The notes beneath the pieces were generated by a model that saw only the letters and a program-made list of their open reading frames with translations, was not told the DNA's origin and made no database searches. Shown here one piece after another: positions 1 to 64,000 of a stretch of 64,000 bases of DNA. The position numbers and the translations under genes are program-made. Source of the DNA: an uncultured Pseudomonadota bacterium (lineage in GTDB: Bacteria; Pseudomonadota; Alphaproteobacteria; Rs-D84). The first letter of the stretch is position 1; each line of letters starts with the position of its first letter. Location of the stretch: NCBI GenBank assembly GCA_900320405.1, contig OOHM01000001.1:90209-154208 (forward strand). Direction: 5' to 3'.

Positions 1-1877
1 AAGGTTTGACAATGGCGGAATACTTTACATCAACCCACGGTGCGCGTAAAGGTTTGTCTGATACCGCGTTAAAGACGGCCCAGGCGGGTTATTTGACGCG
101 TCGTTTGGTCGATTTGGCGTTGAACACCGTTATTACCGAACACGATTGCGGAACCAAAGAATATATCACCGCAAAACCGGTATACCAGGGCAGCACACTG
201 TCCGTTCCATTGGGCGATGTCGTTTTGGGTCGTACCGCGGCGAATGATATTGTGCACCCGATTACCAAGGAAGTTATTGTTCCGGCCGGCGAATTGATTA
301 CCAAGGTTGCCGCACGCCAGATTAACGAATCTGGTCTGCCATCCGTTGATGTTCGCAGTGTTTTGACATGTTGCAGTGACGGTTTGTGCGCAAAATGCTA
401 TGGTATGGATTTGTCGCGCCAATCTTTGGTTCATGTCGGCGAAGCGGTCGGTGTTGTTGCCGGTCAATCCATTGGTGAACCGGGAACCCAGTTGACGTTG
501 CGTACCTTCCACATCGGTGGTATTGCGTCCGGTGGTGCCGAAAGTCATTATATCGAAGCCCCCGTTGCCGGTAAAATCAAACTGTCTGGTGTGAACACAA
601 TCAAAAATTCTGCGGGTCGTATCGTTGTATTGTCGCGTAATGGCAAAATTGCGGTTGTGTCCAACAAAGGTGATGAATTATTCAGTTGCGCATTACCATA
701 TGCATCTATGTTGATTGTCAACGATGGTGATATGGTAGAAAAGGGTGCCAAGGTTGCAGAATGGGATCCGTATTCCAATACAATCATTGCAGAAAAAGAT
801 GGTATTGTGAAATTCAACGACTTGGTTGAAAATGTTTCGTTCCAAGAAGAGGTTGATTCCACAACCGGTATTGCCTCGCGCAAGGTTATCAATTGGAAAA
901 CCAACACCAAAAAGGCAATGCAACCCGCAATCCGTTTGGTTAACGAAAATGGCGATGTATTGTCTTTGGGCGGTAAAAAGATCGCGGAATACTTGTTGCC
1001 GATACATTCGGTTTTGAATGTTGCGGACGGTGCAACCGTTGCGGCGGGTGACATTTTGGCACGTATTCCGGTCCAGGCAAAGCGTACAGGCGATATTACG
1101 GGTGGTTTGCCACGCGTTGAAGAATTGTTAGAGGTTCGTCGTCCGGCCAATCCAGCATTGTTGGCGGAAATCGACGGTACGGTCGAATTGGAAGATGCAA
1201 AATCTAAAATCATCGTTCGTATCGAACCCGATGACGGAACCGCACCGGTTGAATACGCGGTACCAAAGGGAACAAACCTGTTGGTGCGCAGTGGCGATGT
1301 TGTTAAAAAGGCCGATAAATTGGTCGATGGTGACCCGGTCCCGCAAGACATCTTGCGCATTTTGGGTCAAAAGGCATTGGCGACATTTATGGTTGAACAG
1401 ATTCAACAGGTTTATCGCCTTCAGGGTGTGTCCATCAACGACAAACACATTGAAATTTTGATACGTGAAATGACGCGTCGTGTTGAAATCACTGACCCGG
1501 GTGACACAGGATTCCTTATGGGACATGTTGTTGACCGTGTTGATTTCGAAGAAGAAAATGCGCGTGTTGTCCACGATGGGGGCCGTCCGGCGGTTGCGTC
1601 CCAGGTCTTGGTTGGACTTACCCGTGCGTCACTTACCACACGTTCGTTCATTTCCAACGCGTCGTTCCAACAAACCACCAAGGTTTTGGTTGATGCGGCG
1701 ATTAACGGTGCAACCGATAAATTGGTCGGTATAAACGAGAACTTGATTGTTGGCCGTTTGATACCGATTGGCACGGGTGCATACGTCCGTCGTGTTCGTG
1801 AAATTGCCAAGGCCGAAGAAAAGGCGGAAAAATTGGCACGCGAAGGTGGACAAAATCAACAATTGTTGGATTTATAA
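1..1877 (+). CDS. rpoC: DNA-directed RNA polymerase subunit beta' (C-terminal part, 5' end outside window)
   Basis: ORF is open to the window edge. Translation shows conserved beta' blocks ARKGLSDTALKTAQAGYLTRRLVD and GEAVGVVAGQSIGEPGTQLTLRTFHIGG. Confidence 0.95.
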   Translation, partial: GLTMAEYFTSTHGARKGLSDTALKTAQAGYLTRRLVDLALNTVITEHDCGTKEYITAKPVYQGSTLSVPLGDVVLGRTAANDIVHPITKEVIVPAGELITKVAARQINESGLPSVDVRSVLTCCSDGLCAKCYGMDLSRQSLVHVGEAVGVVAGQSIGEPGTQLTLRTFHIGGIASGGAESHYIEAPVAGKIKLSGVNTIKNSAGRIVVLSRNGKIAVVSNKGDELFSCALPYASMLIVNDGDMVEKGAKVAEWDPYSNTIIAEKDGIVKFNDLVENVSFQEEVDSTTGIASRKVINWKTNTKKAMQPAIRLVNENGDVLSLGGKKIAEYLLPIHSVLNVADGATVAAGDILARIPVQAKRTGDITGGLPRVEELLEVRRPANPALLAEIDGTVELEDAKSKIIVRIEPDDGTAPVEYAVPKGTNLLVRSGDVVKKADKLVDGDPVPQDILRILGQKALATFMVEQIQQVYRLQGVSINDKHIEILIREMTRRVEITDPGDTGFLMGHVVDRVDFEEENARVVHDGGRPAVASQVLVGLTRASLTTRSFISNASFQQTTKVLVDAAINGATDKLVGINENLIVGRLIPIGTGAYVRRVREIAKAEEKAEKLAREGGQNQQLLDL

Positions 1878-1890
1878 AGGGAACAAGGTT

Positions 1891-1930
1891 GGTGTTAGAT
1901 GATTAGTATGCTTAACTAATCACTAACACT
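1891..1930 (+). promoter_or_regulatory. Long imperfect hairpin just after the rpoC stop (7 bp + bulge + 8 bp), with no T-tract
   Basis: ggtgttag(at)gattagt at 1891-1907 pairs with actaatc(a)ctaacact at 1915-1930. A third related copy, taacactaatcact, lies at 1937-1950. Confidence 0.4.
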
Positions 1931-1950
1931 GACCATTAACACTAATCACT

Positions 1951-2349
1951 ATGGCCGAAAAACCTGCGATTTTTTGTGATATTGATGGTGTGGTCAGTAA
2001 AAAGTGGGCCATTGCCGATTATGACCGCTTTGGTGAACCAAACACAAATATGATACGGGTTTTGGAAACATTGGGCCGTGATTTTACAATCGTGTTCATA
2101 ACCGGCCGTTGGGCCATGGGTCAATCAAAGGTTGATGCGTTCATTGATAATCTGTTGCCGAATATCAAGAAATTGGTGTTTTGCAAACCGCACGATTATC
2201 CGGGTACAACCGCAGAATACAAATTGGCCAAGATAAAGGAATTAGAGGCAGACGGTTATAAATTCTATATGGGTTTGGACGACCATAGCGCGGTAATTGG
2301 ATTGATGCACAATCACGGTATGTTCGTCGCCAAGGTGATATCAGATTAA
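1951..2349 (+). CDS. Small HAD-superfamily phosphatase-like protein
   Basis: 132 aa. N-terminal FCDIDGVV (HAD motif I DxDG), ITGR (motif II-like) and a late GLDDH acidic motif. Confidence 0.6.
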   Translation: MAEKPAIFCDIDGVVSKKWAIADYDRFGEPNTNMIRVLETLGRDFTIVFITGRWAMGQSKVDAFIDNLLPNIKKLVFCKPHDYPGTTAEYKLAKIKELEADGYKFYMGLDDHSAVIGLMHNHGMFVAKVISD

Positions 2350-2415
2350 ACTTTTTCTTGCAAAAATCTGATATTATAATAAAATAAACGGAAGAAAATA
2401 AAAAAGGATATAGAA

Positions 2416-2565
2416 ATGGCAGTTCCAAGAAGTAAAACAAGTAAAGCACGCAGCGCACAGCGCCGTTCTCATGATGGTTTGGCCGTTATGCCTTGCGGTG
2501 TATGCAAAACATGTGGCGAAAAGAAGCGTCCGCATCATGTATGCCCGGCATGTGGTGCAAAATAA
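2416..2565 (+). CDS. rpmF: 50S ribosomal protein L32
   Basis: 49-aa ORF missing from the ORF track (too short): MAVPRSKTSKARSAQRRSHDG...CGEKKRPHHVCPACG. It sits upstream of plsX, the classical synteny. Confidence 0.9.
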   Translation: MAVPRSKTSKARSAQRRSHDGLAVMPCGVCKTCGEKKRPHHVCPACGAK

Positions 2566-2627
2566 TAATTAAACAAATACATCCGCAGATATGGCGCGGT
2601 CGCGTCTGTCTGCATTTTTAATGCGAT

Positions 2628-3686
2628 ATGGGAAACGAAAAAAAGATTATTGCGATTGATGTGATGGGGGGGGACCGTGGGCCCACTGCGGTTCTTGGCG
2701 GTATAAATCAGTTTTTATATCAACATCCGGAATCAAATATTCATTTTCACATATTTGGTGACGAAGGTCGCCTGCGTAAAATGTTGGCGCGTTATCCGCG
2801 TGTCGCGCGCAATTCTACGGTTATAAATGCACCGGGCGCGATTCGTGGCACAGACAAAGTTCGCGATGTTATCCGTCATGCCCAAGATACATCAATGTAT
2901 ATGGCAATCAAAGATGTACGCGAAGGTAATGCCGCCGCGGTGGTCAGTGCGGGCAACACCGGCGTGTTAATGTCGCTTTCTAAATTGGCATTAAAAACGG
3001 TTGATGGTATTTCGCGCCCGGCAATAACGACAATGTTGCCGTCGGGTGCGGGTGATTCACGTGTTGTGGTTTTGGATTTGGGTGCAAATGTTAAATGTGA
3101 TGCCGGCGATTTGTTTGACTTTGCGATTTTGGGCGGCGTCTATGCCGAGGTTATAGGTCATATGCCACGCCCGAAACTTGGGGTACTGAATATTGGGGAA
3201 GAGGCGACCAAGGGCAACGAAACCCTGCAACAAATAAATAACCTGTTGTTGGCGCATCGCGAAGAATTACCGTATGATTACATTGGTTTTGTCGAACCCA
3301 CAGACATTAGTGCCGGCCGGGTCCAGGTTGTTGTGACGGATGGTTTTACGGGAAACATCGTTTTGAAAACGGTCGAAGGCACGGCGAAACTTATCAAACG
3401 CGTAATTAGCGAGAATATGAAAAAATCGTGGCTTGCGATTATTGGCGCGTTTTTCTTGGTTCACGTGTTTAAGCGTTTGAAACATAAAATTGATCCGCGT
3501 TCATATGCCGGTGCAACATTTTTGGGATTAAAGGGCTTTGCAATAAAAACGCACGGAAATTCAGACGCGTTGGCATTTGCAAATGCGATACAATATGCGT
3601 CCGATTTGGCACGGAATGATTTGAATGAAACAATTCGCGCCCGCGCCGCATCATTGGCCCACATCCGTGCCGAATTACAAGATTAA
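2628..3686 (+). CDS. plsX: Phosphate acyltransferase PlsX
   Basis: 352 aa. IAIDVMGGDRGP N-terminus, SAGNTG and TDGFTGN motifs. Follows rpmF. Confidence 0.93.
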   Translation: MGNEKKIIAIDVMGGDRGPTAVLGGINQFLYQHPESNIHFHIFGDEGRLRKMLARYPRVARNSTVINAPGAIRGTDKVRDVIRHAQDTSMYMAIKDVREGNAAAVVSAGNTGVLMSLSKLALKTVDGISRPAITTMLPSGAGDSRVVVLDLGANVKCDAGDLFDFAILGGVYAEVIGHMPRPKLGVLNIGEEATKGNETLQQINNLLLAHREELPYDYIGFVEPTDISAGRVQVVVTDGFTGNIVLKTVEGTAKLIKRVISENMKKSWLAIIGAFFLVHVFKRLKHKIDPRSYAGATFLGLKGFAIKTHGNSDALAFANAIQYASDLARNDLNETIRARAASLAHIRAELQD

Positions 3687-3723
3687 CAGTAAAAAAATCC
3701 AGATTTTGTTTAACAAAAAACAT

Positions 3724-3745
3724 CGTCGGCAATTGCTTGCCGACG
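3724..3745. terminator. Bidirectional hairpin between convergent plsX and the 3798..4133 gene
   Basis: Perfect 9-bp stem cgtcggcaa/ttgccgacg with a 4-nt loop. A second hairpin, ttccgg-aaa-ccggaa, lies at 3758-3772. Confidence 0.6.
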
Positions 3746-3797
3746 TGCTCTCCTTCCTTCCGGAAACCGGAAACTGTTTGTTTGTGTGTCGTAAAAT

Positions 3798-4133
3798 TTA
3801 TGCCGCCATTGCGACCGTGGTTGCGGATTGTCCCTCGTCCGCGTCCATAATGCGTTTTGCTTCGGCAAAGACCATTTCTTTGACACGCAACGCCAATTCT
3901 TTTGTGTCCAGGCTTTCCGCCGCGACATCGAAATTATCGGTACGAATTTGCAACGAAACATATGCGCCAACCAAAGATGTGCGTGGCAAATCTTCTATTG
4001 AACGCGGTGTGTTATTGTGACCGATTTGTAATTCATCGCTAAGCGATATTATTTCGCGGTCTGCATTGACCCACACGGTTGTGCTTAAAACTTTGTGCAG
4101 GGCAATCATAATTTCTTTGATGTTTTTTGGCAT
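3798..4133 (-). CDS. Hypothetical protein (111 aa)
   Basis: Clean ORF in an otherwise empty interval, convergent with plsX. No family recognised by eye. Confidence 0.5.
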   Translation of the reverse strand: MPKNIKEIMIALHKVLSTTVWVNADREIISLSDELQIGHNNTPRSIEDLPRTSLVGAYVSLQIRTDNFDVAAESLDTKELALRVKEMVFAEAKRIMDADEGQSATTVAMAA

Positions 4134-4393
4134 GTGGCGTTCCCTCCTTTCTGGGCGTTGTCAAAAATTCAAAGCAGTTTTTGTATTTACACGATGTATT
4201 TACAAATCACTGAGTTAAATTTTCTTGTGTTCCTTGGTTTTTCCCAAAAATCCGCGTTTTCCTTAGATTTCTGGGCGTTTTATTTTTAATCCCTTTGTCT
4301 ATACACGGATGATAGAACAAAAACGAATCGATGGTCAAGAGAAAAAATGAAAAAAATTAAAAAAAATTTTGTGATTTCACCAACCCGTTGCAA

Positions 4394-5971
4394 TTAGACG
4401 AATTTTTCCGGGATGATTTTGGTCATTTTTTTGAATATGCGTCTAAAAATTGTTGTATCAGGGTCGCGGGTGTATGTGCGGGGCTTTTTATCGCCACTTC
4501 TGCGTCCGGTCCATATTGTTTTTTTACCGTCGCGCGTCACGTGCCAAGATGTTTGTGTGTCGCGCAAAATCATATCGCGCACCCGTTCTGCAAATTCTGG
4601 ACTTTCGAAAATTGCAACATTTTCTGTGTTGTAATACGCGCTGCGTGGGTCCAGGTTGAAACTGCCAATCCAAGAAACCTTGTTATCGAACACGATTGTT
4701 TTACTGTGCATAACCGAAAAGTGCGGCTTTTTGCGTTCGTGTCGTTGGTTGCGCAGGTTTTCTGCAGACATCATAAATTCATATACATCTGCGCCGGCGT
4801 CCACCAATTCATCGCGATATTTTTCCCACTTTCCAAATGCGGTTGGCGCATTTGTCGAAGACAAAGAATTTGTGACAACGGTTATATGCACACCAGATTT
4901 TTCTTCGTTGCGCATTAAATCCATTCCGCCGCGTCCGGGCACAAAGTATGCCGCAGACACATAAACATTGTTTTTGGTTTCGCGCCACAGGCGGTTTAAT
5001 GCCAATATGATTTCACCACGATATTTTTCTTTGCGTTCCATTGACATTTCGACTTTGCCGGGTGGGTCGGCGATAAATCGCCCGCGTCCCCAACAGAAAT
5101 CAAACAACCCGTTTTTGAATTCGTATATTGCCAAAGATATAATTTTATTATACCAACGAATATTTTCTGCACTGCGCCGTTCCAATTCTGCGAATTTTTG
5201 TTCCAGTTTTTTCATTGCGCGTCGCGATTTTGCCTTTGGAATAACATATGCCGGCACGGCCAAGTGATGCGTCCAGTATTTATTAAAACTGTCGGCCGCG
5301 CCACGCGTGATTTCGCCCAAGAATAAAACATCTGTATCGGAAAAGTTCGCGGATGTTTCCGGCATAAAATAATTACTGCCCACATTGCGTCCGCCGGTAA
5401 TCAGTGCGACGTTGTCCACGATAAATAATTTGTTATGCATTCGCGAATTTAATCGGTTAAAGTCCATCAATATTTGTGGATAGTACAAAATTCGCGACCG
5501 ATTTTTAACTGCGTTAAATATTTTGACTTCTATATTCGGGTGTTGGTTCAACAATATAACATCTGCGATATTGGAATTTGTTCCGTAATCGTCAATCAAC
5601 ACGCGCACCTTGACCCCGCGGTCGGCGGCGTTTTTTAATTCCCCAATCAAAATTCGTGAAGATAAATCGTTGCTGTAAATATATGTTTGAATATCTATGG
5701 TTTTTGTTGCCATACGGGCGAATGCGGCGCGAATAACAAACGCAGACAATCCGTCTTCGATAAGTGTTGCGCCACTGACTTTTTCACCTTGGGTCAGTTC
5801 GGTTTTGTATTGTTTTGCGATGGGTGTTTGCATTGGATCATATTCTGCATCCGTTGCGATAATTTTTGGGTTATAGTTTGCCAAACGTTTATCGCGCAGA
5901 CTGGTTGGAATGGTCGTGCAACCAACAAACGGCAACGCCAACAACAACCAAGAAAAATTACTTAACGCCAT
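4394..5971 (-). CDS. Phospholipase D / cardiolipin-synthase-like lipoprotein (two HKD motifs)
   Basis: Two HxK(x)4D motifs (HNKLFIVDN and HSKTIVFDNKVSWIGSFNLDPRS). The likely start is the internal Met giving MALSNFSWLLLALPFVGC (lipobox). The ORF track extends to 6019. Confidence 0.85.
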   Translation of the reverse strand: MALSNFSWLLLALPFVGCTTIPTSLRDKRLANYNPKIIATDAEYDPMQTPIAKQYKTELTQGEKVSGATLIEDGLSAFVIRAAFARMATKTIDIQTYIYSNDLSSRILIGELKNAADRGVKVRVLIDDYGTNSNIADVILLNQHPNIEVKIFNAVKNRSRILYYPQILMDFNRLNSRMHNKLFIVDNVALITGGRNVGSNYFMPETSANFSDTDVLFLGEITRGAADSFNKYWTHHLAVPAYVIPKAKSRRAMKKLEQKFAELERRSAENIRWYNKIISLAIYEFKNGLFDFCWGRGRFIADPPGKVEMSMERKEKYRGEIILALNRLWRETKNNVYVSAAYFVPGRGGMDLMRNEEKSGVHITVVTNSLSSTNAPTAFGKWEKYRDELVDAGADVYEFMMSAENLRNQRHERKKPHFSVMHSKTIVFDNKVSWIGSFNLDPRSAYYNTENVAIFESPEFAERVRDMILRDTQTSWHVTRDGKKTIWTGRRSGDKKPRTYTRDPDTTIFRRIFKKMTKIIPEKFV

Positions 5972-6125
5972 AACCACATTATACCGACTTGGGCGCGTTT
6001 CGCAAGCCAAATCGGTCACGAAAAAAATCCCATAGAAAACAAAAATTATTTTTTACGATGTTTTTCGCTTGCGTTAATAATTGCGATAATGATAAAATAA
6101 CACGGAACGGAAGGAAGATTTTACA

Positions 6126-9100
6126 ATGAAAAGACTTGCAATATTTATTGGTGGCCTGCTTGTGTTGCCCGCATTTGCAGAGGTTGCACCGATTATTTAC
6201 GATGATATTGAATATATGGATGTGGCGTATGATGAATACGGCAATCCGGTATTTTATACTGATTACGAAGACACAGATTTGGCCCTGGAACCCGATGATA
6301 CCGTGACGATACCTTCCGTATCAACATCGCGTGGTGTGTCGGGGGCGCGCACAAATGCGAACCGTACAACAATCGGTCGAACCGTGCCGACATCCAATGC
6401 GGGTGCGGCGTCTGGTCGTGCATCGGCGGCGAATTCTTCACGTGCGGTCGCGGCACGAACAACAACAAATACTTCCCCACGTTCAAATTCAAATTCGCGC
6501 GCCGTTGCGTCGCGCGGCACGGCGTCACGTACAACATCAACCACGGCGACCCGCACGGCGACCGATGCCGCCACGCGGGCGGCGGCAACCCGTGCAACGG
6601 GCGGGGCGGGGCGTACCGCAACATCAACCCGCACAGGCGCATCCGGTGGTGCGACGGTGGCACGAACAACAACATCGCGTAATGCGACATCATCGCGCAC
6701 GGCAACAACCGGGGCGCGTGTGAACCGTGCATCAACCAATGCGGCGGTTGCATTAACGGGTAATGCCATTGCGGCGGCACCGATACGGTTAAATAGTACT
6801 TCGGTGACCACAAACAAAACGGTTCTTGGGTCTGATGGGACATTGTATATTCCAAACGGTGCCGCATCACGTGTCAGTGTCGCGAATCGTGTGCCAACAA
6901 TTCGTATGTCGTCTATGAGTGGCCTTTCCACCGACACCACGGCGGTCAGTGCGACAACCCCCGCAGAAATGGATGAATTGGCGGAATTAACCGATTATTG
7001 CAAGGCGCAATATGCGGCGTGTATGGATAATTATTGTAATGTCTTGGATGATAACCAGGGGCGTTGCAGTTGCAGTGCAAACATCAAAAATTATGCCAAG
7101 GCCGAGGCCGCATTAAAATCGGCAACCGAAGAATTACAAGAGGTTGCACAAAAGATTCAGTATATCGGTTTAAGTGCGCGCGAGGTTGAAACCCTGTTCA
7201 CCGCGACCGAGGCCGAATTGAAAATGCAAACCACCACCGACACGACCCAATTAAAGGCCAGTCTTGACAAGATAAAAGATATGATTATAGAGGTTCAGTC
7301 TGGCACCGCGTCGTCTTCGAATTCTTCGTTCCTTTCGTTTGATTTGTCGGGCCTGTTGGATTTCACGATTGACAGTACCGGTTTCGATTTGTCTTCGTTC
7401 CTGGGCGGGTTTGGCACAAATGCGAACGGAATTAACAATCAACGTGGCGAAGAATTGTTCAAAACCGCGACAAATCGATGCAAGGCGAACGTGTTAAAGG
7501 CCTGTACAGCCCAGGGTGTTGACGGTTCGTTGATTACAAACGCGTACGATTTGGAAATTGATAAAGAATGTATCGCATACGAACGCAGCCTTAACGATTC
7601 CAATGACCAAATGGTCGCAACGGTGCGCAACGCGAAAAGCGTTCTGCAAAAGGCGCGCCTTTTGGTGGAACAATCGAAAAATGAATACGATATGCGCGGG
7701 TGCATAAATGCACTGGATTCATGTATGCAGGATGAATACGTCTGCGGCAGCGATTATGAAAAGTGTCTTGACCCGTCCGGTCGTTATATCGTGAACGGTG
7801 AAATTGTGATTGGCACCGACCCGGGTCGTGCGGTTAACGGTATAAACGATGGTAGTGCGGGCGTGTTAAACGGTGATATTTGTTCAATGAATCTGTACAA
7901 TGTTTGGAATTATGGTTCGTCCACACCGGGCCAGACCAATTCGTCGCAATCGGGATGTAAAAACGCGTGGAACAGTTACAGTCTTAACGGCAGTGGCAAT
8001 GGTGATTTGGCAGATTATATTAACCAAACTGTGACATCAACGGCGGCCAAGAACGGTGGTTTGGGTATGTCAGAATTTATCCAAAACAAAATCGGTTGGA
8101 ACGATGGCGAGAAAAATTACGGTATGTGCATATCTGTCCTGAACAAGTGCCAGGATTATACATACACCGGCAAAGGTTCGTCGCGCAAGTATAACCCTGT
8201 GAACGAGGTTATAAAACAATACCTGGATCGTACATTGATTCAAATTAAGGCGCGCCAAGACGAAATTTTGGCAGAACACGCGGAAAGTTGTATCACCGAT
8301 GTGACAACCTGCCTGTCCCAGAACAATTATCCATTTGAAGACACGGCCGATAACGTGGTTCAGGCAAACATCGCAATCAACGCGTGTCGTTCGACAGTTG
8401 TGACCTGTATGTCGGTCAATGGATATTCGGTTGCGAATCCAACGCCGTCTGATTTGTCGTCGTGGATTTGTGGTATCACAACCGGTTCCCCAGATTGCAT
8501 CCCGAATTCCGGTGGTGGTGGTGTTACACCGACACCATCGGGAACATATACGGTGACATATAACTGTAATGGGGGCAGTGGTACTGCACCAGAATCACAA
8601 ACTGCTTCCTATAATGCCTATTTCACGCCAAGAAATAACAGATGTACGGCCCCAAGTAATAAACAATTTAATGGGTGGGCGGTTAATGGTCCGTCTGCAT
8701 CATTGGTTTGGTTGGCGGGTCATTCATATACATACCCGTACCAGCATGATGTTACGCTTTATGCACGATGGGCGGATACACCAAGTGGTTCTTGCACCAC
8801 AACAACCTTGCAATATTGTACCGAAACAACCTGCGCACGACTTGGTGGAGACTACATATGGTGTGAAACGGGACTTTCGCGTCCTTCATGCACGTTGCGA
8901 ACAGAATGTTCAGGCACGTGCAGTGCGGCAAATTTATCGGCGTGCACAAGTGCGGATTGCGGAATTTACGGTGGTCAATGGTGCGCAGCCGGAACAACGA
9001 CGAATTTCTCGTGTGGGTCAACCGCAACTGGTTGTTGTTCGTCGAATGTGACCAGTTGTACACGTGATCAATGCAATGCACTGAATGCAAAATGGTGTGT

Positions 9101-9341
9101 TCAAAGAACTGGCGACAGCCCGAAATGTACCAATATGTCGCAAATGAATGAATGTTGTGTTGGTTCTGTGGCCGGTTGCCAGAGCCAACCAGATTGTACG
9201 GCCGTTGGTGGAACTTGGAACGGGTCAAGTTGTACATCTGGTTCCAGCGAAGGTCAACATTCATTCGGTAATCAAACATTTGAAGGTGTTAGGGCGGTGA
9301 CCACTGGTGATGGAAATACAATAACTGTGCCACATAATTAA
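6126..9341 (+). CDS. Very large secreted mosaic protein: signal peptide, Arg/Thr/Ser/Ala low-complexity tract, coiled-coil/Cys region, InlB-B-repeat-like module, tandem Cys modules
   Basis: 1071 aa. N-terminal MKRLAIFIGGLLVLPAFA. YTVTYNCNGGSGTAP...FNGWAVNG...LYARW resembles the Listeria-Bacteroides (Flg_new) repeat. The C-terminus is Cys-rich. Confidence 0.85.
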   Translation: MKRLAIFIGGLLVLPAFAEVAPIIYDDIEYMDVAYDEYGNPVFYTDYEDTDLALEPDDTVTIPSVSTSRGVSGARTNANRTTIGRTVPTSNAGAASGRASAANSSRAVAARTTTNTSPRSNSNSRAVASRGTASRTTSTTATRTATDAATRAAATRATGGAGRTATSTRTGASGGATVARTTTSRNATSSRTATTGARVNRASTNAAVALTGNAIAAAPIRLNSTSVTTNKTVLGSDGTLYIPNGAASRVSVANRVPTIRMSSMSGLSTDTTAVSATTPAEMDELAELTDYCKAQYAACMDNYCNVLDDNQGRCSCSANIKNYAKAEAALKSATEELQEVAQKIQYIGLSAREVETLFTATEAELKMQTTTDTTQLKASLDKIKDMIIEVQSGTASSSNSSFLSFDLSGLLDFTIDSTGFDLSSFLGGFGTNANGINNQRGEELFKTATNRCKANVLKACTAQGVDGSLITNAYDLEIDKECIAYERSLNDSNDQMVATVRNAKSVLQKARLLVEQSKNEYDMRGCINALDSCMQDEYVCGSDYEKCLDPSGRYIVNGEIVIGTDPGRAVNGINDGSAGVLNGDICSMNLYNVWNYGSSTPGQTNSSQSGCKNAWNSYSLNGSGNGDLADYINQTVTSTAAKNGGLGMSEFIQNKIGWNDGEKNYGMCISVLNKCQDYTYTGKGSSRKYNPVNEVIKQYLDRTLIQIKARQDEILAEHAESCITDVTTCLSQNNYPFEDTADNVVQANIAINACRSTVVTCMSVNGYSVANPTPSDLSSWICGITTGSPDCIPNSGGGGVTPTPSGTYTVTYNCNGGSGTAPESQTASYNAYFTPRNNRCTAPSNKQFNGWAVNGPSASLVWLAGHSYTYPYQHDVTLYARWADTPSGSCTTTTLQYCTETTCARLGGDYIWCETGLSRPSCTLRTECSGTCSAANLSACTSADCGIYGGQWCAAGTTTNFSCGSTATGCCSSNVTSCTRDQCNALNAKWCVQRTGDSPKCTNMSQMNECCVGSVAGCQSQPDCTAVGGTWNGSSCTSGSSEGQHSFGNQTFEGVRAVTTGDGNTITVPHN

Positions 9342-9358
9342 TAACGGGGGATTTTGAT

Positions 9359-11395
9359 ATGAGAAGATTTTTAACGTGTGCGTTGTGTTTTATGCCCACA
9401 TTGGCGGGTGCGGTGACCCTGTATTACACGCCGGGTGGTGAATGCACCGGGTTATACCTGAACCCCGCCACGACCGGTTGCCCCGGTGAATCTGACCGTG
9501 TTGTTAAATTACATGTCGCATCGCGTGCCGATGCAAGTTTTGGTGGGTTCAAAGTTGGGAATACGGAAATCGTTGATTCCACGGGTAATGTAAAATCAAA
9601 TGCGGTCGCAACCCTTGCCGCCGCGGGTTCTGCCGCCGAAGTCGCCGGTGATTACACATGCCAAACCGGTACCAACAAGAACAGCAGTGGCACATGTGTT
9701 GACGAATCTGGCGATACGGAATATATCGACACGGCCGGCAATCCGATTCCACCGTCGAATGTTTCTTGTTGGCGCAATGGAACAAATTATTGTTATTGGC
9801 GGGTAAATATTACTTTTCACGATAAACCGACATCTGGGGCGGGCGGTATAACCGTCACCAATGGAAACAATGGATTGAAATTGGCGTGTAATGGGGGCAG
9901 TGGTTGCACCGTTGTATCGGGAACGTGTGCGCAACAGAACGGTGCCGGCACATGTACACATATCAATACACCGGCCGCCAATGGTTATAGATTCCGTGGG
10001 TATTATATGGCACCGGTTCCGAATGATATTATAACCGACCACAGCACCACCAACGGTGGCGCATTCAGCGTTTTCTATCCTAAAAATTTGAACAACGCAG
10101 AAACCAGTATATTGGGTCATGCGGTTGTGGTTATGTCTGATACGCCTGTACCAATTGAAAACCCGGGTGCCGCAATCGAAACAACCAAGCCAATTGATAT
10201 AGATGTCTATGGTGGTTGGGCGCGTGATTGTGATGCCGATGCAAATGCGGTCTGCACATTGAAAACGGGTATATGGTGGAATGTCACAGATAACCTGGGC
10301 AAGGGTGATGTTCGATATGATACCGGATGCGCCGATGGTTATGTAATAAGTGGTGGCGCCGGAACATATAAACCGATTTGTGAAGTTGAAAAAGGTGAAG
10401 ATTTAACAATCAATTACACTTTCTTTGACCAATTTGGTAACTCGGTCACGTGTAATGGTCCGACCGCGATGTGCACTTTGGGTGATACATATAGATTGCC
10501 ATATTCATCGGCGATTCAAACGGCGTGCGGTAATGATTACACATTGAAATACCTGATTACCGGTGGCACAAACGGTGGTTGGCATATACCGGGTAGAAAT
10601 GTATCATGCAGTACCAATGAATTTGGAAACGCCCGACCGGCACCTGCCTATGGAACGGTTTGCAAAAACATTTGCACAATCGGTCAACATTATGACAATT
10701 TGCACGCAACCTGTGTTCAGATGGTTAATGGACCGACCGCGGTGGCCGGTTTGCCGGCCCCGTATAATACAACGGTCGGACATTACGTTATTGATACATC
10801 CAATGTTGAAAACCTGTGGGATGGGTGCCCAACACTGCAATGTGATGCGGGTTATGGGCTTGAAATAGACGCCACCGGCCCGAAATGCGTTGTTAAAACT
10901 GGTGGTGACACAAACTTTGAATGTCCAACGGTTCCAAAGACCAATTTGCCCGTCAATGTGACATTGGGGAACCCGGTGCTGTCCAATGGCACCACATGTA
11001 CATATGCCGTCGGGTGTAATGCAGATTATCTGGATTTAATTGGTGGAAATGGAACAATTACATGTACCGGTACGGGGTGTGATAATTTGCAGACCATGGT
11101 TAATGCGTATTCTTGTCAATTGCATTGTCCGGAATCTGGTTGGGCAATGGGTGATGCGGACACCGGGACCTTGACCACCATAACCTATGGTGCACCAACA
11201 TATGATAACGGAATATGCAAATACAATGTGTATTGCAAAGATTCATCTAAAACTTTGTATCATAACGGCACGGCGTGCACATCAAATTGTCGTGTCACAT
11301 GTAACAGTTACGATGATTGCTATGGCGAGATTATGGGCCAGGGTCCCACGTATACAAATATGAGGAGTAAGTTTGAACAATGGGAATGCGAATAA
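9359..11395 (+). CDS. Large secreted cysteine-rich protein, co-oriented 17 nt downstream of the previous gene
   Basis: 678 aa. Signal-like MRRFLTCALCFMPTLAGA, many Cys, and a GYRFRGYY element similar to B-repeat modules. Followed by a strong terminator. Confidence 0.85.
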   Translation: MRRFLTCALCFMPTLAGAVTLYYTPGGECTGLYLNPATTGCPGESDRVVKLHVASRADASFGGFKVGNTEIVDSTGNVKSNAVATLAAAGSAAEVAGDYTCQTGTNKNSSGTCVDESGDTEYIDTAGNPIPPSNVSCWRNGTNYCYWRVNITFHDKPTSGAGGITVTNGNNGLKLACNGGSGCTVVSGTCAQQNGAGTCTHINTPAANGYRFRGYYMAPVPNDIITDHSTTNGGAFSVFYPKNLNNAETSILGHAVVVMSDTPVPIENPGAAIETTKPIDIDVYGGWARDCDADANAVCTLKTGIWWNVTDNLGKGDVRYDTGCADGYVISGGAGTYKPICEVEKGEDLTINYTFFDQFGNSVTCNGPTAMCTLGDTYRLPYSSAIQTACGNDYTLKYLITGGTNGGWHIPGRNVSCSTNEFGNARPAPAYGTVCKNICTIGQHYDNLHATCVQMVNGPTAVAGLPAPYNTTVGHYVIDTSNVENLWDGCPTLQCDAGYGLEIDATGPKCVVKTGGDTNFECPTVPKTNLPVNVTLGNPVLSNGTTCTYAVGCNADYLDLIGGNGTITCTGTGCDNLQTMVNAYSCQLHCPESGWAMGDADTGTLTTITYGAPTYDNGICKYNVYCKDSSKTLYHNGTACTSNCRVTCNSYDDCYGEIMGQGPTYTNMRSKFEQWECE

Positions 11396-11406
11396 TGAAT
11401 AAAACA

Positions 11407-11428
11407 CCGGGCGATGCCCGGTTTTTTT
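11407..11428 (+). terminator. Rho-independent terminator of the Cys-rich protein operon
   Basis: ccgggc-gat-gcccgg stem-loop followed by T7. Confidence 0.8.
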
Positions 11429-11557
11429 ATTCCCGTCATTCCGACGAAAGTCGGAATCTGGTGGTTTTTAAGCGAGCCCGAAGAGATCCCGGCCTAGACC
11501 ACCCAAAAAATGCGTTTGCATTTTTCGGGGCCCGGGCGCCGGGATGACGATGTAATT

Positions 11558-11893
11558 TTAATGATGGGCAATCATATGTGCGGCAATGCCTGCAATGGTC
11601 ACGATGGTAATGCAAATTAAAATTATCATCTGGGTGCGATGGTGGTGCGTTTTTCCGCAATGTTCACACCCGCAATCGTGATTATGAAAATACAGCACCC
11701 ACGACAAAATCAACATTAAAATCGAAAAACCAAATAACCACCCCTCCGCCCATTCGGGAACAATTTTATGGTCGGCAAAATCGGGCGCGACCATACCAAC
11801 AATACCCAACACCACCGGCAATACACAGCAAAACAGGTGCGGTAACAATCCCGCAATAATTCCGACGCCAATCGCACGATTTTTCTTTGACAT
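11558..11893 (-). CDS. Small polytopic membrane protein with a Cys/His-rich loop (possible metal binding)
   Basis: 111 aa. Hydrophobic segments plus HNHDCGCEHCGKTHHH and a C-terminal HMIAHH. Confidence 0.6.
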   Translation of the reverse strand: MSKKNRAIGVGIIAGLLPHLFCCVLPVVLGIVGMVAPDFADHKIVPEWAEGWLFGFSILMLILSWVLYFHNHDCGCEHCGKTHHHRTQMIILICITIVTIAGIAAHMIAHH

Positions 11894-11915
11894 TTTTATC
11901 TCGCTTTGTTTTTTA

Positions 11916-11991
11916 TGGTATCCCCAGCCGGAATCGAACCAGCATCTAATTCTTAGGAGGAACTTGTTCTATCCAATTGAACTATGGGGAC
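11916..11991 (-). tRNA. tRNA-Arg (anticodon CCU)
   Basis: The reverse complement folds as a cloverleaf. Acceptor GUCCCCA/UGGGGAU, anticodon loop CUCCUAA, T-arm GGTTCGATTCC, encoded CCA. Confidence 0.9.
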
Positions 11992-12026
11992 ACACAACCG
12001 TTTTATTTTAACCCCTGATTTTGATA

Positions 12027-12054
12027 TTGCAAGTTATATTAAAACCTGTATAAT
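12027..12054 (+). promoter_or_regulatory. Sigma70-like promoter upstream of fabH
   Basis: TTGCAA, 16-nt spacer, TATAAT, about 30 nt upstream of the fabH ATG. Confidence 0.5.
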
Positions 12055-12083
12055 ACGGAGACACGGAAATATAAAGGTTTTAT

Positions 12084-13022
12084 ATGGGAAATAAACTTGT
12101 TGGATATGGTTCTTATTTGCCGTCGCGCGTTATGACAAATGCGGACTTTGAACGCGTGATGGATACGACCGACCAATGGATTGTTGAACGCACCGGAATA
12201 CGCGCGCGCCATTTTGCCGCGGAAAATGAAACGGTCGCCGATATGGGCGCACACGCGGCACGCGCGGCGTTAAAAAATGCGAACCTGACCATTGATGATA
12301 TTGATATGATAATCGTTGCAACAACTACACCGGAATTGGATTTTCCGTCTGTTGCGGTGCAAATAACGGGAATGTTGGGCGCAACAAAGAATATCCCGGC
12401 ATTTGATGTGCGTGGTGCGTGTACCGGGTTTATTTATGCGGCGCATTGCGCGCGTGGGTTCTTTACCGCCGGCATACATGAACGCATAATGATTATTGGC
12501 GCGGAAAAAATGTCCCGCTTTATTGATATGACCGACCGGTCGACGGCGGTTCTGTTTGGGGACGGTGCGGGCGCATTGATTTTCGAACGCAGCACGTCCA
12601 GTTATTCCGGCATAATCGATACTGTCGTTATGGCGGACGGGAAAAAGTTTGATATGTTGCACGGATCACCTGACCACAAAATTATAATGAATGGACCGGA
12701 AACATATAAAATGGCGGTGTCATTAATGCCGGATGCCGCGCGGTATATTATGGATCACGCCGGTATTACCCAAGATGATATAGATTGGATTGTTCCGCAC
12801 CAGGCGAACATTCGTATTATTCAATCCTGTGCGGCGCGACTTGGGTTCCCGATGGAGAAAATTTTAATAACGGTGGATAAACACGCGAACACATCGGGTG
12901 CATCGGGCGCGTTGGCGTTGGCGTACGCGTTTGATAACAACATAATTAAACACGGACAATTGGTTTTGTATCCCGCGTTTGGCAGCGGTCTGACCTGGGG
13001 CGCAACACTTATAAGGGTATAA
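12084..13022 (+). CDS. fabH: 3-oxoacyl-ACP synthase III
   Basis: 312 aa. Active-site context DVRGACTGFIYA and VPHQANIRI, with GSGLTWGA at the C-terminus. Confidence 0.93.
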   Translation: MGNKLVGYGSYLPSRVMTNADFERVMDTTDQWIVERTGIRARHFAAENETVADMGAHAARAALKNANLTIDDIDMIIVATTTPELDFPSVAVQITGMLGATKNIPAFDVRGACTGFIYAAHCARGFFTAGIHERIMIIGAEKMSRFIDMTDRSTAVLFGDGAGALIFERSTSSYSGIIDTVVMADGKKFDMLHGSPDHKIIMNGPETYKMAVSLMPDAARYIMDHAGITQDDIDWIVPHQANIRIIQSCAARLGFPMEKILITVDKHANTSGASGALALAYAFDNNIIKHGQLVLYPAFGSGLTWGATLIRV

Positions 13023-13040
13023 ATAAAAAGGGGAAAATAA

Positions 13041-13328
13041 ATGGCAACAATAACAAGAAATGATTTGGCAACAAAATTGCGTGACACATTTGGATTTACC
13101 ACATTGCAATCCAATCGTTTGGTTGATGCGGTTTTCGGTGAAATTTGTGAATCACTTATCAACGGGGAAGAAGTTAAATTTGCGGGATTCGGTACATTCA
13201 AGATTCTGGATAAATCTGCGCGTGTCGCGCGCAATCCAAAAACAGGTGAAACCGCAATTGTTTCGGCCCGTCGTGTTGCGACATTCCGTCCATCCAGTGA
13301 ATTCCGCGCCCGCGTATCAAAAAAATAA
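13041..13328 (+). CDS. ihfA: Integration host factor subunit alpha
   Basis: 95 aa. FGTFKILDKSARVARNPKTGE matches the HU/IHF arm. Position after fabH is typical of alphaproteobacteria. Confidence 0.88.
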   Translation: MATITRNDLATKLRDTFGFTTLQSNRLVDAVFGEICESLINGEEVKFAGFGTFKILDKSARVARNPKTGETAIVSARRVATFRPSSEFRARVSKK

Positions 13329-13346
13329 TGTTGATGGTTGGTTATT

Positions 13347-13378
13347 TAAAAAACGGATGCAATGGCATCCGTTTTTTG
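13347..13378. terminator. Bidirectional terminator (ihfA / M13 peptidase)
   Basis: 8-bp stem ACGGATGC/GCATCCGT flanked by an A-run and a T-run. Confidence 0.8.
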
Positions 13379-13380
13379 AT

Positions 13381-15369
13381 TTACCATAACTTTACGCGTT
13401 TTTCCGGCGCCACATATAATTTGTTTTCGGGACTTACACCAAACGCATCGTACCACGCGTCTATGTGTGGCAATATGCCGTTTACACGCCAACGATTTAA
13501 TGAATGTTCATTTGTTTTCGTTTGAACCAGAACCTGTTCAGGTCTTATTGTGCCCGCCCACGCACCGGCGTACGCAATAAAGAACCGCATATCGGGTGTA
13601 AAGTTTTGAACCGTTTCCGATTCGTGACCAAAATTTTTATACGCGGTATATGCAATTGTCACGCCACCGTAATCCGCCAAATTTTCACCCAATGTAAATT
13701 CTCCATTTGCGTGCGTATTTGGTGCGACCAATATGTTATCAAAAAATTTTTTCATAACATCCGCGCGCGCGGTAAATGAATCTGCATCGGCCGCGGTCCA
13801 CCAATCGCGCATATTTCCATTTGCATCGAAATGGCGTCCCATATCATCAAATCCGTGTGTCATTTCGTGACCAATAATTGCGCCGATTGCACCATAGTTA
13901 AATGCGTCATCGGCGGACATATCAAAGAACGGTGGTTGCAATATGCCGGCCGGAAAACAAATTTCGTTTGTGGATGGGTCATAGTATGCATTGATTTCGT
14001 GTGCATTCATATACCAAATTGTTGGGTCTTTTTCACGACCGATTTTTTCCATCCAAAAATCGTCTTCAAATTTTGCGACACGCATCATATTTTCAAACAA
14101 CGAATCGTTTGCATCCAAATTCAGTTTTGAATAATCACGCCATTTTGTGGGGTATCCAATTTTTGCACGGAACGCATCCAGTTTTTCAATTGCGCACCCG
14201 CGCGTATCATCCGACATCCAATCCAATTTTTCAATTCGAATTTTATATGCCCGTCGCAGGTTTTCAACCAATTGTTCCATACGTTTTTTTGCATCGGGCG
14301 AAAAATATTTTTCAACATACAACCGTCCAATTTCTTCACCGATTGTTCCATCCAGTGTCGCAACGGCGCGTTTCCAACGCGGCTTTTTTTCTTTTTGTCC
14401 GGACATAGTGCGATTAAAGAAATCAAAAGATATATCGTATGTTTTATCATCCAAAAAACTATCCGCCGCCAAAATCACGCGATATTTTAAGTATGATTTT
14501 ATCAAATCTAAATCGGTATCATTTATAATTTTGATTGATTCGCGAATTGCATCCGGTTGACCAATGTTTATAAATTCTGCCGCGTTTGCGCCGCGTACAT
14601 CAAAATATTTTTTCCAATCGAATCCATCAAATTCGCGCATAAAATCTTCGCGTGACATTTTATGATAGTTTGCATGTGGGTCGCGCAATGCTTCTTTGGT
14701 ATGAAAAGATTTCGCCATACGTTCTTCCAATTCATAGATTTTTTTTGCATCCGCATTTACACCAAAATTTTTTAATTGTGATGCGATAAATTCAATATAT
14801 TTTTTGCGAATTTCCACTGTGCGGTCATCGGTATCAAAGTAATAATCACGCGCAAGGCCGATTCCGCCCTGGCCCAGGTTATACAGGTAATGTTCACTGT
14901 CGCGTTCATCCAAGCTAACGCCATCGCCCCAAAACGAAGAAATAAACCCATGTATTTTTCCCAAATATGCCGGTAATTCAGATTTTGTTTTTATCGCGTC
15001 GATTTCATCAAAGTATTTTTTTACCGGTGTGGTGCCATTCGCGTTTAATCGCGATTCATCCATTGTAATTTTATACAATGTCCCAATTTTGCCGTTGTCG
15101 TTTTCGGCAATTTCGCGAACGCGTTTCAAATTTGTATCGTACAAAACATCGAATACCCCGTACCGCGTATAATCATCTGGAATTGGATTTGCACGCCGCC
15201 AACGCAATGTCGCATAGTCAAAAAAATCATCCGCCGGATTAATAGATGTTTCAATTCCTGCCATATTTATACCCGTGTTCATTGTGTTGCCCCCTTTGAT
15301 TTTTATTGCCAAAAATATTGCCGCGATTACGGCGATAATTCCAAAAATGTTTAACCATGTGTGTCGCAT
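13381..15369 (-). CDS. pepO: M13-family zinc metallopeptidase (PepO / endothelin-converting-enzyme-like), membrane anchored
   Basis: 662 aa. HEMTHGFD zinc motif, GENLADYGG, N-terminal hydrophobic anchor. Confidence 0.9.
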   Translation of the reverse strand: MRHTWLNIFGIIAVIAAIFLAIKIKGGNTMNTGINMAGIETSINPADDFFDYATLRWRRANPIPDDYTRYGVFDVLYDTNLKRVREIAENDNGKIGTLYKITMDESRLNANGTTPVKKYFDEIDAIKTKSELPAYLGKIHGFISSFWGDGVSLDERDSEHYLYNLGQGGIGLARDYYFDTDDRTVEIRKKYIEFIASQLKNFGVNADAKKIYELEERMAKSFHTKEALRDPHANYHKMSREDFMREFDGFDWKKYFDVRGANAAEFINIGQPDAIRESIKIINDTDLDLIKSYLKYRVILAADSFLDDKTYDISFDFFNRTMSGQKEKKPRWKRAVATLDGTIGEEIGRLYVEKYFSPDAKKRMEQLVENLRRAYKIRIEKLDWMSDDTRGCAIEKLDAFRAKIGYPTKWRDYSKLNLDANDSLFENMMRVAKFEDDFWMEKIGREKDPTIWYMNAHEINAYYDPSTNEICFPAGILQPPFFDMSADDAFNYGAIGAIIGHEMTHGFDDMGRHFDANGNMRDWWTAADADSFTARADVMKKFFDNILVAPNTHANGEFTLGENLADYGGVTIAYTAYKNFGHESETVQNFTPDMRFFIAYAGAWAGTIRPEQVLVQTKTNEHSLNRWRVNGILPHIDAWYDAFGVSPENKLYVAPEKRVKLW

Positions 15370-15370
15370 T

Positions 15371-16426
15371 TTACTTCACCAATTTTTCTATTAAATCATC
15401 CAAAACCAAAATACCTGCATTTGTTGCAATTATTCGATTTCCCGAAAACATTATCATATCTGGATGTGATTTTGCAAATTCTATATTTAATATTTTTTTT
15501 GTTTCATCATCCACCCGCACGCCACGCATCGTTCGCATACCTGTGATAACGCGTTCAATTGCACGTGCATTATTCGACAAAGGTTGGAACATTTTGTGCG
15601 CGCCCAATTCTTCGTACCATGTGCCATCTAATAACACGCGTCCCGCCGCCCCATCGCCAATACCAATATATGGCGCACCGTCCCAAACATTTTGATTGTG
15701 CCTGCATTCATAACCCGGTACGGCATAGTTTGAAACTTCGTACCGTGGTAATTTCAAATTATCACCGATTGCGATATACATCTCGGCCATTGTGTCATTA
15801 TTTGGCATATTCAAATTCATTTTGCCAAACGGCGTGTTCGGCTCTATTGTCAATTCGTACAAAGAACAGTGTTTAATTCCAATGTTATTTATCGTATTAC
15901 ATATCTTGATAACATCGTCAACACTTTCACCCGGTAAACCATATATAAAATCTGCGGATACCCGAATACCGCGCCGCACCCCAGATTCAATTAGTGATAA
16001 AGCATCACGCGCGGTATGAATGCGTCCCAAAAATTTTAATTTTTCATCATCAAAAGATTGTGCGCCCACCGACAGGCGATTTACACCCAGGGCACAAAAT
16101 TCGCCAAGTTTTTTATCATCTATTGTTCCCGGGTTGGCCTCGATAGTGATTTCTGCGTTCGCATCGATATCAAAGTTTTTGCGAACCGCATCCATAATTT
16201 GTGCGAAATTCTTGGCCGGCATCAACGATGGTGTTCCGCCCCCGAAAAACACTGTTGGTATGGTAATGCGTCCTAAAATTCGGGCAAAATGTTCAATTTC
16301 GGCAATAATTCCGTGTGTATACGTATCCCAATCGGGGGCGGGGCACGCATGTGAAAAAAACGCGCAGTACCGGCATTTTGCCGCACAAAACGGGACGTGA
16401 ATATATATATTATGGGGCGTTTTCAT
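15371..16426 (-). CDS. hemW: Radical SAM heme chaperone HemW (HemN-like, oxygen-independent coproporphyrinogen oxidase family)
   Basis: 351 aa. YIHVPFCAAKCRYCAF CxxxCxxC motif and GGGTPS. Confidence 0.88.
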   Translation of the reverse strand: MKTPHNIYIHVPFCAAKCRYCAFFSHACPAPDWDTYTHGIIAEIEHFARILGRITIPTVFFGGGTPSLMPAKNFAQIMDAVRKNFDIDANAEITIEANPGTIDDKKLGEFCALGVNRLSVGAQSFDDEKLKFLGRIHTARDALSLIESGVRRGIRVSADFIYGLPGESVDDVIKICNTINNIGIKHCSLYELTIEPNTPFGKMNLNMPNNDTMAEMYIAIGDNLKLPRYEVSNYAVPGYECRHNQNVWDGAPYIGIGDGAAGRVLLDGTWYEELGAHKMFQPLSNNARAIERVITGMRTMRGVRVDDETKKILNIEFAKSHPDMIMFSGNRIIATNAGILVLDDLIEKLVK

Positions 16427-16519
16427 ATCAAAAGTATATTACAACCCTTTTGTGTACTGGCAAGTGATAAATTGCTTTTTCTATCAGAAAATTTGTGATA
16501 TAATACCCCAAGAAAAGGA

Positions 16520-18073
16520 ATGAGAAAGGCGTTAGTTTCGTTTTTGCCGGCAATTTTGATTCATTTTGCGGTCTTTGGCGCGAATGAAGGGGTGCCGGTT
16601 TACTATCAAAAAAGTGGCGCCGCAAATTCTAATCAGTTGAATTATGGCGAATACGCGAACAAAGGATATACCAAATATGTTGGGTCGTCCGGTTCAAAAC
16701 AGGTTGTTGGTACGCGTACATATACATACCGCAATGAATATAAAAAGGCACCCCAGGTTGCAGAATATATCGATGGTATGACATATACAAATTCCGGGGC
16801 AATGACCGTAAACGGTGTTGCAACCACCACAGATATTGAACGCAGAACACATATTTATGCCGGGTATTCGCGTCGGTTTGCAGATTTTGAATTTCAAACG
16901 GGCGTAAATTCTGTATTGGAATGGGACGATATGGTCTTTAACGAAGTCAATGTCGGTGCCCGCCATGTTTTTTCTTTGCGTAATTTTGATTTGTTTGCAT
17001 TTGGTGAATATACATATGGTGATATGTCACACGGCGGACTTTCTATGGATTACGATTTGGAACCGTATGATTGGGCAACACCGTATGACGGAATTTTTAC
17101 AATATCTATGGGTGACCAATCGGGAAGTTCACACCATATGCGTTTCGGCCTTGGGGCGCATCATATATGGGATATTGGTGGATGGAAGATTTCGCCGATA
17201 ATTGGCTATGAAATTTTCAAGCACGATTTGAAAATGTCTGATCACCTGTACCCGAACCAGGGTATATACCTGCCATTGATGACCAGTGGTGGCGAATATG
17301 TATATGGTGACGCCGAAGGAAATTATTTTTCTATGCCAATTGATATAACCCCACCAAACAATTGGTACCAGGTTTGTATGGGCCCCGAAGATATGCGGGT
17401 TGTCAATCAATCTACGGGCAGTGCAATCGGCGGATATGTGACGGGTTACGGCAATTATTTAACGACAATGGAATATGATCCATCCTGGGGAATTGTTCCG
17501 TGGGGTGTTCCCGAAGGTGATTGTGTCATAATCGGCGGTGATGGCCCGATTAAGGTTGGTGGTGTGACCCATATTTACAATACCACTTGGAGTGGTTTCT
17601 ACTTTGGGTTAGAGGTAGAAAAGCAAATGACGCTTGCGGATAAATTGCGTTTTTATTTCCAGGTTGGGTTGCCAAAATATTCTTCCGAAGGCATCTGGCC
17701 GAATCGTACCGATTGGCAACAAAGCCCAAGTTTCCTGGACGAAGGCAGCAATGGCGCATATTCGTATTCTGCGGAAATGGAATATGACCTGCGTTTGTCT
17801 TCACGCCTGCAATTGGCATTAAAGGTTGATACAAACCTGTTCCATGTAGGTAAAATCCCGGGTAAACTGTACATTGCCGAATACACAGATTTTGTTTACG
17901 ACGCAGACGGTCAATTGGTTGTACACGAAGGTGTCGACCCGGTGACCGGTGCAACGGTTTTGTACCCGGAATTGCAACAGGTTGCCGCGCATACCGAACA
18001 CGTTAGTAATTCTTTGAAACAGGCAACATGGCAATCATTTGGATTGCACATCGGATTCAAGTACGCATTTTAA
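16520..18073 (+). CDS. Putative outer-membrane beta-barrel protein
   Basis: 517 aa. N-terminal hydrophobic leader, alternating aromatic/Gly-rich pattern, C-terminal ...HIGFKYAF with a terminal Phe. Confidence 0.7.
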   Translation: MRKALVSFLPAILIHFAVFGANEGVPVYYQKSGAANSNQLNYGEYANKGYTKYVGSSGSKQVVGTRTYTYRNEYKKAPQVAEYIDGMTYTNSGAMTVNGVATTTDIERRTHIYAGYSRRFADFEFQTGVNSVLEWDDMVFNEVNVGARHVFSLRNFDLFAFGEYTYGDMSHGGLSMDYDLEPYDWATPYDGIFTISMGDQSGSSHHMRFGLGAHHIWDIGGWKISPIIGYEIFKHDLKMSDHLYPNQGIYLPLMTSGGEYVYGDAEGNYFSMPIDITPPNNWYQVCMGPEDMRVVNQSTGSAIGGYVTGYGNYLTTMEYDPSWGIVPWGVPEGDCVIIGGDGPIKVGGVTHIYNTTWSGFYFGLEVEKQMTLADKLRFYFQVGLPKYSSEGIWPNRTDWQQSPSFLDEGSNGAYSYSAEMEYDLRLSSRLQLALKVDTNLFHVGKIPGKLYIAEYTDFVYDADGQLVVHEGVDPVTGATVLYPELQQVAAHTEHVSNSLKQATWQSFGLHIGFKYAF

Positions 18074-18084
18074 TGGGGGATAAT

Positions 18085-19113
18085 ATGCGGCGTATATTCG
18101 CAATTAGCGCATTTTTGTTGGTTTGCGGCGCGGCCGTCGCCGATGTGGGCGCGTTTGATATGGCGCGTTGGGATTCTGTTATTGCCGATGTGCGCGCGCG
18201 TGCCACGGCCAAAAATATTTCTACGGATACAATCAATGCAACATTGCGCAATCCGGCGTTTATACCATCAATTGTTAAAAGTGATAAAAATCAATCTGAA
18301 TTCAAACTTAGTTTGGATGAATATTTGTCGCGGACGGTAAATTCCACGCGTATTGCGCGTGGTCGCCAAATGCGCGGGCGATATCCAACGATGTTGGCAC
18401 GCACCGAAGAATTGTACGGTCTGCCGCCGCATGTAATTTTGGCATTTTGGGGTATGGAATCTAACTATGGCGAAGTCAAGGCGCGTCATCGGTTGATTGA
18501 TGCATTCTTTACATTGATTTATGATGGTCGCCGTGAAAAATTTTTTACCGATCAATTGTTGGCATTGATGAAAATTGCCGACGATAATGGATTGGATATA
18601 AATAATATCCGGGGCAGTTGGGCCGGCGCCATGGGGCATTTCCAATTTATACCGACAACACTTGCGTCATATGGTATGGATGGCAATGGCGATGGTCGCG
18701 TTGATATCATAGACAGTGTTGGTGACGCAATGGCCAGTGCCGGAAATTACCTGAACAAATTGGGATGGAACAAGAATGAACGTATTGTGCGTCGTGTAAT
18801 TTTGCCCGCGGATTTTGATACATCGCTGTTGGACGGTAAAACTAAAAAGACCCTAACAGAATGGGCGGCGTACGGTGTTTTGAATGCCGATGGCGGTCAA
18901 ATACCATTGGGAAATATGGTTGCGGGGTTGGTTGCAGATGTTGCGAACCGGCCAAATCATTCTATGGACGATTTTTCGCCGGATTCTGATGTTGCACCCC
19001 GACCGGTTATAACCGCGTATTTGACATACCCAAATTTTTACCGCATCAAGAAATGGAATAATTCCAATTGGTATGCGATTGCAATTGCCGAATTGGCCGA
19101 TAAATTGAAATAA
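18085..19113 (+). CDS. mltB: Lytic murein transglycosylase (MltB/SLT_2 family)
   Basis: Start moved to the ATG at 18085 (RBS gggga, signal MRRIFAISAFLLVCGAAVA). Contains WGMESNYG and GHFQFIPTT motifs. Confidence 0.85.
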   Translation: MRRIFAISAFLLVCGAAVADVGAFDMARWDSVIADVRARATAKNISTDTINATLRNPAFIPSIVKSDKNQSEFKLSLDEYLSRTVNSTRIARGRQMRGRYPTMLARTEELYGLPPHVILAFWGMESNYGEVKARHRLIDAFFTLIYDGRREKFFTDQLLALMKIADDNGLDINNIRGSWAGAMGHFQFIPTTLASYGMDGNGDGRVDIIDSVGDAMASAGNYLNKLGWNKNERIVRRVILPADFDTSLLDGKTKKTLTEWAAYGVLNADGGQIPLGNMVAGLVADVANRPNHSMDDFSPDSDVAPRPVITAYLTYPNFYRIKKWNNSNWYAIAIAELADKLK

Positions 19114-19208
19114 AATTTACATAAATATTCATTAAAATAAAAAGATTGCACGGGTTCATAATGTTTGGTATTCTCTATACATACATTTGAAAACCAAGGG
19201 ATTGTTTT

Positions 19209-20168
19209 ATGGCTATCAAGGTTCGTGATTTTGAAGTTCGTCTTACGCGGAACAAAGAAGAAAGGCGTATGGTGCGCAATTTACGCTATGACGTGTTTGT
19301 GACCGAGGAAGGCGCATCCGCCACCGCAGAACAACACGAATTACACGAAGAATTTGATGATTTTGATAAATATGCCGAATATATGGCCGTTTTTCACAAT
19401 GGCAAGATTGTTGGTACATACAGAATTATTGATAAAAAGGCCGCCGACAAAATGGGTGGGTTCTATACCGAAACAGAATTTAACATATCCAAAATTAAAA
19501 AGGCATCGGATAATATCGCCGAAATGTCGCGCGCGTGTGTCGCACGCGAATATCGTGAAAATGCGTTGGTTATGCGTATGCTGTGGGCGGGATTAAGTGA
19601 ATATGTGTTGCGTCGTCGCATCGCGGTTTTGTTTGGTGTCGCGTCTTGGGTTGGGCAAAAGCCCGTAGAATCGGCCCAGGCAATATCTTACCTGTATTAT
19701 AACCATTTGTCGCCGTTGCGTTTGCGGGCGCGTGTAATACCGGAAAACTTTGCCGATGGCGCGGATCCGCGTATGTCAAAAATGAATATATTACCCCGTG
19801 CGTTTGTCGACGAAGAAATGGCAAAAAAACAAATGACCCCACTTATCAAGGGATATTTGCGTATGGGTGCCACATTTGGCCAGGGTGTCTTTATTGATAA
19901 ACCATTTAATACATACGATGTTTTCGTTATGATGCAGTCCAAGAATATGGATGCCGCGTATCAAAAGCATTTCTATGGTCGTGCGGACGCATTGGAACAT
20001 TTGGATGTTAAACCGCACCCGATGCAAACATTGGGAAAGATTATGTTAATGCCAATAACTGGACCGTTGAATATGTTGGGTGCGTTCTTTGAATTCTTGT
20101 TGCGTGAAGATGCCGCGGATGCAGAATACATCGAAGATACACCACCTTCTAATCCAGAGGATAATTAA
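19209..20168 (+). CDS. olsB: Ornithine-lipid N-acyltransferase OlsB-like (GNAT/hemolysin-like)
   Basis: 319 aa. LRYDVFVTEEG...YRIID...E(M)SRACV pattern of OlsB-type acyltransferases. Directly upstream of an OlsA-like acyltransferase. Confidence 0.78.
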   Translation: MAIKVRDFEVRLTRNKEERRMVRNLRYDVFVTEEGASATAEQHELHEEFDDFDKYAEYMAVFHNGKIVGTYRIIDKKAADKMGGFYTETEFNISKIKKASDNIAEMSRACVAREYRENALVMRMLWAGLSEYVLRRRIAVLFGVASWVGQKPVESAQAISYLYYNHLSPLRLRARVIPENFADGADPRMSKMNILPRAFVDEEMAKKQMTPLIKGYLRMGATFGQGVFIDKPFNTYDVFVMMQSKNMDAAYQKHFYGRADALEHLDVKPHPMQTLGKIMLMPITGPLNMLGAFFEFLLREDAADAEYIEDTPPSNPEDN

Positions 20169-20171
20169 ACA

Positions 20172-20999
20172 ATGTCGCACGTTCGTAAACAAAATATTTT
20201 TAACACAATAACTGGTACACTGCGTTTTATGGCTTTTTGGATTGCGGTGGTGATTCAATTACCGATAATAATTTTATTACCGTCGCGGTCGCGTGCATCG
20301 GTGAAATATATGTCGGTGTTTATGAAAATCTTGCTGGTGTTGGCAAGTATTAAAATCGTAAAGCACGGACAAATTTCCAAAAAACGCCCATTATTGGTCG
20401 CGGGTAATCATATATCGGTATTTGAAATTGCAACTTTTCCGGTAATGTTCGGGGGCAGTTTTATATCCAAGAACGATGTTCGCCATTGGCCGTTGGTTGG
20501 ATATATCGCCAATAAATTCGGTGTGGTGTTTATTGACCGTCGTCCTTCGCACGCGGCCGAGGCATTGAAACTGGTTCAAGACGAAATATCAAAAATTAAA
20601 TACCCACTGTATATCTTTCCCGAAGGCACAACAACAAATGGGGCGTATGTCAAAGAATTCAAAAGCAGTCTGTTCAATGTTGCCGAAGGTACCGATGTCA
20701 CAATTCAACCGGTGGTCACACGTTATTGCTATCACGACGGTACGCCAATTGGCGATGAAGATTTGGCGGAACATTTTGCGTACTTTGATAATGCAAAACA
20801 AGACATGGGGCCAAAATGTTCCCGCGAACGCAGTGCGTTTGGGCAAATATTTCACGTAATGGTTTTGGGCGGATTCCGTGTAGATGTTTATATGTTGCCG
20901 CCGCCACCCCTTGGGGGTATGGACAGAAAACAAATGGCAGAAACAATGCATAAAATAATTTCAGATAAATATATGGAAACCAAGGATTTAAAAAAATGA
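20172..20999 (+). CDS. olsA: Lyso-ornithine lipid O-acyltransferase / PlsC-family acyltransferase
   Basis: 275 aa. NHISVFE (HX4D/E-type) and FPEGTTTNG motifs. 4-nt overlap with proS. Confidence 0.78.
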   Translation: MSHVRKQNIFNTITGTLRFMAFWIAVVIQLPIIILLPSRSRASVKYMSVFMKILLVLASIKIVKHGQISKKRPLLVAGNHISVFEIATFPVMFGGSFISKNDVRHWPLVGYIANKFGVVFIDRRPSHAAEALKLVQDEISKIKYPLYIFPEGTTTNGAYVKEFKSSLFNVAEGTDVTIQPVVTRYCYHDGTPIGDEDLAEHFAYFDNAKQDMGPKCSRERSAFGQIFHVMVLGGFRVDVYMLPPPPLGGMDRKQMAETMHKIISDKYMETKDLKK

Positions 21000-22435
21000 A
21001 AACAGCGATAACTCCGACAAGGTCGGAAAATTTTAGTGAATGGTATCAAAACCTGATTGTTGCGGCGGATTTGGCGGAAAACGCACCTGTACGCGGTTGT
21101 ATGACGGTAAAACCGTACGGTTGGGCGATATGGGAATTGATGCGCGATGAAATGGACAAACGTATCAAGGCGGCCGGTGTGCAAAACGCGAATTTTCCAT
21201 TGTTGATTCCAATAGAATTTTTTAATAAAGAGGCCGAACACGTTGCCGGCTTTGCCAAAGAGGCCGCGGTTGTCACCCATTATCGTTTGAAGATGATTGA
21301 TGGTAAATTGCAACCGGACCCGGAATCGAAATTGACCGAACCATATATTATTCGCCCGACATCAGAAACAATTATTGGCGAGGCCATGTCACGTTGGGTA
21401 CAATCTTATCGTGATTTGCCATTGAAATTGAATCAGTGGGTAAATGTTATGCGTTGGGAAATGCGGCCACGTATGTTCCTACGCACTTCGGAATTTAATT
21501 GGCAAGAAGGTCATAATGTGTTCGCCACACATGACGAGGCCAACGAAGACGCACGCAAAATGCACAAAGTATATGGCGATTATATGCGCGATGTTTTGGC
21601 GATACCGTGTATTATGGGTGAAAAAACCCCCGAAGAACGATTTGCCGGTGCCGATCACACATATACCATTGAACAAATTATGCAGGATGGCAAGGCACTT
21701 CAGGCCGGAACTTCGCACGATTTGGGTCAACATTTTGCAAAATCTTTTGGTATTCAATACCTGGGCACCGATGGTAAATTGACCCACGCGTGGACGACAT
21801 CTTGGGGGACATCAACGCGTATGATGGGTGGATTGTTTATGACGCACAGTGACGATGATGGGCTGGTTTTGCCACCGGTTGTTGCCCCGTACCAAGTGGT
21901 AATTATTCCAATCACACGTGGCGATGAAAATATTGATGCAATGAATGAATTTACCACCAATTTGGAATCCCAGTTGCGCGACCGTGGTATTCGTGTTTTA
22001 ACGGATAATTCTGATATGCGCGCACCCGATAAAATGTGGAAATGGATTAAACGTGGGGTACCTTTGCGTGTAGAGATTGGCGGTCGTGAAATCGAAACAG
22101 GGACTGTTACGATGACGCGTCGCGATTTGGGTAAATCTTCGCGTGAAACCGTATCGGTCGCAGATTTTGGTGAAACGGTCGCGGCGAAACTTGACACTAT
22201 GCAACACGATATGTTTGCTGTGGCCGCCGAACGTAACAAAACGATGATACACAATGTTAAAGACTTGGCGGAATTGGAATCTGCATTATCAAAAGGTACG
22301 ATTGGTTTTTTCCGTATAAAATATACCGAAACCCAAAACGACCGTTTTGATGCATTGATTGAAAAATACAAGATATCGCGTAGATGTCTGGACGATAGTG
22401 ACCCAAGTTTTGTATTTGTTGCAAAATCGTACTAA
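20996..22435 (+). CDS. proS: Prolyl-tRNA synthetase, short archaeal/eukaryote-like type (no INS domain, C-terminal Tyr)
   Basis: 479 aa. N-terminus SENFSEWYQNLIVAADLAE..RGCMTVKPYGWAIWE, class II motifs, ends ...FVAKSY. Confidence 0.93.
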   Translation: MKTAITPTRSENFSEWYQNLIVAADLAENAPVRGCMTVKPYGWAIWELMRDEMDKRIKAAGVQNANFPLLIPIEFFNKEAEHVAGFAKEAAVVTHYRLKMIDGKLQPDPESKLTEPYIIRPTSETIIGEAMSRWVQSYRDLPLKLNQWVNVMRWEMRPRMFLRTSEFNWQEGHNVFATHDEANEDARKMHKVYGDYMRDVLAIPCIMGEKTPEERFAGADHTYTIEQIMQDGKALQAGTSHDLGQHFAKSFGIQYLGTDGKLTHAWTTSWGTSTRMMGGLFMTHSDDDGLVLPPVVAPYQVVIIPITRGDENIDAMNEFTTNLESQLRDRGIRVLTDNSDMRAPDKMWKWIKRGVPLRVEIGGREIETGTVTMTRRDLGKSSRETVSVADFGETVAAKLDTMQHDMFAVAAERNKTMIHNVKDLAELESALSKGTIGFFRIKYTETQNDRFDALIEKYKISRRCLDDSDPSFVFVAKSY

Positions 22436-22465
22436 AAAAAACGGATGCATTTGCATCCGTTTTTT
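22434..22465. terminator. Bidirectional terminator (proS / PTA-like gene)
   Basis: Same 8-bp stem ACGGATGC/GCATCCGT as at 13347-13378, between A7 and T5 runs. Confidence 0.8.
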
Positions 22466-23225
22466 AATTTTTGCACGCGGTTATGATATTATGCGTTAAT
22501 GTTTCTTCTGTTGCCCCGCGTGAGTTTAATATTATCGTGTTTTTTCCGCCCATAAGAAAACATAATGGTTCCCAATTACCCAACACCGACAAAGATTTGA
22601 ATATTGCGTTGCCGGTATTTATGTTATCGACAACGATTATGTCTGCAATTTTACCGATTAAATGTTTTTCGGCACGAATATCCGCATCCAATGCCACATC
22701 CAATTGTTCGACACGCAAAGTGCCGGTCGGAAAATCGCCCGCGTTCGCCGCAAACCATTCGTGCAACATCGGCGCAATTTTTGTGTTTGTATCCCCGCCC
22801 GCAGAAATCAAGGATATAAATGGCACGCGCGCGGTTCCAAAAATCTGTGCGAATAATTTTACGGCATTTTGCACAATGTGTGTTAATTGGCTTTCGTCTG
22901 GCATTGGCACGCATGCCGCATCGGTTAAAATAAACGGTGGCCGATTTCCCGACCGGTCAAAAAATATCGCACAGTGCGTAAGGTAAAATTTTTCCCCGTT
23001 ATTTAATTTTTTATTTATTGCGATAATATGCCGCAGAAAATCATCAGAATGAATATCACACTTCATTAAAATAAATTCGTCATCTGTATTTGGTAATTTG
23101 TCCCCATCGGGTGCGTATTCCCAACCAACAATATTTCCGCATTCACGCATAGCATTTTTTATTGCTTTTTCGTGTTTTTCACACACATCACCAAAACACA
23201 GAATTTTTTTCATAACATTCCTCAT
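22464..23225 (-). CDS. Phosphate acetyl/butyryl-transferase family protein (short)
   Basis: 253 aa. FILTDAACVPMP, QLDVALDADIRAEK, VVDNINTGNAIFKSL and ILNSRGAT resemble the PTA_PTB C-terminal domain. Confidence 0.7.
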   Translation of the reverse strand: MRNVMKKILCFGDVCEKHEKAIKNAMRECGNIVGWEYAPDGDKLPNTDDEFILMKCDIHSDDFLRHIIAINKKLNNGEKFYLTHCAIFFDRSGNRPPFILTDAACVPMPDESQLTHIVQNAVKLFAQIFGTARVPFISLISAGGDTNTKIAPMLHEWFAANAGDFPTGTLRVEQLDVALDADIRAEKHLIGKIADIIVVDNINTGNAIFKSLSVLGNWEPLCFLMGGKNTIILNSRGATEETLTHNIITACKN

Positions 23226-23321
23226 ATTTTATCGGTCGCATATTATAAAAATATAAATGTTTTTATCAAATACTTTTTTGTGGTATAATTACCGCAAGGA
23301 ATAAGTAAAAGAGAGACGGAC

Positions 23322-24251
23322 ATGAAAATAGCAATTATAGGTGTTGGTTCGGTTGGTTCGGCCGTTGCGACCGCGGTGAAAAATACAGGATTGGTTCATG
23401 AAATCGTTTTATACGACCGCGATGGTATTCGTGCGCGCGCCGCCGCCGAAGATTTGGGACACGCCGCCGCGTTTGGGTTTGATGTTAAAATTTCTGCGGT
23501 AAGCAATTATCGCGGAATTCGCGGTTCGGACATAGTTATTATTTCTGCCGGTGCAAATCAAAAACCTGGTCAAACGCGTACAGATTTATTACAAAACAAT
23601 GCCGAAGTTATTCGCGATATTGTGCCACGTGTTATGGCGAATGTTGACCCAAAACGCGTTATTTTGATTCTTGTTACGAATCCCTTGGATGTTATGGTTA
23701 TGTTGGCCCAGAAATTGTCTAATTTGCCACCTGCGCGCGTTATTGGCACGGGGACTATGTTGGATACGGCGCGTTTGCGAACCATATTGGCGCGTGGGTT
23801 GGATGTTTCACCCCAATCGATTCATTCTTATGTCTTGGGCGAACATGGCGACAGCAGTGTTATAGATTGGTCGTCCATCACCGTTGGTGGTTTATCTTTG
23901 GAAGATTTCTGTCACCAAGCCAAGGTTACATTGACCGCGGCCACGCGCGAAACAATTGAATATCGTGTTCGTAACGCGGCATATGAAATTATCCGTGGAC
24001 GCGGTGCAACATGGGATGGAATCGGTGCCGCGGTTTCTGATTTATTGAAATGCATAATAAACGACGAACGCAGAATTTTAACGGTATCAATTGTTGCTGG
24101 TACCGGTGCGCACACGGTTGCGATGTCTTTGCCGCGTGTTGTTGGTGTAAATGGTGTGGCTATGACATTGAACCCAAAAATGTCGTCGGATGAATCGACA
24201 CGCCTGCGTCGCAGTGGAAAAATCATTCAAAAGAATTTTTCACATATTTAA
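23322..24251 (+). CDS. ldh: L-lactate dehydrogenase
   Basis: 309 aa. MKIAIIGVGSVGSA Rossmann start, SAGANQKPGQTRTDL, GEHGDS. Confidence 0.9.
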   Translation: MKIAIIGVGSVGSAVATAVKNTGLVHEIVLYDRDGIRARAAAEDLGHAAAFGFDVKISAVSNYRGIRGSDIVIISAGANQKPGQTRTDLLQNNAEVIRDIVPRVMANVDPKRVILILVTNPLDVMVMLAQKLSNLPPARVIGTGTMLDTARLRTILARGLDVSPQSIHSYVLGEHGDSSVIDWSSITVGGLSLEDFCHQAKVTLTAATRETIEYRVRNAAYEIIRGRGATWDGIGAAVSDLLKCIINDERRILTVSIVAGTGAHTVAMSLPRVVGVNGVAMTLNPKMSSDESTRLRRSGKIIQKNFSHI

Positions 24252-24344
24252 TTATCGGTGGGGAAAACATCCCCGCCCATTGGCAAACAATCATATTTAT
24301 GCACGCGCTCGCGCGTGCTATTTTTATATACAGGGGAAAATAAA

Positions 24345-24647
24345 ATGCCAACAAATATAGAATACATAAAATTACAACATGACCATGGATTCTGTGCGCG
24401 TCGTGGCAACATGCAAATTGGCGAAATAGATATTGTTATTATGGGGGCCGATAGATTGATTATTGAACATACGCATGTAAATGAAGAATATGATAATGAT
24501 GATATATGTAAAAACTTGGTGCGATGCGTTGTTGAATTTGCACGCCAAACGGGTCGCAAGATTTTATGCCTGTGTCCACGCGCACAATCTGTGTTTAATC
24601 GTTGTCCGGAATTTGATGATGTTCGTCTTATACAAATGGTTAAATAA
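24345..24647 (+). CDS. Small GNAT-like N-acetyltransferase-domain protein (YjdJ-like)
   Basis: Start taken at the internal ATG 24345. About 100 aa, with ...IIEHTHVNEEY...GRKILCLCPRAQSVF typical of the small acetyltransf_CG family. Confidence 0.55.
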   Translation: MPTNIEYIKLQHDHGFCARRGNMQIGEIDIVIMGADRLIIEHTHVNEEYDNDDICKNLVRCVVEFARQTGRKILCLCPRAQSVFNRCPEFDDVRLIQMVK

Positions 24648-24675
24648 AAATGCGGATTATTATCCGCATTTTTTT
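24646..24675. terminator. Bidirectional terminator (GNAT-like / sodB)
   Basis: atgcgga-ttatta-tccgcat hairpin between an A-run and a T-run. Confidence 0.75.
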
Positions 24676-25312
24676 AATCCATATTCAAATTATCAATTAC
24701 AAATTTCCAATCTATCAAACTTTCCAAAAATGCATCTATAAAATCTGCGCGCCGGTTTTGATAATCAATATAATATGCGTGTTCCCACAGGTCCAATGTC
24801 AAAACCGGCTTTTTCCCGTGTGCAATTGGTGTATCTGCATTTTTTGTAGAAATAATTTCGAATTTATCGTTATCGTATGTCAACCAAACCCAACCTGAAC
24901 CAAATACATCGTTTGCAACAGATTTGAATTTTTCTTTGAATTCGGCCATACCCCCAAACGCATCTGCGATAATATCGGGAATCGCGGTATTTCCGCGCCC
25001 CAGGCAATTAAAGAAAAATTCATGGTTAAAAACCTGGGCTGCGTTGTTGAATATTTTTTGTGCATTTGAATCATTGACCGAATTTACGATGATTTCGCGC
25101 AAATCCATATCTGCATACTTGGTGTCCGCAATTAGTTTATTCAGGTTTGCAATATACGCCCCCAAATGTTTGTCGTGATGTAAACGCACGGTTTCAACCG
25201 ACATAATTGGGACCAAATCTGTTTCACGAAACGGCAATGGAAAATCATTCAGATTAAACATATCTTGAACTCCTTTTGAAACCATTTTATCGAATAAATT
25301 TTTTATCGCCAC
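24674..25312 (-). CDS. sodB: Iron superoxide dismutase
   Basis: 212 aa. HHDKHLGAY, FNNAAQVFNHEFFF (Fe-type AAQ) and DLWEHAYYIDYQNRR. Confidence 0.92.
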   Translation of the reverse strand: MAIKNLFDKMVSKGVQDMFNLNDFPLPFRETDLVPIMSVETVRLHHDKHLGAYIANLNKLIADTKYADMDLREIIVNSVNDSNAQKIFNNAAQVFNHEFFFNCLGRGNTAIPDIIADAFGGMAEFKEKFKSVANDVFGSGWVWLTYDNDKFEIISTKNADTPIAHGKKPVLTLDLWEHAYYIDYQNRRADFIDAFLESLIDWKFVIDNLNMD

Positions 25313-25418
25313 AGGAAAATTAGTTTAATTTTTTGCAAAAACAACTTGCGCCAATGCGTATGTTATTTCTATAATCAGTTCAGAACAAAAAATTGAAAGT
25401 AAAAAGGAGAAAAATAAA

Positions 25419-25913
25419 ATGAAAAAATTGTCTATGTTTGGGGCATTGATTGGTGCAATGTTTGCGTATGGCGCGAATGCGGCGGATATCACGATTTATC
25501 ATATGCCGACTTGTCCGCATTGTCATCATGCGCGCGATTTTGTTTCTAATAATTTAATTTATGAATATCCGGAATTAAAGGTGACATTGGTCAATGTGAT
25601 GGAATCTGCAAACCGTGAAGAATTTATGGCCACATTAAAGAAGTGCGAATACGAATCGGGTGGCGTTCCGGTTTTGGTTATCGGTGAAAAATGTTTCCAG
25701 GGTTATGCGGATTCTATGGCGGATGATTTGCGCGCCGCGGTCGAAGCCGATATGACGGATGAAGCGAAATCATTGGCGGCAGAAAATAAAAAGGCATTGG
25801 CGGCGGATGCCGATGCGTTCAAAAAATCGCACGGAGACAGGCTAAACGCAATTGTCGAACGCGAAGTAAAAAGCGCCAACGATGACGCGCAAAAAAAAAA
25901 AATAGAACGGTAA
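25419..25913 (+). CDS. Periplasmic thioredoxin/glutaredoxin-fold thiol:disulfide oxidoreductase with a DsbA-like CPHC motif; reading frame ends just after an A12 run
   Basis: Signal peptide MKKLSMFGALIGAMFAYGANA and TCPHCHHARDF. The stop is 9 nt after the homopolymer at 25891-25902. Confidence 0.7.
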   Translation: MKKLSMFGALIGAMFAYGANAADITIYHMPTCPHCHHARDFVSNNLIYEYPELKVTLVNVMESANREEFMATLKKCEYESGGVPVLVIGEKCFQGYADSMADDLRAAVEADMTDEAKSLAAENKKALAADADAFKKSHGDRLNAIVEREVKSANDDAQKKKIER

Positions 25914-26017
25914 AGACCGCAGAAAAATCGAACAGCGGTTGGGTTTTCTATGTAATCTTAATCGTGCTGGTTCTGGGGTTGGGTTTCGTGCTGACACGAA
26001 AAGGCAATAAAAAATAA
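25886..26017 (+). other. Out-of-frame continuation encoding a C-terminal transmembrane anchor
   Basis: This frame reads RAKKKNRTVKTAEKSNSGWVFYVILIVLVLGLGFVLTRKGNKK*. It would join the upstream ORF if the A-run had 13 A. Confidence 0.6.
25891..25902 (+). repeat. A12 homopolymer at the 3' end of the CPHC oxidoreductase gene
   Basis: Read directly from the sequence: gcgc-aaaaaaaaaaaa-tagaacgg. Confidence 0.95.
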
Positions 26018-26027
26018 TGGATAGGAT

Positions 26028-26789
26028 ATGTTTAATTTAACCTTGTTGGATTACATCTATATCGGAATATTGTTGGCATCAACAATATGGGCGACGATAC
26101 GCGGTGGAATTTATGAAACCGTGGCGACCCTTTCTTGGGTTGTTGCGGCGGTGACGGCGCGATTTGTATCGCCAATGCTGGATGGGTTGTTGCAGTCTTG
26201 GTTTGGCCTGGCCGAATCAACGGTTGGAACATTGGTGGCATCGTATTTTATTGTGTTCTTTGTGATATTACTAATTGTTGGTTTCTTTAATCAAAAACTG
26301 CGCGATAAAATACAAGACAGCATAATGAATGTCACCGATCATACATTGGGTGTGATATTTGGAATTGTGCGTGGCGTGGTTGTTATGGGGGCGGCATATT
26401 GGGTCGCACTGTGGTATTATTCTGATGCACCACGTATGCCTCATTGGATAGAAGACGCGCGCACGCGTCCAATTATGCAAATGACCGCGGTTAAATTGGA
26501 TGAATGGTTTATTCCAGGTGCGGAAAATAAATTATTGCAACGCGATGTTGCGGGTTCGCGTGAATCAAAAAAGATTTTTGATAACCTGATTAATCCGCGG
26601 GTCGTTGACGGTGAAAATGCATCGGTAAAAAACAATGGCACAAATCCATCGCCAAAACCGAATGAAGAAACCGGATATAAAAATTCTGAACGCAGCGCAT
26701 TGGAAAATCAACTGTTGCAAATAGAAAGTGTTGCGAACGCGGTTGAAAGACATGAACGGGACCGCGCAAAACAAGAAAACAAAAACTAA
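26028..26789 (+). CDS. cvpA: CvpA-family membrane protein
   Basis: 253 aa. N-terminal LDYIYIGILLASTIWATIRG, about four TM segments, hydrophilic tail. Confidence 0.8.
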   Translation: MFNLTLLDYIYIGILLASTIWATIRGGIYETVATLSWVVAAVTARFVSPMLDGLLQSWFGLAESTVGTLVASYFIVFFVILLIVGFFNQKLRDKIQDSIMNVTDHTLGVIFGIVRGVVVMGAAYWVALWYYSDAPRMPHWIEDARTRPIMQMTAVKLDEWFIPGAENKLLQRDVAGSRESKKIFDNLINPRVVDGENASVKNNGTNPSPKPNEETGYKNSERSALENQLLQIESVANAVERHERDRAKQENKN

Positions 26790-26795
26790 ACAAGT

Positions 26796-26824
26796 AAAAC
26801 GGAATCAAAAGATTCCGTTTTTTT
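26796..26824. repeat. Terminator hairpin, copy 1 of a duplicated 29-nt sequence (copy 2 at 28885-28918)
   Basis: aaaacggaatc-aaaa-gattccgttttttt here versus aaaacggaatc-aatc-gattccgttttttttt in copy 2. Confidence 0.85.
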
Positions 26825-26857
26825 AAGTTTTTATAACATATTATTATAAATTATATT

Positions 26858-27129
26858 TTGACTTTTTATATATTTCTCTGTAAAGTTTCAAATGAATCCA
26901 AGAGATTGGGTTCGGGGTTATCTCAAACCCTGTGAATTCGGTGCGAAAGCATCGTTAAAAATGATGTTATTGGTGTTTTTGCACCGTTATCATCCCTGAC
27001 TTATGGTCGGGGAGTCGTTGGTTATAAAATAGGGGCAACCCGAAGGCCACGAAATCATTAATTCACTGATTTGAGAACTCCCCGACCGCTCTTTCTTGGG
27101 CGGTTTAATGTTATAATCAGGGGGTTTTT
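26858..27129 (+). promoter_or_regulatory. Promoter-like hexamers plus a ~235-nt structured leader upstream of the GT8 gene (candidate cis-regulatory RNA)
   Basis: TTGACT-17-TAAAGT. Stems at 26908-12/26926-30 and 26940-44/26981-85. Perfect 11-bp stem 27005-15/27077-87, whose 3' arm overlaps a weaker hairpin 27085-89/27100-04. Confidence 0.45.
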
Positions 27130-28038
27130 ATGGAAAGACTATCAGTTATATATTTCAAAATATTGAAACGCCTGGTCTTGCATATAATTGAGTTCTTTAT
27201 TCCGTCAAAAGTATTCAGAAAAAACTTTGTGGCATGGGCAACGTTCCCAAAATTTAATTTGGTCCCTGATATAACAAAGTACGATAAGACAATAAATGTG
27301 GCGTTTTGTTTTAATGATAGATATATTCCACTTGCGTTAACGGCTATATCTTCGTTGCTGGAAAATTCACCGGGATGCAAGTATGATATTTATTGCGTAA
27401 CAGATATAACCAAGTATTCACAAACCAAAATATCAAAATATATTAAAAATCGTTATTCTAATGGCAATATAATATTCTTGAAACCAAATAAAGATTATGA
27501 CCGGGCACATTGTGGACGCTGGCCACATGCGATATGGTGGCGTTGTATGTTACCAAAATTATTACCGAACAGTGTAAATCGCATAATTTATGCAGATGTT
27601 GATACATTATTTGTGCGTGATTTGCGTGACGCGAATGAATTTGAAATAGGTACAAATTTATTAGCCGGATGTTTTGATAGCGAAACATATATTAACAGCG
27701 GTTTCTTGATAATGAATATAAAACAATTTCGTATGGAAAATAAATATCCACAAATGATATATTGGGCCGAAAATAATCAAACCAGATGTCCGGATCAAGA
27801 TATGTTAAATGCAATCTGTCACGGTCGTATCAAACCTATGTCACGTAAGTTCAATCTAATTGTTGATGGCGGGTATAGTTTCTTAAAGACAATGAACATA
27901 TCGCAGTATCGTGAAATACGATATCCTGTAATGTTGCACTATGCGGGCCGGGTGAAACCGTGGGATGCAAATATAAAAAGTTTTTTCACATTCAAAATAT
28001 ATCGCCAGTATTACAAAACGGTTATAGATAATTATTAA
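27130..28038 (+). CDS. Family 8 glycosyltransferase (GT-A, LPS/protein glycosyltransferase-like)
   Basis: 302 aa. NVAFCFNDRYIP, IYADVDTLF (DxD) and YINSGFLIMN are typical of GT8. Confidence 0.8.
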   Translation: MERLSVIYFKILKRLVLHIIEFFIPSKVFRKNFVAWATFPKFNLVPDITKYDKTINVAFCFNDRYIPLALTAISSLLENSPGCKYDIYCVTDITKYSQTKISKYIKNRYSNGNIIFLKPNKDYDRAHCGRWPHAIWWRCMLPKLLPNSVNRIIYADVDTLFVRDLRDANEFEIGTNLLAGCFDSETYINSGFLIMNIKQFRMENKYPQMIYWAENNQTRCPDQDMLNAICHGRIKPMSRKFNLIVDGGYSFLKTMNISQYREIRYPVMLHYAGRVKPWDANIKSFFTFKIYRQYYKTVIDNY

Positions 28039-28053
28039 TGTTAAGGGCGTAAA

Positions 28054-28863
28054 ATGCGTATTCAAATTTTATTATTAAAATATTTCTGGAAACCGCTGTC
28101 GTTGATTTGTTCTTTGTTCTGTACGAACGGTCTTGCGCGTAGAAGGGTTCGCCAGAAATTTCTTTATTCCAGGTCGTTCCCGTATCCAAAAGTATTATCG
28201 GTTGCAGAAACAGTTAATTTGTTACAGCAAGGGGCATCATTGGCCCGATTGGGCGATGGTGAATTTAATTTGGCACTTGGCAAGCGTTTGATTTGCTATC
28301 AAAAAAATTCTCCTGAACTGCAACGTCGTATGCGTGAAATATTAAAGAATCCAAATGGTAAATGTTTGGTTGGAATTCCACCTTGTCCGACAAGTCCCGG
28401 ATTCTTTCGTGAATATTTTACACGTTACCCGCGTATATTGTCTATGATGAAATTAAAATCCACTTATGCCAATGCGAACATATCCCGGAACAATGATTTT
28501 TTGGTTCGTGGAATCGATGAGTATCGCAAAATATGGGACAACAAGACGGTTGTGTTTATTTATTCGTCTGTGGGCAGATTTGATATTACCCCAGAACTAT
28601 TTTCAAACATAAAGAAATATTATCATATTGATGTTATGCCCAATGATGCATTTGAACAATACAATTCAATTATGGCCAAGGCACAAAAGTTTCCCAAGGA
28701 TTACTTGTTTTTGATTGCGTGCGGACCTGCCGCCACGGTACTCGCATATGATTTGTGTACAATGGGGTATCAGGCGATTGACATTGGACATTTGCCTAAC
28801 TGCTATGCAAATGAGGTATCGGGTGCCCCAATGCCCGAGAAGTTACCAATATGTAAAAAATAG
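28054..28863 (+). CDS. DUF1792-type (GT-D fold) glycosyltransferase-like protein
   Basis: 269 aa. SLARLGDGEFNL motif near the N-terminus and ...ACGPAATVLAYDL...GYQAIDIGH near the C-terminus. Confidence 0.65.
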   Translation: MRIQILLLKYFWKPLSLICSLFCTNGLARRRVRQKFLYSRSFPYPKVLSVAETVNLLQQGASLARLGDGEFNLALGKRLICYQKNSPELQRRMREILKNPNGKCLVGIPPCPTSPGFFREYFTRYPRILSMMKLKSTYANANISRNNDFLVRGIDEYRKIWDNKTVVFIYSSVGRFDITPELFSNIKKYYHIDVMPNDAFEQYNSIMAKAQKFPKDYLFLIACGPAATVLAYDLCTMGYQAIDIGHLPNCYANEVSGAPMPEKLPICKK

Positions 28864-28884
28864 ATTTTGTGTTTAAAATATAAC

Positions 28885-28918
28885 AAAACGGAATCAATCG
28901 ATTCCGTTTTTTTTTAAT
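28885..28918. repeat. Terminator hairpin, copy 2 (see 26796-26824)
   Basis: Near-identical to copy 1 except for the loop. It directly abuts attL of the island. Confidence 0.85.
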
Positions 28919-28938
28919 CCTGGTGCCAGTTGTCGGAC
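28914..28938. repeat. attL: displaced copy of the tRNA-Thr 3' end
   Basis: tttttaatCctggtgccagttgtcggac here versus tttttaatTctggtgccagttgtcggac at 38194-38218. A second, degenerate copy ctggtgccGgttgAGgga lies at 28952-28969. Confidence 0.85.
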
Positions 28939-29146
28939 CAATACCGAGATAACTGGTGCCGGTTGAGGGAATAATGCCATCCCAAAAAACCAGCGCAAAA
29001 CTGCCCTAAAAATGACAATTTTGACATAAAAACACTAAAATGCCTGACACTTTGCTTGGCACTTTTATAAAATAACACGATTTTTGGGAAAAGTACACTG
29101 TTTTTGTTGTTTATAAAGGATGAAACAAACCGCTTGATTTTATCGG

Positions 29147-30118
29147 GTGTTTTCTTTTAATATATGGTCAAGGAAAGGATATCATGTGGTTGGTGTGCCA
29201 GTCAGATTACCAGATTATACAGAATGCCACCCTGTTTTGAAGTGGGCCGGCGGTAAAGGGCAATTGTTAGAACAAATCGAACAAAAACTTCCGTTAAAAT
29301 TAAAAATGAACGGCATCAAACGCTATATTGAACCATTTGTCGGTGGTGGCGCTGTGTTCTTTGATATATATAATCGGTATAACATCCAGGAAGCGTTTTT
29401 GTTTGATATCAATCCAGAACTGGTGATTCTGTACAACGTTATCAAACGCGACGTCGAAAGCCTTATTACTGAATTGACCAAGATTCAAACGGAATATAAG
29501 CATACCGATGACACAAAGGCATATTATTATGCCAGACGTGACGAATACAACGACTTTGATAAGGACGTTGATGCTAATGTGTATCGTTCTGCTTTTGTTC
29601 GTCGCGCAGCCCTAACTGTCTTCTTGAACCGAACATGTTTTAATGGTTTGTTCAGAGTTAATAGTAAAAATAAATTCAATGTTCCTATGGGCAAATACAC
29701 AAACCCACGCATATTGGACGAAGAAAACTTACGCAACGTGTCCGAAGCTTTGCAAATTGCTACTATTATGCAGGCGGATTTTGGCGTTACACCAGATTAT
29801 GTAAAAGCTGACACGTTCATTTATTATGACCCCCCATATCGTCCAATTCGTGAAACATCTTCATTCAATTCGTACGCCGTTGGCGATTTTGATGATGAAG
29901 AACAAAAACGATTAAAGTCGGTTTTTGATGCATGTAATCAAATGGGCGCACTGCAAATGTTAAGCAATTCAGACCCAACCAATTATGTAGACGACCCGTT
30001 CTTTGATGATTTGTACAAAGATTATAAAATTAACCGTATTTTGGCTAAACGTCTTATAAATTCCAAAGCTGACGGTCGTGATGCAATTCGTGAATTACTT
30101 ATAACTAACTATGACTAA
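29147..30118 (+). CDS. dpnM: Dam-like N6-adenine DNA methyltransferase (alpha class, DpnM-like)
   Basis: KWAGGKGQL, FVGGGAVFF and YYDPPY motifs. The ORF-track start is GTG 29147; GTG 29186, preceded by aaggaaagga, is a plausible true start. Confidence 0.88.
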   Translation: MFSFNIWSRKGYHVVGVPVRLPDYTECHPVLKWAGGKGQLLEQIEQKLPLKLKMNGIKRYIEPFVGGGAVFFDIYNRYNIQEAFLFDINPELVILYNVIKRDVESLITELTKIQTEYKHTDDTKAYYYARRDEYNDFDKDVDANVYRSAFVRRAALTVFLNRTCFNGLFRVNSKNKFNVPMGKYTNPRILDEENLRNVSEALQIATIMQADFGVTPDYVKADTFIYYDPPYRPIRETSSFNSYAVGDFDDEEQKRLKSVFDACNQMGALQMLSNSDPTNYVDDPFFDDLYKDYKINRILAKRLINSKADGRDAIRELLITNYD

Positions 30119-30896
30119 GAAATCGTATCGTCTTTATTGTGCTGATTGCCTTGAAAAGTTGCTTGAACTTCCGGAAAATACATTTGATATGATTTTTGCC
30201 GACCCGCCGTATATGCTTTCCAATGGCGGTATCACATGCCAAAATGGCTGTGTTGTATCTGTGAACAAAGGTGATTGGGATAAATCACATGGCCTCAGTG
30301 ATGATTTTGAATTTCATAAAAAGTGGCTCTGCGCCTGTCATCGTGTCTTGAAACCAAATGGCACATTGTGGGTCAGTGGCACATATCACAGTATATATTC
30401 GTGCGGTTTTGCCATGCAATTACTCGGTTTTCATATTTTGAACGATATAACTTGGTTTAAACCAAATGCCAGTCCGAATATGTCTTGTCGCTACTTTACC
30501 GCAAGTCACGAAACTTTGCTATGGGCGCGCAAAAACAAAAAATCTAAACACACTTTTAATTATGAAGCGATGAAAAACGGTGATTTTCCGAAAGACTTTA
30601 TCAAAAAGCCTGGTTGCCAAATGCGAAGTGTTTGGGCCATTGGCACCCCAACAAAAGAAGAAAAGAAATTTGGAAAACACCCAACGCAAAAACCAGTTGA
30701 ATTGCTGGAGCGCATTATTTTGGCATCGACAAACCCTGGTGACTTAATTTTGGATCCGTTTATGGGCAGCGGTACCACAGGTGTCGCAGCATTAAAACAT
30801 GGTCGCCGATTTGTAGGCATAGACCAAGAGACACAATTTGTTGAACTGGCTGAAAAAAGGTTATATGATATATCTGAAAAAAAGGATAAAAAATGA
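30111..30896 (+). CDS. dpnA: Second DNA methyltransferase (beta class, DpnA-like)
   Basis: FADPPY near the N-terminus and DPFMGSGTTGVAA near the C-terminus. 8-nt overlap with the upstream gene. Confidence 0.88.
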   Translation: MTKKSYRLYCADCLEKLLELPENTFDMIFADPPYMLSNGGITCQNGCVVSVNKGDWDKSHGLSDDFEFHKKWLCACHRVLKPNGTLWVSGTYHSIYSCGFAMQLLGFHILNDITWFKPNASPNMSCRYFTASHETLLWARKNKKSKHTFNYEAMKNGDFPKDFIKKPGCQMRSVWAIGTPTKEEKKFGKHPTQKPVELLERIILASTNPGDLILDPFMGSGTTGVAALKHGRRFVGIDQETQFVELAEKRLYDISEKKDKK

Positions 30897-31798
30897 AATA
30901 TTCCCAAATATTTGATAAATTATTAGGTTGTAAAAACGAAGACGAAGTATTTGCATATTTGATTGATAATTTGAAAGAAACAATCAAATCTTGGGACTAT
31001 TTTGTGAACTGGCAGAAAGTATGTAAAAATTATCACGAAGCGGAAGTGTCGTTGAATTTACTAAACACCCTTATTGGCAAGCCAGATATTGAAAAAGCAG
31101 CAGAACAACTTTTAAGTGAATACCCAAATATAATAAAAATAATTCCAGCATTACTTGCAGAACGGGATAAAAAGATATCGTTATTGACTGACACAAAGAA
31201 ATTTGATGTAACCAGATTTGATTTTACGAAACCGATGTCTGCAAAAGACGGTGCAAAATTCATGAAAGAATCTGGACTGTTGGATTTGATTTCTGACAGA
31301 ACAATAAAATCCATACCAGATTATTTTCTTGGTGTGGAAGTCGGTCTTGATTCAAACGGTCGCAAAAATCGAAGTGGAACCTCAATGGAATCGCTTGCCG
31401 AATTATTTATCAAAGACATTTGCAAAAGAAATGGTTACGAATATATTGCCCAAGCAACCGCTGATAAAATATACAGCAAATGGGGCAAACGCATAACAGT
31501 TACAAAATCGTCTAAACGCATAGATTTTGCAATAAATACACCACATAAATTGTATTTGATTGAAACCAATTTTTACGGTGGCGGCGGTTCAAAATTGAAA
31601 TCTACAGCTGGTGAATACGCAGATATCTATCACCAATGGACAAATGATGGTCATCAATTTATTTGGCTTACTGACGGTTTCGGTTGGCAGAAAACTCAAC
31701 GTCCACTGCGCGACACATTTAACACCACAGACTACATCTTGAATATCGCTATGGTACAAAAAGAGGTATTGGAAGAGTTAATAACTAAAAACGCATAA
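30893..31798 (+). CDS. dpnB: DpnII-family type II restriction endonuclease
   Basis: 301 aa. N-terminal ...IKSWDYFVNWQKVCKNYHEAEVSLNLLNTLIGK...YPNIIKIIPALLAER resembles R.DpnII. 4-nt overlap with dpnA. Confidence 0.82.
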   Translation: MKYSQIFDKLLGCKNEDEVFAYLIDNLKETIKSWDYFVNWQKVCKNYHEAEVSLNLLNTLIGKPDIEKAAEQLLSEYPNIIKIIPALLAERDKKISLLTDTKKFDVTRFDFTKPMSAKDGAKFMKESGLLDLISDRTIKSIPDYFLGVEVGLDSNGRKNRSGTSMESLAELFIKDICKRNGYEYIAQATADKIYSKWGKRITVTKSSKRIDFAINTPHKLYLIETNFYGGGGSKLKSTAGEYADIYHQWTNDGHQFIWLTDGFGWQKTQRPLRDTFNTTDYILNIAMVQKEVLEELITKNA

Positions 31799-31868
31799 AC
31801 AAAAGTTAATGAACGAACTAACAAATGACACGCCAAGAATTATTAGCAAACAAAAAATATATAAGCGC

Positions 31869-31897
31869 TTGACTTTTATGAAAACACATATTATAAT
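31869..31897 (+). promoter_or_regulatory. Near-consensus sigma70 promoter inside the island
   Basis: TTGACT, 17-nt spacer, TATAAT, then RBS ggaggt and GTG at 31925. Confidence 0.65.
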
Positions 31898-31924
31898 ACC
31901 TGTGATTTAAAAACGGAGGTCAAA

Positions 31925-32359
31925 GTGGCTTTTGAAAGATTTTCGCAGGTTGGGCAAATTTTTAGGGCCAAAGCGTCGATATCGACATTTGGTATGTTAA
32001 GTTTTAGTTCTGGGGCCAGACAACGTTTCAACATAGATGAAACCAAATATAAATTTGGGGCATTGTTTTTTGATCCGGACACACGAATAATCGGAGTCAA
32101 ATTGTTAGAAACAGATGACGGACAAGGGGTTGTGAATCTGAGATACAGGGACAAGGGTCTTGACTTGGCAATTAAATCTTTTCTTGAGTATTATAATATA
32201 TTGCCCCAGCAAACAAGTTTGTACGAGATAGAAAAAGATGAGCAAACAGATATGTTGCTTGTGAAGTTAAATACAGCAAAGGCACGAAAAACAGGTAAAG
32301 ATACGCCATGTAATAAAGAGGTTAATAGTAATAATGGTGATACTGGAAGCTCTGTATGA
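31925..32359 (+). CDS. Hypothetical protein (144 aa), island cargo
   Basis: GTG start behind a strong promoter and RBS. No family recognised. The C-terminal tail is hydrophilic. Confidence 0.55.
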   Translation: MAFERFSQVGQIFRAKASISTFGMLSFSSGARQRFNIDETKYKFGALFFDPDTRIIGVKLLETDDGQGVVNLRYRDKGLDLAIKSFLEYYNILPQQTSLYEIEKDEQTDMLLVKLNTAKARKTGKDTPCNKEVNSNNGDTGSSV

Positions 32360-32493
32360 AAGAAATAAAACACCCTGCTGCAACAGGGTGAATTATCGGG
32401 ACATGTCCCAGGTTATCTTCATAATAACTCAAACTTATTATAACCTGTCTCGAAAACAAATGCAACAGAAAGTTGCTCTTCGGTCAAAGGGAT

Positions 32494-32805
32494 ATGATCG
32501 AATACAAAAAATGGCAGGATACAATCATGCTGATAACTGCACGAAACTTGCCTGGTTATAGATATAATCAGGATGTACCGTCAGGATATGAATCTTGGCT
32601 GGATTACTGGCAAAAAAGACGCGGTTTGATTGCGGGCACTTGTCGGTGTTGCGGAAAACATTGCAATGATTTGGTCGGTGGTCATGTGGAGGCGGTCGGT
32701 TACAACGGTTTTTATATTGTACCATTATGTGCAAGTTGTAATAGCCGAGAAAATCGACGAACTTTCTATGTGGACGATCAAGATTTTGTAAAGGTTGTAC
32801 GCTAA
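32494..32805 (+). CDS. Small Cys-rich protein with an HNH/beta-beta-alpha-Me-like signature
   Basis: CRCCGKHCNDLVGGHV...YIVPLCASCNSRENR (CxxC...H...CxxCN). The start is uncertain (TTG 32473, ATG 32494 or ATG 32527). Confidence 0.5.
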   Translation: MIEYKKWQDTIMLITARNLPGYRYNQDVPSGYESWLDYWQKRRGLIAGTCRCCGKHCNDLVGGHVEAVGYNGFYIVPLCASCNSRENRRTFYVDDQDFVKVVR

Positions 32806-33023
32806 AGTAGTACCGGATTTAAAATTTTAAATCCGGTATCTTTTTATCATATTGGCGTAAAGAGCATTATAAACTATTTAAATCTAATAGTTTATTCGTA
32901 ATAACCTATTCAAATTAAATAGTAAATTATTAAAAATGGCGGATTTTAGCCATTTTTTTGTGTGCAAAGCAGTTTTTGTACGGTAGGATTATACCTGTAA
33001 TGATAAAACAAAGAGGTATAATC

Positions 33024-33302
33024 ATGACAAAAAACTTTAAAAATTGGTTAATTAACAACGGTTATAAACTGTTTACGGCAAACAATCAACCATCCACCGT
33101 ATTCGATTATTTGACCGGTGTAAAATATGTATGTCAGTGGGAAAATAAGACAATTGAGCAGTTAGCAGATTCAATATCTGATGTTTTACCACGATACTTT
33201 GACGGCGGTGAACACTATGTCCGTGGTCGTATGAAAAGTCGTGCCGTTAGATGTGGATTGCGTCAGTTTAATAAATTTGTTATGGAATCAAAGGTTGCAT
33301 AA
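33024..33302 (+). CDS. Hypothetical protein (92 aa), island cargo
   Basis: ATG preceded by aagagg. Flanked by AT-rich repeats containing AAATAGT. Confidence 0.5.
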   Translation: MTKNFKNWLINNGYKLFTANNQPSTVFDYLTGVKYVCQWENKTIEQLADSISDVLPRYFDGGEHYVRGRMKSRAVRCGLRQFNKFVMESKVA

Positions 33303-33368
33303 GAAATTTATAAACTATATCAAATAAATAGTTAATTAAATTTACCACCAAACCAAAGGATGAATAAT

Positions 33369-33509
33369 ATGAGTTGCAGTTGCTTTAAACTTATTGCAAA
33401 TGGGATTACTTTACCTGATATTTACTTTCGGTATGACCAAGCATGCCAAGCCAGACAAAAATTAAAAGATAATAACATTGCGATGTCAGTTAATATCGTT
33501 AATGCATAA
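33369..33509 (+). CDS. Possible 46-aa micro-ORF
   Basis: MSCSCFKLIANGITLPDIYFRYDQACQARQKLKDNNIAMSVNIVNA. RBS-like aaagga upstream; hairpin accaccaacgtaaaaattggtggt downstream. Confidence 0.3.
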   Translation: MSCSCFKLIANGITLPDIYFRYDQACQARQKLKDNNIAMSVNIVNA

Positions 33510-33608
33510 AAAAGACCACCAACGTAAAAATTGGTGGTTTTTAATTACTGTGTCCAGATTTAGTTCAGAATTGCCCCAATTTTATTTGATGTATAAGTTA
33601 TCAAAATT

Positions 33609-34193
33609 TCAAATTGGAGCGGTCTGGATTTGATTCTGTGATTGTGGGATGTGCGTTGGTGACTTCTGCGAAAGGTTGAACAATATTTCAGATGTAATTA
33701 TGCGGTCAGAGTCAATGTGATAATTTACGTTTGATTTAAATTCTTTGGTTGGGTATGAACATCCACCTTCATCATTAACCGGTTCGATATGCAATACTTC
33801 TTGGGGTAAATTTAATCGTGTCGAAACATTGCATATCGCTAATTGGATTTCAAAAAAAGTAAAGGGGCAGTTATAAATTAAAATATGGTAATGCCAATTT
33901 ACCGATTTACCGTGTTCAGCAACAGCAAAAAAAGGGATGTGTTTACGATTCCAATGACGACCAAGTAATACTTTTTCAAAAATGGACATTATTTGGTGCA
34001 GATTTGTTTCGTTTTTTTCTAAGTTGACCGAACGACGATATTTTGGAAATTGAATCGATAAAAAATATTGGGGATTATAATCTTTGAACCATGAATATAG
34101 TGTTTTTTTAGTTTCGGTGGTTTTATTGGTATCAAGGCGTATATAATTCATAGTCATTTTTATAATCCCCGGTTTTAATTTAGGATATAACAT
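33609..34193 (-). CDS. HUH-type rolling-circle Rep-like protein (inovirus Gp2-like)
   Basis: YFLSIQF (motif 1-like), NWHYHILIY (HUH) and SYPTKEF (YxxK). The alternative ATG at 34157 has a better RBS. Confidence 0.55.
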   Translation of the reverse strand: MLYPKLKPGIIKMTMNYIRLDTNKTTETKKTLYSWFKDYNPQYFLSIQFPKYRRSVNLEKNETNLHQIMSIFEKVLLGRHWNRKHIPFFAVAEHGKSVNWHYHILIYNCPFTFFEIQLAICNVSTRLNLPQEVLHIEPVNDEGGCSYPTKEFKSNVNYHIDSDRIITSEILFNLSQKSPTHIPQSQNQIQTAPI

Positions 34194-34677
34194 AACAAAC
34201 GCTTACTTTGGTTTTTATGTTGTATTTTCAGCGTTTTTTCATGTTATTCGGACAGGGGGTTAACAATCACAGCGATTTGCAGACCTATGACACCAACCAC
34301 ACCTTATATTATATTGAACCGTTCCACGTGCCGAAACAGTATCCGGACCAACTTTTAACCATTTCGTTTGAACCCGACCGTTTATTTTTTTCTGTTGGCA
34401 TTTTTATTGCTTTTTGTTTTTTTTGCATAAAATTATCAAATCAAAAAATCTTATTTTATTCGTAAAAACAATGTGTTAGACCAATTTCCAGTAATACTTT
34501 TTATATATTTTTCTTTTCGCGCGCGTGTCATCAGGTGCAAAAAGTCATGACCCTTTCATCAAAAAAGTAAGAATTTTTTTAAAATTTTTTCGGGGTCCCC
34601 TGATTTTTACAAATTCTATATATATGCACGGGGAAATTCTGTGCGCGATTTGTTAATAATTTAAAAGGAGTAATACG

Positions 34678-36471
34678 ATGGCGAAGAGTAAAATCTCGTT
34701 GACGCACGAACACGAAAGCATAATTGCTATTTATTGTGCATACAGAAACATTGAATTTAATCAGGCGAACGCGTACGACATCACAATGGAAGCGTTTAAA
34801 GAAAATCCGATTAGGTATAAAACCACGGATGATATTACTGGCGAAGAACGGAATTATAATATCACCCCACGAATTGCAACGTTAATTGAAAGGCAACCCA
34901 AAACGATTGACCGCATTGCTGATAAAATTGAACGCAAAAAAGAAGAAATCCAACAAGAAAAATACAATCAAAATATTGCAAAAGTGAAAGAACGCACCTG
35001 TCCAGACATCAATAAATTGGTGGATAATCTGTATCGGTTGAATCTGGTTGATGAAAAAAGTTATCTTGGGTTAGTTTGTTTTTTAATGCAAGTGAAGTAT
35101 TTACGCGATGGCGAACTCGAACAAGATGATAAATTATGTGCGTTTTTCAACGGTGTTGCACATAACGGTAAATCTGCAACCGCCAAAGCTATTATGAAGG
35201 TAGAAGAACAATATGGCCCAGTATTTAAAGCGAATTCTGTTAAACTTTTATTAGCACCACACGAAGAATTATTATATAAAACCCATGTGGTTTATTTTGA
35301 TGAAGCCAAAGCCAGCGACATAGACCGTGATAAAGTGATAAATTTGATAAATGGTGGCGACATTGAACTTAACCCAAAGAATAAACGACAATATTTATTC
35401 CGCGTGAACACCAACGTCATTTTTGCGTCAAACGATATGGTTTATTTAAGGCAACGACGTGTTGCCACCATTAAATTTGGCAAAAGATTAAACTGCCGCC
35501 CATTAGGCGAAGGCACACTAACGAAAATCATAGCAAATATTATGGATTCTTTGCCAGGTTTCGAACATTACAATGATTTATATCGTGTTGTGTCGATAAA
35601 TAACGAAAATGCCGTCAGTATGGTTGCCATGGCGGATATCTTATCATATATGCATAAATATCTGTATTTCGTATGCCACGGTAATCCACTAACTTTAATG
35701 AACAAAATGTTGCTTACAACAAGCCGTATTTACGAACATATTAAACATTCCCGCAATACCCAGTTGGTTAATCCAGAACGTCGAGAAGCAATCCCGGACG
35801 CATTGGAATATCTGGCAGACCAAGGTTTAATCGACAGAAAAACAGATTATGAAAATTGCACCACGAAGTATTACACGGTATCCGGCGAACAGTATCTGAA
35901 ACTGCGTGCCAAGTATGATGTGATAAACACGAAATATGAAAACATCAGCAAAATTACACGAACAGAATTGTATGATTGTTTGTTGCCATATTTCACCGCA
36001 ATACCAAAACCGGATGAACTGCCCCAGATAGAAATTCCCGAACCAACAGAAGCAGATTATTTTGAAGAAGATGATGACGATACACCATCAAACGAACAAG
36101 CGATTTTACAAACGTCTTGGACCAAAGACCGTGGTGGTATGTTAGCGTTTGAATTGTTGAAACGCGTAAAGCGAGCCGGAGAAACAGCACAATTTTTAAA
36201 TATGAACAGTTATTTTCCCGAAGACGTTCAGCACCTTTTTGACGCATATATGACACCAGAATTTTGTCGAAGTGTTTGTTATAAAGAATTCATGGAAAAC
36301 CTTAGCAAACACGGTGGTACCAACTTTGGCAACACATTCATAACCAGCGTACAGAACATATATATGGATAGGTTGGGTATAACAGACCTGAAAAAACTTG
36401 AAAATTTTGAAGATTTTAAACGGGCCGAAATCAAGAAATTGAACAATGGTACCAGTACACCTACTGAATAA
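34678..36471 (+). CDS. SF3 helicase / P4-D5-VirE-like P-loop replication protein
   Basis: 597 aa. Walker A GVAHNGKSAT, Walker B VVYFDEA, motif C VIFASN. RBS aaaggag. Confidence 0.7.
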   Translation: MAKSKISLTHEHESIIAIYCAYRNIEFNQANAYDITMEAFKENPIRYKTTDDITGEERNYNITPRIATLIERQPKTIDRIADKIERKKEEIQQEKYNQNIAKVKERTCPDINKLVDNLYRLNLVDEKSYLGLVCFLMQVKYLRDGELEQDDKLCAFFNGVAHNGKSATAKAIMKVEEQYGPVFKANSVKLLLAPHEELLYKTHVVYFDEAKASDIDRDKVINLINGGDIELNPKNKRQYLFRVNTNVIFASNDMVYLRQRRVATIKFGKRLNCRPLGEGTLTKIIANIMDSLPGFEHYNDLYRVVSINNENAVSMVAMADILSYMHKYLYFVCHGNPLTLMNKMLLTTSRIYEHIKHSRNTQLVNPERREAIPDALEYLADQGLIDRKTDYENCTTKYYTVSGEQYLKLRAKYDVINTKYENISKITRTELYDCLLPYFTAIPKPDELPQIEIPEPTEADYFEEDDDDTPSNEQAILQTSWTKDRGGMLAFELLKRVKRAGETAQFLNMNSYFPEDVQHLFDAYMTPEFCRSVCYKEFMENLSKHGGTNFGNTFITSVQNIYMDRLGITDLKKLENFEDFKRAEIKKLNNGTSTPTE

Positions 36472-36473
36472 CA

Positions 36474-36499
36474 GGGGTAAATAAATCACTATTTGCCCC
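36474..36499. terminator. Bidirectional hairpin between the helicase-like gene and the integrase
   Basis: ggggtaaata-aatcac-tatttgcccc (10 bp with one G.U pair). Confidence 0.6.
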
Positions 36500-36590
36500 T
36501 AAGCGCGTTTTTTCTAAATTGCATTGGGTCGATATGCATGGATGGTAATATGTGTTTGCAAATTAAATACAGACGACCATCCAGTGCATA

Positions 36591-38063
36591 TTATTTTTTT
36601 GACATCACATCACGCCAATAATCGAATTCTGTTTGCAGGAAATCGTATTGCAGTTTATCGGCCTGGGCTTTAATTTTTAATAAATCGTGGTTCGAATAAG
36701 ATTGTTGTCGTGTGCTTCTGCCTTCCCAACCGATAATGTCGTTAATAAATGTTTCAGATACCCCAACTTCTTCCAACCGTTGATTGGCATTTTTACGCAG
36801 TGAGTGGAAATCAAGTTTGTTTGGGTTGTTATCTGTTATGCCGATATCTTTGATGTATTTAATAAAACCACGGGTCATGAATTTATTGTTATATCCACCA
36901 GATTCAGTTTGACAGGTAGGAAAAATAAAATCAGTATCTTTGGCTTTAAATTTAGCCTTTTGATTTTGAAAATACGTAACAAAGCCCATATCCAATAATT
37001 GTTTTGGAATAGGGACAGTTCTGCGTGACGCATCATTTTTTAATTGTTTAATCGGATGCGTGTCTTGGAATTTAAGGCAATCGATACCATCAACATTTAC
37101 TATGTCTGCATATTGCAATGTGATTGCAGCATTAGTTCGTGCACCTAAAAACAGTCCAATCATTACAGACCAAAACATATGTGGGTTCTTGTTGAAATAA
37201 TCATTTTTAATATTAAATATTTGTTTTAATTCGTCGTTTGTATATGGCCAGTGCGGTTTTCTTTCGTTCTTTCTGGTCTTTTTGAATTCTGGTATCAGGT
37301 TCAGCAAATTGGTTTTATATGTATCGGGGTCAATATAATTTGCATGGTTGATTAAATTTTTAATTTCACGTGCATGATTTCTTTTCACGGTGCCGGTAAC
37401 ATTCATGGCCGTTATATTATCGCACATCTTTTGGATAATATCAGGTTGATAAAAACTGGAATACTTGTCGTCAATACTCAGCCCGACATTTTGAATCATT
37501 TTAGTAATCAGTGTCCGTCTGTTTTGTTCAACGTTTTTCACATTGCCTGCTTTTTTCAGCATGGATTCCATTATTTCTTTGATAGTGTGATTTGAATTTG
37601 GATTTGATTTCGGTTTTGGAACAGCACCGATACTTATTAAATAATCACCAACGTATTTCGCAAAAGTTTTCATGAATTCTTGGTCTGCTTTTGGAAGTGA
37701 TGATAAATCCAATTCTTTTGAAACGATTTCCAAAGCACCTTTAAGGACGGTTGGGTCAGTTTTTGGTGATATACGAATTACTTCTGTGCCATCAGGGTTG
37801 GTATATTTATCAAAAACCATTTTTCTCATAATGATTTTTGCTGCAACCACATAGGCTTTCGCTTCGTAATCTTTTCTGCTTATACTTTCTGCCATAATTT
37901 TTGCCTTTTCCTGTGCTTCATAATAATTGGTCGTATGCAAAGATTTACATAAATACCGTCTTTTGCCGTTTTCACGTGGTAATTCAACCATATAATAAAA
38001 AACGTTATTTCGTATCCACAGATGTTTATCTGCTTGACACTTTGACTGACACTTTTTGAACAT
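36591..38063 (-). CDS. int: Tyrosine site-specific integrase
   Basis: 490 aa. GARTNAAITLQYADI (Arg), FHSLRKNANQRL (HxxR) and a ...RQQSYSNHD C-terminal Tyr region. Adjacent to tRNA-Thr. Confidence 0.9.
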   Translation of the reverse strand: MFKKCQSKCQADKHLWIRNNVFYYMVELPRENGKRRYLCKSLHTTNYYEAQEKAKIMAESISRKDYEAKAYVVAAKIIMRKMVFDKYTNPDGTEVIRISPKTDPTVLKGALEIVSKELDLSSLPKADQEFMKTFAKYVGDYLISIGAVPKPKSNPNSNHTIKEIMESMLKKAGNVKNVEQNRRTLITKMIQNVGLSIDDKYSSFYQPDIIQKMCDNITAMNVTGTVKRNHAREIKNLINHANYIDPDTYKTNLLNLIPEFKKTRKNERKPHWPYTNDELKQIFNIKNDYFNKNPHMFWSVMIGLFLGARTNAAITLQYADIVNVDGIDCLKFQDTHPIKQLKNDASRRTVPIPKQLLDMGFVTYFQNQKAKFKAKDTDFIFPTCQTESGGYNNKFMTRGFIKYIKDIGITDNNPNKLDFHSLRKNANQRLEEVGVSETFINDIIGWEGRSTRQQSYSNHDLLKIKAQADKLQYDFLQTEFDYWRDVMSKK

Positions 38064-38193
38064 AGGTATCTATCCTTTATTTTTCAAGTGGGCCAATGCA
38101 AAAAAGTGTTGGATTTCCAATGTTTTTATGATTCTGTGATTTTTGAATCATGACAAAAGAAAAACCGACGATAGTGTCGGTTTTCTAATGTTT

Positions 38194-38218
38194 TTAATTC
38201 TGGTGCCAGTTGTCGGAC
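38194..38218. repeat. attR, overlapping the 3' end of the intact tRNA-Thr
   Basis: Direct repeat of 28914-28938 (24 of 25 nt). Confidence 0.85.
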
Positions 38219-38276
38219 TTGAACCAACGACCCTCTGATTACAAATCAGATGCTCTACCAGCTGAGCTAAACTGGC
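38201..38276 (-). tRNA. tRNA-Thr (anticodon UGU)
   Basis: Reverse complement is GCCAGTTTAGCTCAGCTGGTAGAGCATCTGATTTGTAATCAGAGGGTCGTTGGTTCAAGTCCGACAACTGGCACCA. It has a perfect 7-bp acceptor stem and anticodon loop TTTGTAA. Confidence 0.92.
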
Positions 38277-38378
38277 AACGCCCATAATTATACATATGCG
38301 CGCCACCAAAGCAAGTAAAAATTTGTGTTTTGCAAAATAAATCTTGAAAATGGCGCGGGGCAGGTTAGTATTATCATT

Positions 38379-39623
38379 ATGATAAAAATGCCTGAACTTT
38401 TGGCGCCGGCGGGGACTTTGGATGCGTTCAAAACCGCGATTCTTTACGGCGCAGATGCAATTTATGCCGGATTGCCGGGGTTTTCTATGCGGGCGCGGGC
38501 AAAAATTACCGCCGAAGAGGTTAAAACCGGTATAGAATTGGCACACGCGGCCGGTCGGCGCGTCTATTTGGCTTTTAACCTGTTCGCGCACGATAATGAA
38601 TTTGCAAATATGCCACGGGTTTCGGAAATAATCAATTATCTGAATCCGGATGCGTTAATTGTGGCCGACCCCGGGGTTTTAATGTGGGTGCGTGAACATC
38701 ACCCAAATATACCAATTCATATTTCAACCCAGGCGAATATATGTTCGGCAGAATCTGTGCGGTTTTGGCAAAACGCGGGGGCTTCGCTGTGCGTGCTTGC
38801 GCGCGAAGTTTCGCATAAAGAATTTGTTAGTATTCGCAAACAATGCCCCGATATAAAATTAGAAATCTTTGTTCACGGCGCAATGTGTATGGCGTATTCG
38901 GGTCGATGCCTGCTGTCGAACTTTATAACCGGGCGGCCGGCGAATCGTGGTGCGTGTGCGCAACTGTGCCGGTGGAAATATGATGTGATTTTGCGCGAAT
39001 GCGAATCGGGAATTGAAATGCCAATAACCGAAGATGAACACGGCGCGTATATTATGAATTCCAAAGACCTTTGTTTAATGCCACGCCTTGCCGATGTTAT
39101 TGCCGCCGGTCCCGATTCATTAAAAATCGAAGGTCGCAATCGCAGTGAATACTATGTTGGCAGTGTTGTTCATGCGTACCGCATGGCAATGGATGCGTAT
39201 GCGCGTGACCCGGAAAATTTTGATCCGTCCAAATATATGGAAATGTTAAATGTTTTGGAATCGCGCGGATATACAACGGCGTTCTTTGATGGCCCGGTTC
39301 CACCGGACGCACATAATTACAATTCGGCGCGTTCGGTATCTGAATATTATGCCGCCGGTGTTGTGACCGCGGTCGATAAAGATTATATAACATTGGAATT
39401 GCGCAATGAAATAAAAACTGGCGATGAAATAACATTCGTTTTACCGGGAATCGCAGATGGTGCGCGGGTTAAAATCAAACGCGTTATAAACGCGGCAAAT
39501 GGTATGAATTTACCGAAAATGTCCGCCGGCCAACATAATTCAATAAAAATTCCGCGGAATTGGTTTTCCGCGGAATATATAGAAAAAATTTCTCCGTACG
39601 TTTTGGCGTATAAGCATAAATAG
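38379..39623 (+). CDS. Peptidase U32 family protein (YegQ/TrhP-like)
   Basis: MIKMPELLAPAGTLDAFKTAILYGADAIYAG N-terminus and an E.FVHGAMCMAYSGRCLLS motif. Confidence 0.88.
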   Translation: MIKMPELLAPAGTLDAFKTAILYGADAIYAGLPGFSMRARAKITAEEVKTGIELAHAAGRRVYLAFNLFAHDNEFANMPRVSEIINYLNPDALIVADPGVLMWVREHHPNIPIHISTQANICSAESVRFWQNAGASLCVLAREVSHKEFVSIRKQCPDIKLEIFVHGAMCMAYSGRCLLSNFITGRPANRGACAQLCRWKYDVILRECESGIEMPITEDEHGAYIMNSKDLCLMPRLADVIAAGPDSLKIEGRNRSEYYVGSVVHAYRMAMDAYARDPENFDPSKYMEMLNVLESRGYTTAFFDGPVPPDAHNYNSARSVSEYYAAGVVTAVDKDYITLELRNEIKTGDEITFVLPGIADGARVKIKRVINAANGMNLPKMSAGQHNSIKIPRNWFSAEYIEKISPYVLAYKHK

Positions 39624-39625
39624 TT

Positions 39626-40180
39626 TTATTTGTTTTTTTGTTGCATTATATATTGCTTGTATACGCGTTCGAAAGAACGTGGATCGTTATCAAAATCGAT
39701 AGTGATTTCTTTTTTTCGTTTTTCCGCCCAATCAAAAAAATTGATTTTCGGTTGTTTTTTTACAGCATCCAATACAACCAATACCTCACCGTCTGTGATA
39801 GATTTTACGGCATCATCGAATTTTTTTATTTCATCCTGTACCCGGGCGGTGGCGGCCTTGGTCTTTTCGGTGTTTGTTTGAATTGTTAAATCTTTGTCTT
39901 TTGCAATCATCATTTTCTTTAATTGCGTTTCACGATGAGAATTATAAAAACTCATTAAATATTCCAAAACAACATTTTGCTGTTCATCTTTTTTTGATTT
40001 GACAATTTCGTGAATTCTTTTCAACGCGTTATACCAAGATTTCCCAAGTGTCATACTTTGCGCCTGGTATTCTGCGACCAATGCATCGTACAGTGACATA
40101 TATGCGTGCGCAAGTTTTTGTTTGGAATAATTATCGAGTTTCATTTGGGATTTTGCGTTGTTTTGCTTTTTCATTATCAC
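39626..40180 (-). CDS. Hypothetical Lys/Glu-rich protein with a coiled-coil character
   Basis: 184-aa clean ORF with no recognisable motif. Confidence 0.5.
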   Translation of the reverse strand: MIMKKQNNAKSQMKLDNYSKQKLAHAYMSLYDALVAEYQAQSMTLGKSWYNALKRIHEIVKSKKDEQQNVVLEYLMSFYNSHRETQLKKMMIAKDKDLTIQTNTEKTKAATARVQDEIKKFDDAVKSITDGEVLVVLDAVKKQPKINFFDWAEKRKKEITIDFDNDPRSFERVYKQYIMQQKNK

Positions 40181-40414
40181 ACCTTTCTGCGTTGGCGTTT
40201 ACCATTTTTCTATAACGATATAACAAAATGATGTTTTTTGTCAATAGAGCATATTTTTATATAATTATTTTGACTTTATTCCCATATTGCGTCATCATAC
40301 TATGGTTATGTTCTCGAAAGGCACTGTTGCCGATAACGGGCGGTGTGGGGGCGTGACACCAATCTTGCCAATAATGGGGGTTGGTAGTAGAACAAAAAAC
40401 ATAAGGAAAATTTT

Positions 40415-41416
40415 ATGAAAAAAATAATTACTTTGGCGGCGGCGACTGCGGCGATAACATCGTCGGCGATTGCGGCGAATATGGAAAATCCGTTGTATTT
40501 GCCGTCTGGCGGGGATGTGTATTCTAAAACATCAATCGGTGTGATGTATAAAATCACCGATAACACCGAAAATCAACAGTTGCGCGGTCACGATGGTGCA
40601 ACCGAATTCCCAATTTGGCGCCCGGTTCAAGAATTGGGTGTGGGCATTACCGATCGTTGGGCGGTGCATGGTGTAATGGGATACACATACGACGGCGATA
40701 TTGACCGCAAGGGCTTTCACCTTGGACGTTTGGGAACAACATATCGTGTAATTGACTCGCTGGATGGATATGTATGGGATATCTATGGCGATTTGCATTT
40801 GGGTGGCGTTGAAAAGATGAAGGGTTCATTGGTGCCGGTTGATGCAGATCATATGGTTTTCAATTATGACAATTATTCAAATGGTCGTTGGGGTGCACAT
40901 TTGGGAACCAAATTCGGCCGCCGTTGGTCCGATTTAACCGCCAGTGGGTTCATTGAAGTCCTGCGCACATGGGGAAATCATAATAACGAAATTGATGTTT
41001 CTGCACTTGGATTGGGGGCGTATGGTATTCCAGACAAGATGTCGGTTGATATTAAATCCACATGGGAGGTTAACGCCGGTGCCAAATTGTTCTATCAAAT
41101 GACCGATCGTTGGTCTGGTGGTTTGGGTTTTGAATATAAATATCATGCCACCAACGGATTAGAAGGCATTCATACAGATATTTCGAATGCGCCACAAATG
41201 GTACAAGTTGGCCTTAACGAAAAATTGAAACGATACAAAAACATGCATGACCACTTTAACGAATATGCGTTCACTTTGACATTGGCGTATCAATTGCGTG
41301 ATTGGGCGCAAATCGCATGGTATATCGAAGATACATTGGATACCGGTGCGCGTTTGTCTTCAAACACAACCGATGTTAAAATTGAAACAGGGTTCCGTTT
41401 GAATCTGGCGTTTTAA
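40415..41416 (+). CDS. Putative outer-membrane beta-barrel protein
   Basis: Signal MKKIITLAAATAAITSSAIA, amphipathic beta pattern, C-terminal GFRLNLAF. Confidence 0.7.
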   Translation: MKKIITLAAATAAITSSAIAANMENPLYLPSGGDVYSKTSIGVMYKITDNTENQQLRGHDGATEFPIWRPVQELGVGITDRWAVHGVMGYTYDGDIDRKGFHLGRLGTTYRVIDSLDGYVWDIYGDLHLGGVEKMKGSLVPVDADHMVFNYDNYSNGRWGAHLGTKFGRRWSDLTASGFIEVLRTWGNHNNEIDVSALGLGAYGIPDKMSVDIKSTWEVNAGAKLFYQMTDRWSGGLGFEYKYHATNGLEGIHTDISNAPQMVQVGLNEKLKRYKNMHDHFNEYAFTLTLAYQLRDWAQIAWYIEDTLDTGARLSSNTTDVKIETGFRLNLAF

Positions 41417-41435
41417 TTTTGGGTTTGATAAAAAT

Positions 41436-41462
41436 AAAACAGGTCCATTTGGGCCTGTTTTA
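41436..41462 (+). terminator. Rho-independent terminator
   Basis: acaggtcc-attt-gggcctgt followed by a T-run. Confidence 0.75.
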
Positions 41463-41527
41463 TATTAAACACTTTTTTTAATGGCTTTTTTATGATATAA
41501 TACCCCAAGAAAGGTAAGAAAAAGAGA

Positions 41528-42634
41528 ATGAAAAAAATCGGGATTTCTGCCGCTTTTATGGGGTTTTCTGTTGCCGTGATGGGTGCGGCGGGTGCCGCAT
41601 ATCCGTTGTACCAGCAACAGTATCAACAACAGTATTCGCGTGATGCGAATTATCAACGTACCGGTGTTGTTCAATTACCGGCAACCAACAGCACGGTTTT
41701 AACCGTAAATTCTGCGGTTGCGGTTCAGCCAACACGTGTGACGGGGGCACTGCCAAAGGTTGGTGCGGCGGCAACTGCGGCGGGTCGCCAATATTATCAA
41801 CCGGCGGATTATGACCGTTTGGCCGACAGTGGTTTGTATGTTGGTATTTCTGCGGCATACGCGGCCAGCATTTCGGGCAATATTCACGCGGACTATGCCG
41901 GTGAAAAAGATGCGTATGTTGTTCCGGGTGCGTTCGCATCTGCGGATTTTGAAACAGATACCGTAATACCACTTCAGGTTTCGGTTGGTGCGGCATTAAA
42001 TAACGATGTTCGTGTTGATTTTTCGTATACACGATATTCAGGCCTAAGTTATCCAAATAATGTTATGACGGCGGATTATACCGGCGCGGCCAGTGTTAAT
42101 ACATCGGTCGAAGGTGGCGCAATAACCGCAAATACGACAATGTTGAATTTATACTATAACCTGGATTCATATACGGGTTATTTGGCGGGCGGATCCTTGC
42201 GGCCGTATATTGGCGTTGGTGTTGGTATATCTTTGAATACGATATCGGATTATGTTGTATATGATGATACATATTACAAAATCATTGAAGATTTGGGAAC
42301 AACCATTGGCAATGCGGGCAAATTGACGGGTATATCGGATGTGTACGCATACCACAATGGTGGCACGAACGAACAATTGGCGTTTATGGTCGAAGGTGGT
42401 ATAACAACAGATTTGGGTGGCGGAATCAAGATAGATTTCTTTGCGCGGTATGCTAACCTGGGCAAGGTCAAGACATCGGGCAGTATCGTTTTATCCCAGA
42501 CAGAATGGTTATCTGATGGTTATGGTGGCGAAGTTATGGCGGATTATGACAGTGTTTTTCATTATACCAATTGGTATGAAAGCGGCCGTCTGTCTATGAT
42601 TGATGTTGGTGCGCGTTTAAGATTGCAATTCTAG
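41528..42634 (+). CDS. Outer-membrane beta-barrel protein (Omp25/Omp31/OMP_b-brl-like)
   Basis: Signal MKKIGISAAFMGFSVAVMGAAGA, GLYVGISAAY, RVDFSYTRY, C-terminal ARLRLQF. Confidence 0.75.
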   Translation: MKKIGISAAFMGFSVAVMGAAGAAYPLYQQQYQQQYSRDANYQRTGVVQLPATNSTVLTVNSAVAVQPTRVTGALPKVGAAATAAGRQYYQPADYDRLADSGLYVGISAAYAASISGNIHADYAGEKDAYVVPGAFASADFETDTVIPLQVSVGAALNNDVRVDFSYTRYSGLSYPNNVMTADYTGAASVNTSVEGGAITANTTMLNLYYNLDSYTGYLAGGSLRPYIGVGVGISLNTISDYVVYDDTYYKIIEDLGTTIGNAGKLTGISDVYAYHNGGTNEQLAFMVEGGITTDLGGGIKIDFFARYANLGKVKTSGSIVLSQTEWLSDGYGGEVMADYDSVFHYTNWYESGRLSMIDVGARLRLQF

Positions 42635-42662
42635 GCTTTCACCGCAGGCAGGAGAGATACGG

Positions 42663-44357
42663 ATGAGGGGAAACAAAGTAATTTTTTATTCTTTGCTTGG
42701 CGCGATTGTTGCGGGACACGCGTTCGCGGGCATTCGTGTTGGAAACCTGTCGCGAAACTATGCCGGAACATATAAAAATGTGGTTGGACTAGAGCAACAA
42801 TATTATAATTCTATTGCCGATACCCCGGTGAATACCGTCGTTGCCGATGTGGCGTTGCCCATCCCGGTTGCGAATAAAGAATTGGCCGAAAATATACGCC
42901 GTGGCACAGACGATACAAATATTGAAACATTAAATAATTGTGCGACGATTTATCCCGATGGTGAATTTGTTTGGGACCGGCCGACAATTGGGCGCGGTGC
43001 GGGCGGTTCACCGACATGCGTCGCTGTTGTTGAAATTCGTGCAATTGGTGCAACCGGAAATTCAGAATATCGTACGGTGGCGCGCGGAAAATTGGCGGCG
43101 GGTGATATGTTGCATTGCAACATATCGGATTTTCCACCCGCGACATATTTACCGGATATTACCAGTGTTGTTTTCCCGGCGGATAATCCGCCAACGCGCG
43201 AAGATGTTGTTCGTGTTATGAATGAAGAACAAAAGACCAAGGCCGGTTTGAAAATTGCGGCGGCAACCGTTGCGGCGGGTGTTGCGGGAAATATGGTTGG
43301 TAAATCGGAAATTGGCAGCGACAGCCTTTTCGGAACCAATGACGAGAAGTTAAAATCCACCGCAGTTGGCGCAGCAATCGGTGCGGCATTGATGACGGCC
43401 AGTACTTATTCTGGCAAAGTCGCGGGCGATGTAATTTTGCACACGGGTGTAAATGCGGCGGCGGGCGGAATTGTTGGTAATATGATGGCATCTGGCGATG
43501 CGGTTCTGCGCGTGGAAAAATGTACGGACGGTGGCATAGAAACGACATGCCTTTGGGGAACATTACAAAAGACGGATGATAATATCCCAACCGATAAAAA
43601 TTATTATTACAGCCCGGATAAAGGTGATGGTGTCATAGTATGTGATATGAACAACAAAGAATGTAAATATGATGGTACTTTGGTGTTCAAGTATATCAGT
43701 GGCGCAAACAACAAAAAAATTACTTTGGCGGATGTTGCAGGTAAAGAATCCAGGGTTGTGTTAAGTGATGTGACAAGTTATACATTAAATGAAGACGACC
43801 CAAATAATAAAGAAATGCGGGAAACCGTTGGGTCCGGTGCATATTATCCGGCGGTTGTTGCAAAACGTGCGGGCGCACCTTCGCCGGCGGTGATTGTCGG
43901 GTTCAAAGATTCTGCATTCGGAATCAAGGCCAAAGATTGGTATAATTGGCGCGGTGCCAACGGCAAGGGTGCGCGGATTTGTTTGCGTGATTCGCGTGGT
44001 AATCCATATAAATGCGGCGATGAAATCAATGCCGACACCAAAGATGGCGAAAGTGCCGATAAAACCACAACATACGATATAAACGATTTTAACCCGATTA
44101 AATTAGAGGCCGATGATGGCGGCGTGGTCGATTTTTCGAACAAGGCGCGTCTGGGCTCTACATTAAAGGGCGCGGGTGTCGGTGGTGCACTGGGCGGATT
44201 TGCCGGATACCAGGGCGCCCAAAGTGATATCGAAGACCGTTTTGTCCAGGCGACACGTGAATATAACGATTCTTTGGAAAAATTCTATTGTGGTACGGGA
44301 CGAAAATTCCTGTCGTTCTATAACGACGAAGTAATAATTCCACAAATGAAGAAATAA
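42663..44357 (+). CDS. Secreted/envelope protein with Gly/Ala-rich glycine-zipper-like segments
   Basis: Signal MRGNKVIFYSLLGAIVAGHAFA. Contains AATVAAGVAGNMVG...AVGAAIGAAL...AAAGGIVGNMMASG and a C-terminal GAGVGGALGGFAGYQGA. Confidence 0.7.
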   Translation: MRGNKVIFYSLLGAIVAGHAFAGIRVGNLSRNYAGTYKNVVGLEQQYYNSIADTPVNTVVADVALPIPVANKELAENIRRGTDDTNIETLNNCATIYPDGEFVWDRPTIGRGAGGSPTCVAVVEIRAIGATGNSEYRTVARGKLAAGDMLHCNISDFPPATYLPDITSVVFPADNPPTREDVVRVMNEEQKTKAGLKIAAATVAAGVAGNMVGKSEIGSDSLFGTNDEKLKSTAVGAAIGAALMTASTYSGKVAGDVILHTGVNAAAGGIVGNMMASGDAVLRVEKCTDGGIETTCLWGTLQKTDDNIPTDKNYYYSPDKGDGVIVCDMNNKECKYDGTLVFKYISGANNKKITLADVAGKESRVVLSDVTSYTLNEDDPNNKEMRETVGSGAYYPAVVAKRAGAPSPAVIVGFKDSAFGIKAKDWYNWRGANGKGARICLRDSRGNPYKCGDEINADTKDGESADKTTTYDINDFNPIKLEADDGGVVDFSNKARLGSTLKGAGVGGALGGFAGYQGAQSDIEDRFVQATREYNDSLEKFYCGTGRKFLSFYNDEVIIPQMKK

Positions 44358-44358
44358 T

Positions 44359-44382
44359 AAAAACCGCCGTTCGGCGGTTTTT
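44359..44382. terminator. Bidirectional terminator
   Basis: aaaccgcc-gttc-ggcggttt. Confidence 0.75.
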
Positions 44383-44383
44383 A

Positions 44384-45748
44384 TTATTTTGCATTTATAA
44401 TTTCCAATACACGCCGTGGAACATCAACAATTTTTACTCGTTCTTGTTCCATACTGTCCCGGTGGCGCATTGTCACCATACCATCTTCCAATGTTTGATG
44501 GTCAACCGTTATACAAACCGGTGTGCCGATTTCATCGTGCCGGCGATAGTTTTTACCAATGTTCCCCGAATTTTCTAATTCTATACGACCGATGCCCAGC
44601 GCACGCAAATCATTTTCAATATTTTCCGCCAAACCGACCAATTCCGGCACATTGCGCGCCAATGGTATAACCGCCGCCTTGACCGGTGCCAATTTCGGTT
44701 TCAATTTTAACACTACGCGCGTTTTGCCATCCGCCAATGTTTCTTCGGTGTATGCCTCTATCATCAATGCCATCATTGCGCGGTTTACACCCATCGCGGT
44801 TTCAATGACATATGGAATAAAACTCTCGCCCGTTTGTGGGTCCGAATAGGCCAATTTAATGGTGCTGTCGCGGTTTTCCATAACGGTTGCGGCAATTTTG
44901 AATTCGTTTTGCGATTTTGTATGTGACCCCAAATCAAAGTCTTGGCGATTATGTACACCTTCGACTTCGTCAAAACCGTCCGGAAATTCGTATTCAATAT
45001 CACCTGCGGCCTTGGCATAGTGGGCCAATTTTTCGTGTGGAGTGAAACGCAATTTATTTGCCGGAATCCCCAGAACATTTGTCCACCACGCAATACGTGC
45101 CTCGCGCCAGGCGGCAAAATATTTTTCGTCTTCGCCCGGACGAACAAAGTATTGCATTTCCGCCTGTTCAAATTCGCGCATACGAAATACAAAACCGCGC
45201 GGGGAAATTTCATTACGAAACGCCTTGCCAATTTGTGCAATACCAAAAGGCAATTTATGCGGCGTGGAATCCAATACATTTTTGAAATTGATATATGTTG
45301 TTGTCGCGGTTTCCGGGCGCAGGTACGCGTTTATTTCGCCGTCCGCAACCGCCCCAATGCTCAGGCCCATCATCAATTGATATTCGCGCGGCGGCATCAA
45401 ATCGGTTGAACCGCAATTATCACACTTTGTTTGATCGCGCATTTTATCTTGGCGCATACGCGCACCACATTTTTTGCATTCAACCAATGGGTCGGAAAAT
45501 CCGCCTTCGTGCCCCGAATATTTCCACATAAGCCGGTTGCCAATCAATGACGCATCCAAACCTTCGATATCATTACGGGAATATATCATCGCGTTCCACC
45601 ACGCGTTCTTGATATTTTTCATCAATTCTACGCCATACGGGCCGTAATCATAGGTTCCGCCCAAACCCCCATAAATTTCAGACCCCGTAAATATGAATCC
45701 GCGCCGTTTGCACAGTGCCACAATATCGTTTACATTTTTTGCCGGCAT
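44384..45748 (-). CDS. glyQS: Glycyl-tRNA synthetase, homodimeric alpha2 type
   Basis: 454 aa. LCKRRGFIFTGSEIYGGLGGTYDYGPYG N-terminus, FRNEISPRGFVFRMREFEQ (motif 2) and a C-terminal anticodon-binding domain. Confidence 0.93.
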   Translation of the reverse strand: MPAKNVNDIVALCKRRGFIFTGSEIYGGLGGTYDYGPYGVELMKNIKNAWWNAMIYSRNDIEGLDASLIGNRLMWKYSGHEGGFSDPLVECKKCGARMRQDKMRDQTKCDNCGSTDLMPPREYQLMMGLSIGAVADGEINAYLRPETATTTYINFKNVLDSTPHKLPFGIAQIGKAFRNEISPRGFVFRMREFEQAEMQYFVRPGEDEKYFAAWREARIAWWTNVLGIPANKLRFTPHEKLAHYAKAAGDIEYEFPDGFDEVEGVHNRQDFDLGSHTKSQNEFKIAATVMENRDSTIKLAYSDPQTGESFIPYVIETAMGVNRAMMALMIEAYTEETLADGKTRVVLKLKPKLAPVKAAVIPLARNVPELVGLAENIENDLRALGIGRIELENSGNIGKNYRRHDEIGTPVCITVDHQTLEDGMVTMRHRDSMEQERVKIVDVPRRVLEIINAK

Positions 45749-45861
45749 AATCTAACCCTTTTGTTTTTCCGTATAAGTATTATATTTTATTTGTGCATTT
45801 GCAACCGTTTTTACCATAAAACGGGGGGCTTTACCCCCCCAATGTTTTTGTATCTTTATTT

Positions 45862-46053
45862 TTATTGTGCCGGGGAAATTGCCGAAACCGGGCAAACAGA
45901 CGCACATGTTCCGCACGATACACATTTCGCCGGGTCAATTACGCATTTGCCATCCGGCCCCGCGCTTATTGCCATCATTGGGCATGCCGCCATACAGGAA
46001 TGACATCCAATGCATTTACTTGTATCAATTTTATAAGCCATCTTTTTCTCCAT
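45862..46053 (-). CDS. 2x[4Fe-4S] ferredoxin
   Basis: 63 aa with two CxxCxxCxxxCP motifs (CIGCHSCMAACP, CVSCGTCASVCP). Confidence 0.85.
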   Translation of the reverse strand: MEKKMAYKIDTSKCIGCHSCMAACPMMAISAGPDGKCVIDPAKCVSCGTCASVCPVSAISPAQ

Positions 46054-46776
46054 TTAATCTCTGTTAAGTAACCCCAGCACATATTGGAACATCGCAATAA
46101 ATGAAATATACAAATGCAATGCGCCCAACACCGCCAGTTGATCTTTCTGGACATCGTCGCCCAACACTTCGTATGAACGTTTCAGTGTTTGCATATCATA
46201 CGCAGTAAACAACGCGAACACCAACACACCAATTGCACATACTATTGTCGAAAATGTACCGCCCAGGGTCCAAATCATAGACACAATGCCAACCAAAATC
46301 AAGCCAATCATTCCCATCATCAAAAATATGCCCAAAAACGACAGGTCTTTGGCGGTTTTGTATCCATATGCCGCCATAAAGCCGAACATTGCGGCGGCAA
46401 TAACAAACGCCCAAACTATGGATGCCGGGTTCACGGCCAGTCCGCCCCATATAATCGGTGTTAAACCAAAACCAATCATCACCGCGTATATAAACAGTAA
46501 TACCGCCGCCAACGCCGGTCGCATTGAAAATGCGCGAACCTGGGCCCAGATGGACAACGCCAATCCGCCAAATATAACAATATAAAACATCGGTGTCATT
46601 CCCCCATCGGTCACCAACAGACGTATTCCGCCAAGATATATCGTTATAAATGCGGTAATTGCAGTCACAGCCACCGCGCCAAACATCAGTGTAAATATTT
46701 TCTTAAGGTATAAATCAATTCCGCCAACGGTTTGTGAATTGGATTTTTTTACCCGTACGGGATTTTTTTGCACCAT
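46054..46776 (-). CDS. BAX-inhibitor-1 / YccA-family membrane protein
   Basis: Start moved to ATG 46776 (RBS ggagaaa). Seven hydrophobic segments, C-terminal ...LYISFIAMFQYVLGLL. The ORF-track N-terminal extension is unsupported. Confidence 0.85.
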   Translation of the reverse strand: MVQKNPVRVKKSNSQTVGGIDLYLKKIFTLMFGAVAVTAITAFITIYLGGIRLLVTDGGMTPMFYIVIFGGLALSIWAQVRAFSMRPALAAVLLFIYAVMIGFGLTPIIWGGLAVNPASIVWAFVIAAAMFGFMAAYGYKTAKDLSFLGIFLMMGMIGLILVGIVSMIWTLGGTFSTIVCAIGVLVFALFTAYDMQTLKRSYEVLGDDVQKDQLAVLGALHLYISFIAMFQYVLGLLNRD

Positions 46777-46861
46777 AATTTTTCTCCTTGTTAGTTTATG
46801 AAATATATAATACAATGAATACATATTTTCAAGGATTAAAAACCAACAAAAGGATTCTATA

Positions 46862-47032
46862 ATGCCAAAAATTGACAAAAGATACGACCCAATCAATCGC
46901 AAAGACAAACCAAGTCTGGATGCAACGAAATCACAAGAAATGGCAAAGTTGAAGCGCAAATTGGAAGAGGCCGAGGCAAAATTAACGATTATAAACAAAC
47001 CGCGGAATATCGACGTTTGCAAGAAATTGTGA
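46862..47032 (+). CDS. Possible small coiled-coil protein upstream of lgt (reading frame may be disrupted)
   Basis: 56-aa ORF with RBS aaagga. The -1 frame continues as ...EYRRLQEIVIRLRATLTQMEKDLGR and stops 1 nt before the lgt ATG. Confidence 0.35.
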   Translation: MPKIDKRYDPINRKDKPSLDATKSQEMAKLKRKLEEAEAKLTIINKPRNIDVCKKL

Positions 47033-47082
47033 TAAGATTACGCGCAACATTAACACAAATGGAAAAGGATTTGGGACGATAG

Positions 47083-47883
47083 ATGCCAATTATTCTGAAC
47101 CCGATTTCACCCGTTGCGTTTACGGTCTTTGGACTGCCAATTCGTTGGTATGCGTTGGCATATATCGCGGCGTTTGTAATCGGGTATTTTTTGTTTCGCG
47201 CCTTTGCACGTCGCCGCGATAGTGGTCTAAATATGTCACGCCACGAATTGGACGATTTGTTTTCGTGGATAATATTGGGCGTAATAATCGGTGGACGGTT
47301 GGGGTATGTATTGTTTTATAATTTGCCATTCTTTTTGGCGCACCCGTTGGAGATATTCGCCGTATGGCACGGCGGTATGAGTTTTCATGGTGGGTTAATT
47401 GGTGTTGTTGCCGCAACATTTTTGTTCACGCGTTCATGGACGCGGGGGCTGCGCGTGTTGGATTTGATATCGGTTGCCGCGCCGATTGGTTTGTTCTTTG
47501 GACGCATTGCGAATTTTATAAATATGGAAATAATGGGTCGCCCAACGGATTCGCGCATCGGTGTATTCTTTAATGGCGTGTCCGATGTTCCCCGCCACGC
47601 CAGTCCACTGTACGAGGCCGCAACCGAAGGTTTATTGCTGTTTATAATAATGCTGTGTCTGTACCGTTATACAAAATTGCGCCGGTCCCCGGGTGCGCTG
47701 TGCGGTGCGATGGCGATGTTTTATGCGGTATTCCGTATTATCTGTGAACAATTCCGCGCACCCGACGCACAAATCGGTTTCCTGACCAGTTGGGGCCTGA
47801 CAATGGGAACACTGTTGTCGTCTATAATGTTCCTGGGCGGTGCTGGATTATTTTACTTTGCAATCAAAAATTCCAAAAAGTAA
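47083..47883 (+). CDS. lgt: Prolipoprotein diacylglyceryl transferase
   Basis: 266 aa. IRWYALAYI, WHGGMSFHGGLIG, GRIANFIN.E..GRPT. Confidence 0.92.
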   Translation: MPIILNPISPVAFTVFGLPIRWYALAYIAAFVIGYFLFRAFARRRDSGLNMSRHELDDLFSWIILGVIIGGRLGYVLFYNLPFFLAHPLEIFAVWHGGMSFHGGLIGVVAATFLFTRSWTRGLRVLDLISVAAPIGLFFGRIANFINMEIMGRPTDSRIGVFFNGVSDVPRHASPLYEAATEGLLLFIIMLCLYRYTKLRRSPGALCGAMAMFYAVFRIICEQFRAPDAQIGFLTSWGLTMGTLLSSIMFLGGAGLFYFAIKNSKK

Positions 47884-47945
47884 TATTTTTATAAAAAATT
47901 GCTTGATTTTATTGTTTTGGCGGTATATTATACCGTCACGGCATT

Positions 47946-48022
47946 GGGGTGTTAGCTCAGCTGGTTAGAGCGTCTGCCTGTCACGCAGAAGGTCGAGGGT
48001 TCGAGCCCCTTACATCCCGCCA
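47946..48022 (+). tRNA. tRNA-Asp (anticodon GUC)
   Basis: GGGGTGTTAGCTCAGCTGGTTAGAGCG...CCTGTCACGCAG...GGTTCGAGCCCCTTACATCCCGCCA. Confidence 0.93.
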
Positions 48023-48041
48023 CTTTTTTTGTGTTGGTTTC

Positions 48042-48116
48042 GGCCCCATCGTCTAATGGTTAGGACACCGCCCTTTCAAGGCGAGAATCCCGGTTCAAAT
48101 CCGAGTGGGGCTGCCA
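48042..48116 (+). tRNA. tRNA-Glu (anticodon UUC)
   Basis: GGCCCCATCGTCTAATGGTTAGGACACCGCCCTTTCAAGGCGAGAATCCCGGTTCAAATCCGAGTGGGGCTGCCA. Confidence 0.93.
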
Positions 48117-48122
48117 AGAATC

Positions 48123-48151
48123 AAAAAACACCACCTTGTGTGGTGTTTTTT
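48123..48151 (+). terminator. Terminator after the tRNA-Asp/Glu pair
   Basis: acaccac-cttgt-gtggtgt followed by T5. Confidence 0.75.
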
Positions 48152-48269
48152 AATTCTTTTGATATCCCGTCGGATTGGAACCGCGGTTCACAATGAGTAG
48201 CAGAGCGACAAAGTCGCGATGCGTCAGGAATGCCGCGCAGTCGCGGCGCATTTATGCGACGGACGAGCG

Positions 48270-48290
48270 AAATCCGAGTGGGGCTGCCAA
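48270..48290 (+). repeat. Perfect 21-nt direct repeat of the tRNA-Glu 3' end (48097-48117)
   Basis: aaatccgagtggggctgccaa occurs twice, and again followed by a hairpin (atacccgaatgggtat + T-run). Confidence 0.9.
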
Positions 48291-48525
48291 AAATTAAAAA
48301 TACCCGAATGGGTATTTTTTATTTTTGGTTAAAAAGCCCCCACGAGGATTGCGCAAGAGTGTCAACGGCACGACAAGTGCCGTTTGAAAACGCAGTTTTC
48401 GTGGGCAGTCGCCCACATAGACATGCATGGTGAAAACGCAGACGAACAATTAGCAAACCCGCAAAAACGGATATGTTTAATAGAGTTTTTGCACCTGGGT
48501 TTGATTATTGTTTGTCAAGGAAGCG

Positions 48526-48538
48526 GTGGGGCTGCCAA
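48526..48538 (+). repeat. Third, shorter copy of the tRNA-Glu 3' end
   Basis: gtggggctgccaa followed by aaataaaagaccaccgttttggtagtcttttt. Confidence 0.75.
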
Positions 48539-48567
48539 AATAAAAGACCACCGTTTTGGTAGTCTTT

Positions 48568-48819
48568 TTATTTTTTCCATCTTTTTAATGTCGGATATAT
48601 TTTTTGACAATATTCACGCATTTGATCACCAGTCATGTTTGCCTGATATGCGAACGGAACCATCATTTCGATGTATTCTTCCATAGTTGCTTGTTGAAGG
48701 AATTGACCATCTTTATAGCAATAAATACAATAATCTGAATTTTTAGAACCGTCTTTGTTTGTTCCAAATACAGATTCACCGTTCATCGGCATAGCACAGC
48801 TTTGACATATTTTTTGCAT
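48568..48819 (-). CDS. Zinc-ribbon domain protein (83 aa)
   Basis: MQKICQSCAMPM...SDYCIYCY (CxxC...CxxC). TTGCAA-16-TATAAT promoter-like hexamers upstream. Confidence 0.7.
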   Translation of the reverse strand: MQKICQSCAMPMNGESVFGTNKDGSKNSDYCIYCYKDGQFLQQATMEEYIEMMVPFAYQANMTGDQMREYCQKIYPTLKRWKK

Positions 48820-48885
48820 GAAACTTCCTTTGTTTATACAGACATTATATCAAGACTTATTGCAGTTGCAAGTTGTAACAACATC

Positions 48886-48959
48886 TTAACATCTTTCCCG
48901 AACAACAACAAATCATAGATAGTATCATCTCGTGAATTGCACAGATGGCCCTGCCAAAA
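48886..48959 (+). repeat. 74-nt array unit A (18-nt box + 26-nt variable part + 30-nt box)
   Basis: ttaacatctttcccgaac - N26 - tcgtgaattgcacagatggccctgccaaaa. Confidence 0.85.
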
Positions 48960-49037
48960 TAAAAAGACCACCATTTCACACATTTACGAACTATTAAAAA
49001 GAAAGGTTAGAAATCCAACCTTTTACTTTGTTCGTAT

Positions 49038-49826
49038 TTATCTTTGCAGTTTGTTATCAGGACGAATATTCTGTATATCCTGATTTAACTTATATACACC
49101 TGAACCTGGTTTAGATATAATTTCTGTCATAATCTGCTTGTCTCCATCTGATTGAATCATAATAGCAGCAGGTTCATCAACACCATACCCAAATTTAGAT
49201 TCTCTGACCAACATTTTTTTGACAACATCTTTGGAAGTGGCTTCTTTATCTATGCCTTTTTCTGGTTTTTTGTTCCAATGTGGGCAGAAATAACCTTTTA
49301 CAAAGCCCAAAGCACGTTTAGTTGTAAATGTTGCTTCTGTGCCATCAAAATCTTCATCTTCACCATTATCATAATATTCAAACCAAACACAACCACCCGC
49401 ACTATTACCAGACATAATAATACCCTTATCGTATGCTTCTTGTAATATTTTATCTGTGCCAGAATCTTTTAGTGCCTTCATCAAACGTGTTACATTGCCA
49501 CCACCGACATAAACAATGTCTGCGTCCATAATCAATTCACGAATTTGTTCGGTACTTGGTCTTTGTGCCAAATCTGTCAGAATCAGATTTTTAGCAATAC
49601 ACCCCAGACGGCCTTCGAACACATCTCTAACAGCGGGAAAATAAGTAGGCTTATCATTGCTAGCCGCACCAATAAAAACTAATACGGGATGTTCTTTACC
49701 AGTTAATTTAACAATTTTTCTATCGGATTGTTCGGTATCCCAAGGTTTTTGTTCACGATGACCATCTTCGTGAATTTTGATTCTGCCCATTTCGCCACCA
49801 CCAATCGCAATTATCGTTTTTATCAT
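49038..49826 (-). CDS. Peptidase S51 (dipeptidase E / cyanophycinase-like) family protein
   Basis: 262 aa. IIAIGGGE N-terminus, VGGGNVTRL and SGNSAGG nucleophile context. Confidence 0.78.
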   Translation of the reverse strand: MIKTIIAIGGGEMGRIKIHEDGHREQKPWDTEQSDRKIVKLTGKEHPVLVFIGAASNDKPTYFPAVRDVFEGRLGCIAKNLILTDLAQRPSTEQIRELIMDADIVYVGGGNVTRLMKALKDSGTDKILQEAYDKGIIMSGNSAGGCVWFEYYDNGEDEDFDGTEATFTTKRALGFVKGYFCPHWNKKPEKGIDKEATSKDVVKKMLVRESKFGYGVDEPAAIMIQSDGDKQIMTEIISKPGSGVYKLNQDIQNIRPDNKLQR

Positions 49827-49899
49827 TTTTCGCCTCTTGCTAATGCGATATTATACTGCAACATTTTATAGTAAAAATCAAACTTTATTCAAAAACAAC

Positions 49900-49973
49900 T
49901 TAACATCTTTCCCGAACCGCAACAGGTCGCGTGTAAAATCAACTTGTGAATTGCACAGATGGCCCTGCCAAAA
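49900..49973 (+). repeat. 74-nt array unit B
   Basis: The 18-nt box is identical to unit A. The 30-nt box differs at one position. The 26-nt centre is unrelated. Confidence 0.85.
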
Positions 49974-50005
49974 ATCAAGACACCGCATAAGGCGGTGTTT
50001 TTTAT

Positions 50006-50374
50006 TTAATCTGCGCAACTATATGAATATGCTTCTGGCATTCTATATAAATTATTTGTTACGGCATCAACAAATATGGGTATTATACCAAAAAATATGC
50101 CTGGAATTATATCTAAAAATACCGCACCAGAATTTAACTCGCGTTCGACATTAACTTGAGAACAATTTGCATTTTTGGTCTGAATAGAAATATGTTCTTT
50201 AGAATATATACTGATATTATTGTTTGGTTTAACTTTGTATATGCCACTATCAGATGTAACAGTTATCGTATCATCCGAATTATTGTAAACCATAGTTTTA
50301 TGATTACTACCGATTCCAATAGCCCCACAGGCTGATAGTGCTAACATAGATATTAATACCAAAATCTTTTTCAT
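50006..50374 (-). CDS. Small lipoprotein (122 aa)
   Basis: MKKILVLISMLALSAC lipobox. C-terminal hydrophobic stretch FLDIIPGIFFGIIPIFV. Confidence 0.65.
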   Translation of the reverse strand: MKKILVLISMLALSACGAIGIGSNHKTMVYNNSDDTITVTSDSGIYKVKPNNNISIYSKEHISIQTKNANCSQVNVERELNSGAVFLDIIPGIFFGIIPIFVDAVTNNLYRMPEAYSYSCAD

Positions 50375-50430
50375 TTTTTATCCTTTTGATTATATTAATA
50401 GTTTATAATATTATCTGTCAGGTTCCAACA

Positions 50431-51213
50431 CTAATCCAACACTCTATCTTTGCCCAACATATCTTTTATCTTTTCGACGTGTTCGGCTTGTGTATCTGTA
50501 TTATTTCCATTATCAACAGCAGATTTTAAGATTTTCACAATTTCCCGTTTGTCTGTATATTCTGCTTCGTCATTGTCAAAAATAATATCCAAAACATCAC
50601 CCAATCTGTGCGGTTTTATCACAAATGTTCCGTCTGGTATAAAATTGATATCTCTTAATTCGCTATCACCATAAAAAACGACCACAGAATAAAATGGTAA
50701 ATTAGCAAATTGTTTTGATTGTTTTTGTAATACTTTTATATGTGATTCATTTTGTAACACAGGGTTATAAAAACGATAAGTATGTTTTTTGCGGTGATAT
50801 TTATCATAGAAACTTTGTGTCCACTTTGTATCTTTTGCACGACCAAAAATCCATCCAGAATAGTCTTTAACTTCAAAAACTATCAAACCGACTTTTGTTG
50901 CAACAACTATATCTATTTGGGTTGATTTGTTTTCACCATTTTTCAGCATCAAATCATGAAAAATTGCCTTTGGCGAAATACCGTAATCCAGCAAAGAACC
51001 TATTAAATCGCGTTCTGATTGCGTTCCGCGTTCTTCTGATGTTATCTCATCAAGTCTATTATCATGAGTCTTTTGATAAACTACATTATCTCTCCGATAA
51101 ACATTGTTATACGTATAATTGTATACGTGTCGCTTCTTACCGTGGTAATTAATTCCAAGTAAAGCACCTAAAATAATAAATATTAACTTGAATATTAATT
51201 TGATTATTCTCAT
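50431..51213 (-). CDS. NERD (nuclease-related domain) protein with an N-terminal membrane anchor
   Basis: 260 aa. IDIVVATKVGLIVFEVKDYSG...NPVLQNESH pattern of NERD domains. N-terminal IIKLIFKLIFIILGALLG. Confidence 0.78.
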   Translation of the reverse strand: MRIIKLIFKLIFIILGALLGINYHGKKRHVYNYTYNNVYRRDNVVYQKTHDNRLDEITSEERGTQSERDLIGSLLDYGISPKAIFHDLMLKNGENKSTQIDIVVATKVGLIVFEVKDYSGWIFGRAKDTKWTQSFYDKYHRKKHTYRFYNPVLQNESHIKVLQKQSKQFANLPFYSVVVFYGDSELRDINFIPDGTFVIKPHRLGDVLDIIFDNDEAEYTDKREIVKILKSAVDNGNNTDTQAEHVEKIKDMLGKDRVLD

Positions 51214-51285
51214 AACAAAAACAATCCTATCAAAAAACTCCTAAATTTCAAATATATTTATTGTTTAAAATCTATCAAAAATATG

Positions 51286-51358
51286 TTTGCTTCTTTCTGA
51301 AACAATAACAAATCATGTATCTTATCTGTTTGTGAATTATTTAATTTGTCCCGGAAGT
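51286..51358 (+). repeat. Degenerate array unit C
   Basis: tttgcttctttctgaaac...aacaaatcat...ttgtgaatta... aligns with unit A but has many substitutions. Confidence 0.55.
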
Positions 51359-51367
51359 GTAAAGCAA

Positions 51368-51916
51368 TTATCTCTTTGGTTTATAAACGGTATGACCATG
51401 TGCCACATAATCTTTTAAAACTTGTTCGCCCGCATCCGTTTCAATTTGTCCATAAACGGTTATGCCACGTTTTTTGAATTCGTTATACCAGTTTTGTTTG
51501 AAACCTTCGTCAAATCCGGTGATTTTTGTGACACGTTCAGATGGAACCCCGTAATAAATCGCCTTTATCCCGGACCACATAATTGCCCCCAGGCACATCA
51601 TACACGGTTCAGATGTCACATATATACTTAAATTATACGGCGATAAATCATAATTCCCCAATTTCTTTTCCGCTAACTTTATCGCGTTTATTTCGGCGTG
51701 ATTATTACTGCAAGATTTATCCACGACATTATTGGCGGCCTTGGCGACAAGATTGCCGTTTGAATCATAAACAGCGGCCAAAAACGGCCCATAACCTTTG
51801 TCGATATATTTTTTTAATTCTTGTTGTAAATCCAGGATAATTTTACCGGCCCTAATCAGTTTTAGATTATCAATCTTTTCATTGGCAATCACAGATGTTT
51901 TCATATTTTTTTGCAT
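51368..51916 (-). CDS. CDA-fold nucleoside/nucleobase deaminase (guanine-deaminase-like)
   Basis: Start at ATG 51916 (RBS aaggaaa). HAEINAI and PCMMCLGAI zinc motifs. GFDEGF region as in GuaD-type enzymes. Confidence 0.82.
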   Translation of the reverse strand: MQKNMKTSVIANEKIDNLKLIRAGKIILDLQQELKKYIDKGYGPFLAAVYDSNGNLVAKAANNVVDKSCSNNHAEINAIKLAEKKLGNYDLSPYNLSIYVTSEPCMMCLGAIMWSGIKAIYYGVPSERVTKITGFDEGFKQNWYNEFKKRGITVYGQIETDAGEQVLKDYVAHGHTVYKPKR

Positions 51917-51980
51917 GTCGTTTCCTTTTGGGGAAAGTATGACATAATTTGTAATAAATTGCAAAACCTGTCTAAAAAAT

Positions 51981-52050
51981 TTAACATCTTTCCCGAACCG
52001 CAATAATTTGCGTATATCATCATCTCGTGAAATGCTTATGTTATTCTGTT
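51981..52050 (+). repeat. Array unit D (18-nt box intact, 3' box decayed)
   Basis: ttaacatctttcccgaac - N26 - tcgtgaaatgcttatgttattctgttaaa, followed by hairpin accaccaaatggtggt. Confidence 0.75.
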
Positions 52051-52083
52051 AAATAAAACGACCACCAAATGGTGGTTGTTTGA

Positions 52084-52410
52084 TTATTTGCTTTTGTTCT
52101 TTCGTCCGAACAATTCTTGGCGACGGGCCTCGCATGCTGATACAAATGCCCTATAATCTTGCGGTTTCATAAAAAACTGAAAATTTTCGGTACCGTCGTT
52201 TGCAATCGTATAGACAAACCGGGAAGAATAAACCGCATAACTGTTGTCGATACTCCATTTGATTGGGTGTTTGGTGGATGTCTGGAATTCTTCTGGGTCA
52301 ACCTGTTTTGCCACAGTCGCATTTGGAATCAAATTCATCAAATTTTGAACATTTAATTTGTATGTTTCTTGTTTTTCTTTTTCAATTTTATATGGTGTTG
52401 GTCTTTTCAT
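52084..52410 (-). CDS. Hypothetical protein (108 aa), last gene of the array
   Basis: Clean ORF, same strand as the other array genes. No motif recognised. Confidence 0.5.
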   Translation of the reverse strand: MKRPTPYKIEKEKQETYKLNVQNLMNLIPNATVAKQVDPEEFQTSTKHPIKWSIDNSYAVYSSRFVYTIANDGTENFQFFMKPQDYRAFVSACEARRQELFGRKNKSK

Positions 52411-52553
52411 TTTTTTACCCTTTATTGCGCGTATTTTAGCAATTTAAACGCCTTTGTCAATTATTGCATATTGATTTTTATCGCGTTTTGTGATACAATG
52501 CGACCATTCAACTGGTGGCGTTTTGCCGCCGTTTTTTATTTGTGGGGAAAATT

Positions 52554-53054
52554 ATGAAATTCAGCAATAACGGAATCGAATTATTAAAACAATTAGAAGG
52601 CTGTGTCAAAAAAGGTGACAAACACATTGTCTATGACGATAAAACCGGCCGGCCCGTGGATATCAACGCGCCATTGCCACACGGGGCAACGATTGGCTAT
52701 GGACATTTAATAAAACCGGGCGAAAATTTTTCCGGTGGCATTACCGAACGCGTCGCAACCGAATTATTGCGCGCGGATATCGCGATTGCGGAACGCGCAG
52801 TTCAAAATAACATTACGGTGCCACTGATGCAAAACCAATACGATGCATTGGTGATTTTTGCATATAACATTGGTGCAAATAACTTTGCGAAATCCACGGT
52901 TATAAAATACATCAACAACCCAAATTTCCACAGTTCAATATACCCAAGCCTGGAATCGGCGTGGCGCGCGTGGAATAAATCGGGTGGTCGCGCAATGGGT
53001 GGATTGTCGCGGCGCAGAAACGCGGAATTGCATCTGTTCGTGTATGGGGTTTGA
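52554..53054 (+). CDS. Phage-type lysozyme (GH24-like)
   Basis: Start at ATG 52554. LLKQLEGC...VYDD..G....GYGHLI... and YDALVIFAYNIG are typical of T4/lambda-type lysozymes. Confidence 0.82.
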   Translation: MKFSNNGIELLKQLEGCVKKGDKHIVYDDKTGRPVDINAPLPHGATIGYGHLIKPGENFSGGITERVATELLRADIAIAERAVQNNITVPLMQNQYDALVIFAYNIGANNFAKSTVIKYINNPNFHSSIYPSLESAWRAWNKSGGRAMGGLSRRRNAELHLFVYGV

Positions 53055-53085
53055 CATATTCTGTGTGTGTGGTATAATTTATGCT

Positions 53086-53202
53086 ATGAAGAAAATTTTA
53101 TTATTTTTAATATGTGTTTCAACTTTGGCGATGGCGGGTTGTGGGGTAAAATCGGGCCTAACGCGGCCGGATGGACCGTTGCGCGATTACCCGGTGTATT
53201 AA
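53086..53202 (+). CDS. Small lipoprotein (38 aa)
   Basis: MKKILLFLICVSTLAMAGCGVKSGL lipobox. Missing from the ORF track as a separate start. Confidence 0.5.
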   Translation: MKKILLFLICVSTLAMAGCGVKSGLTRPDGPLRDYPVY

Positions 53203-53203
53203 A

Positions 53204-54610
53204 ATGGTGATGCGGTCATCGATTTTTCTGCGTAAAAATCCAACCGGACCGGACGGTGTTGGTGATGTTGTTCCGGTTGATGCGATTCCACGTGACGATG
53301 TGTGCACCGTCTATATCCCCGGTAATGGAATCAAGACATCGCCCCAGGCGGAAAAACTGGGCGGTATTGTATCAAATGAAGTTTTTGGAAATATAACAAA
53401 TGTCGCGAACTATGTTGTTGTTTATAATCCGTTGGATTTGGATGACGATGTGGCGGAACGCGCAATTCAAATTGATCGGCGTGGCGGAAACTTTGTCCCG
53501 CGATTGAACAATATTACCCATATTTATTTAACCGAAAAAAATCTGCGCGATGTATTTCGTCGTAAGATTGCGCCGGTATTAAGTGCCGGCGGAATAAGGT
53601 CTTTTGGCAAAATGCGTTTTGCGTTGGATGGCGATACAGAAATTATAATCGATGAATTTACAAAACTTCTGCGCGAACATATGGAAAAAATCGGCTTGGG
53701 GGAAAATGTTGGTGCGATGACACGACACGCGATTGCGAATATGCATCCATATAACGCGTATCGTCCAGAATATATAGAAAGTCTGTTTAACAAAATGATT
53801 TTGCCACGCATATCGGGCGATGATGGGGGACGCATCGATGCGAATATGGCGGCGCAAAATATCCGCAAAATGAATATACTAACGCATTGCCACGGCGCGT
53901 ATGTTGCCCAGATGATGGTGGAATTGGCCGAAACCAAAATGCGCAAGTTGGGATATGCGCCCGCCGAAGTTAACAAAATTTTGTCGCAATTATTGGTGGT
54001 GGCGTTTGCGCCCGCGTGCACGTTGGAAAAATCAAAGTGCCGATTTATCGGCTTTATGTCTTTGTCCGATTCTATGATTGATGGCGCGCACAACTGGGCC
54101 GAGGTTTTTGCGTGGAAAAATATGACCGATGAAAGGATGAAATTCAATCAATGGGCACCTGATTGGGAATGGAAATTGCCGCCTATGGTGTTGGCGCACA
54201 ATAACGTGGACACATTTGTTGTCAAACGCCGGTTTGAATATGATAACGAAATTGATGGTCCAAACAATACGGTTATTGGCGAACACAATAACCTGCATTA
54301 CTATCCGCGTTTTGCAACCGCGGACGGAAAATTATTGGCGACAATGGCGCGCAATGTGACATTATCTGGAATCCGGAATTCTTTGGCGCAAAGCGATGGA
54401 TTTACCCCGTTGCCGGATACGGCAAATTTGGTGTTGGACGGGCGACACGATGCGACTTTACGGCAAATATTTCAAAATATGACCGAAAGCGGCCGTGCAT
54501 TTATGGCGGATGTGTATAAATTTGCGATGGCAAACCTGCGGAAAATTCACCCCAGAAACAACGAAAACATCCGGGATATAAAATTAGATATCTCGCGCCG
54601 CGCGCAATAA
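53204..54610 (+). CDS. Hypothetical 468-aa protein, possible alpha/beta-hydrolase-like fold with a Cys nucleophile elbow
   Basis: VYIPGNG near the N-terminus and ILTHCHGAYVA (small-x-Cys-x-Gly), with later Asp and His candidates. No family recognised. Confidence 0.55.
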   Translation: MVMRSSIFLRKNPTGPDGVGDVVPVDAIPRDDVCTVYIPGNGIKTSPQAEKLGGIVSNEVFGNITNVANYVVVYNPLDLDDDVAERAIQIDRRGGNFVPRLNNITHIYLTEKNLRDVFRRKIAPVLSAGGIRSFGKMRFALDGDTEIIIDEFTKLLREHMEKIGLGENVGAMTRHAIANMHPYNAYRPEYIESLFNKMILPRISGDDGGRIDANMAAQNIRKMNILTHCHGAYVAQMMVELAETKMRKLGYAPAEVNKILSQLLVVAFAPACTLEKSKCRFIGFMSLSDSMIDGAHNWAEVFAWKNMTDERMKFNQWAPDWEWKLPPMVLAHNNVDTFVVKRRFEYDNEIDGPNNTVIGEHNNLHYYPRFATADGKLLATMARNVTLSGIRNSLAQSDGFTPLPDTANLVLDGRHDATLRQIFQNMTESGRAFMADVYKFAMANLRKIHPRNNENIRDIKLDISRRAQ

Positions 54611-54620
54611 CGAAAATTGG

Positions 54621-54705
54621 TGGTGGGCCCGGGGGGATTTGAACCCCCACAGGTTTCCCCAATGGAACCTAAATCCATCGCGTCTACCAATTTCGCCACG
54701 GGCCC
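54621..54705 (-). tRNA. tRNA-Leu (anticodon UAG), long variable arm
   Basis: Reverse complement is GGGCCCGTGGCGAAATTGGTAGACGCGATGGATTTAGGTTCCATTGGGGAAACCTGTGGGGGTTCAAATCCCCCCGGGCCCACCA. Confidence 0.93.
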
Positions 54706-54739
54706 AATTGCGTGCAAAATATGTTATGATAAAAAAGAC

Positions 54740-54768
54740 TTGATTTCCAGTAAAAAATAACCTAGAAT
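54740..54768 (+). promoter_or_regulatory. Sigma70-like promoter of rpmG
   Basis: TTGATT, 17-nt spacer, TAGAAT, about 30 nt upstream of the ATG. Confidence 0.55.
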
Positions 54769-54799
54769 CCCGTGCAGTACAAATAAAAAGGGCAATAAA

Positions 54800-54973
54800 A
54801 TGGCATCTAAGAAAGGCAGCAAAGAAATTATTAAACTGGAAAACAAAGAAACCGGTTATTTTTACACTGTGACAAAAAATAACAAAACCGCCACGGGTAA
54901 GGTAAAACGTCGTAAATATGACCCGAAATTGCGTAAACACGTCGAAATGACCGAAGCAAAAATGTCACACTAG
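54800..54973 (+). CDS. rpmG: 50S ribosomal protein L33
   Basis: 57-aa ORF not in the track: MASKKGSKEIIKLENKETGYFYTVTKNNKTATGKVKRRKYDPKLRKHVEMTEAKMSH. Confidence 0.88.
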   Translation: MASKKGSKEIIKLENKETGYFYTVTKNNKTATGKVKRRKYDPKLRKHVEMTEAKMSH

Positions 54974-54997
54974 GTTGTTAGTGTTGGGTTTAGTTAT

Positions 54998-55025
54998 TAA
55001 AACGGGCGCAATTGCGCCCGTTTTA
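54998..55025. terminator. Bidirectional terminator (rpmG / parC)
   Basis: aacgggcgc-aatt-gcgcccgtt. Confidence 0.8.
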
Positions 55026-55040
55026 CTATCTGCCTTTCCG

Positions 55041-57272
55041 CTACTTACCAAATTTACCACTTCGTGGGAACCCGACCGGAATGGTTCGACCCTGGGTTGC
55101 ACGTTTGCCAACCCACGGCCGCCAATCGTCCAATTTTGTTGTGCCGCGACCCGTCGTCCAACCAAAACCGTCCGCCGCATTAAAGAACATCACATCCAAC
55201 ACATAGGTTCTTTCGGCATTATATTTCTGTAAAATTACACCCTTGCCGCGAATCATTTCTGGAACTTCAGACGTGTTGAATATTAAAACTTTATCATTTG
55301 ATCCAGACATCGCAACGGTGTCGCCACTGACCGGCACACAAAATGCCGCCGGATTTTTATCGTCAACATTCATAACCTGTTTACCGGTGCGGGTTTGCGC
55401 AACGCAATTTTCGCCGGCCACGATAAATCCATTCCCATGACGTGATACAACCAAATATTTCGCGGTCGTGTCCAGAACAAATGCGCGAACAATATTCTCT
55501 TCGGCACCGATGTCTGCCATCATACGCACAGATTCCCCAAAACCGCGTGCCGACGGTAAATCATTTGCGCATAACGTGAACATACGACCAGACGATCCAA
55601 ACAGATTTATTTTATCGGTGGACATTGCGTGGAACGCGCATTGCAATTCATCGCCTTCTTTGAATTTCAAATCCAACGCGTTCAAATCCAGGTGACCTTT
55701 GGCCGCGCGAATCCAACCCATCGTTGACAATATTATCGTCAATGGTTCTTTTTCGATAAATTCTTCGGCATTTACGGTGACGGTTTCGGTCAAAGGTGCC
55801 CATGTTGTGCGACGGCGTCCCAGTGTGGTCTTTTTATCATATTGTTTTTTTATATCGGCAAACCACGCCTTAATCTGGGCGTTTTGAATTTCTGGATCGC
55901 CCAACAGAGCCAATAATTGTTCGCGTTCCGCGCGCAATTCTTTATCTTCGCGCCGAATTTCCATTTCTTCCAGTTTTCGTAACGCGCGCAGGCGAGTATT
56001 CAAAATTGATTCAACCTGAATGTCGGTCAAATTAAATTCCGCCATCAATACGGCCTTTGGGTCGTCTTCGGTACGGATAATTTCAATCACACGGTCCAAA
56101 TTCAGGTATACAATTAACAACCCGCCCAGAATTTCTAACCGCCGGTCAATGTTCCCCAGACGCCATTTGGAACGCCGTATCAGTACATTCTTTTGGTGTG
56201 CGATAAATTCCAACAAAACATCGCGAATGCCCATAACGCGTGGCGCACCGTTTGAATCGATAACATTGAAATTCATATTGAATTTATATTCGGCGTCCGT
56301 CATCGCGAACAAATGTGCCATCATTTTATCCGCCGGAATATTGCGCGACTTTGGTGTTATAACAATGCGGACATCAGTTGTTGATTCATCCACAATATCG
56401 TCAATCAGTGGTAATTTCTTGGCATCAATCATTTCGCCAATTTGTTCCACCATTTTCGATTTGATAATTCCGTATGGAATTTCGGTAATTACAACCTGGT
56501 ACCCGCCGCGTTCCAATTCTTCAATTTCATACCGCGCACGAATGCGAAACGCGCCACGCCCGGTTTCATAATTCTTAACAATGGTTTCAAAATTATCAAT
56601 TAACACACCGCCCGTTGGAAAATCCGGTCCAATCATTTTTCGCATAATTTGCGCAGTGGTTGATTCTGGTTTATCAACCATCAGTGTTAACGCATCACAA
56701 ACCTCGGCCACATTGTGTGTTGGGATATTTGTCGCCATACCAACCGCGATACCCATTCCCCCGTTCGCCAGCAGGTTTGGAAACGCACCCGGCATAACCA
56801 CCGGTTCAGTTGTGGTGCCGTCAAAGTTCGGCATCATATCGACACTGTCTTCGTCAATGCCGTCCATAATCAGCATTGCCGCATCGGTCATTTTCGATTC
56901 GGTATAACGGTATGCCGCCTGGGGATCGCCGTCAATGTTTCCAAAATTACCCTGGCCATCAATCAATGGGTACCGGACGGAAAAATCCTGGGCCAGGCGA
57001 ACCATCGCATCATACACAGACGAATCGCCATGCGGGTGATAATGCCCCAACACATCACCAACAACCGTTGCACATTTGCGGAACGCGGCCGCGGGCGACA
57101 ATTTTTGCCGCAACATAGAATACAGAATACGCCGATGCACCGGTTTTAAACCATCCCGCACATCGGGCAGGGCGCGCGATACAATCGTACTGACCGCGTA
57201 AGATAAATAGCGCGTGGAAAGCGCGTCTGACAATTGTTGTGAATCAATTCTTTCAATAATTTCTTTTACCAT
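55041..57272 (-). CDS. parC: Type IIA topoisomerase subunit A, most likely topoisomerase IV ParC
   Basis: Start at ATG 57272 (MVKEII...). [32 protein letters not shown], active-site AYRYTE. About 740 aa, shorter than a typical GyrA. Confidence 0.85.
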
Positions 57273-57326
57273 AGCAACATAGAACTTAGAACATTTGAAA
57301 AAAAATAACAACCGAAAAAACGCGGT

Positions 57327-57605
57327 TTATTGGCCGATTTTGTTTTTTATTTCGCGTATGCGTGCCAAAATTTCCCGCAAATCGGCATCGGTCACCGACG
57401 GAGCGGGGCGAGATCGAATTTCGTCCGCCAAAACGATACAAAGCGTCGCCAACAGCGAACTTTCGGGCAATGGCCCAATTTTGTCCAGAATTTGGCGGGC
57501 GCGTGCATCAACCATTTTTCCCAATTCAACCAGCCGGCCTTCTTGACCGTCTTCGCACCCCATGGGGTAATTTTTATTCACAATAGGTATCGATACGACA
57601 CTCAT
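57327..57605 (-). CDS. zapA: Cell division protein ZapA-like
   Basis: 92 aa. V.IPI.NK.Y.M.C.DGQE..L pattern. 4-nt overlap with the upstream coiled-coil gene. Confidence 0.7.
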   Translation of the reverse strand: MSVVSIPIVNKNYPMGCEDGQEGRLVELGKMVDARARQILDKIGPLPESSLLATLCIVLADEIRSRPAPSVTDADLREILARIREIKNKIGQ

Positions 57606-57811
57606 TTCAACTTCTTTAATAATGCAACCGATTGATCAATTAATTCAACCGCATGGGCGTTTTTTGCACGCAGATTTCGAACCTGTTCGGTCAAAATTGC
57701 CACCTCAAGGTCGGTTTGTTTGCCCGCGTTAACCGCAGTGGCCCGCAGACGCGCCGTCGCCTCGTCCAATTTGGTCAATTCTTGAAAAATTTGGTCCCTT
57801 ATATCCGACAT
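57602..57811 (-). CDS. Small coiled-coil protein (DUF4164-like)
   Basis: 69 aa with a heptad pattern. Positioned upstream of zapA, as in many alphaproteobacteria. Confidence 0.55.
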   Translation of the reverse strand: MSDIRDQIFQELTKLDEATARLRATAVNAGKQTDLEVAILTEQVRNLRAKNAHAVELIDQSVALLKKLK

Positions 57812-57893
57812 ATCGTCATATTAAGATATTTTTTATATGCGTTCAACCCTAAAATGTGATATAATCCTCCCGAAAGGTTTTTAGGAAATTCAT

Positions 57894-58736
57894 ATGAAAA
57901 AGAAAATTGTGTATATTTCTGGTGCCGATGTGTTCGATGTGAACGATGTACGCGCCGCTTTTGAGGAAGTAAGAAATACATTGAAATTGGACGCGGATAC
58001 CGTTTTGTTCGGTGTTCCCGTGGACGAAGCCGAATCCATCGGTGATGTATCCACGCCGACCGAAATCACACCAATACCGGTGGTTGATGATGCACCGACA
58101 CCGGTTGTGGAAATCGAATCGGATTCGGATAATGTTGAAATCGGTGATGTTGTGGAACCGGTGGTTGATACAGAATTAGATGCCCCGGTCGTACCGATTC
58201 TGTCTGTGTTGGCATCCCAAGAAGACGGTGCGCCCCAGGAACAAGAAATTATCGATTCTGTTTCGGATACCAAGGTTGAAGATGCCAAAGTGGTTGAAGA
58301 TGTTGTTAAATCGGAAACGGTCATTTTGGATGAATCTGAACCGGATATTGCCGATATGATAAATGATGAAATTCCGACAGAATCCAACGAAAAGACATTG
58401 GAAGAATTGTTGGAAACAATGACGCCACTGCGTGAAGATGTGGCACCCACACACAAGAAAAAAACATCAAAAGTCGAAGCCAATGTTGAACCGGTGGATG
58501 AAATCGACGCAACATTGGAAAATTTGGCCAGTGAATTTGCCGAAAATCAAGATAAAGTGGTCGGTCCCAAAAAGGGGGCTGAACGCGGTAAAATCGGCAA
58601 ATTAAAGAATATATTGCCATTCAAAAAAATGAAGCGCGACGATTCGGGATTGATGGGTGATTTGTTTGGTTGGGCCGGTATTGCCGCAAACGACGATGAC
58701 TTCACAATTCCAGGATTCTTTAAGCAAAAGATGTAA
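57894..58736 (+). CDS. Highly acidic Asp/Glu/Val-rich protein
   Basis: 280 aa. Short folded-looking N-terminus, long acidic low-complexity centre, basic/hydrophobic C-terminal tail. Confidence 0.6.
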   Translation: MKKKIVYISGADVFDVNDVRAAFEEVRNTLKLDADTVLFGVPVDEAESIGDVSTPTEITPIPVVDDAPTPVVEIESDSDNVEIGDVVEPVVDTELDAPVVPILSVLASQEDGAPQEQEIIDSVSDTKVEDAKVVEDVVKSETVILDESEPDIADMINDEIPTESNEKTLEELLETMTPLREDVAPTHKKKTSKVEANVEPVDEIDATLENLASEFAENQDKVVGPKKGAERGKIGKLKNILPFKKMKRDDSGLMGDLFGWAGIAANDDDFTIPGFFKQKM

Positions 58737-58739
58737 AAA

Positions 58740-59186
58740 GTGAATAATATAACCCAGATTCAAAAAATTCTTGAACGTGCCGGTCTGCGCGTTATCGGTA
58801 TAGAAGATAATTTTATATATCTAGAAGATCCATCATGTATTTTGCGCGGTTTTGAAACATTTTTGGGATATGCGTGGGATGCACTTTTATTGATTACTGT
58901 GTTTCTTATTATTGGGTGGGCCATATCGATGATACGCGGCGCCAAGAATGACATCATAAACAATATGAAATCTTTAATTTTGATATTTGGAATTTTAACG
59001 GTTGTGCCGTTGATATTAAATGTGGTTTATGGTGGTGATTTAATCGGTCGTGGTTGCAAAACATTAAAAGTTTCGGTTGGTGAAATAAACGAAATATTGG
59101 CTGCCAAGGCACAAACAAAATCTTTGGACGCATCATTGTATGAAGATATTGATATATATGATTCCGGTCCGGCATCCGGTTTATGA
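58740..59186 (+). CDS. Small membrane protein (two hydrophobic segments)
   Basis: GTG start 3 nt after the previous stop, 148 aa. Confidence 0.5.
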   Translation: MNNITQIQKILERAGLRVIGIEDNFIYLEDPSCILRGFETFLGYAWDALLLITVFLIIGWAISMIRGAKNDIINNMKSLILIFGILTVVPLILNVVYGGDLIGRGCKTLKVSVGEINEILAAKAQTKSLDASLYEDIDIYDSGPASGL

Positions 59187-59894
59187 ATTTCCGTTACCAA
59201 TCGTTCCACCGGTATAAACAGAAAAATCGGAAAGTGAATATAACATATCACCTGATACAACAAAATGGTCGACCAATTTTATTCCAACGGCATCCAACAT
59301 CGCCTTTAATCGCACCGTTACTTCTTTATCTTGAATTGAAAAAGATGTGTTTGGCCGCGGATGATTATGCACCACCGCAACGGCCTTGGCACCAAGGTAA
59401 AGCGCGTGTTTTACAATTTCAATGTCATAAAGAGATGAACAATCGTATGTGCCCGTGCTGTGCAATTGATTTTCCAACAACCGCCCCATATCATCCATAT
59501 ATAAAATGTGCACTTCTTCTATATCTTTGTGCCCCAACATCAATTTGCAGAAATTACACAATTGTTCACGGTCATACAGCATATTTGTGTCTTGAAATTT
59601 ACATTCGTATCCATCAAGTAAAATTTTTTGAATGACCTTGATAAAAATTGCAGTGTTGCGTCCCATACCGCGAACCTTGCATAAATCATCAATCGATGCA
59701 GACAATATTGGATACATACCACCGAATTTATTATACAGCATTCGCGCAAGTGGTCTAACATCGCGCCGCGGAATGGCATAACTTAGTAATAATTCCAATG
59801 TTTCATATTTTGCCAATTTATCATCAAGAAAATTTTGGCGTAACCGTTCGCGATGCCCCGCGCGCAAAGATAAGTCTTCTTTTTTATCCGACAT
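59181..59894 (-). CDS. radC: RadC-family JAB-domain protein
   Basis: 237 aa. GHRERLRQNF N-terminus and AVAVVHNHPRPNTSFSIQD (JAMM-like HNHP.). Confidence 0.88.
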   Translation of the reverse strand: MSDKKEDLSLRAGHRERLRQNFLDDKLAKYETLELLLSYAIPRRDVRPLARMLYNKFGGMYPILSASIDDLCKVRGMGRNTAIFIKVIQKILLDGYECKFQDTNMLYDREQLCNFCKLMLGHKDIEEVHILYMDDMGRLLENQLHSTGTYDCSSLYDIEIVKHALYLGAKAVAVVHNHPRPNTSFSIQDKEVTVRLKAMLDAVGIKLVDHFVVSGDMLYSLSDFSVYTGGTIGNGNS

Positions 59895-59895
59895 T

Positions 59896-60663
59896 TTATT
59901 CTTGAATCATTTTTTCTGTGAATATCGTGACACCATCTTCGGTTATGCCCAATGTATGTTCCCATTGTGCGGACAACCCGCCATCAACCGTCCGTGCCGT
60001 CCATCCATCTGCGTCGATTTTACAATCCGGCCGGCCGGTGTTTATCATCGGTTCGATTGTGAATACCAATCCCGGAACCATCTTCACTTTATCCCACATT
60101 TTATCATAGAAATGAAAAATTTGTGGGTCATCGTGCATAACCTTGCCAATGCCGTGACCAACAAAGTCGCGCGATATTGAAAAACCATGTGGTTTAACAA
60201 TTGCTTCAATCGTTTTGCCAATTTCGGACAATGGTACGCCCGGTGCACACACGGCAATCGCGGCGTTCAATGCATCTTGGCATGTTTGTACCAATTCGCG
60301 TGCACGGGGCGTGACATTACCAATCATAAACATACGCGAAGAATCGCCATGGAAACCTTTATATTCTGCGGTCAAATCGACATTTACAATGTCACCGTCT
60401 TTTAATATAACATCGTCACTTGGGATACCGTGCACAATAACATCATTAACCGATGTGCATATACTTTTGGGGTAACCCATATACCCCAAATCCGATGAAC
60501 GGGCCCCATTTGCACGCAGAAATTCTGCAACCATACGGTCGATTTCACCCGTTGAAATACCGGCGCGAATATATGGTGTTATATGGTCAAAGCAACGCGC
60601 AACCAAATCGCCAACAACACGTAAACGCTTAAAATCTTTCGGTGCATACACAGATGATAACAT
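59896..60663 (-). CDS. map: Methionine aminopeptidase type I
   Basis: 255 aa. VIVHGIP, DIVNVDLTA, GHGIG, FTIEPMI, QWEHT. Confidence 0.93.
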   Translation of the reverse strand: MLSSVYAPKDFKRLRVVGDLVARCFDHITPYIRAGISTGEIDRMVAEFLRANGARSSDLGYMGYPKSICTSVNDVIVHGIPSDDVILKDGDIVNVDLTAEYKGFHGDSSRMFMIGNVTPRARELVQTCQDALNAAIAVCAPGVPLSEIGKTIEAIVKPHGFSISRDFVGHGIGKVMHDDPQIFHFYDKMWDKVKMVPGLVFTIEPMINTGRPDCKIDADGWTARTVDGGLSAQWEHTLGITEDGVTIFTEKMIQE

Positions 60664-60664
60664 T

Positions 60665-61654
60665 TTAACTTCTCCGTTTAATAGACATTTTATATGTTTT
60701 CAATACCAATTTTAATGCAAAGTCGCGCAACAAAATTTCGGCCGGCATACCCGTGGTTCGAATTTGTGCCTCAAGTTCATTAAGACGAACCAATACGGCC
60801 GAAATGTCTGGTTCAGACCATATTTTCATTGCGATATTAAACTTATCTGTGACCTTCCAAAACAGTCGCGGCAATTGTCCATCCACCACCGCCGTTAGCA
60901 ATGTTTTGAAATGGCGGTCCAACATACGCACCAACATATTGGGTTCTGCGTTATCGTATAATAACCGGTCCAACGCCAACATTGTTTGTTGAATATGTCC
61001 CGCCGTCAAAGAATACAAGAAATCGTCGGTATTCGCCGCGCCCGTGTCGGGTAAACATTTTTCCACATCATCAAAATCGACCGTCTTTTTATCATCAACA
61101 TATAATGCGATTTTACCCAAAAAACCACGCGTGATTCCACGATCACCGCCAAGGTGGCTTAACATATACGCCATTGCATCGGGGGAAATCTGTTTTATGC
61201 CCGCGTTTGTAAATAATTCATTGCGTATCAATGTTTCCAATGTTCGTGCGTCGTCGGTATAACATGCAATTGCGGCAACATCCCCGCCACCTTCAAACAT
61301 GGTGCGCAAACCCCCGCCCATACGCAAATCACCACCGGTGACAACCACGAATGCGTCCAAACCCGGATGTTCAACCAGGTCTTTGATAATTTTTGCATCT
61401 GAATCGCCGGCATTTGAAATAATAACCATTTTGCGTCCGCCAAACATAGACGGTGTGCACGCCTCGGCAAAAAGTGCGTCTTGTTTATCGCGCAAATCCC
61501 CGGAATCCAATGCGAATATATTGTCTTTATCAATTGCCAAAATATCAATTGATTTATCGCACAATTCATCAACCAATCCCGCATCGGGACCGTATATTAA
61601 AACGGCGCGGACAGACGGTATTCCTTTGGTAAAATCGGACTCTTTCCACTTCAT
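60665..61654 (-). CDS. holA: DNA polymerase III subunit delta
   Basis: 329 aa. VLIYGPDAGLV N-terminus. Located downstream of lptE with a 4-nt overlap. Confidence 0.82.
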   Translation of the reverse strand: MKWKESDFTKGIPSVRAVLIYGPDAGLVDELCDKSIDILAIDKDNIFALDSGDLRDKQDALFAEACTPSMFGGRKMVIISNAGDSDAKIIKDLVEHPGLDAFVVVTGGDLRMGGGLRTMFEGGGDVAAIACYTDDARTLETLIRNELFTNAGIKQISPDAMAYMLSHLGGDRGITRGFLGKIALYVDDKKTVDFDDVEKCLPDTGAANTDDFLYSLTAGHIQQTMLALDRLLYDNAEPNMLVRMLDRHFKTLLTAVVDGQLPRLFWKVTDKFNIAMKIWSEPDISAVLVRLNELEAQIRTTGMPAEILLRDFALKLVLKTYKMSIKRRS

Positions 61655-62121
61655 TGTTTTTTTATTCCGCGTTCATATTCAGAAACCTGGGCAATGGCGC
61701 GGGTGCCGATTTTGTCTGCCAAAACCGTAATGGTATTTGCAACCGCATTATTATATGATGCATTTGCCGCAACCAAATACCGCACGAAAGTGTATGATTC
61801 GGCGGCGGCTTCGTTTCCGCTGGCAATTTTTTCACCGTTGTGTTCCAGTATATATTTTGCGGTTAAACGAACTTCTTGCCATGTTGCGTCACCGGTTGGT
61901 TCCAAAGCCTTGTATTTTGTGGTTGGGTTATTTAATGTCACGCGCAACACATATTTTGCATCATCATTATGTGGACCGCCAAATTTTGTATTTAATGCAT
62001 TGCGCAATTCGATACCGTTGATTCCCTGAATCACAGGAACATAAATATCCGTGGTATTCCCAGAAAACATCGGTCTGAACCCGCATCCGCCCAGAACAAT
62101 AAATAATAGAATTTTTTTCAT
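61651..62121 (-). CDS. lptE: LPS-assembly lipoprotein LptE-like
   Basis: 156 aa. MKKILLFIVLGGCGF lipobox. Synteny with holA. Confidence 0.7.
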   Translation of the reverse strand: MKKILLFIVLGGCGFRPMFSGNTTDIYVPVIQGINGIELRNALNTKFGGPHNDDAKYVLRVTLNNPTTKYKALEPTGDATWQEVRLTAKYILEHNGEKIASGNEAAAESYTFVRYLVAANASYNNAVANTITVLADKIGTRAIAQVSEYERGIKKQ

Positions 62122-62201
62122 GTCACGCGTCCGTTATATAAAATTTTCTTGAAATTTATTTATATAATACTTAGAGTTTTATTAAATCGCAAGGGGGAAA
62201 G

Positions 62202-63443
62202 ATGAATATTTTTCTGGTGTTATTGATATCGGTTTTTATGGCGGGATATTATATGTTCTTTGGCCCGTCCACACGTATTAACGAACAAGAAACAGAATAT
62301 GCAATTTCTGTGGCGGATTTGCGTTCTATTGCCGAATGCGCAATTGCCGCCCATAATGCGCAAATTGCCGGTGGCGTGTTCGAAGATATATGCACGGCGC
62401 AATATGGAATAAAAAGTGAATTTGTTTGTTTGGATTCTCGGCTTGGGGTGACGGCGTGCGATTCGGCGGGGGTCAAGCGTCCGAAATACAGTTTTATTAT
62501 AACCACAACCGACCCATTACATACATCGGATTACAACGATATGATGGAAATTTTGGAACAGAATTTTTCGACCAGTGGCACACTTGGTATATACCAAGAT
62601 GGTATCGTTATTGCCGGCGGTACAACCGCGAAACGCAGTGTTCCCGACGCGATTCAAAAAAATCTTAATCTTGAAAATGGTCAAATAATTTATATGACGC
62701 ATTATGAAGCACCGGATCCAGAGCGGGTCTTTACCGGTACGGTGGCCGATGATATTATATGTCCCGTTGGAACGACCAAGACATACAGGTTTGGTCGTTG
62801 GCAATGCATTGGATACAATTTGAAGACCAGTTGCGGTGGCGATACGGTTTGGGATTCCACGCTTATGGAATGTGTGCCGGATGAAAGTCGAAAGCCATTG
62901 TGTTCCGGTGAACAAACCGCCGTCATAGTTGATAATGTTTGGGAATGTATCAATCCATTTGGGGAACGCAAATGTCCAAGCAATATGTTGGCGCGTCTGA
63001 ATTACGAAACATTGGAATGGGAATGCGTAGAAGATCCAAATAAAGTCAAGACCACTTCTAAATGCGCAACGGCCGGTTCGCGCGCGATTCGTGGCCGCGG
63101 TGGTGCAACATTGCGATTGGCGACAACATCGTGCACAGATTGCGAAAAAATGATAATTGATGAATCGACATGCGATGCGGTGTGTGTGCCCGATGAAACA
63201 AAATTGGCATCCCCGTCGTGTTATCCGGGGCGTGCATCGGAATGTACGGGCGCGTCGCGTGCGTTCTATTTTGGTTTCCCAAACAGTGCGTATATTGCCA
63301 ATGTTAGCGGGATATCGGTATCAGATGTTCCGTTTGATTCGTCACATTCCCAAAATCGAAAATTTAATTGTATGGATTGTGGCACCGGCACCATAGACAC
63401 ATCGAAAAGTGTGTATCCCTATACCGCCGTTTGTAATAACTAA
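62202..63443 (+). CDS. Membrane-anchored or secreted cysteine-rich repeat protein
   Basis: 413 aa. N-terminal hydrophobic MNIFLVLLISVFMAGYYMFF. Repeated ...W(Q/E)C(I/V).. modules and many Cys. Confidence 0.7.
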   Translation: MNIFLVLLISVFMAGYYMFFGPSTRINEQETEYAISVADLRSIAECAIAAHNAQIAGGVFEDICTAQYGIKSEFVCLDSRLGVTACDSAGVKRPKYSFIITTTDPLHTSDYNDMMEILEQNFSTSGTLGIYQDGIVIAGGTTAKRSVPDAIQKNLNLENGQIIYMTHYEAPDPERVFTGTVADDIICPVGTTKTYRFGRWQCIGYNLKTSCGGDTVWDSTLMECVPDESRKPLCSGEQTAVIVDNVWECINPFGERKCPSNMLARLNYETLEWECVEDPNKVKTTSKCATAGSRAIRGRGGATLRLATTSCTDCEKMIIDESTCDAVCVPDETKLASPSCYPGRASECTGASRAFYFGFPNSAYIANVSGISVSDVPFDSSHSQNRKFNCMDCGTGTIDTSKSVYPYTAVCNN

Positions 63444-63486
63444 TGTTTTTTAGTATTTATACTTAATAAAAACAAAGCCGTTAGGC

Positions 63487-63735
63487 TTGTTTTTATACCC
63501 ATTGTATGGTAGAATATCCTAGACAAGGGCGTGTTGCTCGTGTTGGGGTGTAGTTACCTCTAAATATCTTAAAACATCAGCGATGATGTTAAACATCTCC
63601 TGCTTCGAATGGGCAGGAGGGTGCGGAAATATAAAATACCACACACTATTAAAGATATTATAGTAACTAACCTCCTGCCGCTAAATTTTATTTTGCGGCA
63701 TATTTTATATGCATATAACAAAAAAGGAGGCACAA
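63487..63735 (+). promoter_or_regulatory. Extended -10 promoter plus a ~210-nt leader with mutually exclusive hairpins
   Basis: TTGTTT-17-(TGg)TAGAAT. Hairpin 63597-603/63613-19 competes with the 9-bp pairing 63612-20/63671-79, which in turn overlaps hairpin 63676-81/63695-700. Confidence 0.45.
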
Positions 63736-64000
63736 ATGTATGTAAAAAAGTTGTTTACCGATAATGAAGAAATTTTAGTTCGTTTAAGACTTCACTGGAT
63801 ACAATATATTTTACCTGTTTTATTAACAATTATTGGGTTTGTAATAACCGGCGATTTTCAGGAAGTTAATAAACCTAATGATCCACAAGCGGCAACAGCG
63901 TGGATAAGTGTAATTTGTTTTGTTATAGCTGGATATTATTGGTTAAGAAATTTAACTACTGAAATGGTTGTGACAAATCACCGGATAATTAACAAAAAGG
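63736..64000 (+). CDS. Membrane protein with a bacterial PH (bPH_2/DUF304)-like start, 3' end outside window
   Basis: RBS aaggagg, then MYVKKLFTDNEEILVRLRLHWIQYILPVLLTIIGF...LTTEMVVTNHRII. Open to the window end. Confidence 0.6.
   Translation, partial: MYVKKLFTDNEEILVRLRLHWIQYILPVLLTIIGFVITGDFQEVNKPNDPQAATAWISVICFVIAGYYWLRNLTTEMVVTNHRIINKK

Follow-up and report, generated by a model that had tools for sequence, protein, structure and literature searches.

The 64,000-nucleotide window analysed here (the whole stretch of DNA) comes from a tiny gut bacterium, in which a row of accessory genes sits downstream of a tRNA-Glu gene. The minus-strand genes of this row are kept apart by four co-oriented units of ~86 nt, found where an initial annotation had placed them. 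We tentatively propose that these units serve as the conserved junctions in an array of very small accessory modules, confined to a single locus and anchored on tRNA-Glu; the modules would be recombinase-less mini-elements accreted at the tRNA CCA end and then shuffled between junctions. This reading draws on the distribution of the units, their single locus, the fixed junction geometry and the diversity of the cargo, together with interspecies transfer, differing module order, sharp breakpoints at CTGCCA and the same architecture at other tRNAs.

The array starts at tRNA-Glu(ttc) (48042–48116, plus strand), which follows tRNA-Asp(gtc) (47946–48022, plus strand); both were identified with ARAGORN and match the Rfam tRNA family (68 and 55 bits for the Asp/Glu pair). 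The 3′ end of tRNA-Glu, TGGGGCTGCCA (48106–48116), is the anchor of the array and its first ‘core’. The description of a unidirectional, tRNA-Glu-anchored array of small modules with conserved junctions holds. The right flank begins with a Phage_lysozyme gene (52554–53054, plus strand). GC content is 0.32–0.40 inside the array versus 0.42–0.46 in the flanks, in line with the annotated AT-richness of the region, and matches to the unit profile in the 64-kb window are confined to 48.9–52.1 kb, except for one marginal match (E 0.02).

A repeat search returned a single four-copy family of 83 nt, at 48877, 49891, 51277 and 51972 (100, 82, 61 and 65% identity). The same four copies were recovered with a unit profile built from relatives’ copies and then used to score the window: unit A (48875–48960; E 3e-23; core 48946–48956), unit B (49889–49974; E 1e-22; core 49960–49970), the degenerate unit C (51276–51357; E 2.5e-6) and unit D, whose core is decayed (51973–52053; E 4e-17), all on the plus strand. 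The 18-nt box TTAACATCTTTCCCGAAC, reported as identical in units A, B and D, is exact at 48886, 49900 and 51981 (0.06 chance matches expected), and GTGAATTGCACAGATGGCCCTGCCAAAA is exact at 48932 and 49946 (0 expected). The 26-nt spacer is indeed fixed in length, and 36 aligned copies contain hardly any indels, but it is not the unrelated sequence it had been taken for, since these copies share the consensus nnCAACAAATCAyGnATAnnATCAnC, with several columns at 90% or above. The unit reaches 11 nt further 5′ than had been thought (tcAAAAAcacc), and the tRNA-Glu-like core TGGCCCTGCCA closes each unit, agreeing with the resemblance to the tRNA-Glu 3′ end that had been noticed in the end of the 30-nt box. 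TGGSSCTGCCAA occurs five times rather than three, the extra tRNA-Glu 3′-end copies at 48279 and 48527 closing non-coding modules that the initial annotation missed.

On the plus strand, a canonical junction begins with a ~86-nt arm, consisting of AAAAACACC, the 18-nt box, the 26-nt spacer and TCGTGAATTGCACAG, and continues through the tRNA-3′-end-like core, an A-run, a hairpin of variable sequence and a T-run to the inverted arm 10-mer and a second palindromic block, about 200 nt in total. The gap from arm to right arm is constant at 50–55 nt in 17 junctions and is filled by at least five different hairpin sequences. The earlier statement that the two boxes are not inverted complements overlooks that in canonical junctions the 10-mer AACTCGTGAA of the 30-nt box returns inverted (TTCACGAGTT) at a fixed distance past the terminator, with 90% of cells complementary; no covariation between the inverted 10-mers was seen. 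The same combination of terminator and right arm also follows the genuine tRNA-Glu in related loci L009, L004, L015 and L003. In the window, a right-arm remnant at 48952–49057 (plus strand; E 1e-26 with the RARM profile, from an alignment of 15 copies) has lost its proximal half, including the inverted 10-mer.

Read on the gene strand, the canonical junction runs from the terminator of the upstream gene through the arm to an extended −10 promoter at a fixed distance and then to the next gene. Terminator-like hairpins are enriched (13 versus 3.1 ± 1.5 in shuffles) and lie after tRNA-Glu, unit B and unit D. A terminator hairpin had been assigned to every unit, which is true of B and D but not of A, where the hairpin is half a terminator only; the true terminator of the S51 gene is bidirectional and lies within the right-arm remnant, at 49002–49023. 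Of the proposed cassette promoters, TTGCAA-16-TATAAT is present in our promoter scan, with an upstream TG, at 48871–48844 (minus strand), but promoter-like sites are not enriched as a class (27 versus 20 ± 5). Most cassettes have a promoter-like site just upstream of the gene, and in about half an extended −10 stands at a fixed distance from the unit, with the 18-nt box roughly 20–40 nt upstream of it (our own count in representative junctions).

All cassettes of the window are encoded on the minus strand. Cassette 1 (48538–48960) comprises a terminator, a Zn_ribbon_2 gene (48568–48819; Pfam 8.7e-30), a promoter-like site and unit A, and cassette 2 (49038–49974) a Peptidase_S51 gene (49038–49826; Pfam 5.2e-34) and unit B. 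Cassette 3 (49977–51357) holds a terminator (49977–50001), a 122-aa ORF (50006–50374), a NERD gene (50431–51213; Pfam 2.2e-24; 87% identical to L009) and unit C, while cassette 4 (51368–52081) holds a MafB19/dCMP-type deaminase gene (51368–51916; Pfam MafB19-deam 2.4e-16), unit D and a terminator (52056–52081). The 122-aa ORF matches no Pfam family, and its N-terminal hydrophobic stretch and Cys, read by eye, make it a putative lipoprotein. A distal 108-aa orphan gene (52084–52410), with a promoter-like TTGACA-16-TAAAAT at 52460–52433, has homologues in L009 and L016. Pfam, and for the lipoprotein the signal read by eye, bear out the initial naming of all these genes. Across loci, the cargo amounts to 81 ORFs, which fall into 55 families (37 singletons); 73% of the ORFs are on the strand opposite the units, and Pfam searches of 26 array proteins (six from the window array, 20 from related arrays) returned diverse enzymes.

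Two non-coding modules, X (48117–48289) and Y (48290–48537), both on the plus strand, lie between tRNA-Glu and unit A, each ending in a tRNA-Glu 3′-end copy. Module X contains a terminator (48123–48151), a conserved piece (ATGAGTAGCAGAGCG...) that is also found directly after unit cores in L009, L012, L017 and L032, a diverged copy, in inverse orientation, of the tRNA-Glu T-arm/acceptor (~48160–48189) and, at 48270–48289, 20 nt that repeat the tRNA-Glu 3′ end directly; it is marked by inverted repeat I1 (50-nt arms, 76% complementary), direct repeat D5 (94%) and a core match. Module Y consists of a terminator (48296–48319), a structured body and the third core (48527–48537). It is about 95–97% identical to L023, L006 and L016 (BLAST HSPs), with more copies in L041, L004, L046, L039, L008 and L060, and belongs to a family of tRNA-flanking structured elements whose fold has 24 pairs; compensatory changes are seen in 14 of these (covariation 0.414 versus 0.183 in shuffles, a value reached by 0 of 500 shuffles).

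The non-coding modules are members of this covariation-supported, ~190-nt family, which flanks six tRNA species. That a structured non-coding family stands at six tRNAs was an unexpected find. Each copy carries inverted and direct copies of the neighbouring tRNA 3′ end, and elements at tRNA-Glu, Gln, Ser, Pro, Tyr and Arg share one layout, in which the CCA is followed by a hairpin, an inverted copy of the tRNA end, the body and a direct copy of the tRNA end. These end copies are cognate to the tRNA alongside: they agree with it at 11.9 of 14 positions, whereas non-cognate tRNAs give 7.3 of 14. In 54 of 72 elements the last 10 nt of the neighbour are present, and tandem runs of two to three occur. 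Cognate ends cannot be the product of homologous recombination spreading the elements from a single origin.

Arrays of the unit are common to Ca. Enterousia-like (order Rs-D84) alphaproteobacteria with genomes below about 1 Mb, in which we found 78 units in 35 loci, at a median spacing of 863 bp and with mixed unit orientation in none. In the 18 loci that include tRNA-Glu, 38 of 39 units are downstream of the tRNA and co-oriented with it, and the exact 18-nt box occurs in one contig region per genome. The boxes are thus present in many relatives and the content and order of the locus vary between species, which argues against a simple local duplication. The cassette gain, loss and shuffling anticipated by the initial annotation is seen between species but not among same-species contigs, at least 17 of which have an identical array, implying slow turnover.

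These comparisons establish that modules, which consist of one gene, two genes or a structured non-coding body, have been gained, lost, reordered and exchanged across species. The window, L012, L026, L053 and L059 carry the Zn-ribbon cassette at 97–98% BLAST identity (judged by eye, about 99% within the gene body), whereas backbone identity is about 85% or less between genomes holding the 97–99% identical cassette (85.5% for the window and L026). The same L012 contig also carries the deaminase cassette, there 85% identical, with the order of the deaminase and Zn-ribbon cassettes swapped. Two cassettes lie between NERD and deaminase in L009, the deaminase cassette has different neighbours in L009, L011, L012 and L046, and one cassette that occupies the first position behind the tRNA in L043 is internal in L008.

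Breakpoints lie in the conserved junction blocks and are sharpest at CTGCCA. In about 10 junctions, the boundaries of the Y and Zn-ribbon modules (95–99% identical) lie inside (C)TGCCA(A), although the arms to their left (unit, X or Y) are non-homologous. The Zn-ribbon cassette breaks at (T/C)GCCAAAA and after the 18-nt box; among recent exchanges, three of four break right after the 18-nt box, and the right arm has one breakpoint at its start and another in its interior. The right-hand unit common to the window and L026 is a hybrid: up to and including the 18-nt box the two copies are identical, and past it they show only generic unit-level similarity of roughly 75–80% (by eye). Units truncated at scattered profile positions (30–57) also occur. 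Since breakpoints occur at several sites, at least some of the shuffling is accounted for by ordinary homologous recombination between junction blocks. No circular or free cassette form was observed, and the 18-nt box is absent from viral contigs.

The searches for a recombinase were negative. Pfam identified none among six proteins of the window array, in keeping with the initial annotation, which saw none between 48.1 and 52.5 kb, nor among 20 proteins from related arrays. The linked tyrosine or serine recombinase it had proposed to look for did not appear in the 35 array loci (ORF reading and spot Pfam), except for one partial resolvase in L039, and tblastn with the window’s integrase in 19 + 114 loci (831 kb) found no recombinase. 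That integrase (36591–38063) is 10 kb from the array and belongs to a separate tRNA-Thr element with a 28-nt repeat; related integrases are found at tRNA-Thr, Tyr and Gly but not at Glu. RNAalifold found 0 conserved pairs in 36 units, and single units fold no better than shuffles in five of six strand folds (z +0.3 to −1.0; −2.3 for the minus strand of unit D). No attC-like hairpin was detected in the unit or across the whole junction, as the earlier view of the boxes implied, no Rfam match for the unit even at E ≤5, and no consistent plus-strand promoter at units in the promoter scan. By eye, the unit has no XerC/D 11-6-11 site, only the half-site-like ATGTTAA in the 18-nt box. With no unit fold and no covariation between the 10-mers, a folded-strand mechanism is unsupported for gene-carrying cassettes.

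Several of these results weigh against accretion: the missing recombinase and the preference of the nearby integrase family for other tRNAs; breakpoints beyond the core, the pattern expected of homologous recombination in the longest identical blocks; and the lack of within-species variation, free forms or unit structure. The breakpoint pattern and the missing recombinase fit a somewhat unlikely account in which homology-driven modular shuffling is all that happens today, with no site-specific step. The junctions would be composite terminator–promoter motifs comparable to the PeSLs of T4-type phages, duplicated locally, between which RecA-type recombination swaps, deletes and inserts genes after uptake of related Enterousia DNA. 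Recent-exchange breakpoints fall in all four conserved blocks (18-nt box, core, proximal and distal right arm), the hybrid unit and scattered truncations show that homologous and illegitimate events occur, and terminator enrichment and the spaced extended −10 suit such motifs. However, only a 12–14-nt core is shared where left arms are non-homologous, yet about 10 boundaries lie there, and both the tRNA 3′-end copy at junction ends and the cognate-end architecture at six different tRNAs are left unexplained. We consider it improbable that the units are instead immobile scars of integrase-carrying islands serially integrated at tRNA-Glu and decayed to one gene each, leaving P-arm and core. Direct repeats of tRNA 3′ ends are the classic mark of such integrations, the tRNA-Thr element in the same window is a textbook case, units C and D and many relatives’ units are decayed or truncated, and tycheposons show serial integration, scattered partial tRNAs and degenerate remnants (bioRxiv 10.1101/2020.12.28.424599). 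But no integrase or integrase fragment was seen in any of the 35 loci, random decay would not yield uniformly tiny modules and junctions of constant geometry, and near-identical cassettes in diverged genomes speak for recent movement.

A purely regulatory repeat is decidedly improbable. Here the unit would be a shared upstream control region, the platform of one regulator or silencer of foreign AT-rich genes, multiplied by local gene duplication or recruitment, and its likeness to a tRNA end incidental. The position of the unit just upstream of each gene’s promoter, the recurrence of its conserved blocks at roughly helical spacing, and inverted 10-mers that flank the terminator without covariation, suggesting recognition as duplex DNA, are all consistent with this; but the core is common to the real tRNA-Glu end and boundaries map there, and gene duplication cannot explain repeats between unrelated cargo genes. 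Control is compatible with a role in recombination and would explain conservation, not the array. The side suggestion of a small RNA, transcribed from the unit on the plus strand and ending in a tRNA-like CCA, seems very unlikely: a plus-strand terminator follows each unit and neighbouring Y-type modules with the same core end behave like structured RNA, but the fold, Rfam and promoter searches above speak against it. To a canonical integron with missed attC sites and IntI we give next to no credence, despite unidirectional cassettes and separating sites with conserved ends and a variable middle, given that no IntI or tyrosine recombinase adjoins the array, no hairpin fold was found in the unit or junction, most cassettes have their own promoter-like site and the long junctions end in a tRNA-like core.

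Among known systems, integron arrays share one-directional single-gene modules, this junction layout and very diverse, strain- or species-specific cargo, but are anchored at attI, whereas here there is no IntI and no folding attC, and cassettes have their own promoter and terminator. Xer-dependent modules and IMEXs (pdif; CTX-phi) lack their own recombinase, use the chromosomal enzyme in trans and accumulate in tandem at one site. In CTX-phi, the target is mimicked by the fold that two inverted site copies form (single-strand attP), a layout paralleled by the tRNA-end copy, hairpin and inverted copy seen here; pdif sites alternate, unlike our units. Non-autonomous IS200/IS605-type elements (PATEs) of HUH transposons insert just 3′ of a short target, with subterminal hairpins and no target duplication. 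Their strict orientation, possible tandem runs and transposase encoded elsewhere are similar, but here left-end hairpins vary in sequence, no TnpA/HUH transposase is linked to arrays, and the ends copy 10–19 nt of the neighbouring tRNA. Tycheposons of Prochlorococcus, several-kb islands with integrases and replication modules (bioRxiv 10.1101/2020.12.28.424599), and other tRNA-linked islands resemble the array in their streamlined genome, tRNA-anchored variable island and tandem elements, with repeated partial tRNA 3′ ends marking insertions that push older ones outward; the present modules differ in being 0.4–2 kb, recombinase-free and bounded by a uniform composite junction with an arm conserved across species. 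CIMEs, decayed ICEs/IMEs of Firmicutes beside a functional helper, keep att sites without integration genes and could in principle be mobilised by the integrase of a related element (Genes 2017, PMC5704250); they too lie in tandem at a target gene’s 3′ end, but we see no helper, and our modules give the impression of a common plan, not of decay. The PeSLs of T4-type phages, composite motifs of promoter and stem-loop terminator of about 50–70 bp in hyperplastic regions, allow ORFs to be inserted, deleted and replaced by recombination without a dedicated recombinase (PMC2839356, PMC4122927). They likewise flank individual non-essential ORFs in a single orientation, but have no tRNA-like core, whereas the units sit at one tRNA-anchored locus of a bacterial chromosome.

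The accretion we favour is close to the serial mini-island integration raised as an alternative in the initial annotation. Modules would enter as recombinase-less mini-elements, inserting directly after a (pseudo-)tRNA CCA end through a putative enzyme working in trans. Each would bring its own left-end hairpin and its own right-end tRNA-end copy, so that every insertion recreates the target and the array may extend in tandem, and homologous recombination between the about 80%-similar junctions would then shuffle and replace modules.

The array is part of a bacterial chromosome, on which lgt, parC and rpmG are all present, and lies between lgt (47083-47883), which is followed by tRNA-Asp and tRNA-Glu, and parC (55041-57311). 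A repeat search of the window returned a single 83-nt family with four copies, at the positions claimed for units A to D in the initial annotation, and a profile derived from relatives gave E values of 1e-17 to 1e-23 for A, B and D and of 2.5e-6 for C, which is degenerate. Three exact copies of the 18-nt box compare with 0.06 expected by chance, a 28-nt part of the 30-nt box has two exact copies, and TGGSSCTGCCAA occurs five times against an expectation of 0.04. The 5' edge of the unit had to be moved 11 nt further upstream than first stated, and the 26-nt spacer between the boxes, previously called unrelated sequence, is fixed in length yet conserved in sequence. All six gene calls agree with Pfam. 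The array is indeed AT-rich (GC 0.32-0.40 versus 0.42-0.46 in the flanks) and enriched in terminator hairpins (13 versus 3.1 +/- 1.5 expected); a terminator follows each module, the hairpin of unit A being truncated. The cassette genes are preceded by promoter-like sites, and the TTGCAA-16-TATAAT site named earlier is present together with a TG, but such sites as a class are not enriched. Additional copies of the tRNA-Glu 3' end at 48279 and 48527, missing from the earlier description, close two non-coding modules between tRNA-Glu and unit A, module X (48117-48289), which ends in a 20-nt copy at 48270-48289, and module Y (48290-48537). Four short contigs from independent assemblies of the same species (L035-L038) end 110-280 nt past lgt, within tRNA-Asp, tRNA-Glu or module X, perhaps because repeats broke the assembly there or because strain variation at the array start was left unresolved.

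Alignment of the junctions revealed a composite of constant geometry and ~200 nt overall length, consisting of an ~86-nt arm, the core TGGCCCTGCCA, an A-run, hairpin and T-run, the stretch CTTTGTTTTCyAATAC, then TTTCACGAGTTCGTAAGTT, a hairpin and ACATTTACGAACT, with a further bidirectional terminator often present. Arm and right arm, the latter being the conserved block beyond the terminator hairpin, are separated by a constant 50-55 nt in 17 junctions, with at least five unrelated hairpin sequences in between. Since the same hairpin and right arm also follow the genuine tRNA-Glu in several species, the unit stands where the tRNA body would be. Read on the gene strand, about half of the relatives' cassettes have an extended -10 element (TGnTATAAT) at a fixed distance past the unit. 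Beyond the hairpin, TTCACGAGTT repeats the arm's 10-mer AACTCGTGAA in inverted orientation and in register, with 90% of cells complementary compared to at most 55% when the pairing is slid; because these repeats show no covariation, they resemble sites recognised as duplex DNA more than a stem under selection. No secondary structure is conserved on either strand of the unit itself (0 conserved pairs in 36 units), its DNA folds with z-scores of +0.3 to -2.3 relative to shuffles, and prediction for the whole junction yields only trivial 4-bp pairing. The search for attC-like folds, proposed earlier as a negative control for an integron, found none in the unit or the whole junction.

We also considered whether the unit is coding DNA. 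Its minus strand translates, with few stops, to FWQGHLCNSRxDxIxDLLxFGKDVKxFLxxL*, and two minus-strand ORFs in the window span units (48834-48983 and 49878-50018). A profile of this frame recovered only 105 ORFs of 32-90 aa (P0001-P0105) from 5.8 billion proteins, with no parent protein among them; pN/pS is 0.62, three other frames do at least as well, and the 'conserved stop' is the TGA within the TGnTATAAT promoter. A protein-coding unit was rejected on these grounds. The 105 ORFs, which have neither a coding signal nor a conserved start, are probably spurious products of public gene callers; in one of them, P0083, a DnaB_C fragment is fused to the unit.

The initial annotation had proposed searching relatives for the boxes. 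An exact-match scan with one genome per species placed the 18-nt box at 32 sites, about 19 of them in Ca. Enterousia or unnamed alphaproteobacterial gut or rumen MAGs, with ~17 chance matches expected by our own estimate from the size of the collection, approximately the number seen in unrelated taxa. In the real matches the entire unit is conserved. A metagenome scan added ~17 further loci, and the box is missing from 2.9 million viral contigs, leading us to reject a phage or plasmid vector. In total, the profile search detected 78 units at 35 loci, in arrays of two to six with a median spacing of 863 bp, whose content and order differ between species. Orientation within arrays is never mixed at these 35 loci; 18 of the loci contain tRNA-Glu, and of their 39 units, 38 are found downstream of the tRNA gene and in its orientation. 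At the sole exception (L015, 6314-6393), the unit and its adjoining gene point the opposite way to tRNA-Glu, suggestive of a local inversion between junctions. The opposite border of the array is usually the lysozyme/tRNA-Leu region. The unit is limited to one locus per genome, and does not show the many scattered intergenic copies of dispersed repeats such as REP/BIME, REPIN or MITE. The hosts belong to the order Rs-D84, with genomes below ~1 Mb, and Ca. Enterousia and relatives have among the smallest genomes of free gut bacteria, at 0.75-1.0 Mb (PMC12306168); one scaffold carrying the window's own array measures 916 kb.

The cargo of these arrays comprises 81 ORFs in 55 families, including 37 singletons, and 73% of the ORFs are on the strand opposite to the units. 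Pfam names among them include GNAT, methyltransferases, APH-type kinase, C5 DNA methylase, pyruvyl transferase, BspA-type LRR protein, ABC-F ATPase, hydrolases and thioesterase, alongside peptidases, a NERD (nuclease-related) protein, deaminases and kinases; many ORFs are orphans without a family. PADLOC matched the NERD protein and the deaminase only weakly and at domain level, and a defence island was rejected accordingly. Between species, modules are gained and reordered: the deaminase and Zn-ribbon cassettes are swapped in L012 relative to the window, L009 has two additional cassettes between NERD and deaminase, L046 retains the NERD-unit-deaminase order, and one cassette that is nearest to the tRNA in L043 is internal in L008. 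Within the window's own species the array is fixed, with contigs that encode an identical Lgt protein carrying an identical six-gene array, and strain-level variation was therefore rejected. Some cassette transfers between species are recent: the Zn-ribbon cassette is 97-98% identical by BLAST among five contigs (gene body ~99%, by eye), and backbone identity between the window and L026 is 85.5%; on the L012 contig, which bears this Zn-ribbon, the deaminase cassette is 85% identical.

The breakpoints of such exchanges fall into two kinds. At ~10 junctions, the identity of modules that are 95-99% identical (the left end of Zn-ribbon, both ends of Y) starts or stops inside (C)TGCCA(A), and the arms to the left of these boundaries (unit, X and Y) are mutually non-homologous. 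Because only 12-14 nt are shared there, the precision of the boundaries favours a site-specific event at or beside the CCA. Towards the promoter, the break lies directly behind the 18-nt box in three of four recent exchanges; at other left ends it lies within the right arm or where that arm begins, and truncated units end at scattered positions, as expected from recombination in the longest identical blocks. Judged from these sequence boundaries, both site-specific and homologous processes seem to have acted.

The observation that no recombinase accompanies the array held up. Pfam detected none in the six window-array genes and both flanking genes, nor in 20 further cassette proteins of relatives, and no integrase was found in the 35 unit-bearing loci by reading translated ORFs (~28 multi-gene loci) and by Pfam on 26 array proteins. 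Relatives of the window integrase were absent by tblastn from 19 loci and 114 further tRNA-flanking loci, and no helper ICE or IME at tRNA-Glu was seen in any locus. The one recombinase-like gene encountered in the arrays is a partial gene for a resolvase/invertase-type serine recombinase, cut by the contig end (L039, 2-274); no other locus has one. The agent acting on the arrays works in trans, or is general recombination.

The sole integrase of the window, a tyrosine integrase (36591-38063, minus strand), is part of a classic 9.3-kb integrated element (28911-38218) at tRNA-Thr(tgt) (38201-38276, minus strand), bounded by 28-nt direct repeats (28911-28938 and 38191-38218). The element also carries a DpnII restriction-modification system of two methylases and an endonuclease (29306-31798), a DUF5906 protein and a Rep ORF2/G2P-like replication protein. 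We rejected this integrase as the enzyme of the array, as it serves the tRNA-Thr element and its relatives lie at tRNA-Thr, tRNA-Tyr and tRNA-Gly with no unit nearby. Another MAG (L062) encodes a 99% identical integrase, and in its tRNA-Glu contig (L023) the sole nucleotide match to the window's 479-aa flank is 63 nt at 84%; given this disparity, the tRNA-Thr island probably moved recently between diverged genomes. Directly adjoining the distal repeat of the element, two terminator-like 29-nt palindromes (26796-26824 and 28885-28913, 93% identical) bracket two glycosyltransferase genes in low-GC DNA (GT8, 27130-28038; GT-D, 28054-28863), a block that may be another small insertion.

Four species share module Y at 95-97% identity, and diverged copies occur elsewhere. 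The consensus of 12 copies contains 24 pairs, 14 of them with compensatory changes, and 94% of cells pair; the covariation score of 0.414 was reached by none of 500 shuffles (0.183 +/- 0.021) and dropped to at most 0.083 in slid alignments; the G-U pairs give a weak preference for the plus strand. A degenerate 29-nt pattern of the Y core, with ~0.01 chance matches expected by our own estimate, hit at least 119 stretches in the species genomes, and among the matches listed all were in Enterousia-like MAGs, several per genome. In an analysis of 77 loci (L068-L144), the motif stands 65-140 nt downstream of six tRNAs and in their orientation (Glu 20, Gln 16, Ser 6, Pro 5, Tyr 5, Arg 4), and the element as a whole is multi-copy and exclusively beside tRNA genes (L068-L181). 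Its layout is CCA, hairpin, inverted copy of the tRNA end, ~150-nt structured body and direct copy of the tRNA end with NCCA, giving an element of ~190 nt, behind each of which lies a terminator; tandem runs of two or three occur. Across 72 elements with a tRNA nearby, comparison of the 5' arm with the reverse-complemented 14 nt that precede the NCCA gives 11.9 of 14 matching positions for the cognate tRNA versus 7.3 for non-cognate tRNAs, and 54 of the 72 end 3' in the last 10 nt of the neighbouring tRNA. Gene-carrying cassettes follow the same plan, with a pseudo-tRNA arm. At three tRNA-Gln loci (L096, L098, L103), right-arm-like sequence (AAGTTCGAAAGTTA) also stands behind the structured element, and cassette-type junctions may perhaps not be restricted to the tRNA-Glu locus. 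A tmRNA has a tRNA-like domain with a T arm, a tag reading frame and one gene per genome. Modules X and Y were rejected as tmRNA: a mini-frame ANTQTNN* sits at the place of the tag frame, but they have no T arm, occur in several copies per genome at six tRNAs, and are recognised by neither ARAGORN nor Rfam. Y-type elements are either a new family of small RNAs mimicking the acceptor/T helix of the neighbouring tRNA or the minimal form of a new mobile DNA.

We found no described equivalent of the array or of the Y-type elements in the literature. In the way it works, the array is comparable to an integron or to a site of CIME/tycheposon accretion. Integron cassettes are promoterless and expressed from a common promoter, Pc. 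A canonical integron has a negligible probability here, since there is no IntI-type recombinase gene with attI beside the array and no folding attC, and the cassettes have their own promoter-like sites and terminators. Tycheposons are tRNA-targeting integrative islands that carry an integrase and, in most cases, genes for replication or excision (bioRxiv 10.1101/2020.12.28.424599); as in these, direct repeats of the tRNA 3' end bound the inserted DNA, but the array elements have no integrase. CIMEs keep attL and attR and have lost integration and transfer genes (PMC5704250), and each array module is likewise bounded by core copies and encodes no recombinase. That the modules are decayed ordinary islands is improbable in our judgement. 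In T4-type phages, PeSLs are composites of promoter and terminator stem-loop flanking single ORFs (PMC2839356). The array resembles them in its fixed-geometry junctions, enriched terminators and breakpoints within conserved blocks, and differs in lying on a bacterial chromosome instead of a phage hyperplastic region; PeSL-type shuffling by homology alone is the strongest rival, albeit an unlikely one. For a purely regulatory repeat we see a slim chance, and a still smaller one, close to nil, for the suggestion that the plus-strand unit is an sRNA, given that it has no conserved fold and no Rfam match even at E <=5, where tRNAs alone match. Modules of the pdif type have 28-bp XerC-spacer-XerD sites in alternating orientation. 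The array units share one orientation and their consensus has no 11-6-11 dyad by eye; a dif-like site in the 18-nt box was rejected, its resemblance being confined to the half-site ATGTTAA. We class the array as a tRNA-anchored accretion of integrative modules that lacks what defines integrons, tycheposons, PeSLs and pdif modules.

What our data show is an array of self-contained modules, conserved, confined to a single locus and anchored on tRNA-Glu, with turnover and exchange between species and no recombinase in cis. In the reading we prefer, the modules would be recombinase-less mini-elements that enter next to the CCA end, each inserted module would recreate its own target, and homologous recombination from junction to junction would then shuffle them; we give this combination slightly less than an even chance. 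More tentatively, and as a proposal we regard as doubtful, Rs-D84/Enterousia might harbour a new class of recombinase-less mini-elements that insert right after the tRNA CCA, with a left hairpin and inverted copy of the tRNA 3' half and a direct copy at the right end, and that accumulate in tandem. The structured ~190-nt form would be its non-coding version, with cognate ends at six or more tRNA species, and gene-carrying derivatives with a pseudo-tRNA arm would have built the integron-like platform at tRNA-Glu. CTX-phi mimics dif; by analogy, mobilisation would occur in trans, possibly via folded single strands that mimic the end of the tRNA gene.

For Ca. Enterousia and its relatives, we know of no previous report of a dedicated route of gene acquisition. 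The locus is a compact, conserved platform at which single accessory genes come with their own promoter and terminator, and whose cassettes stay in one place and pass between species with no recombinase in cis. If entry is site-specific, the task performed by integrons would have been solved a second time and independently, here with a tRNA end as the anchor and in a form open to genomes too small for the machinery of mobile elements.
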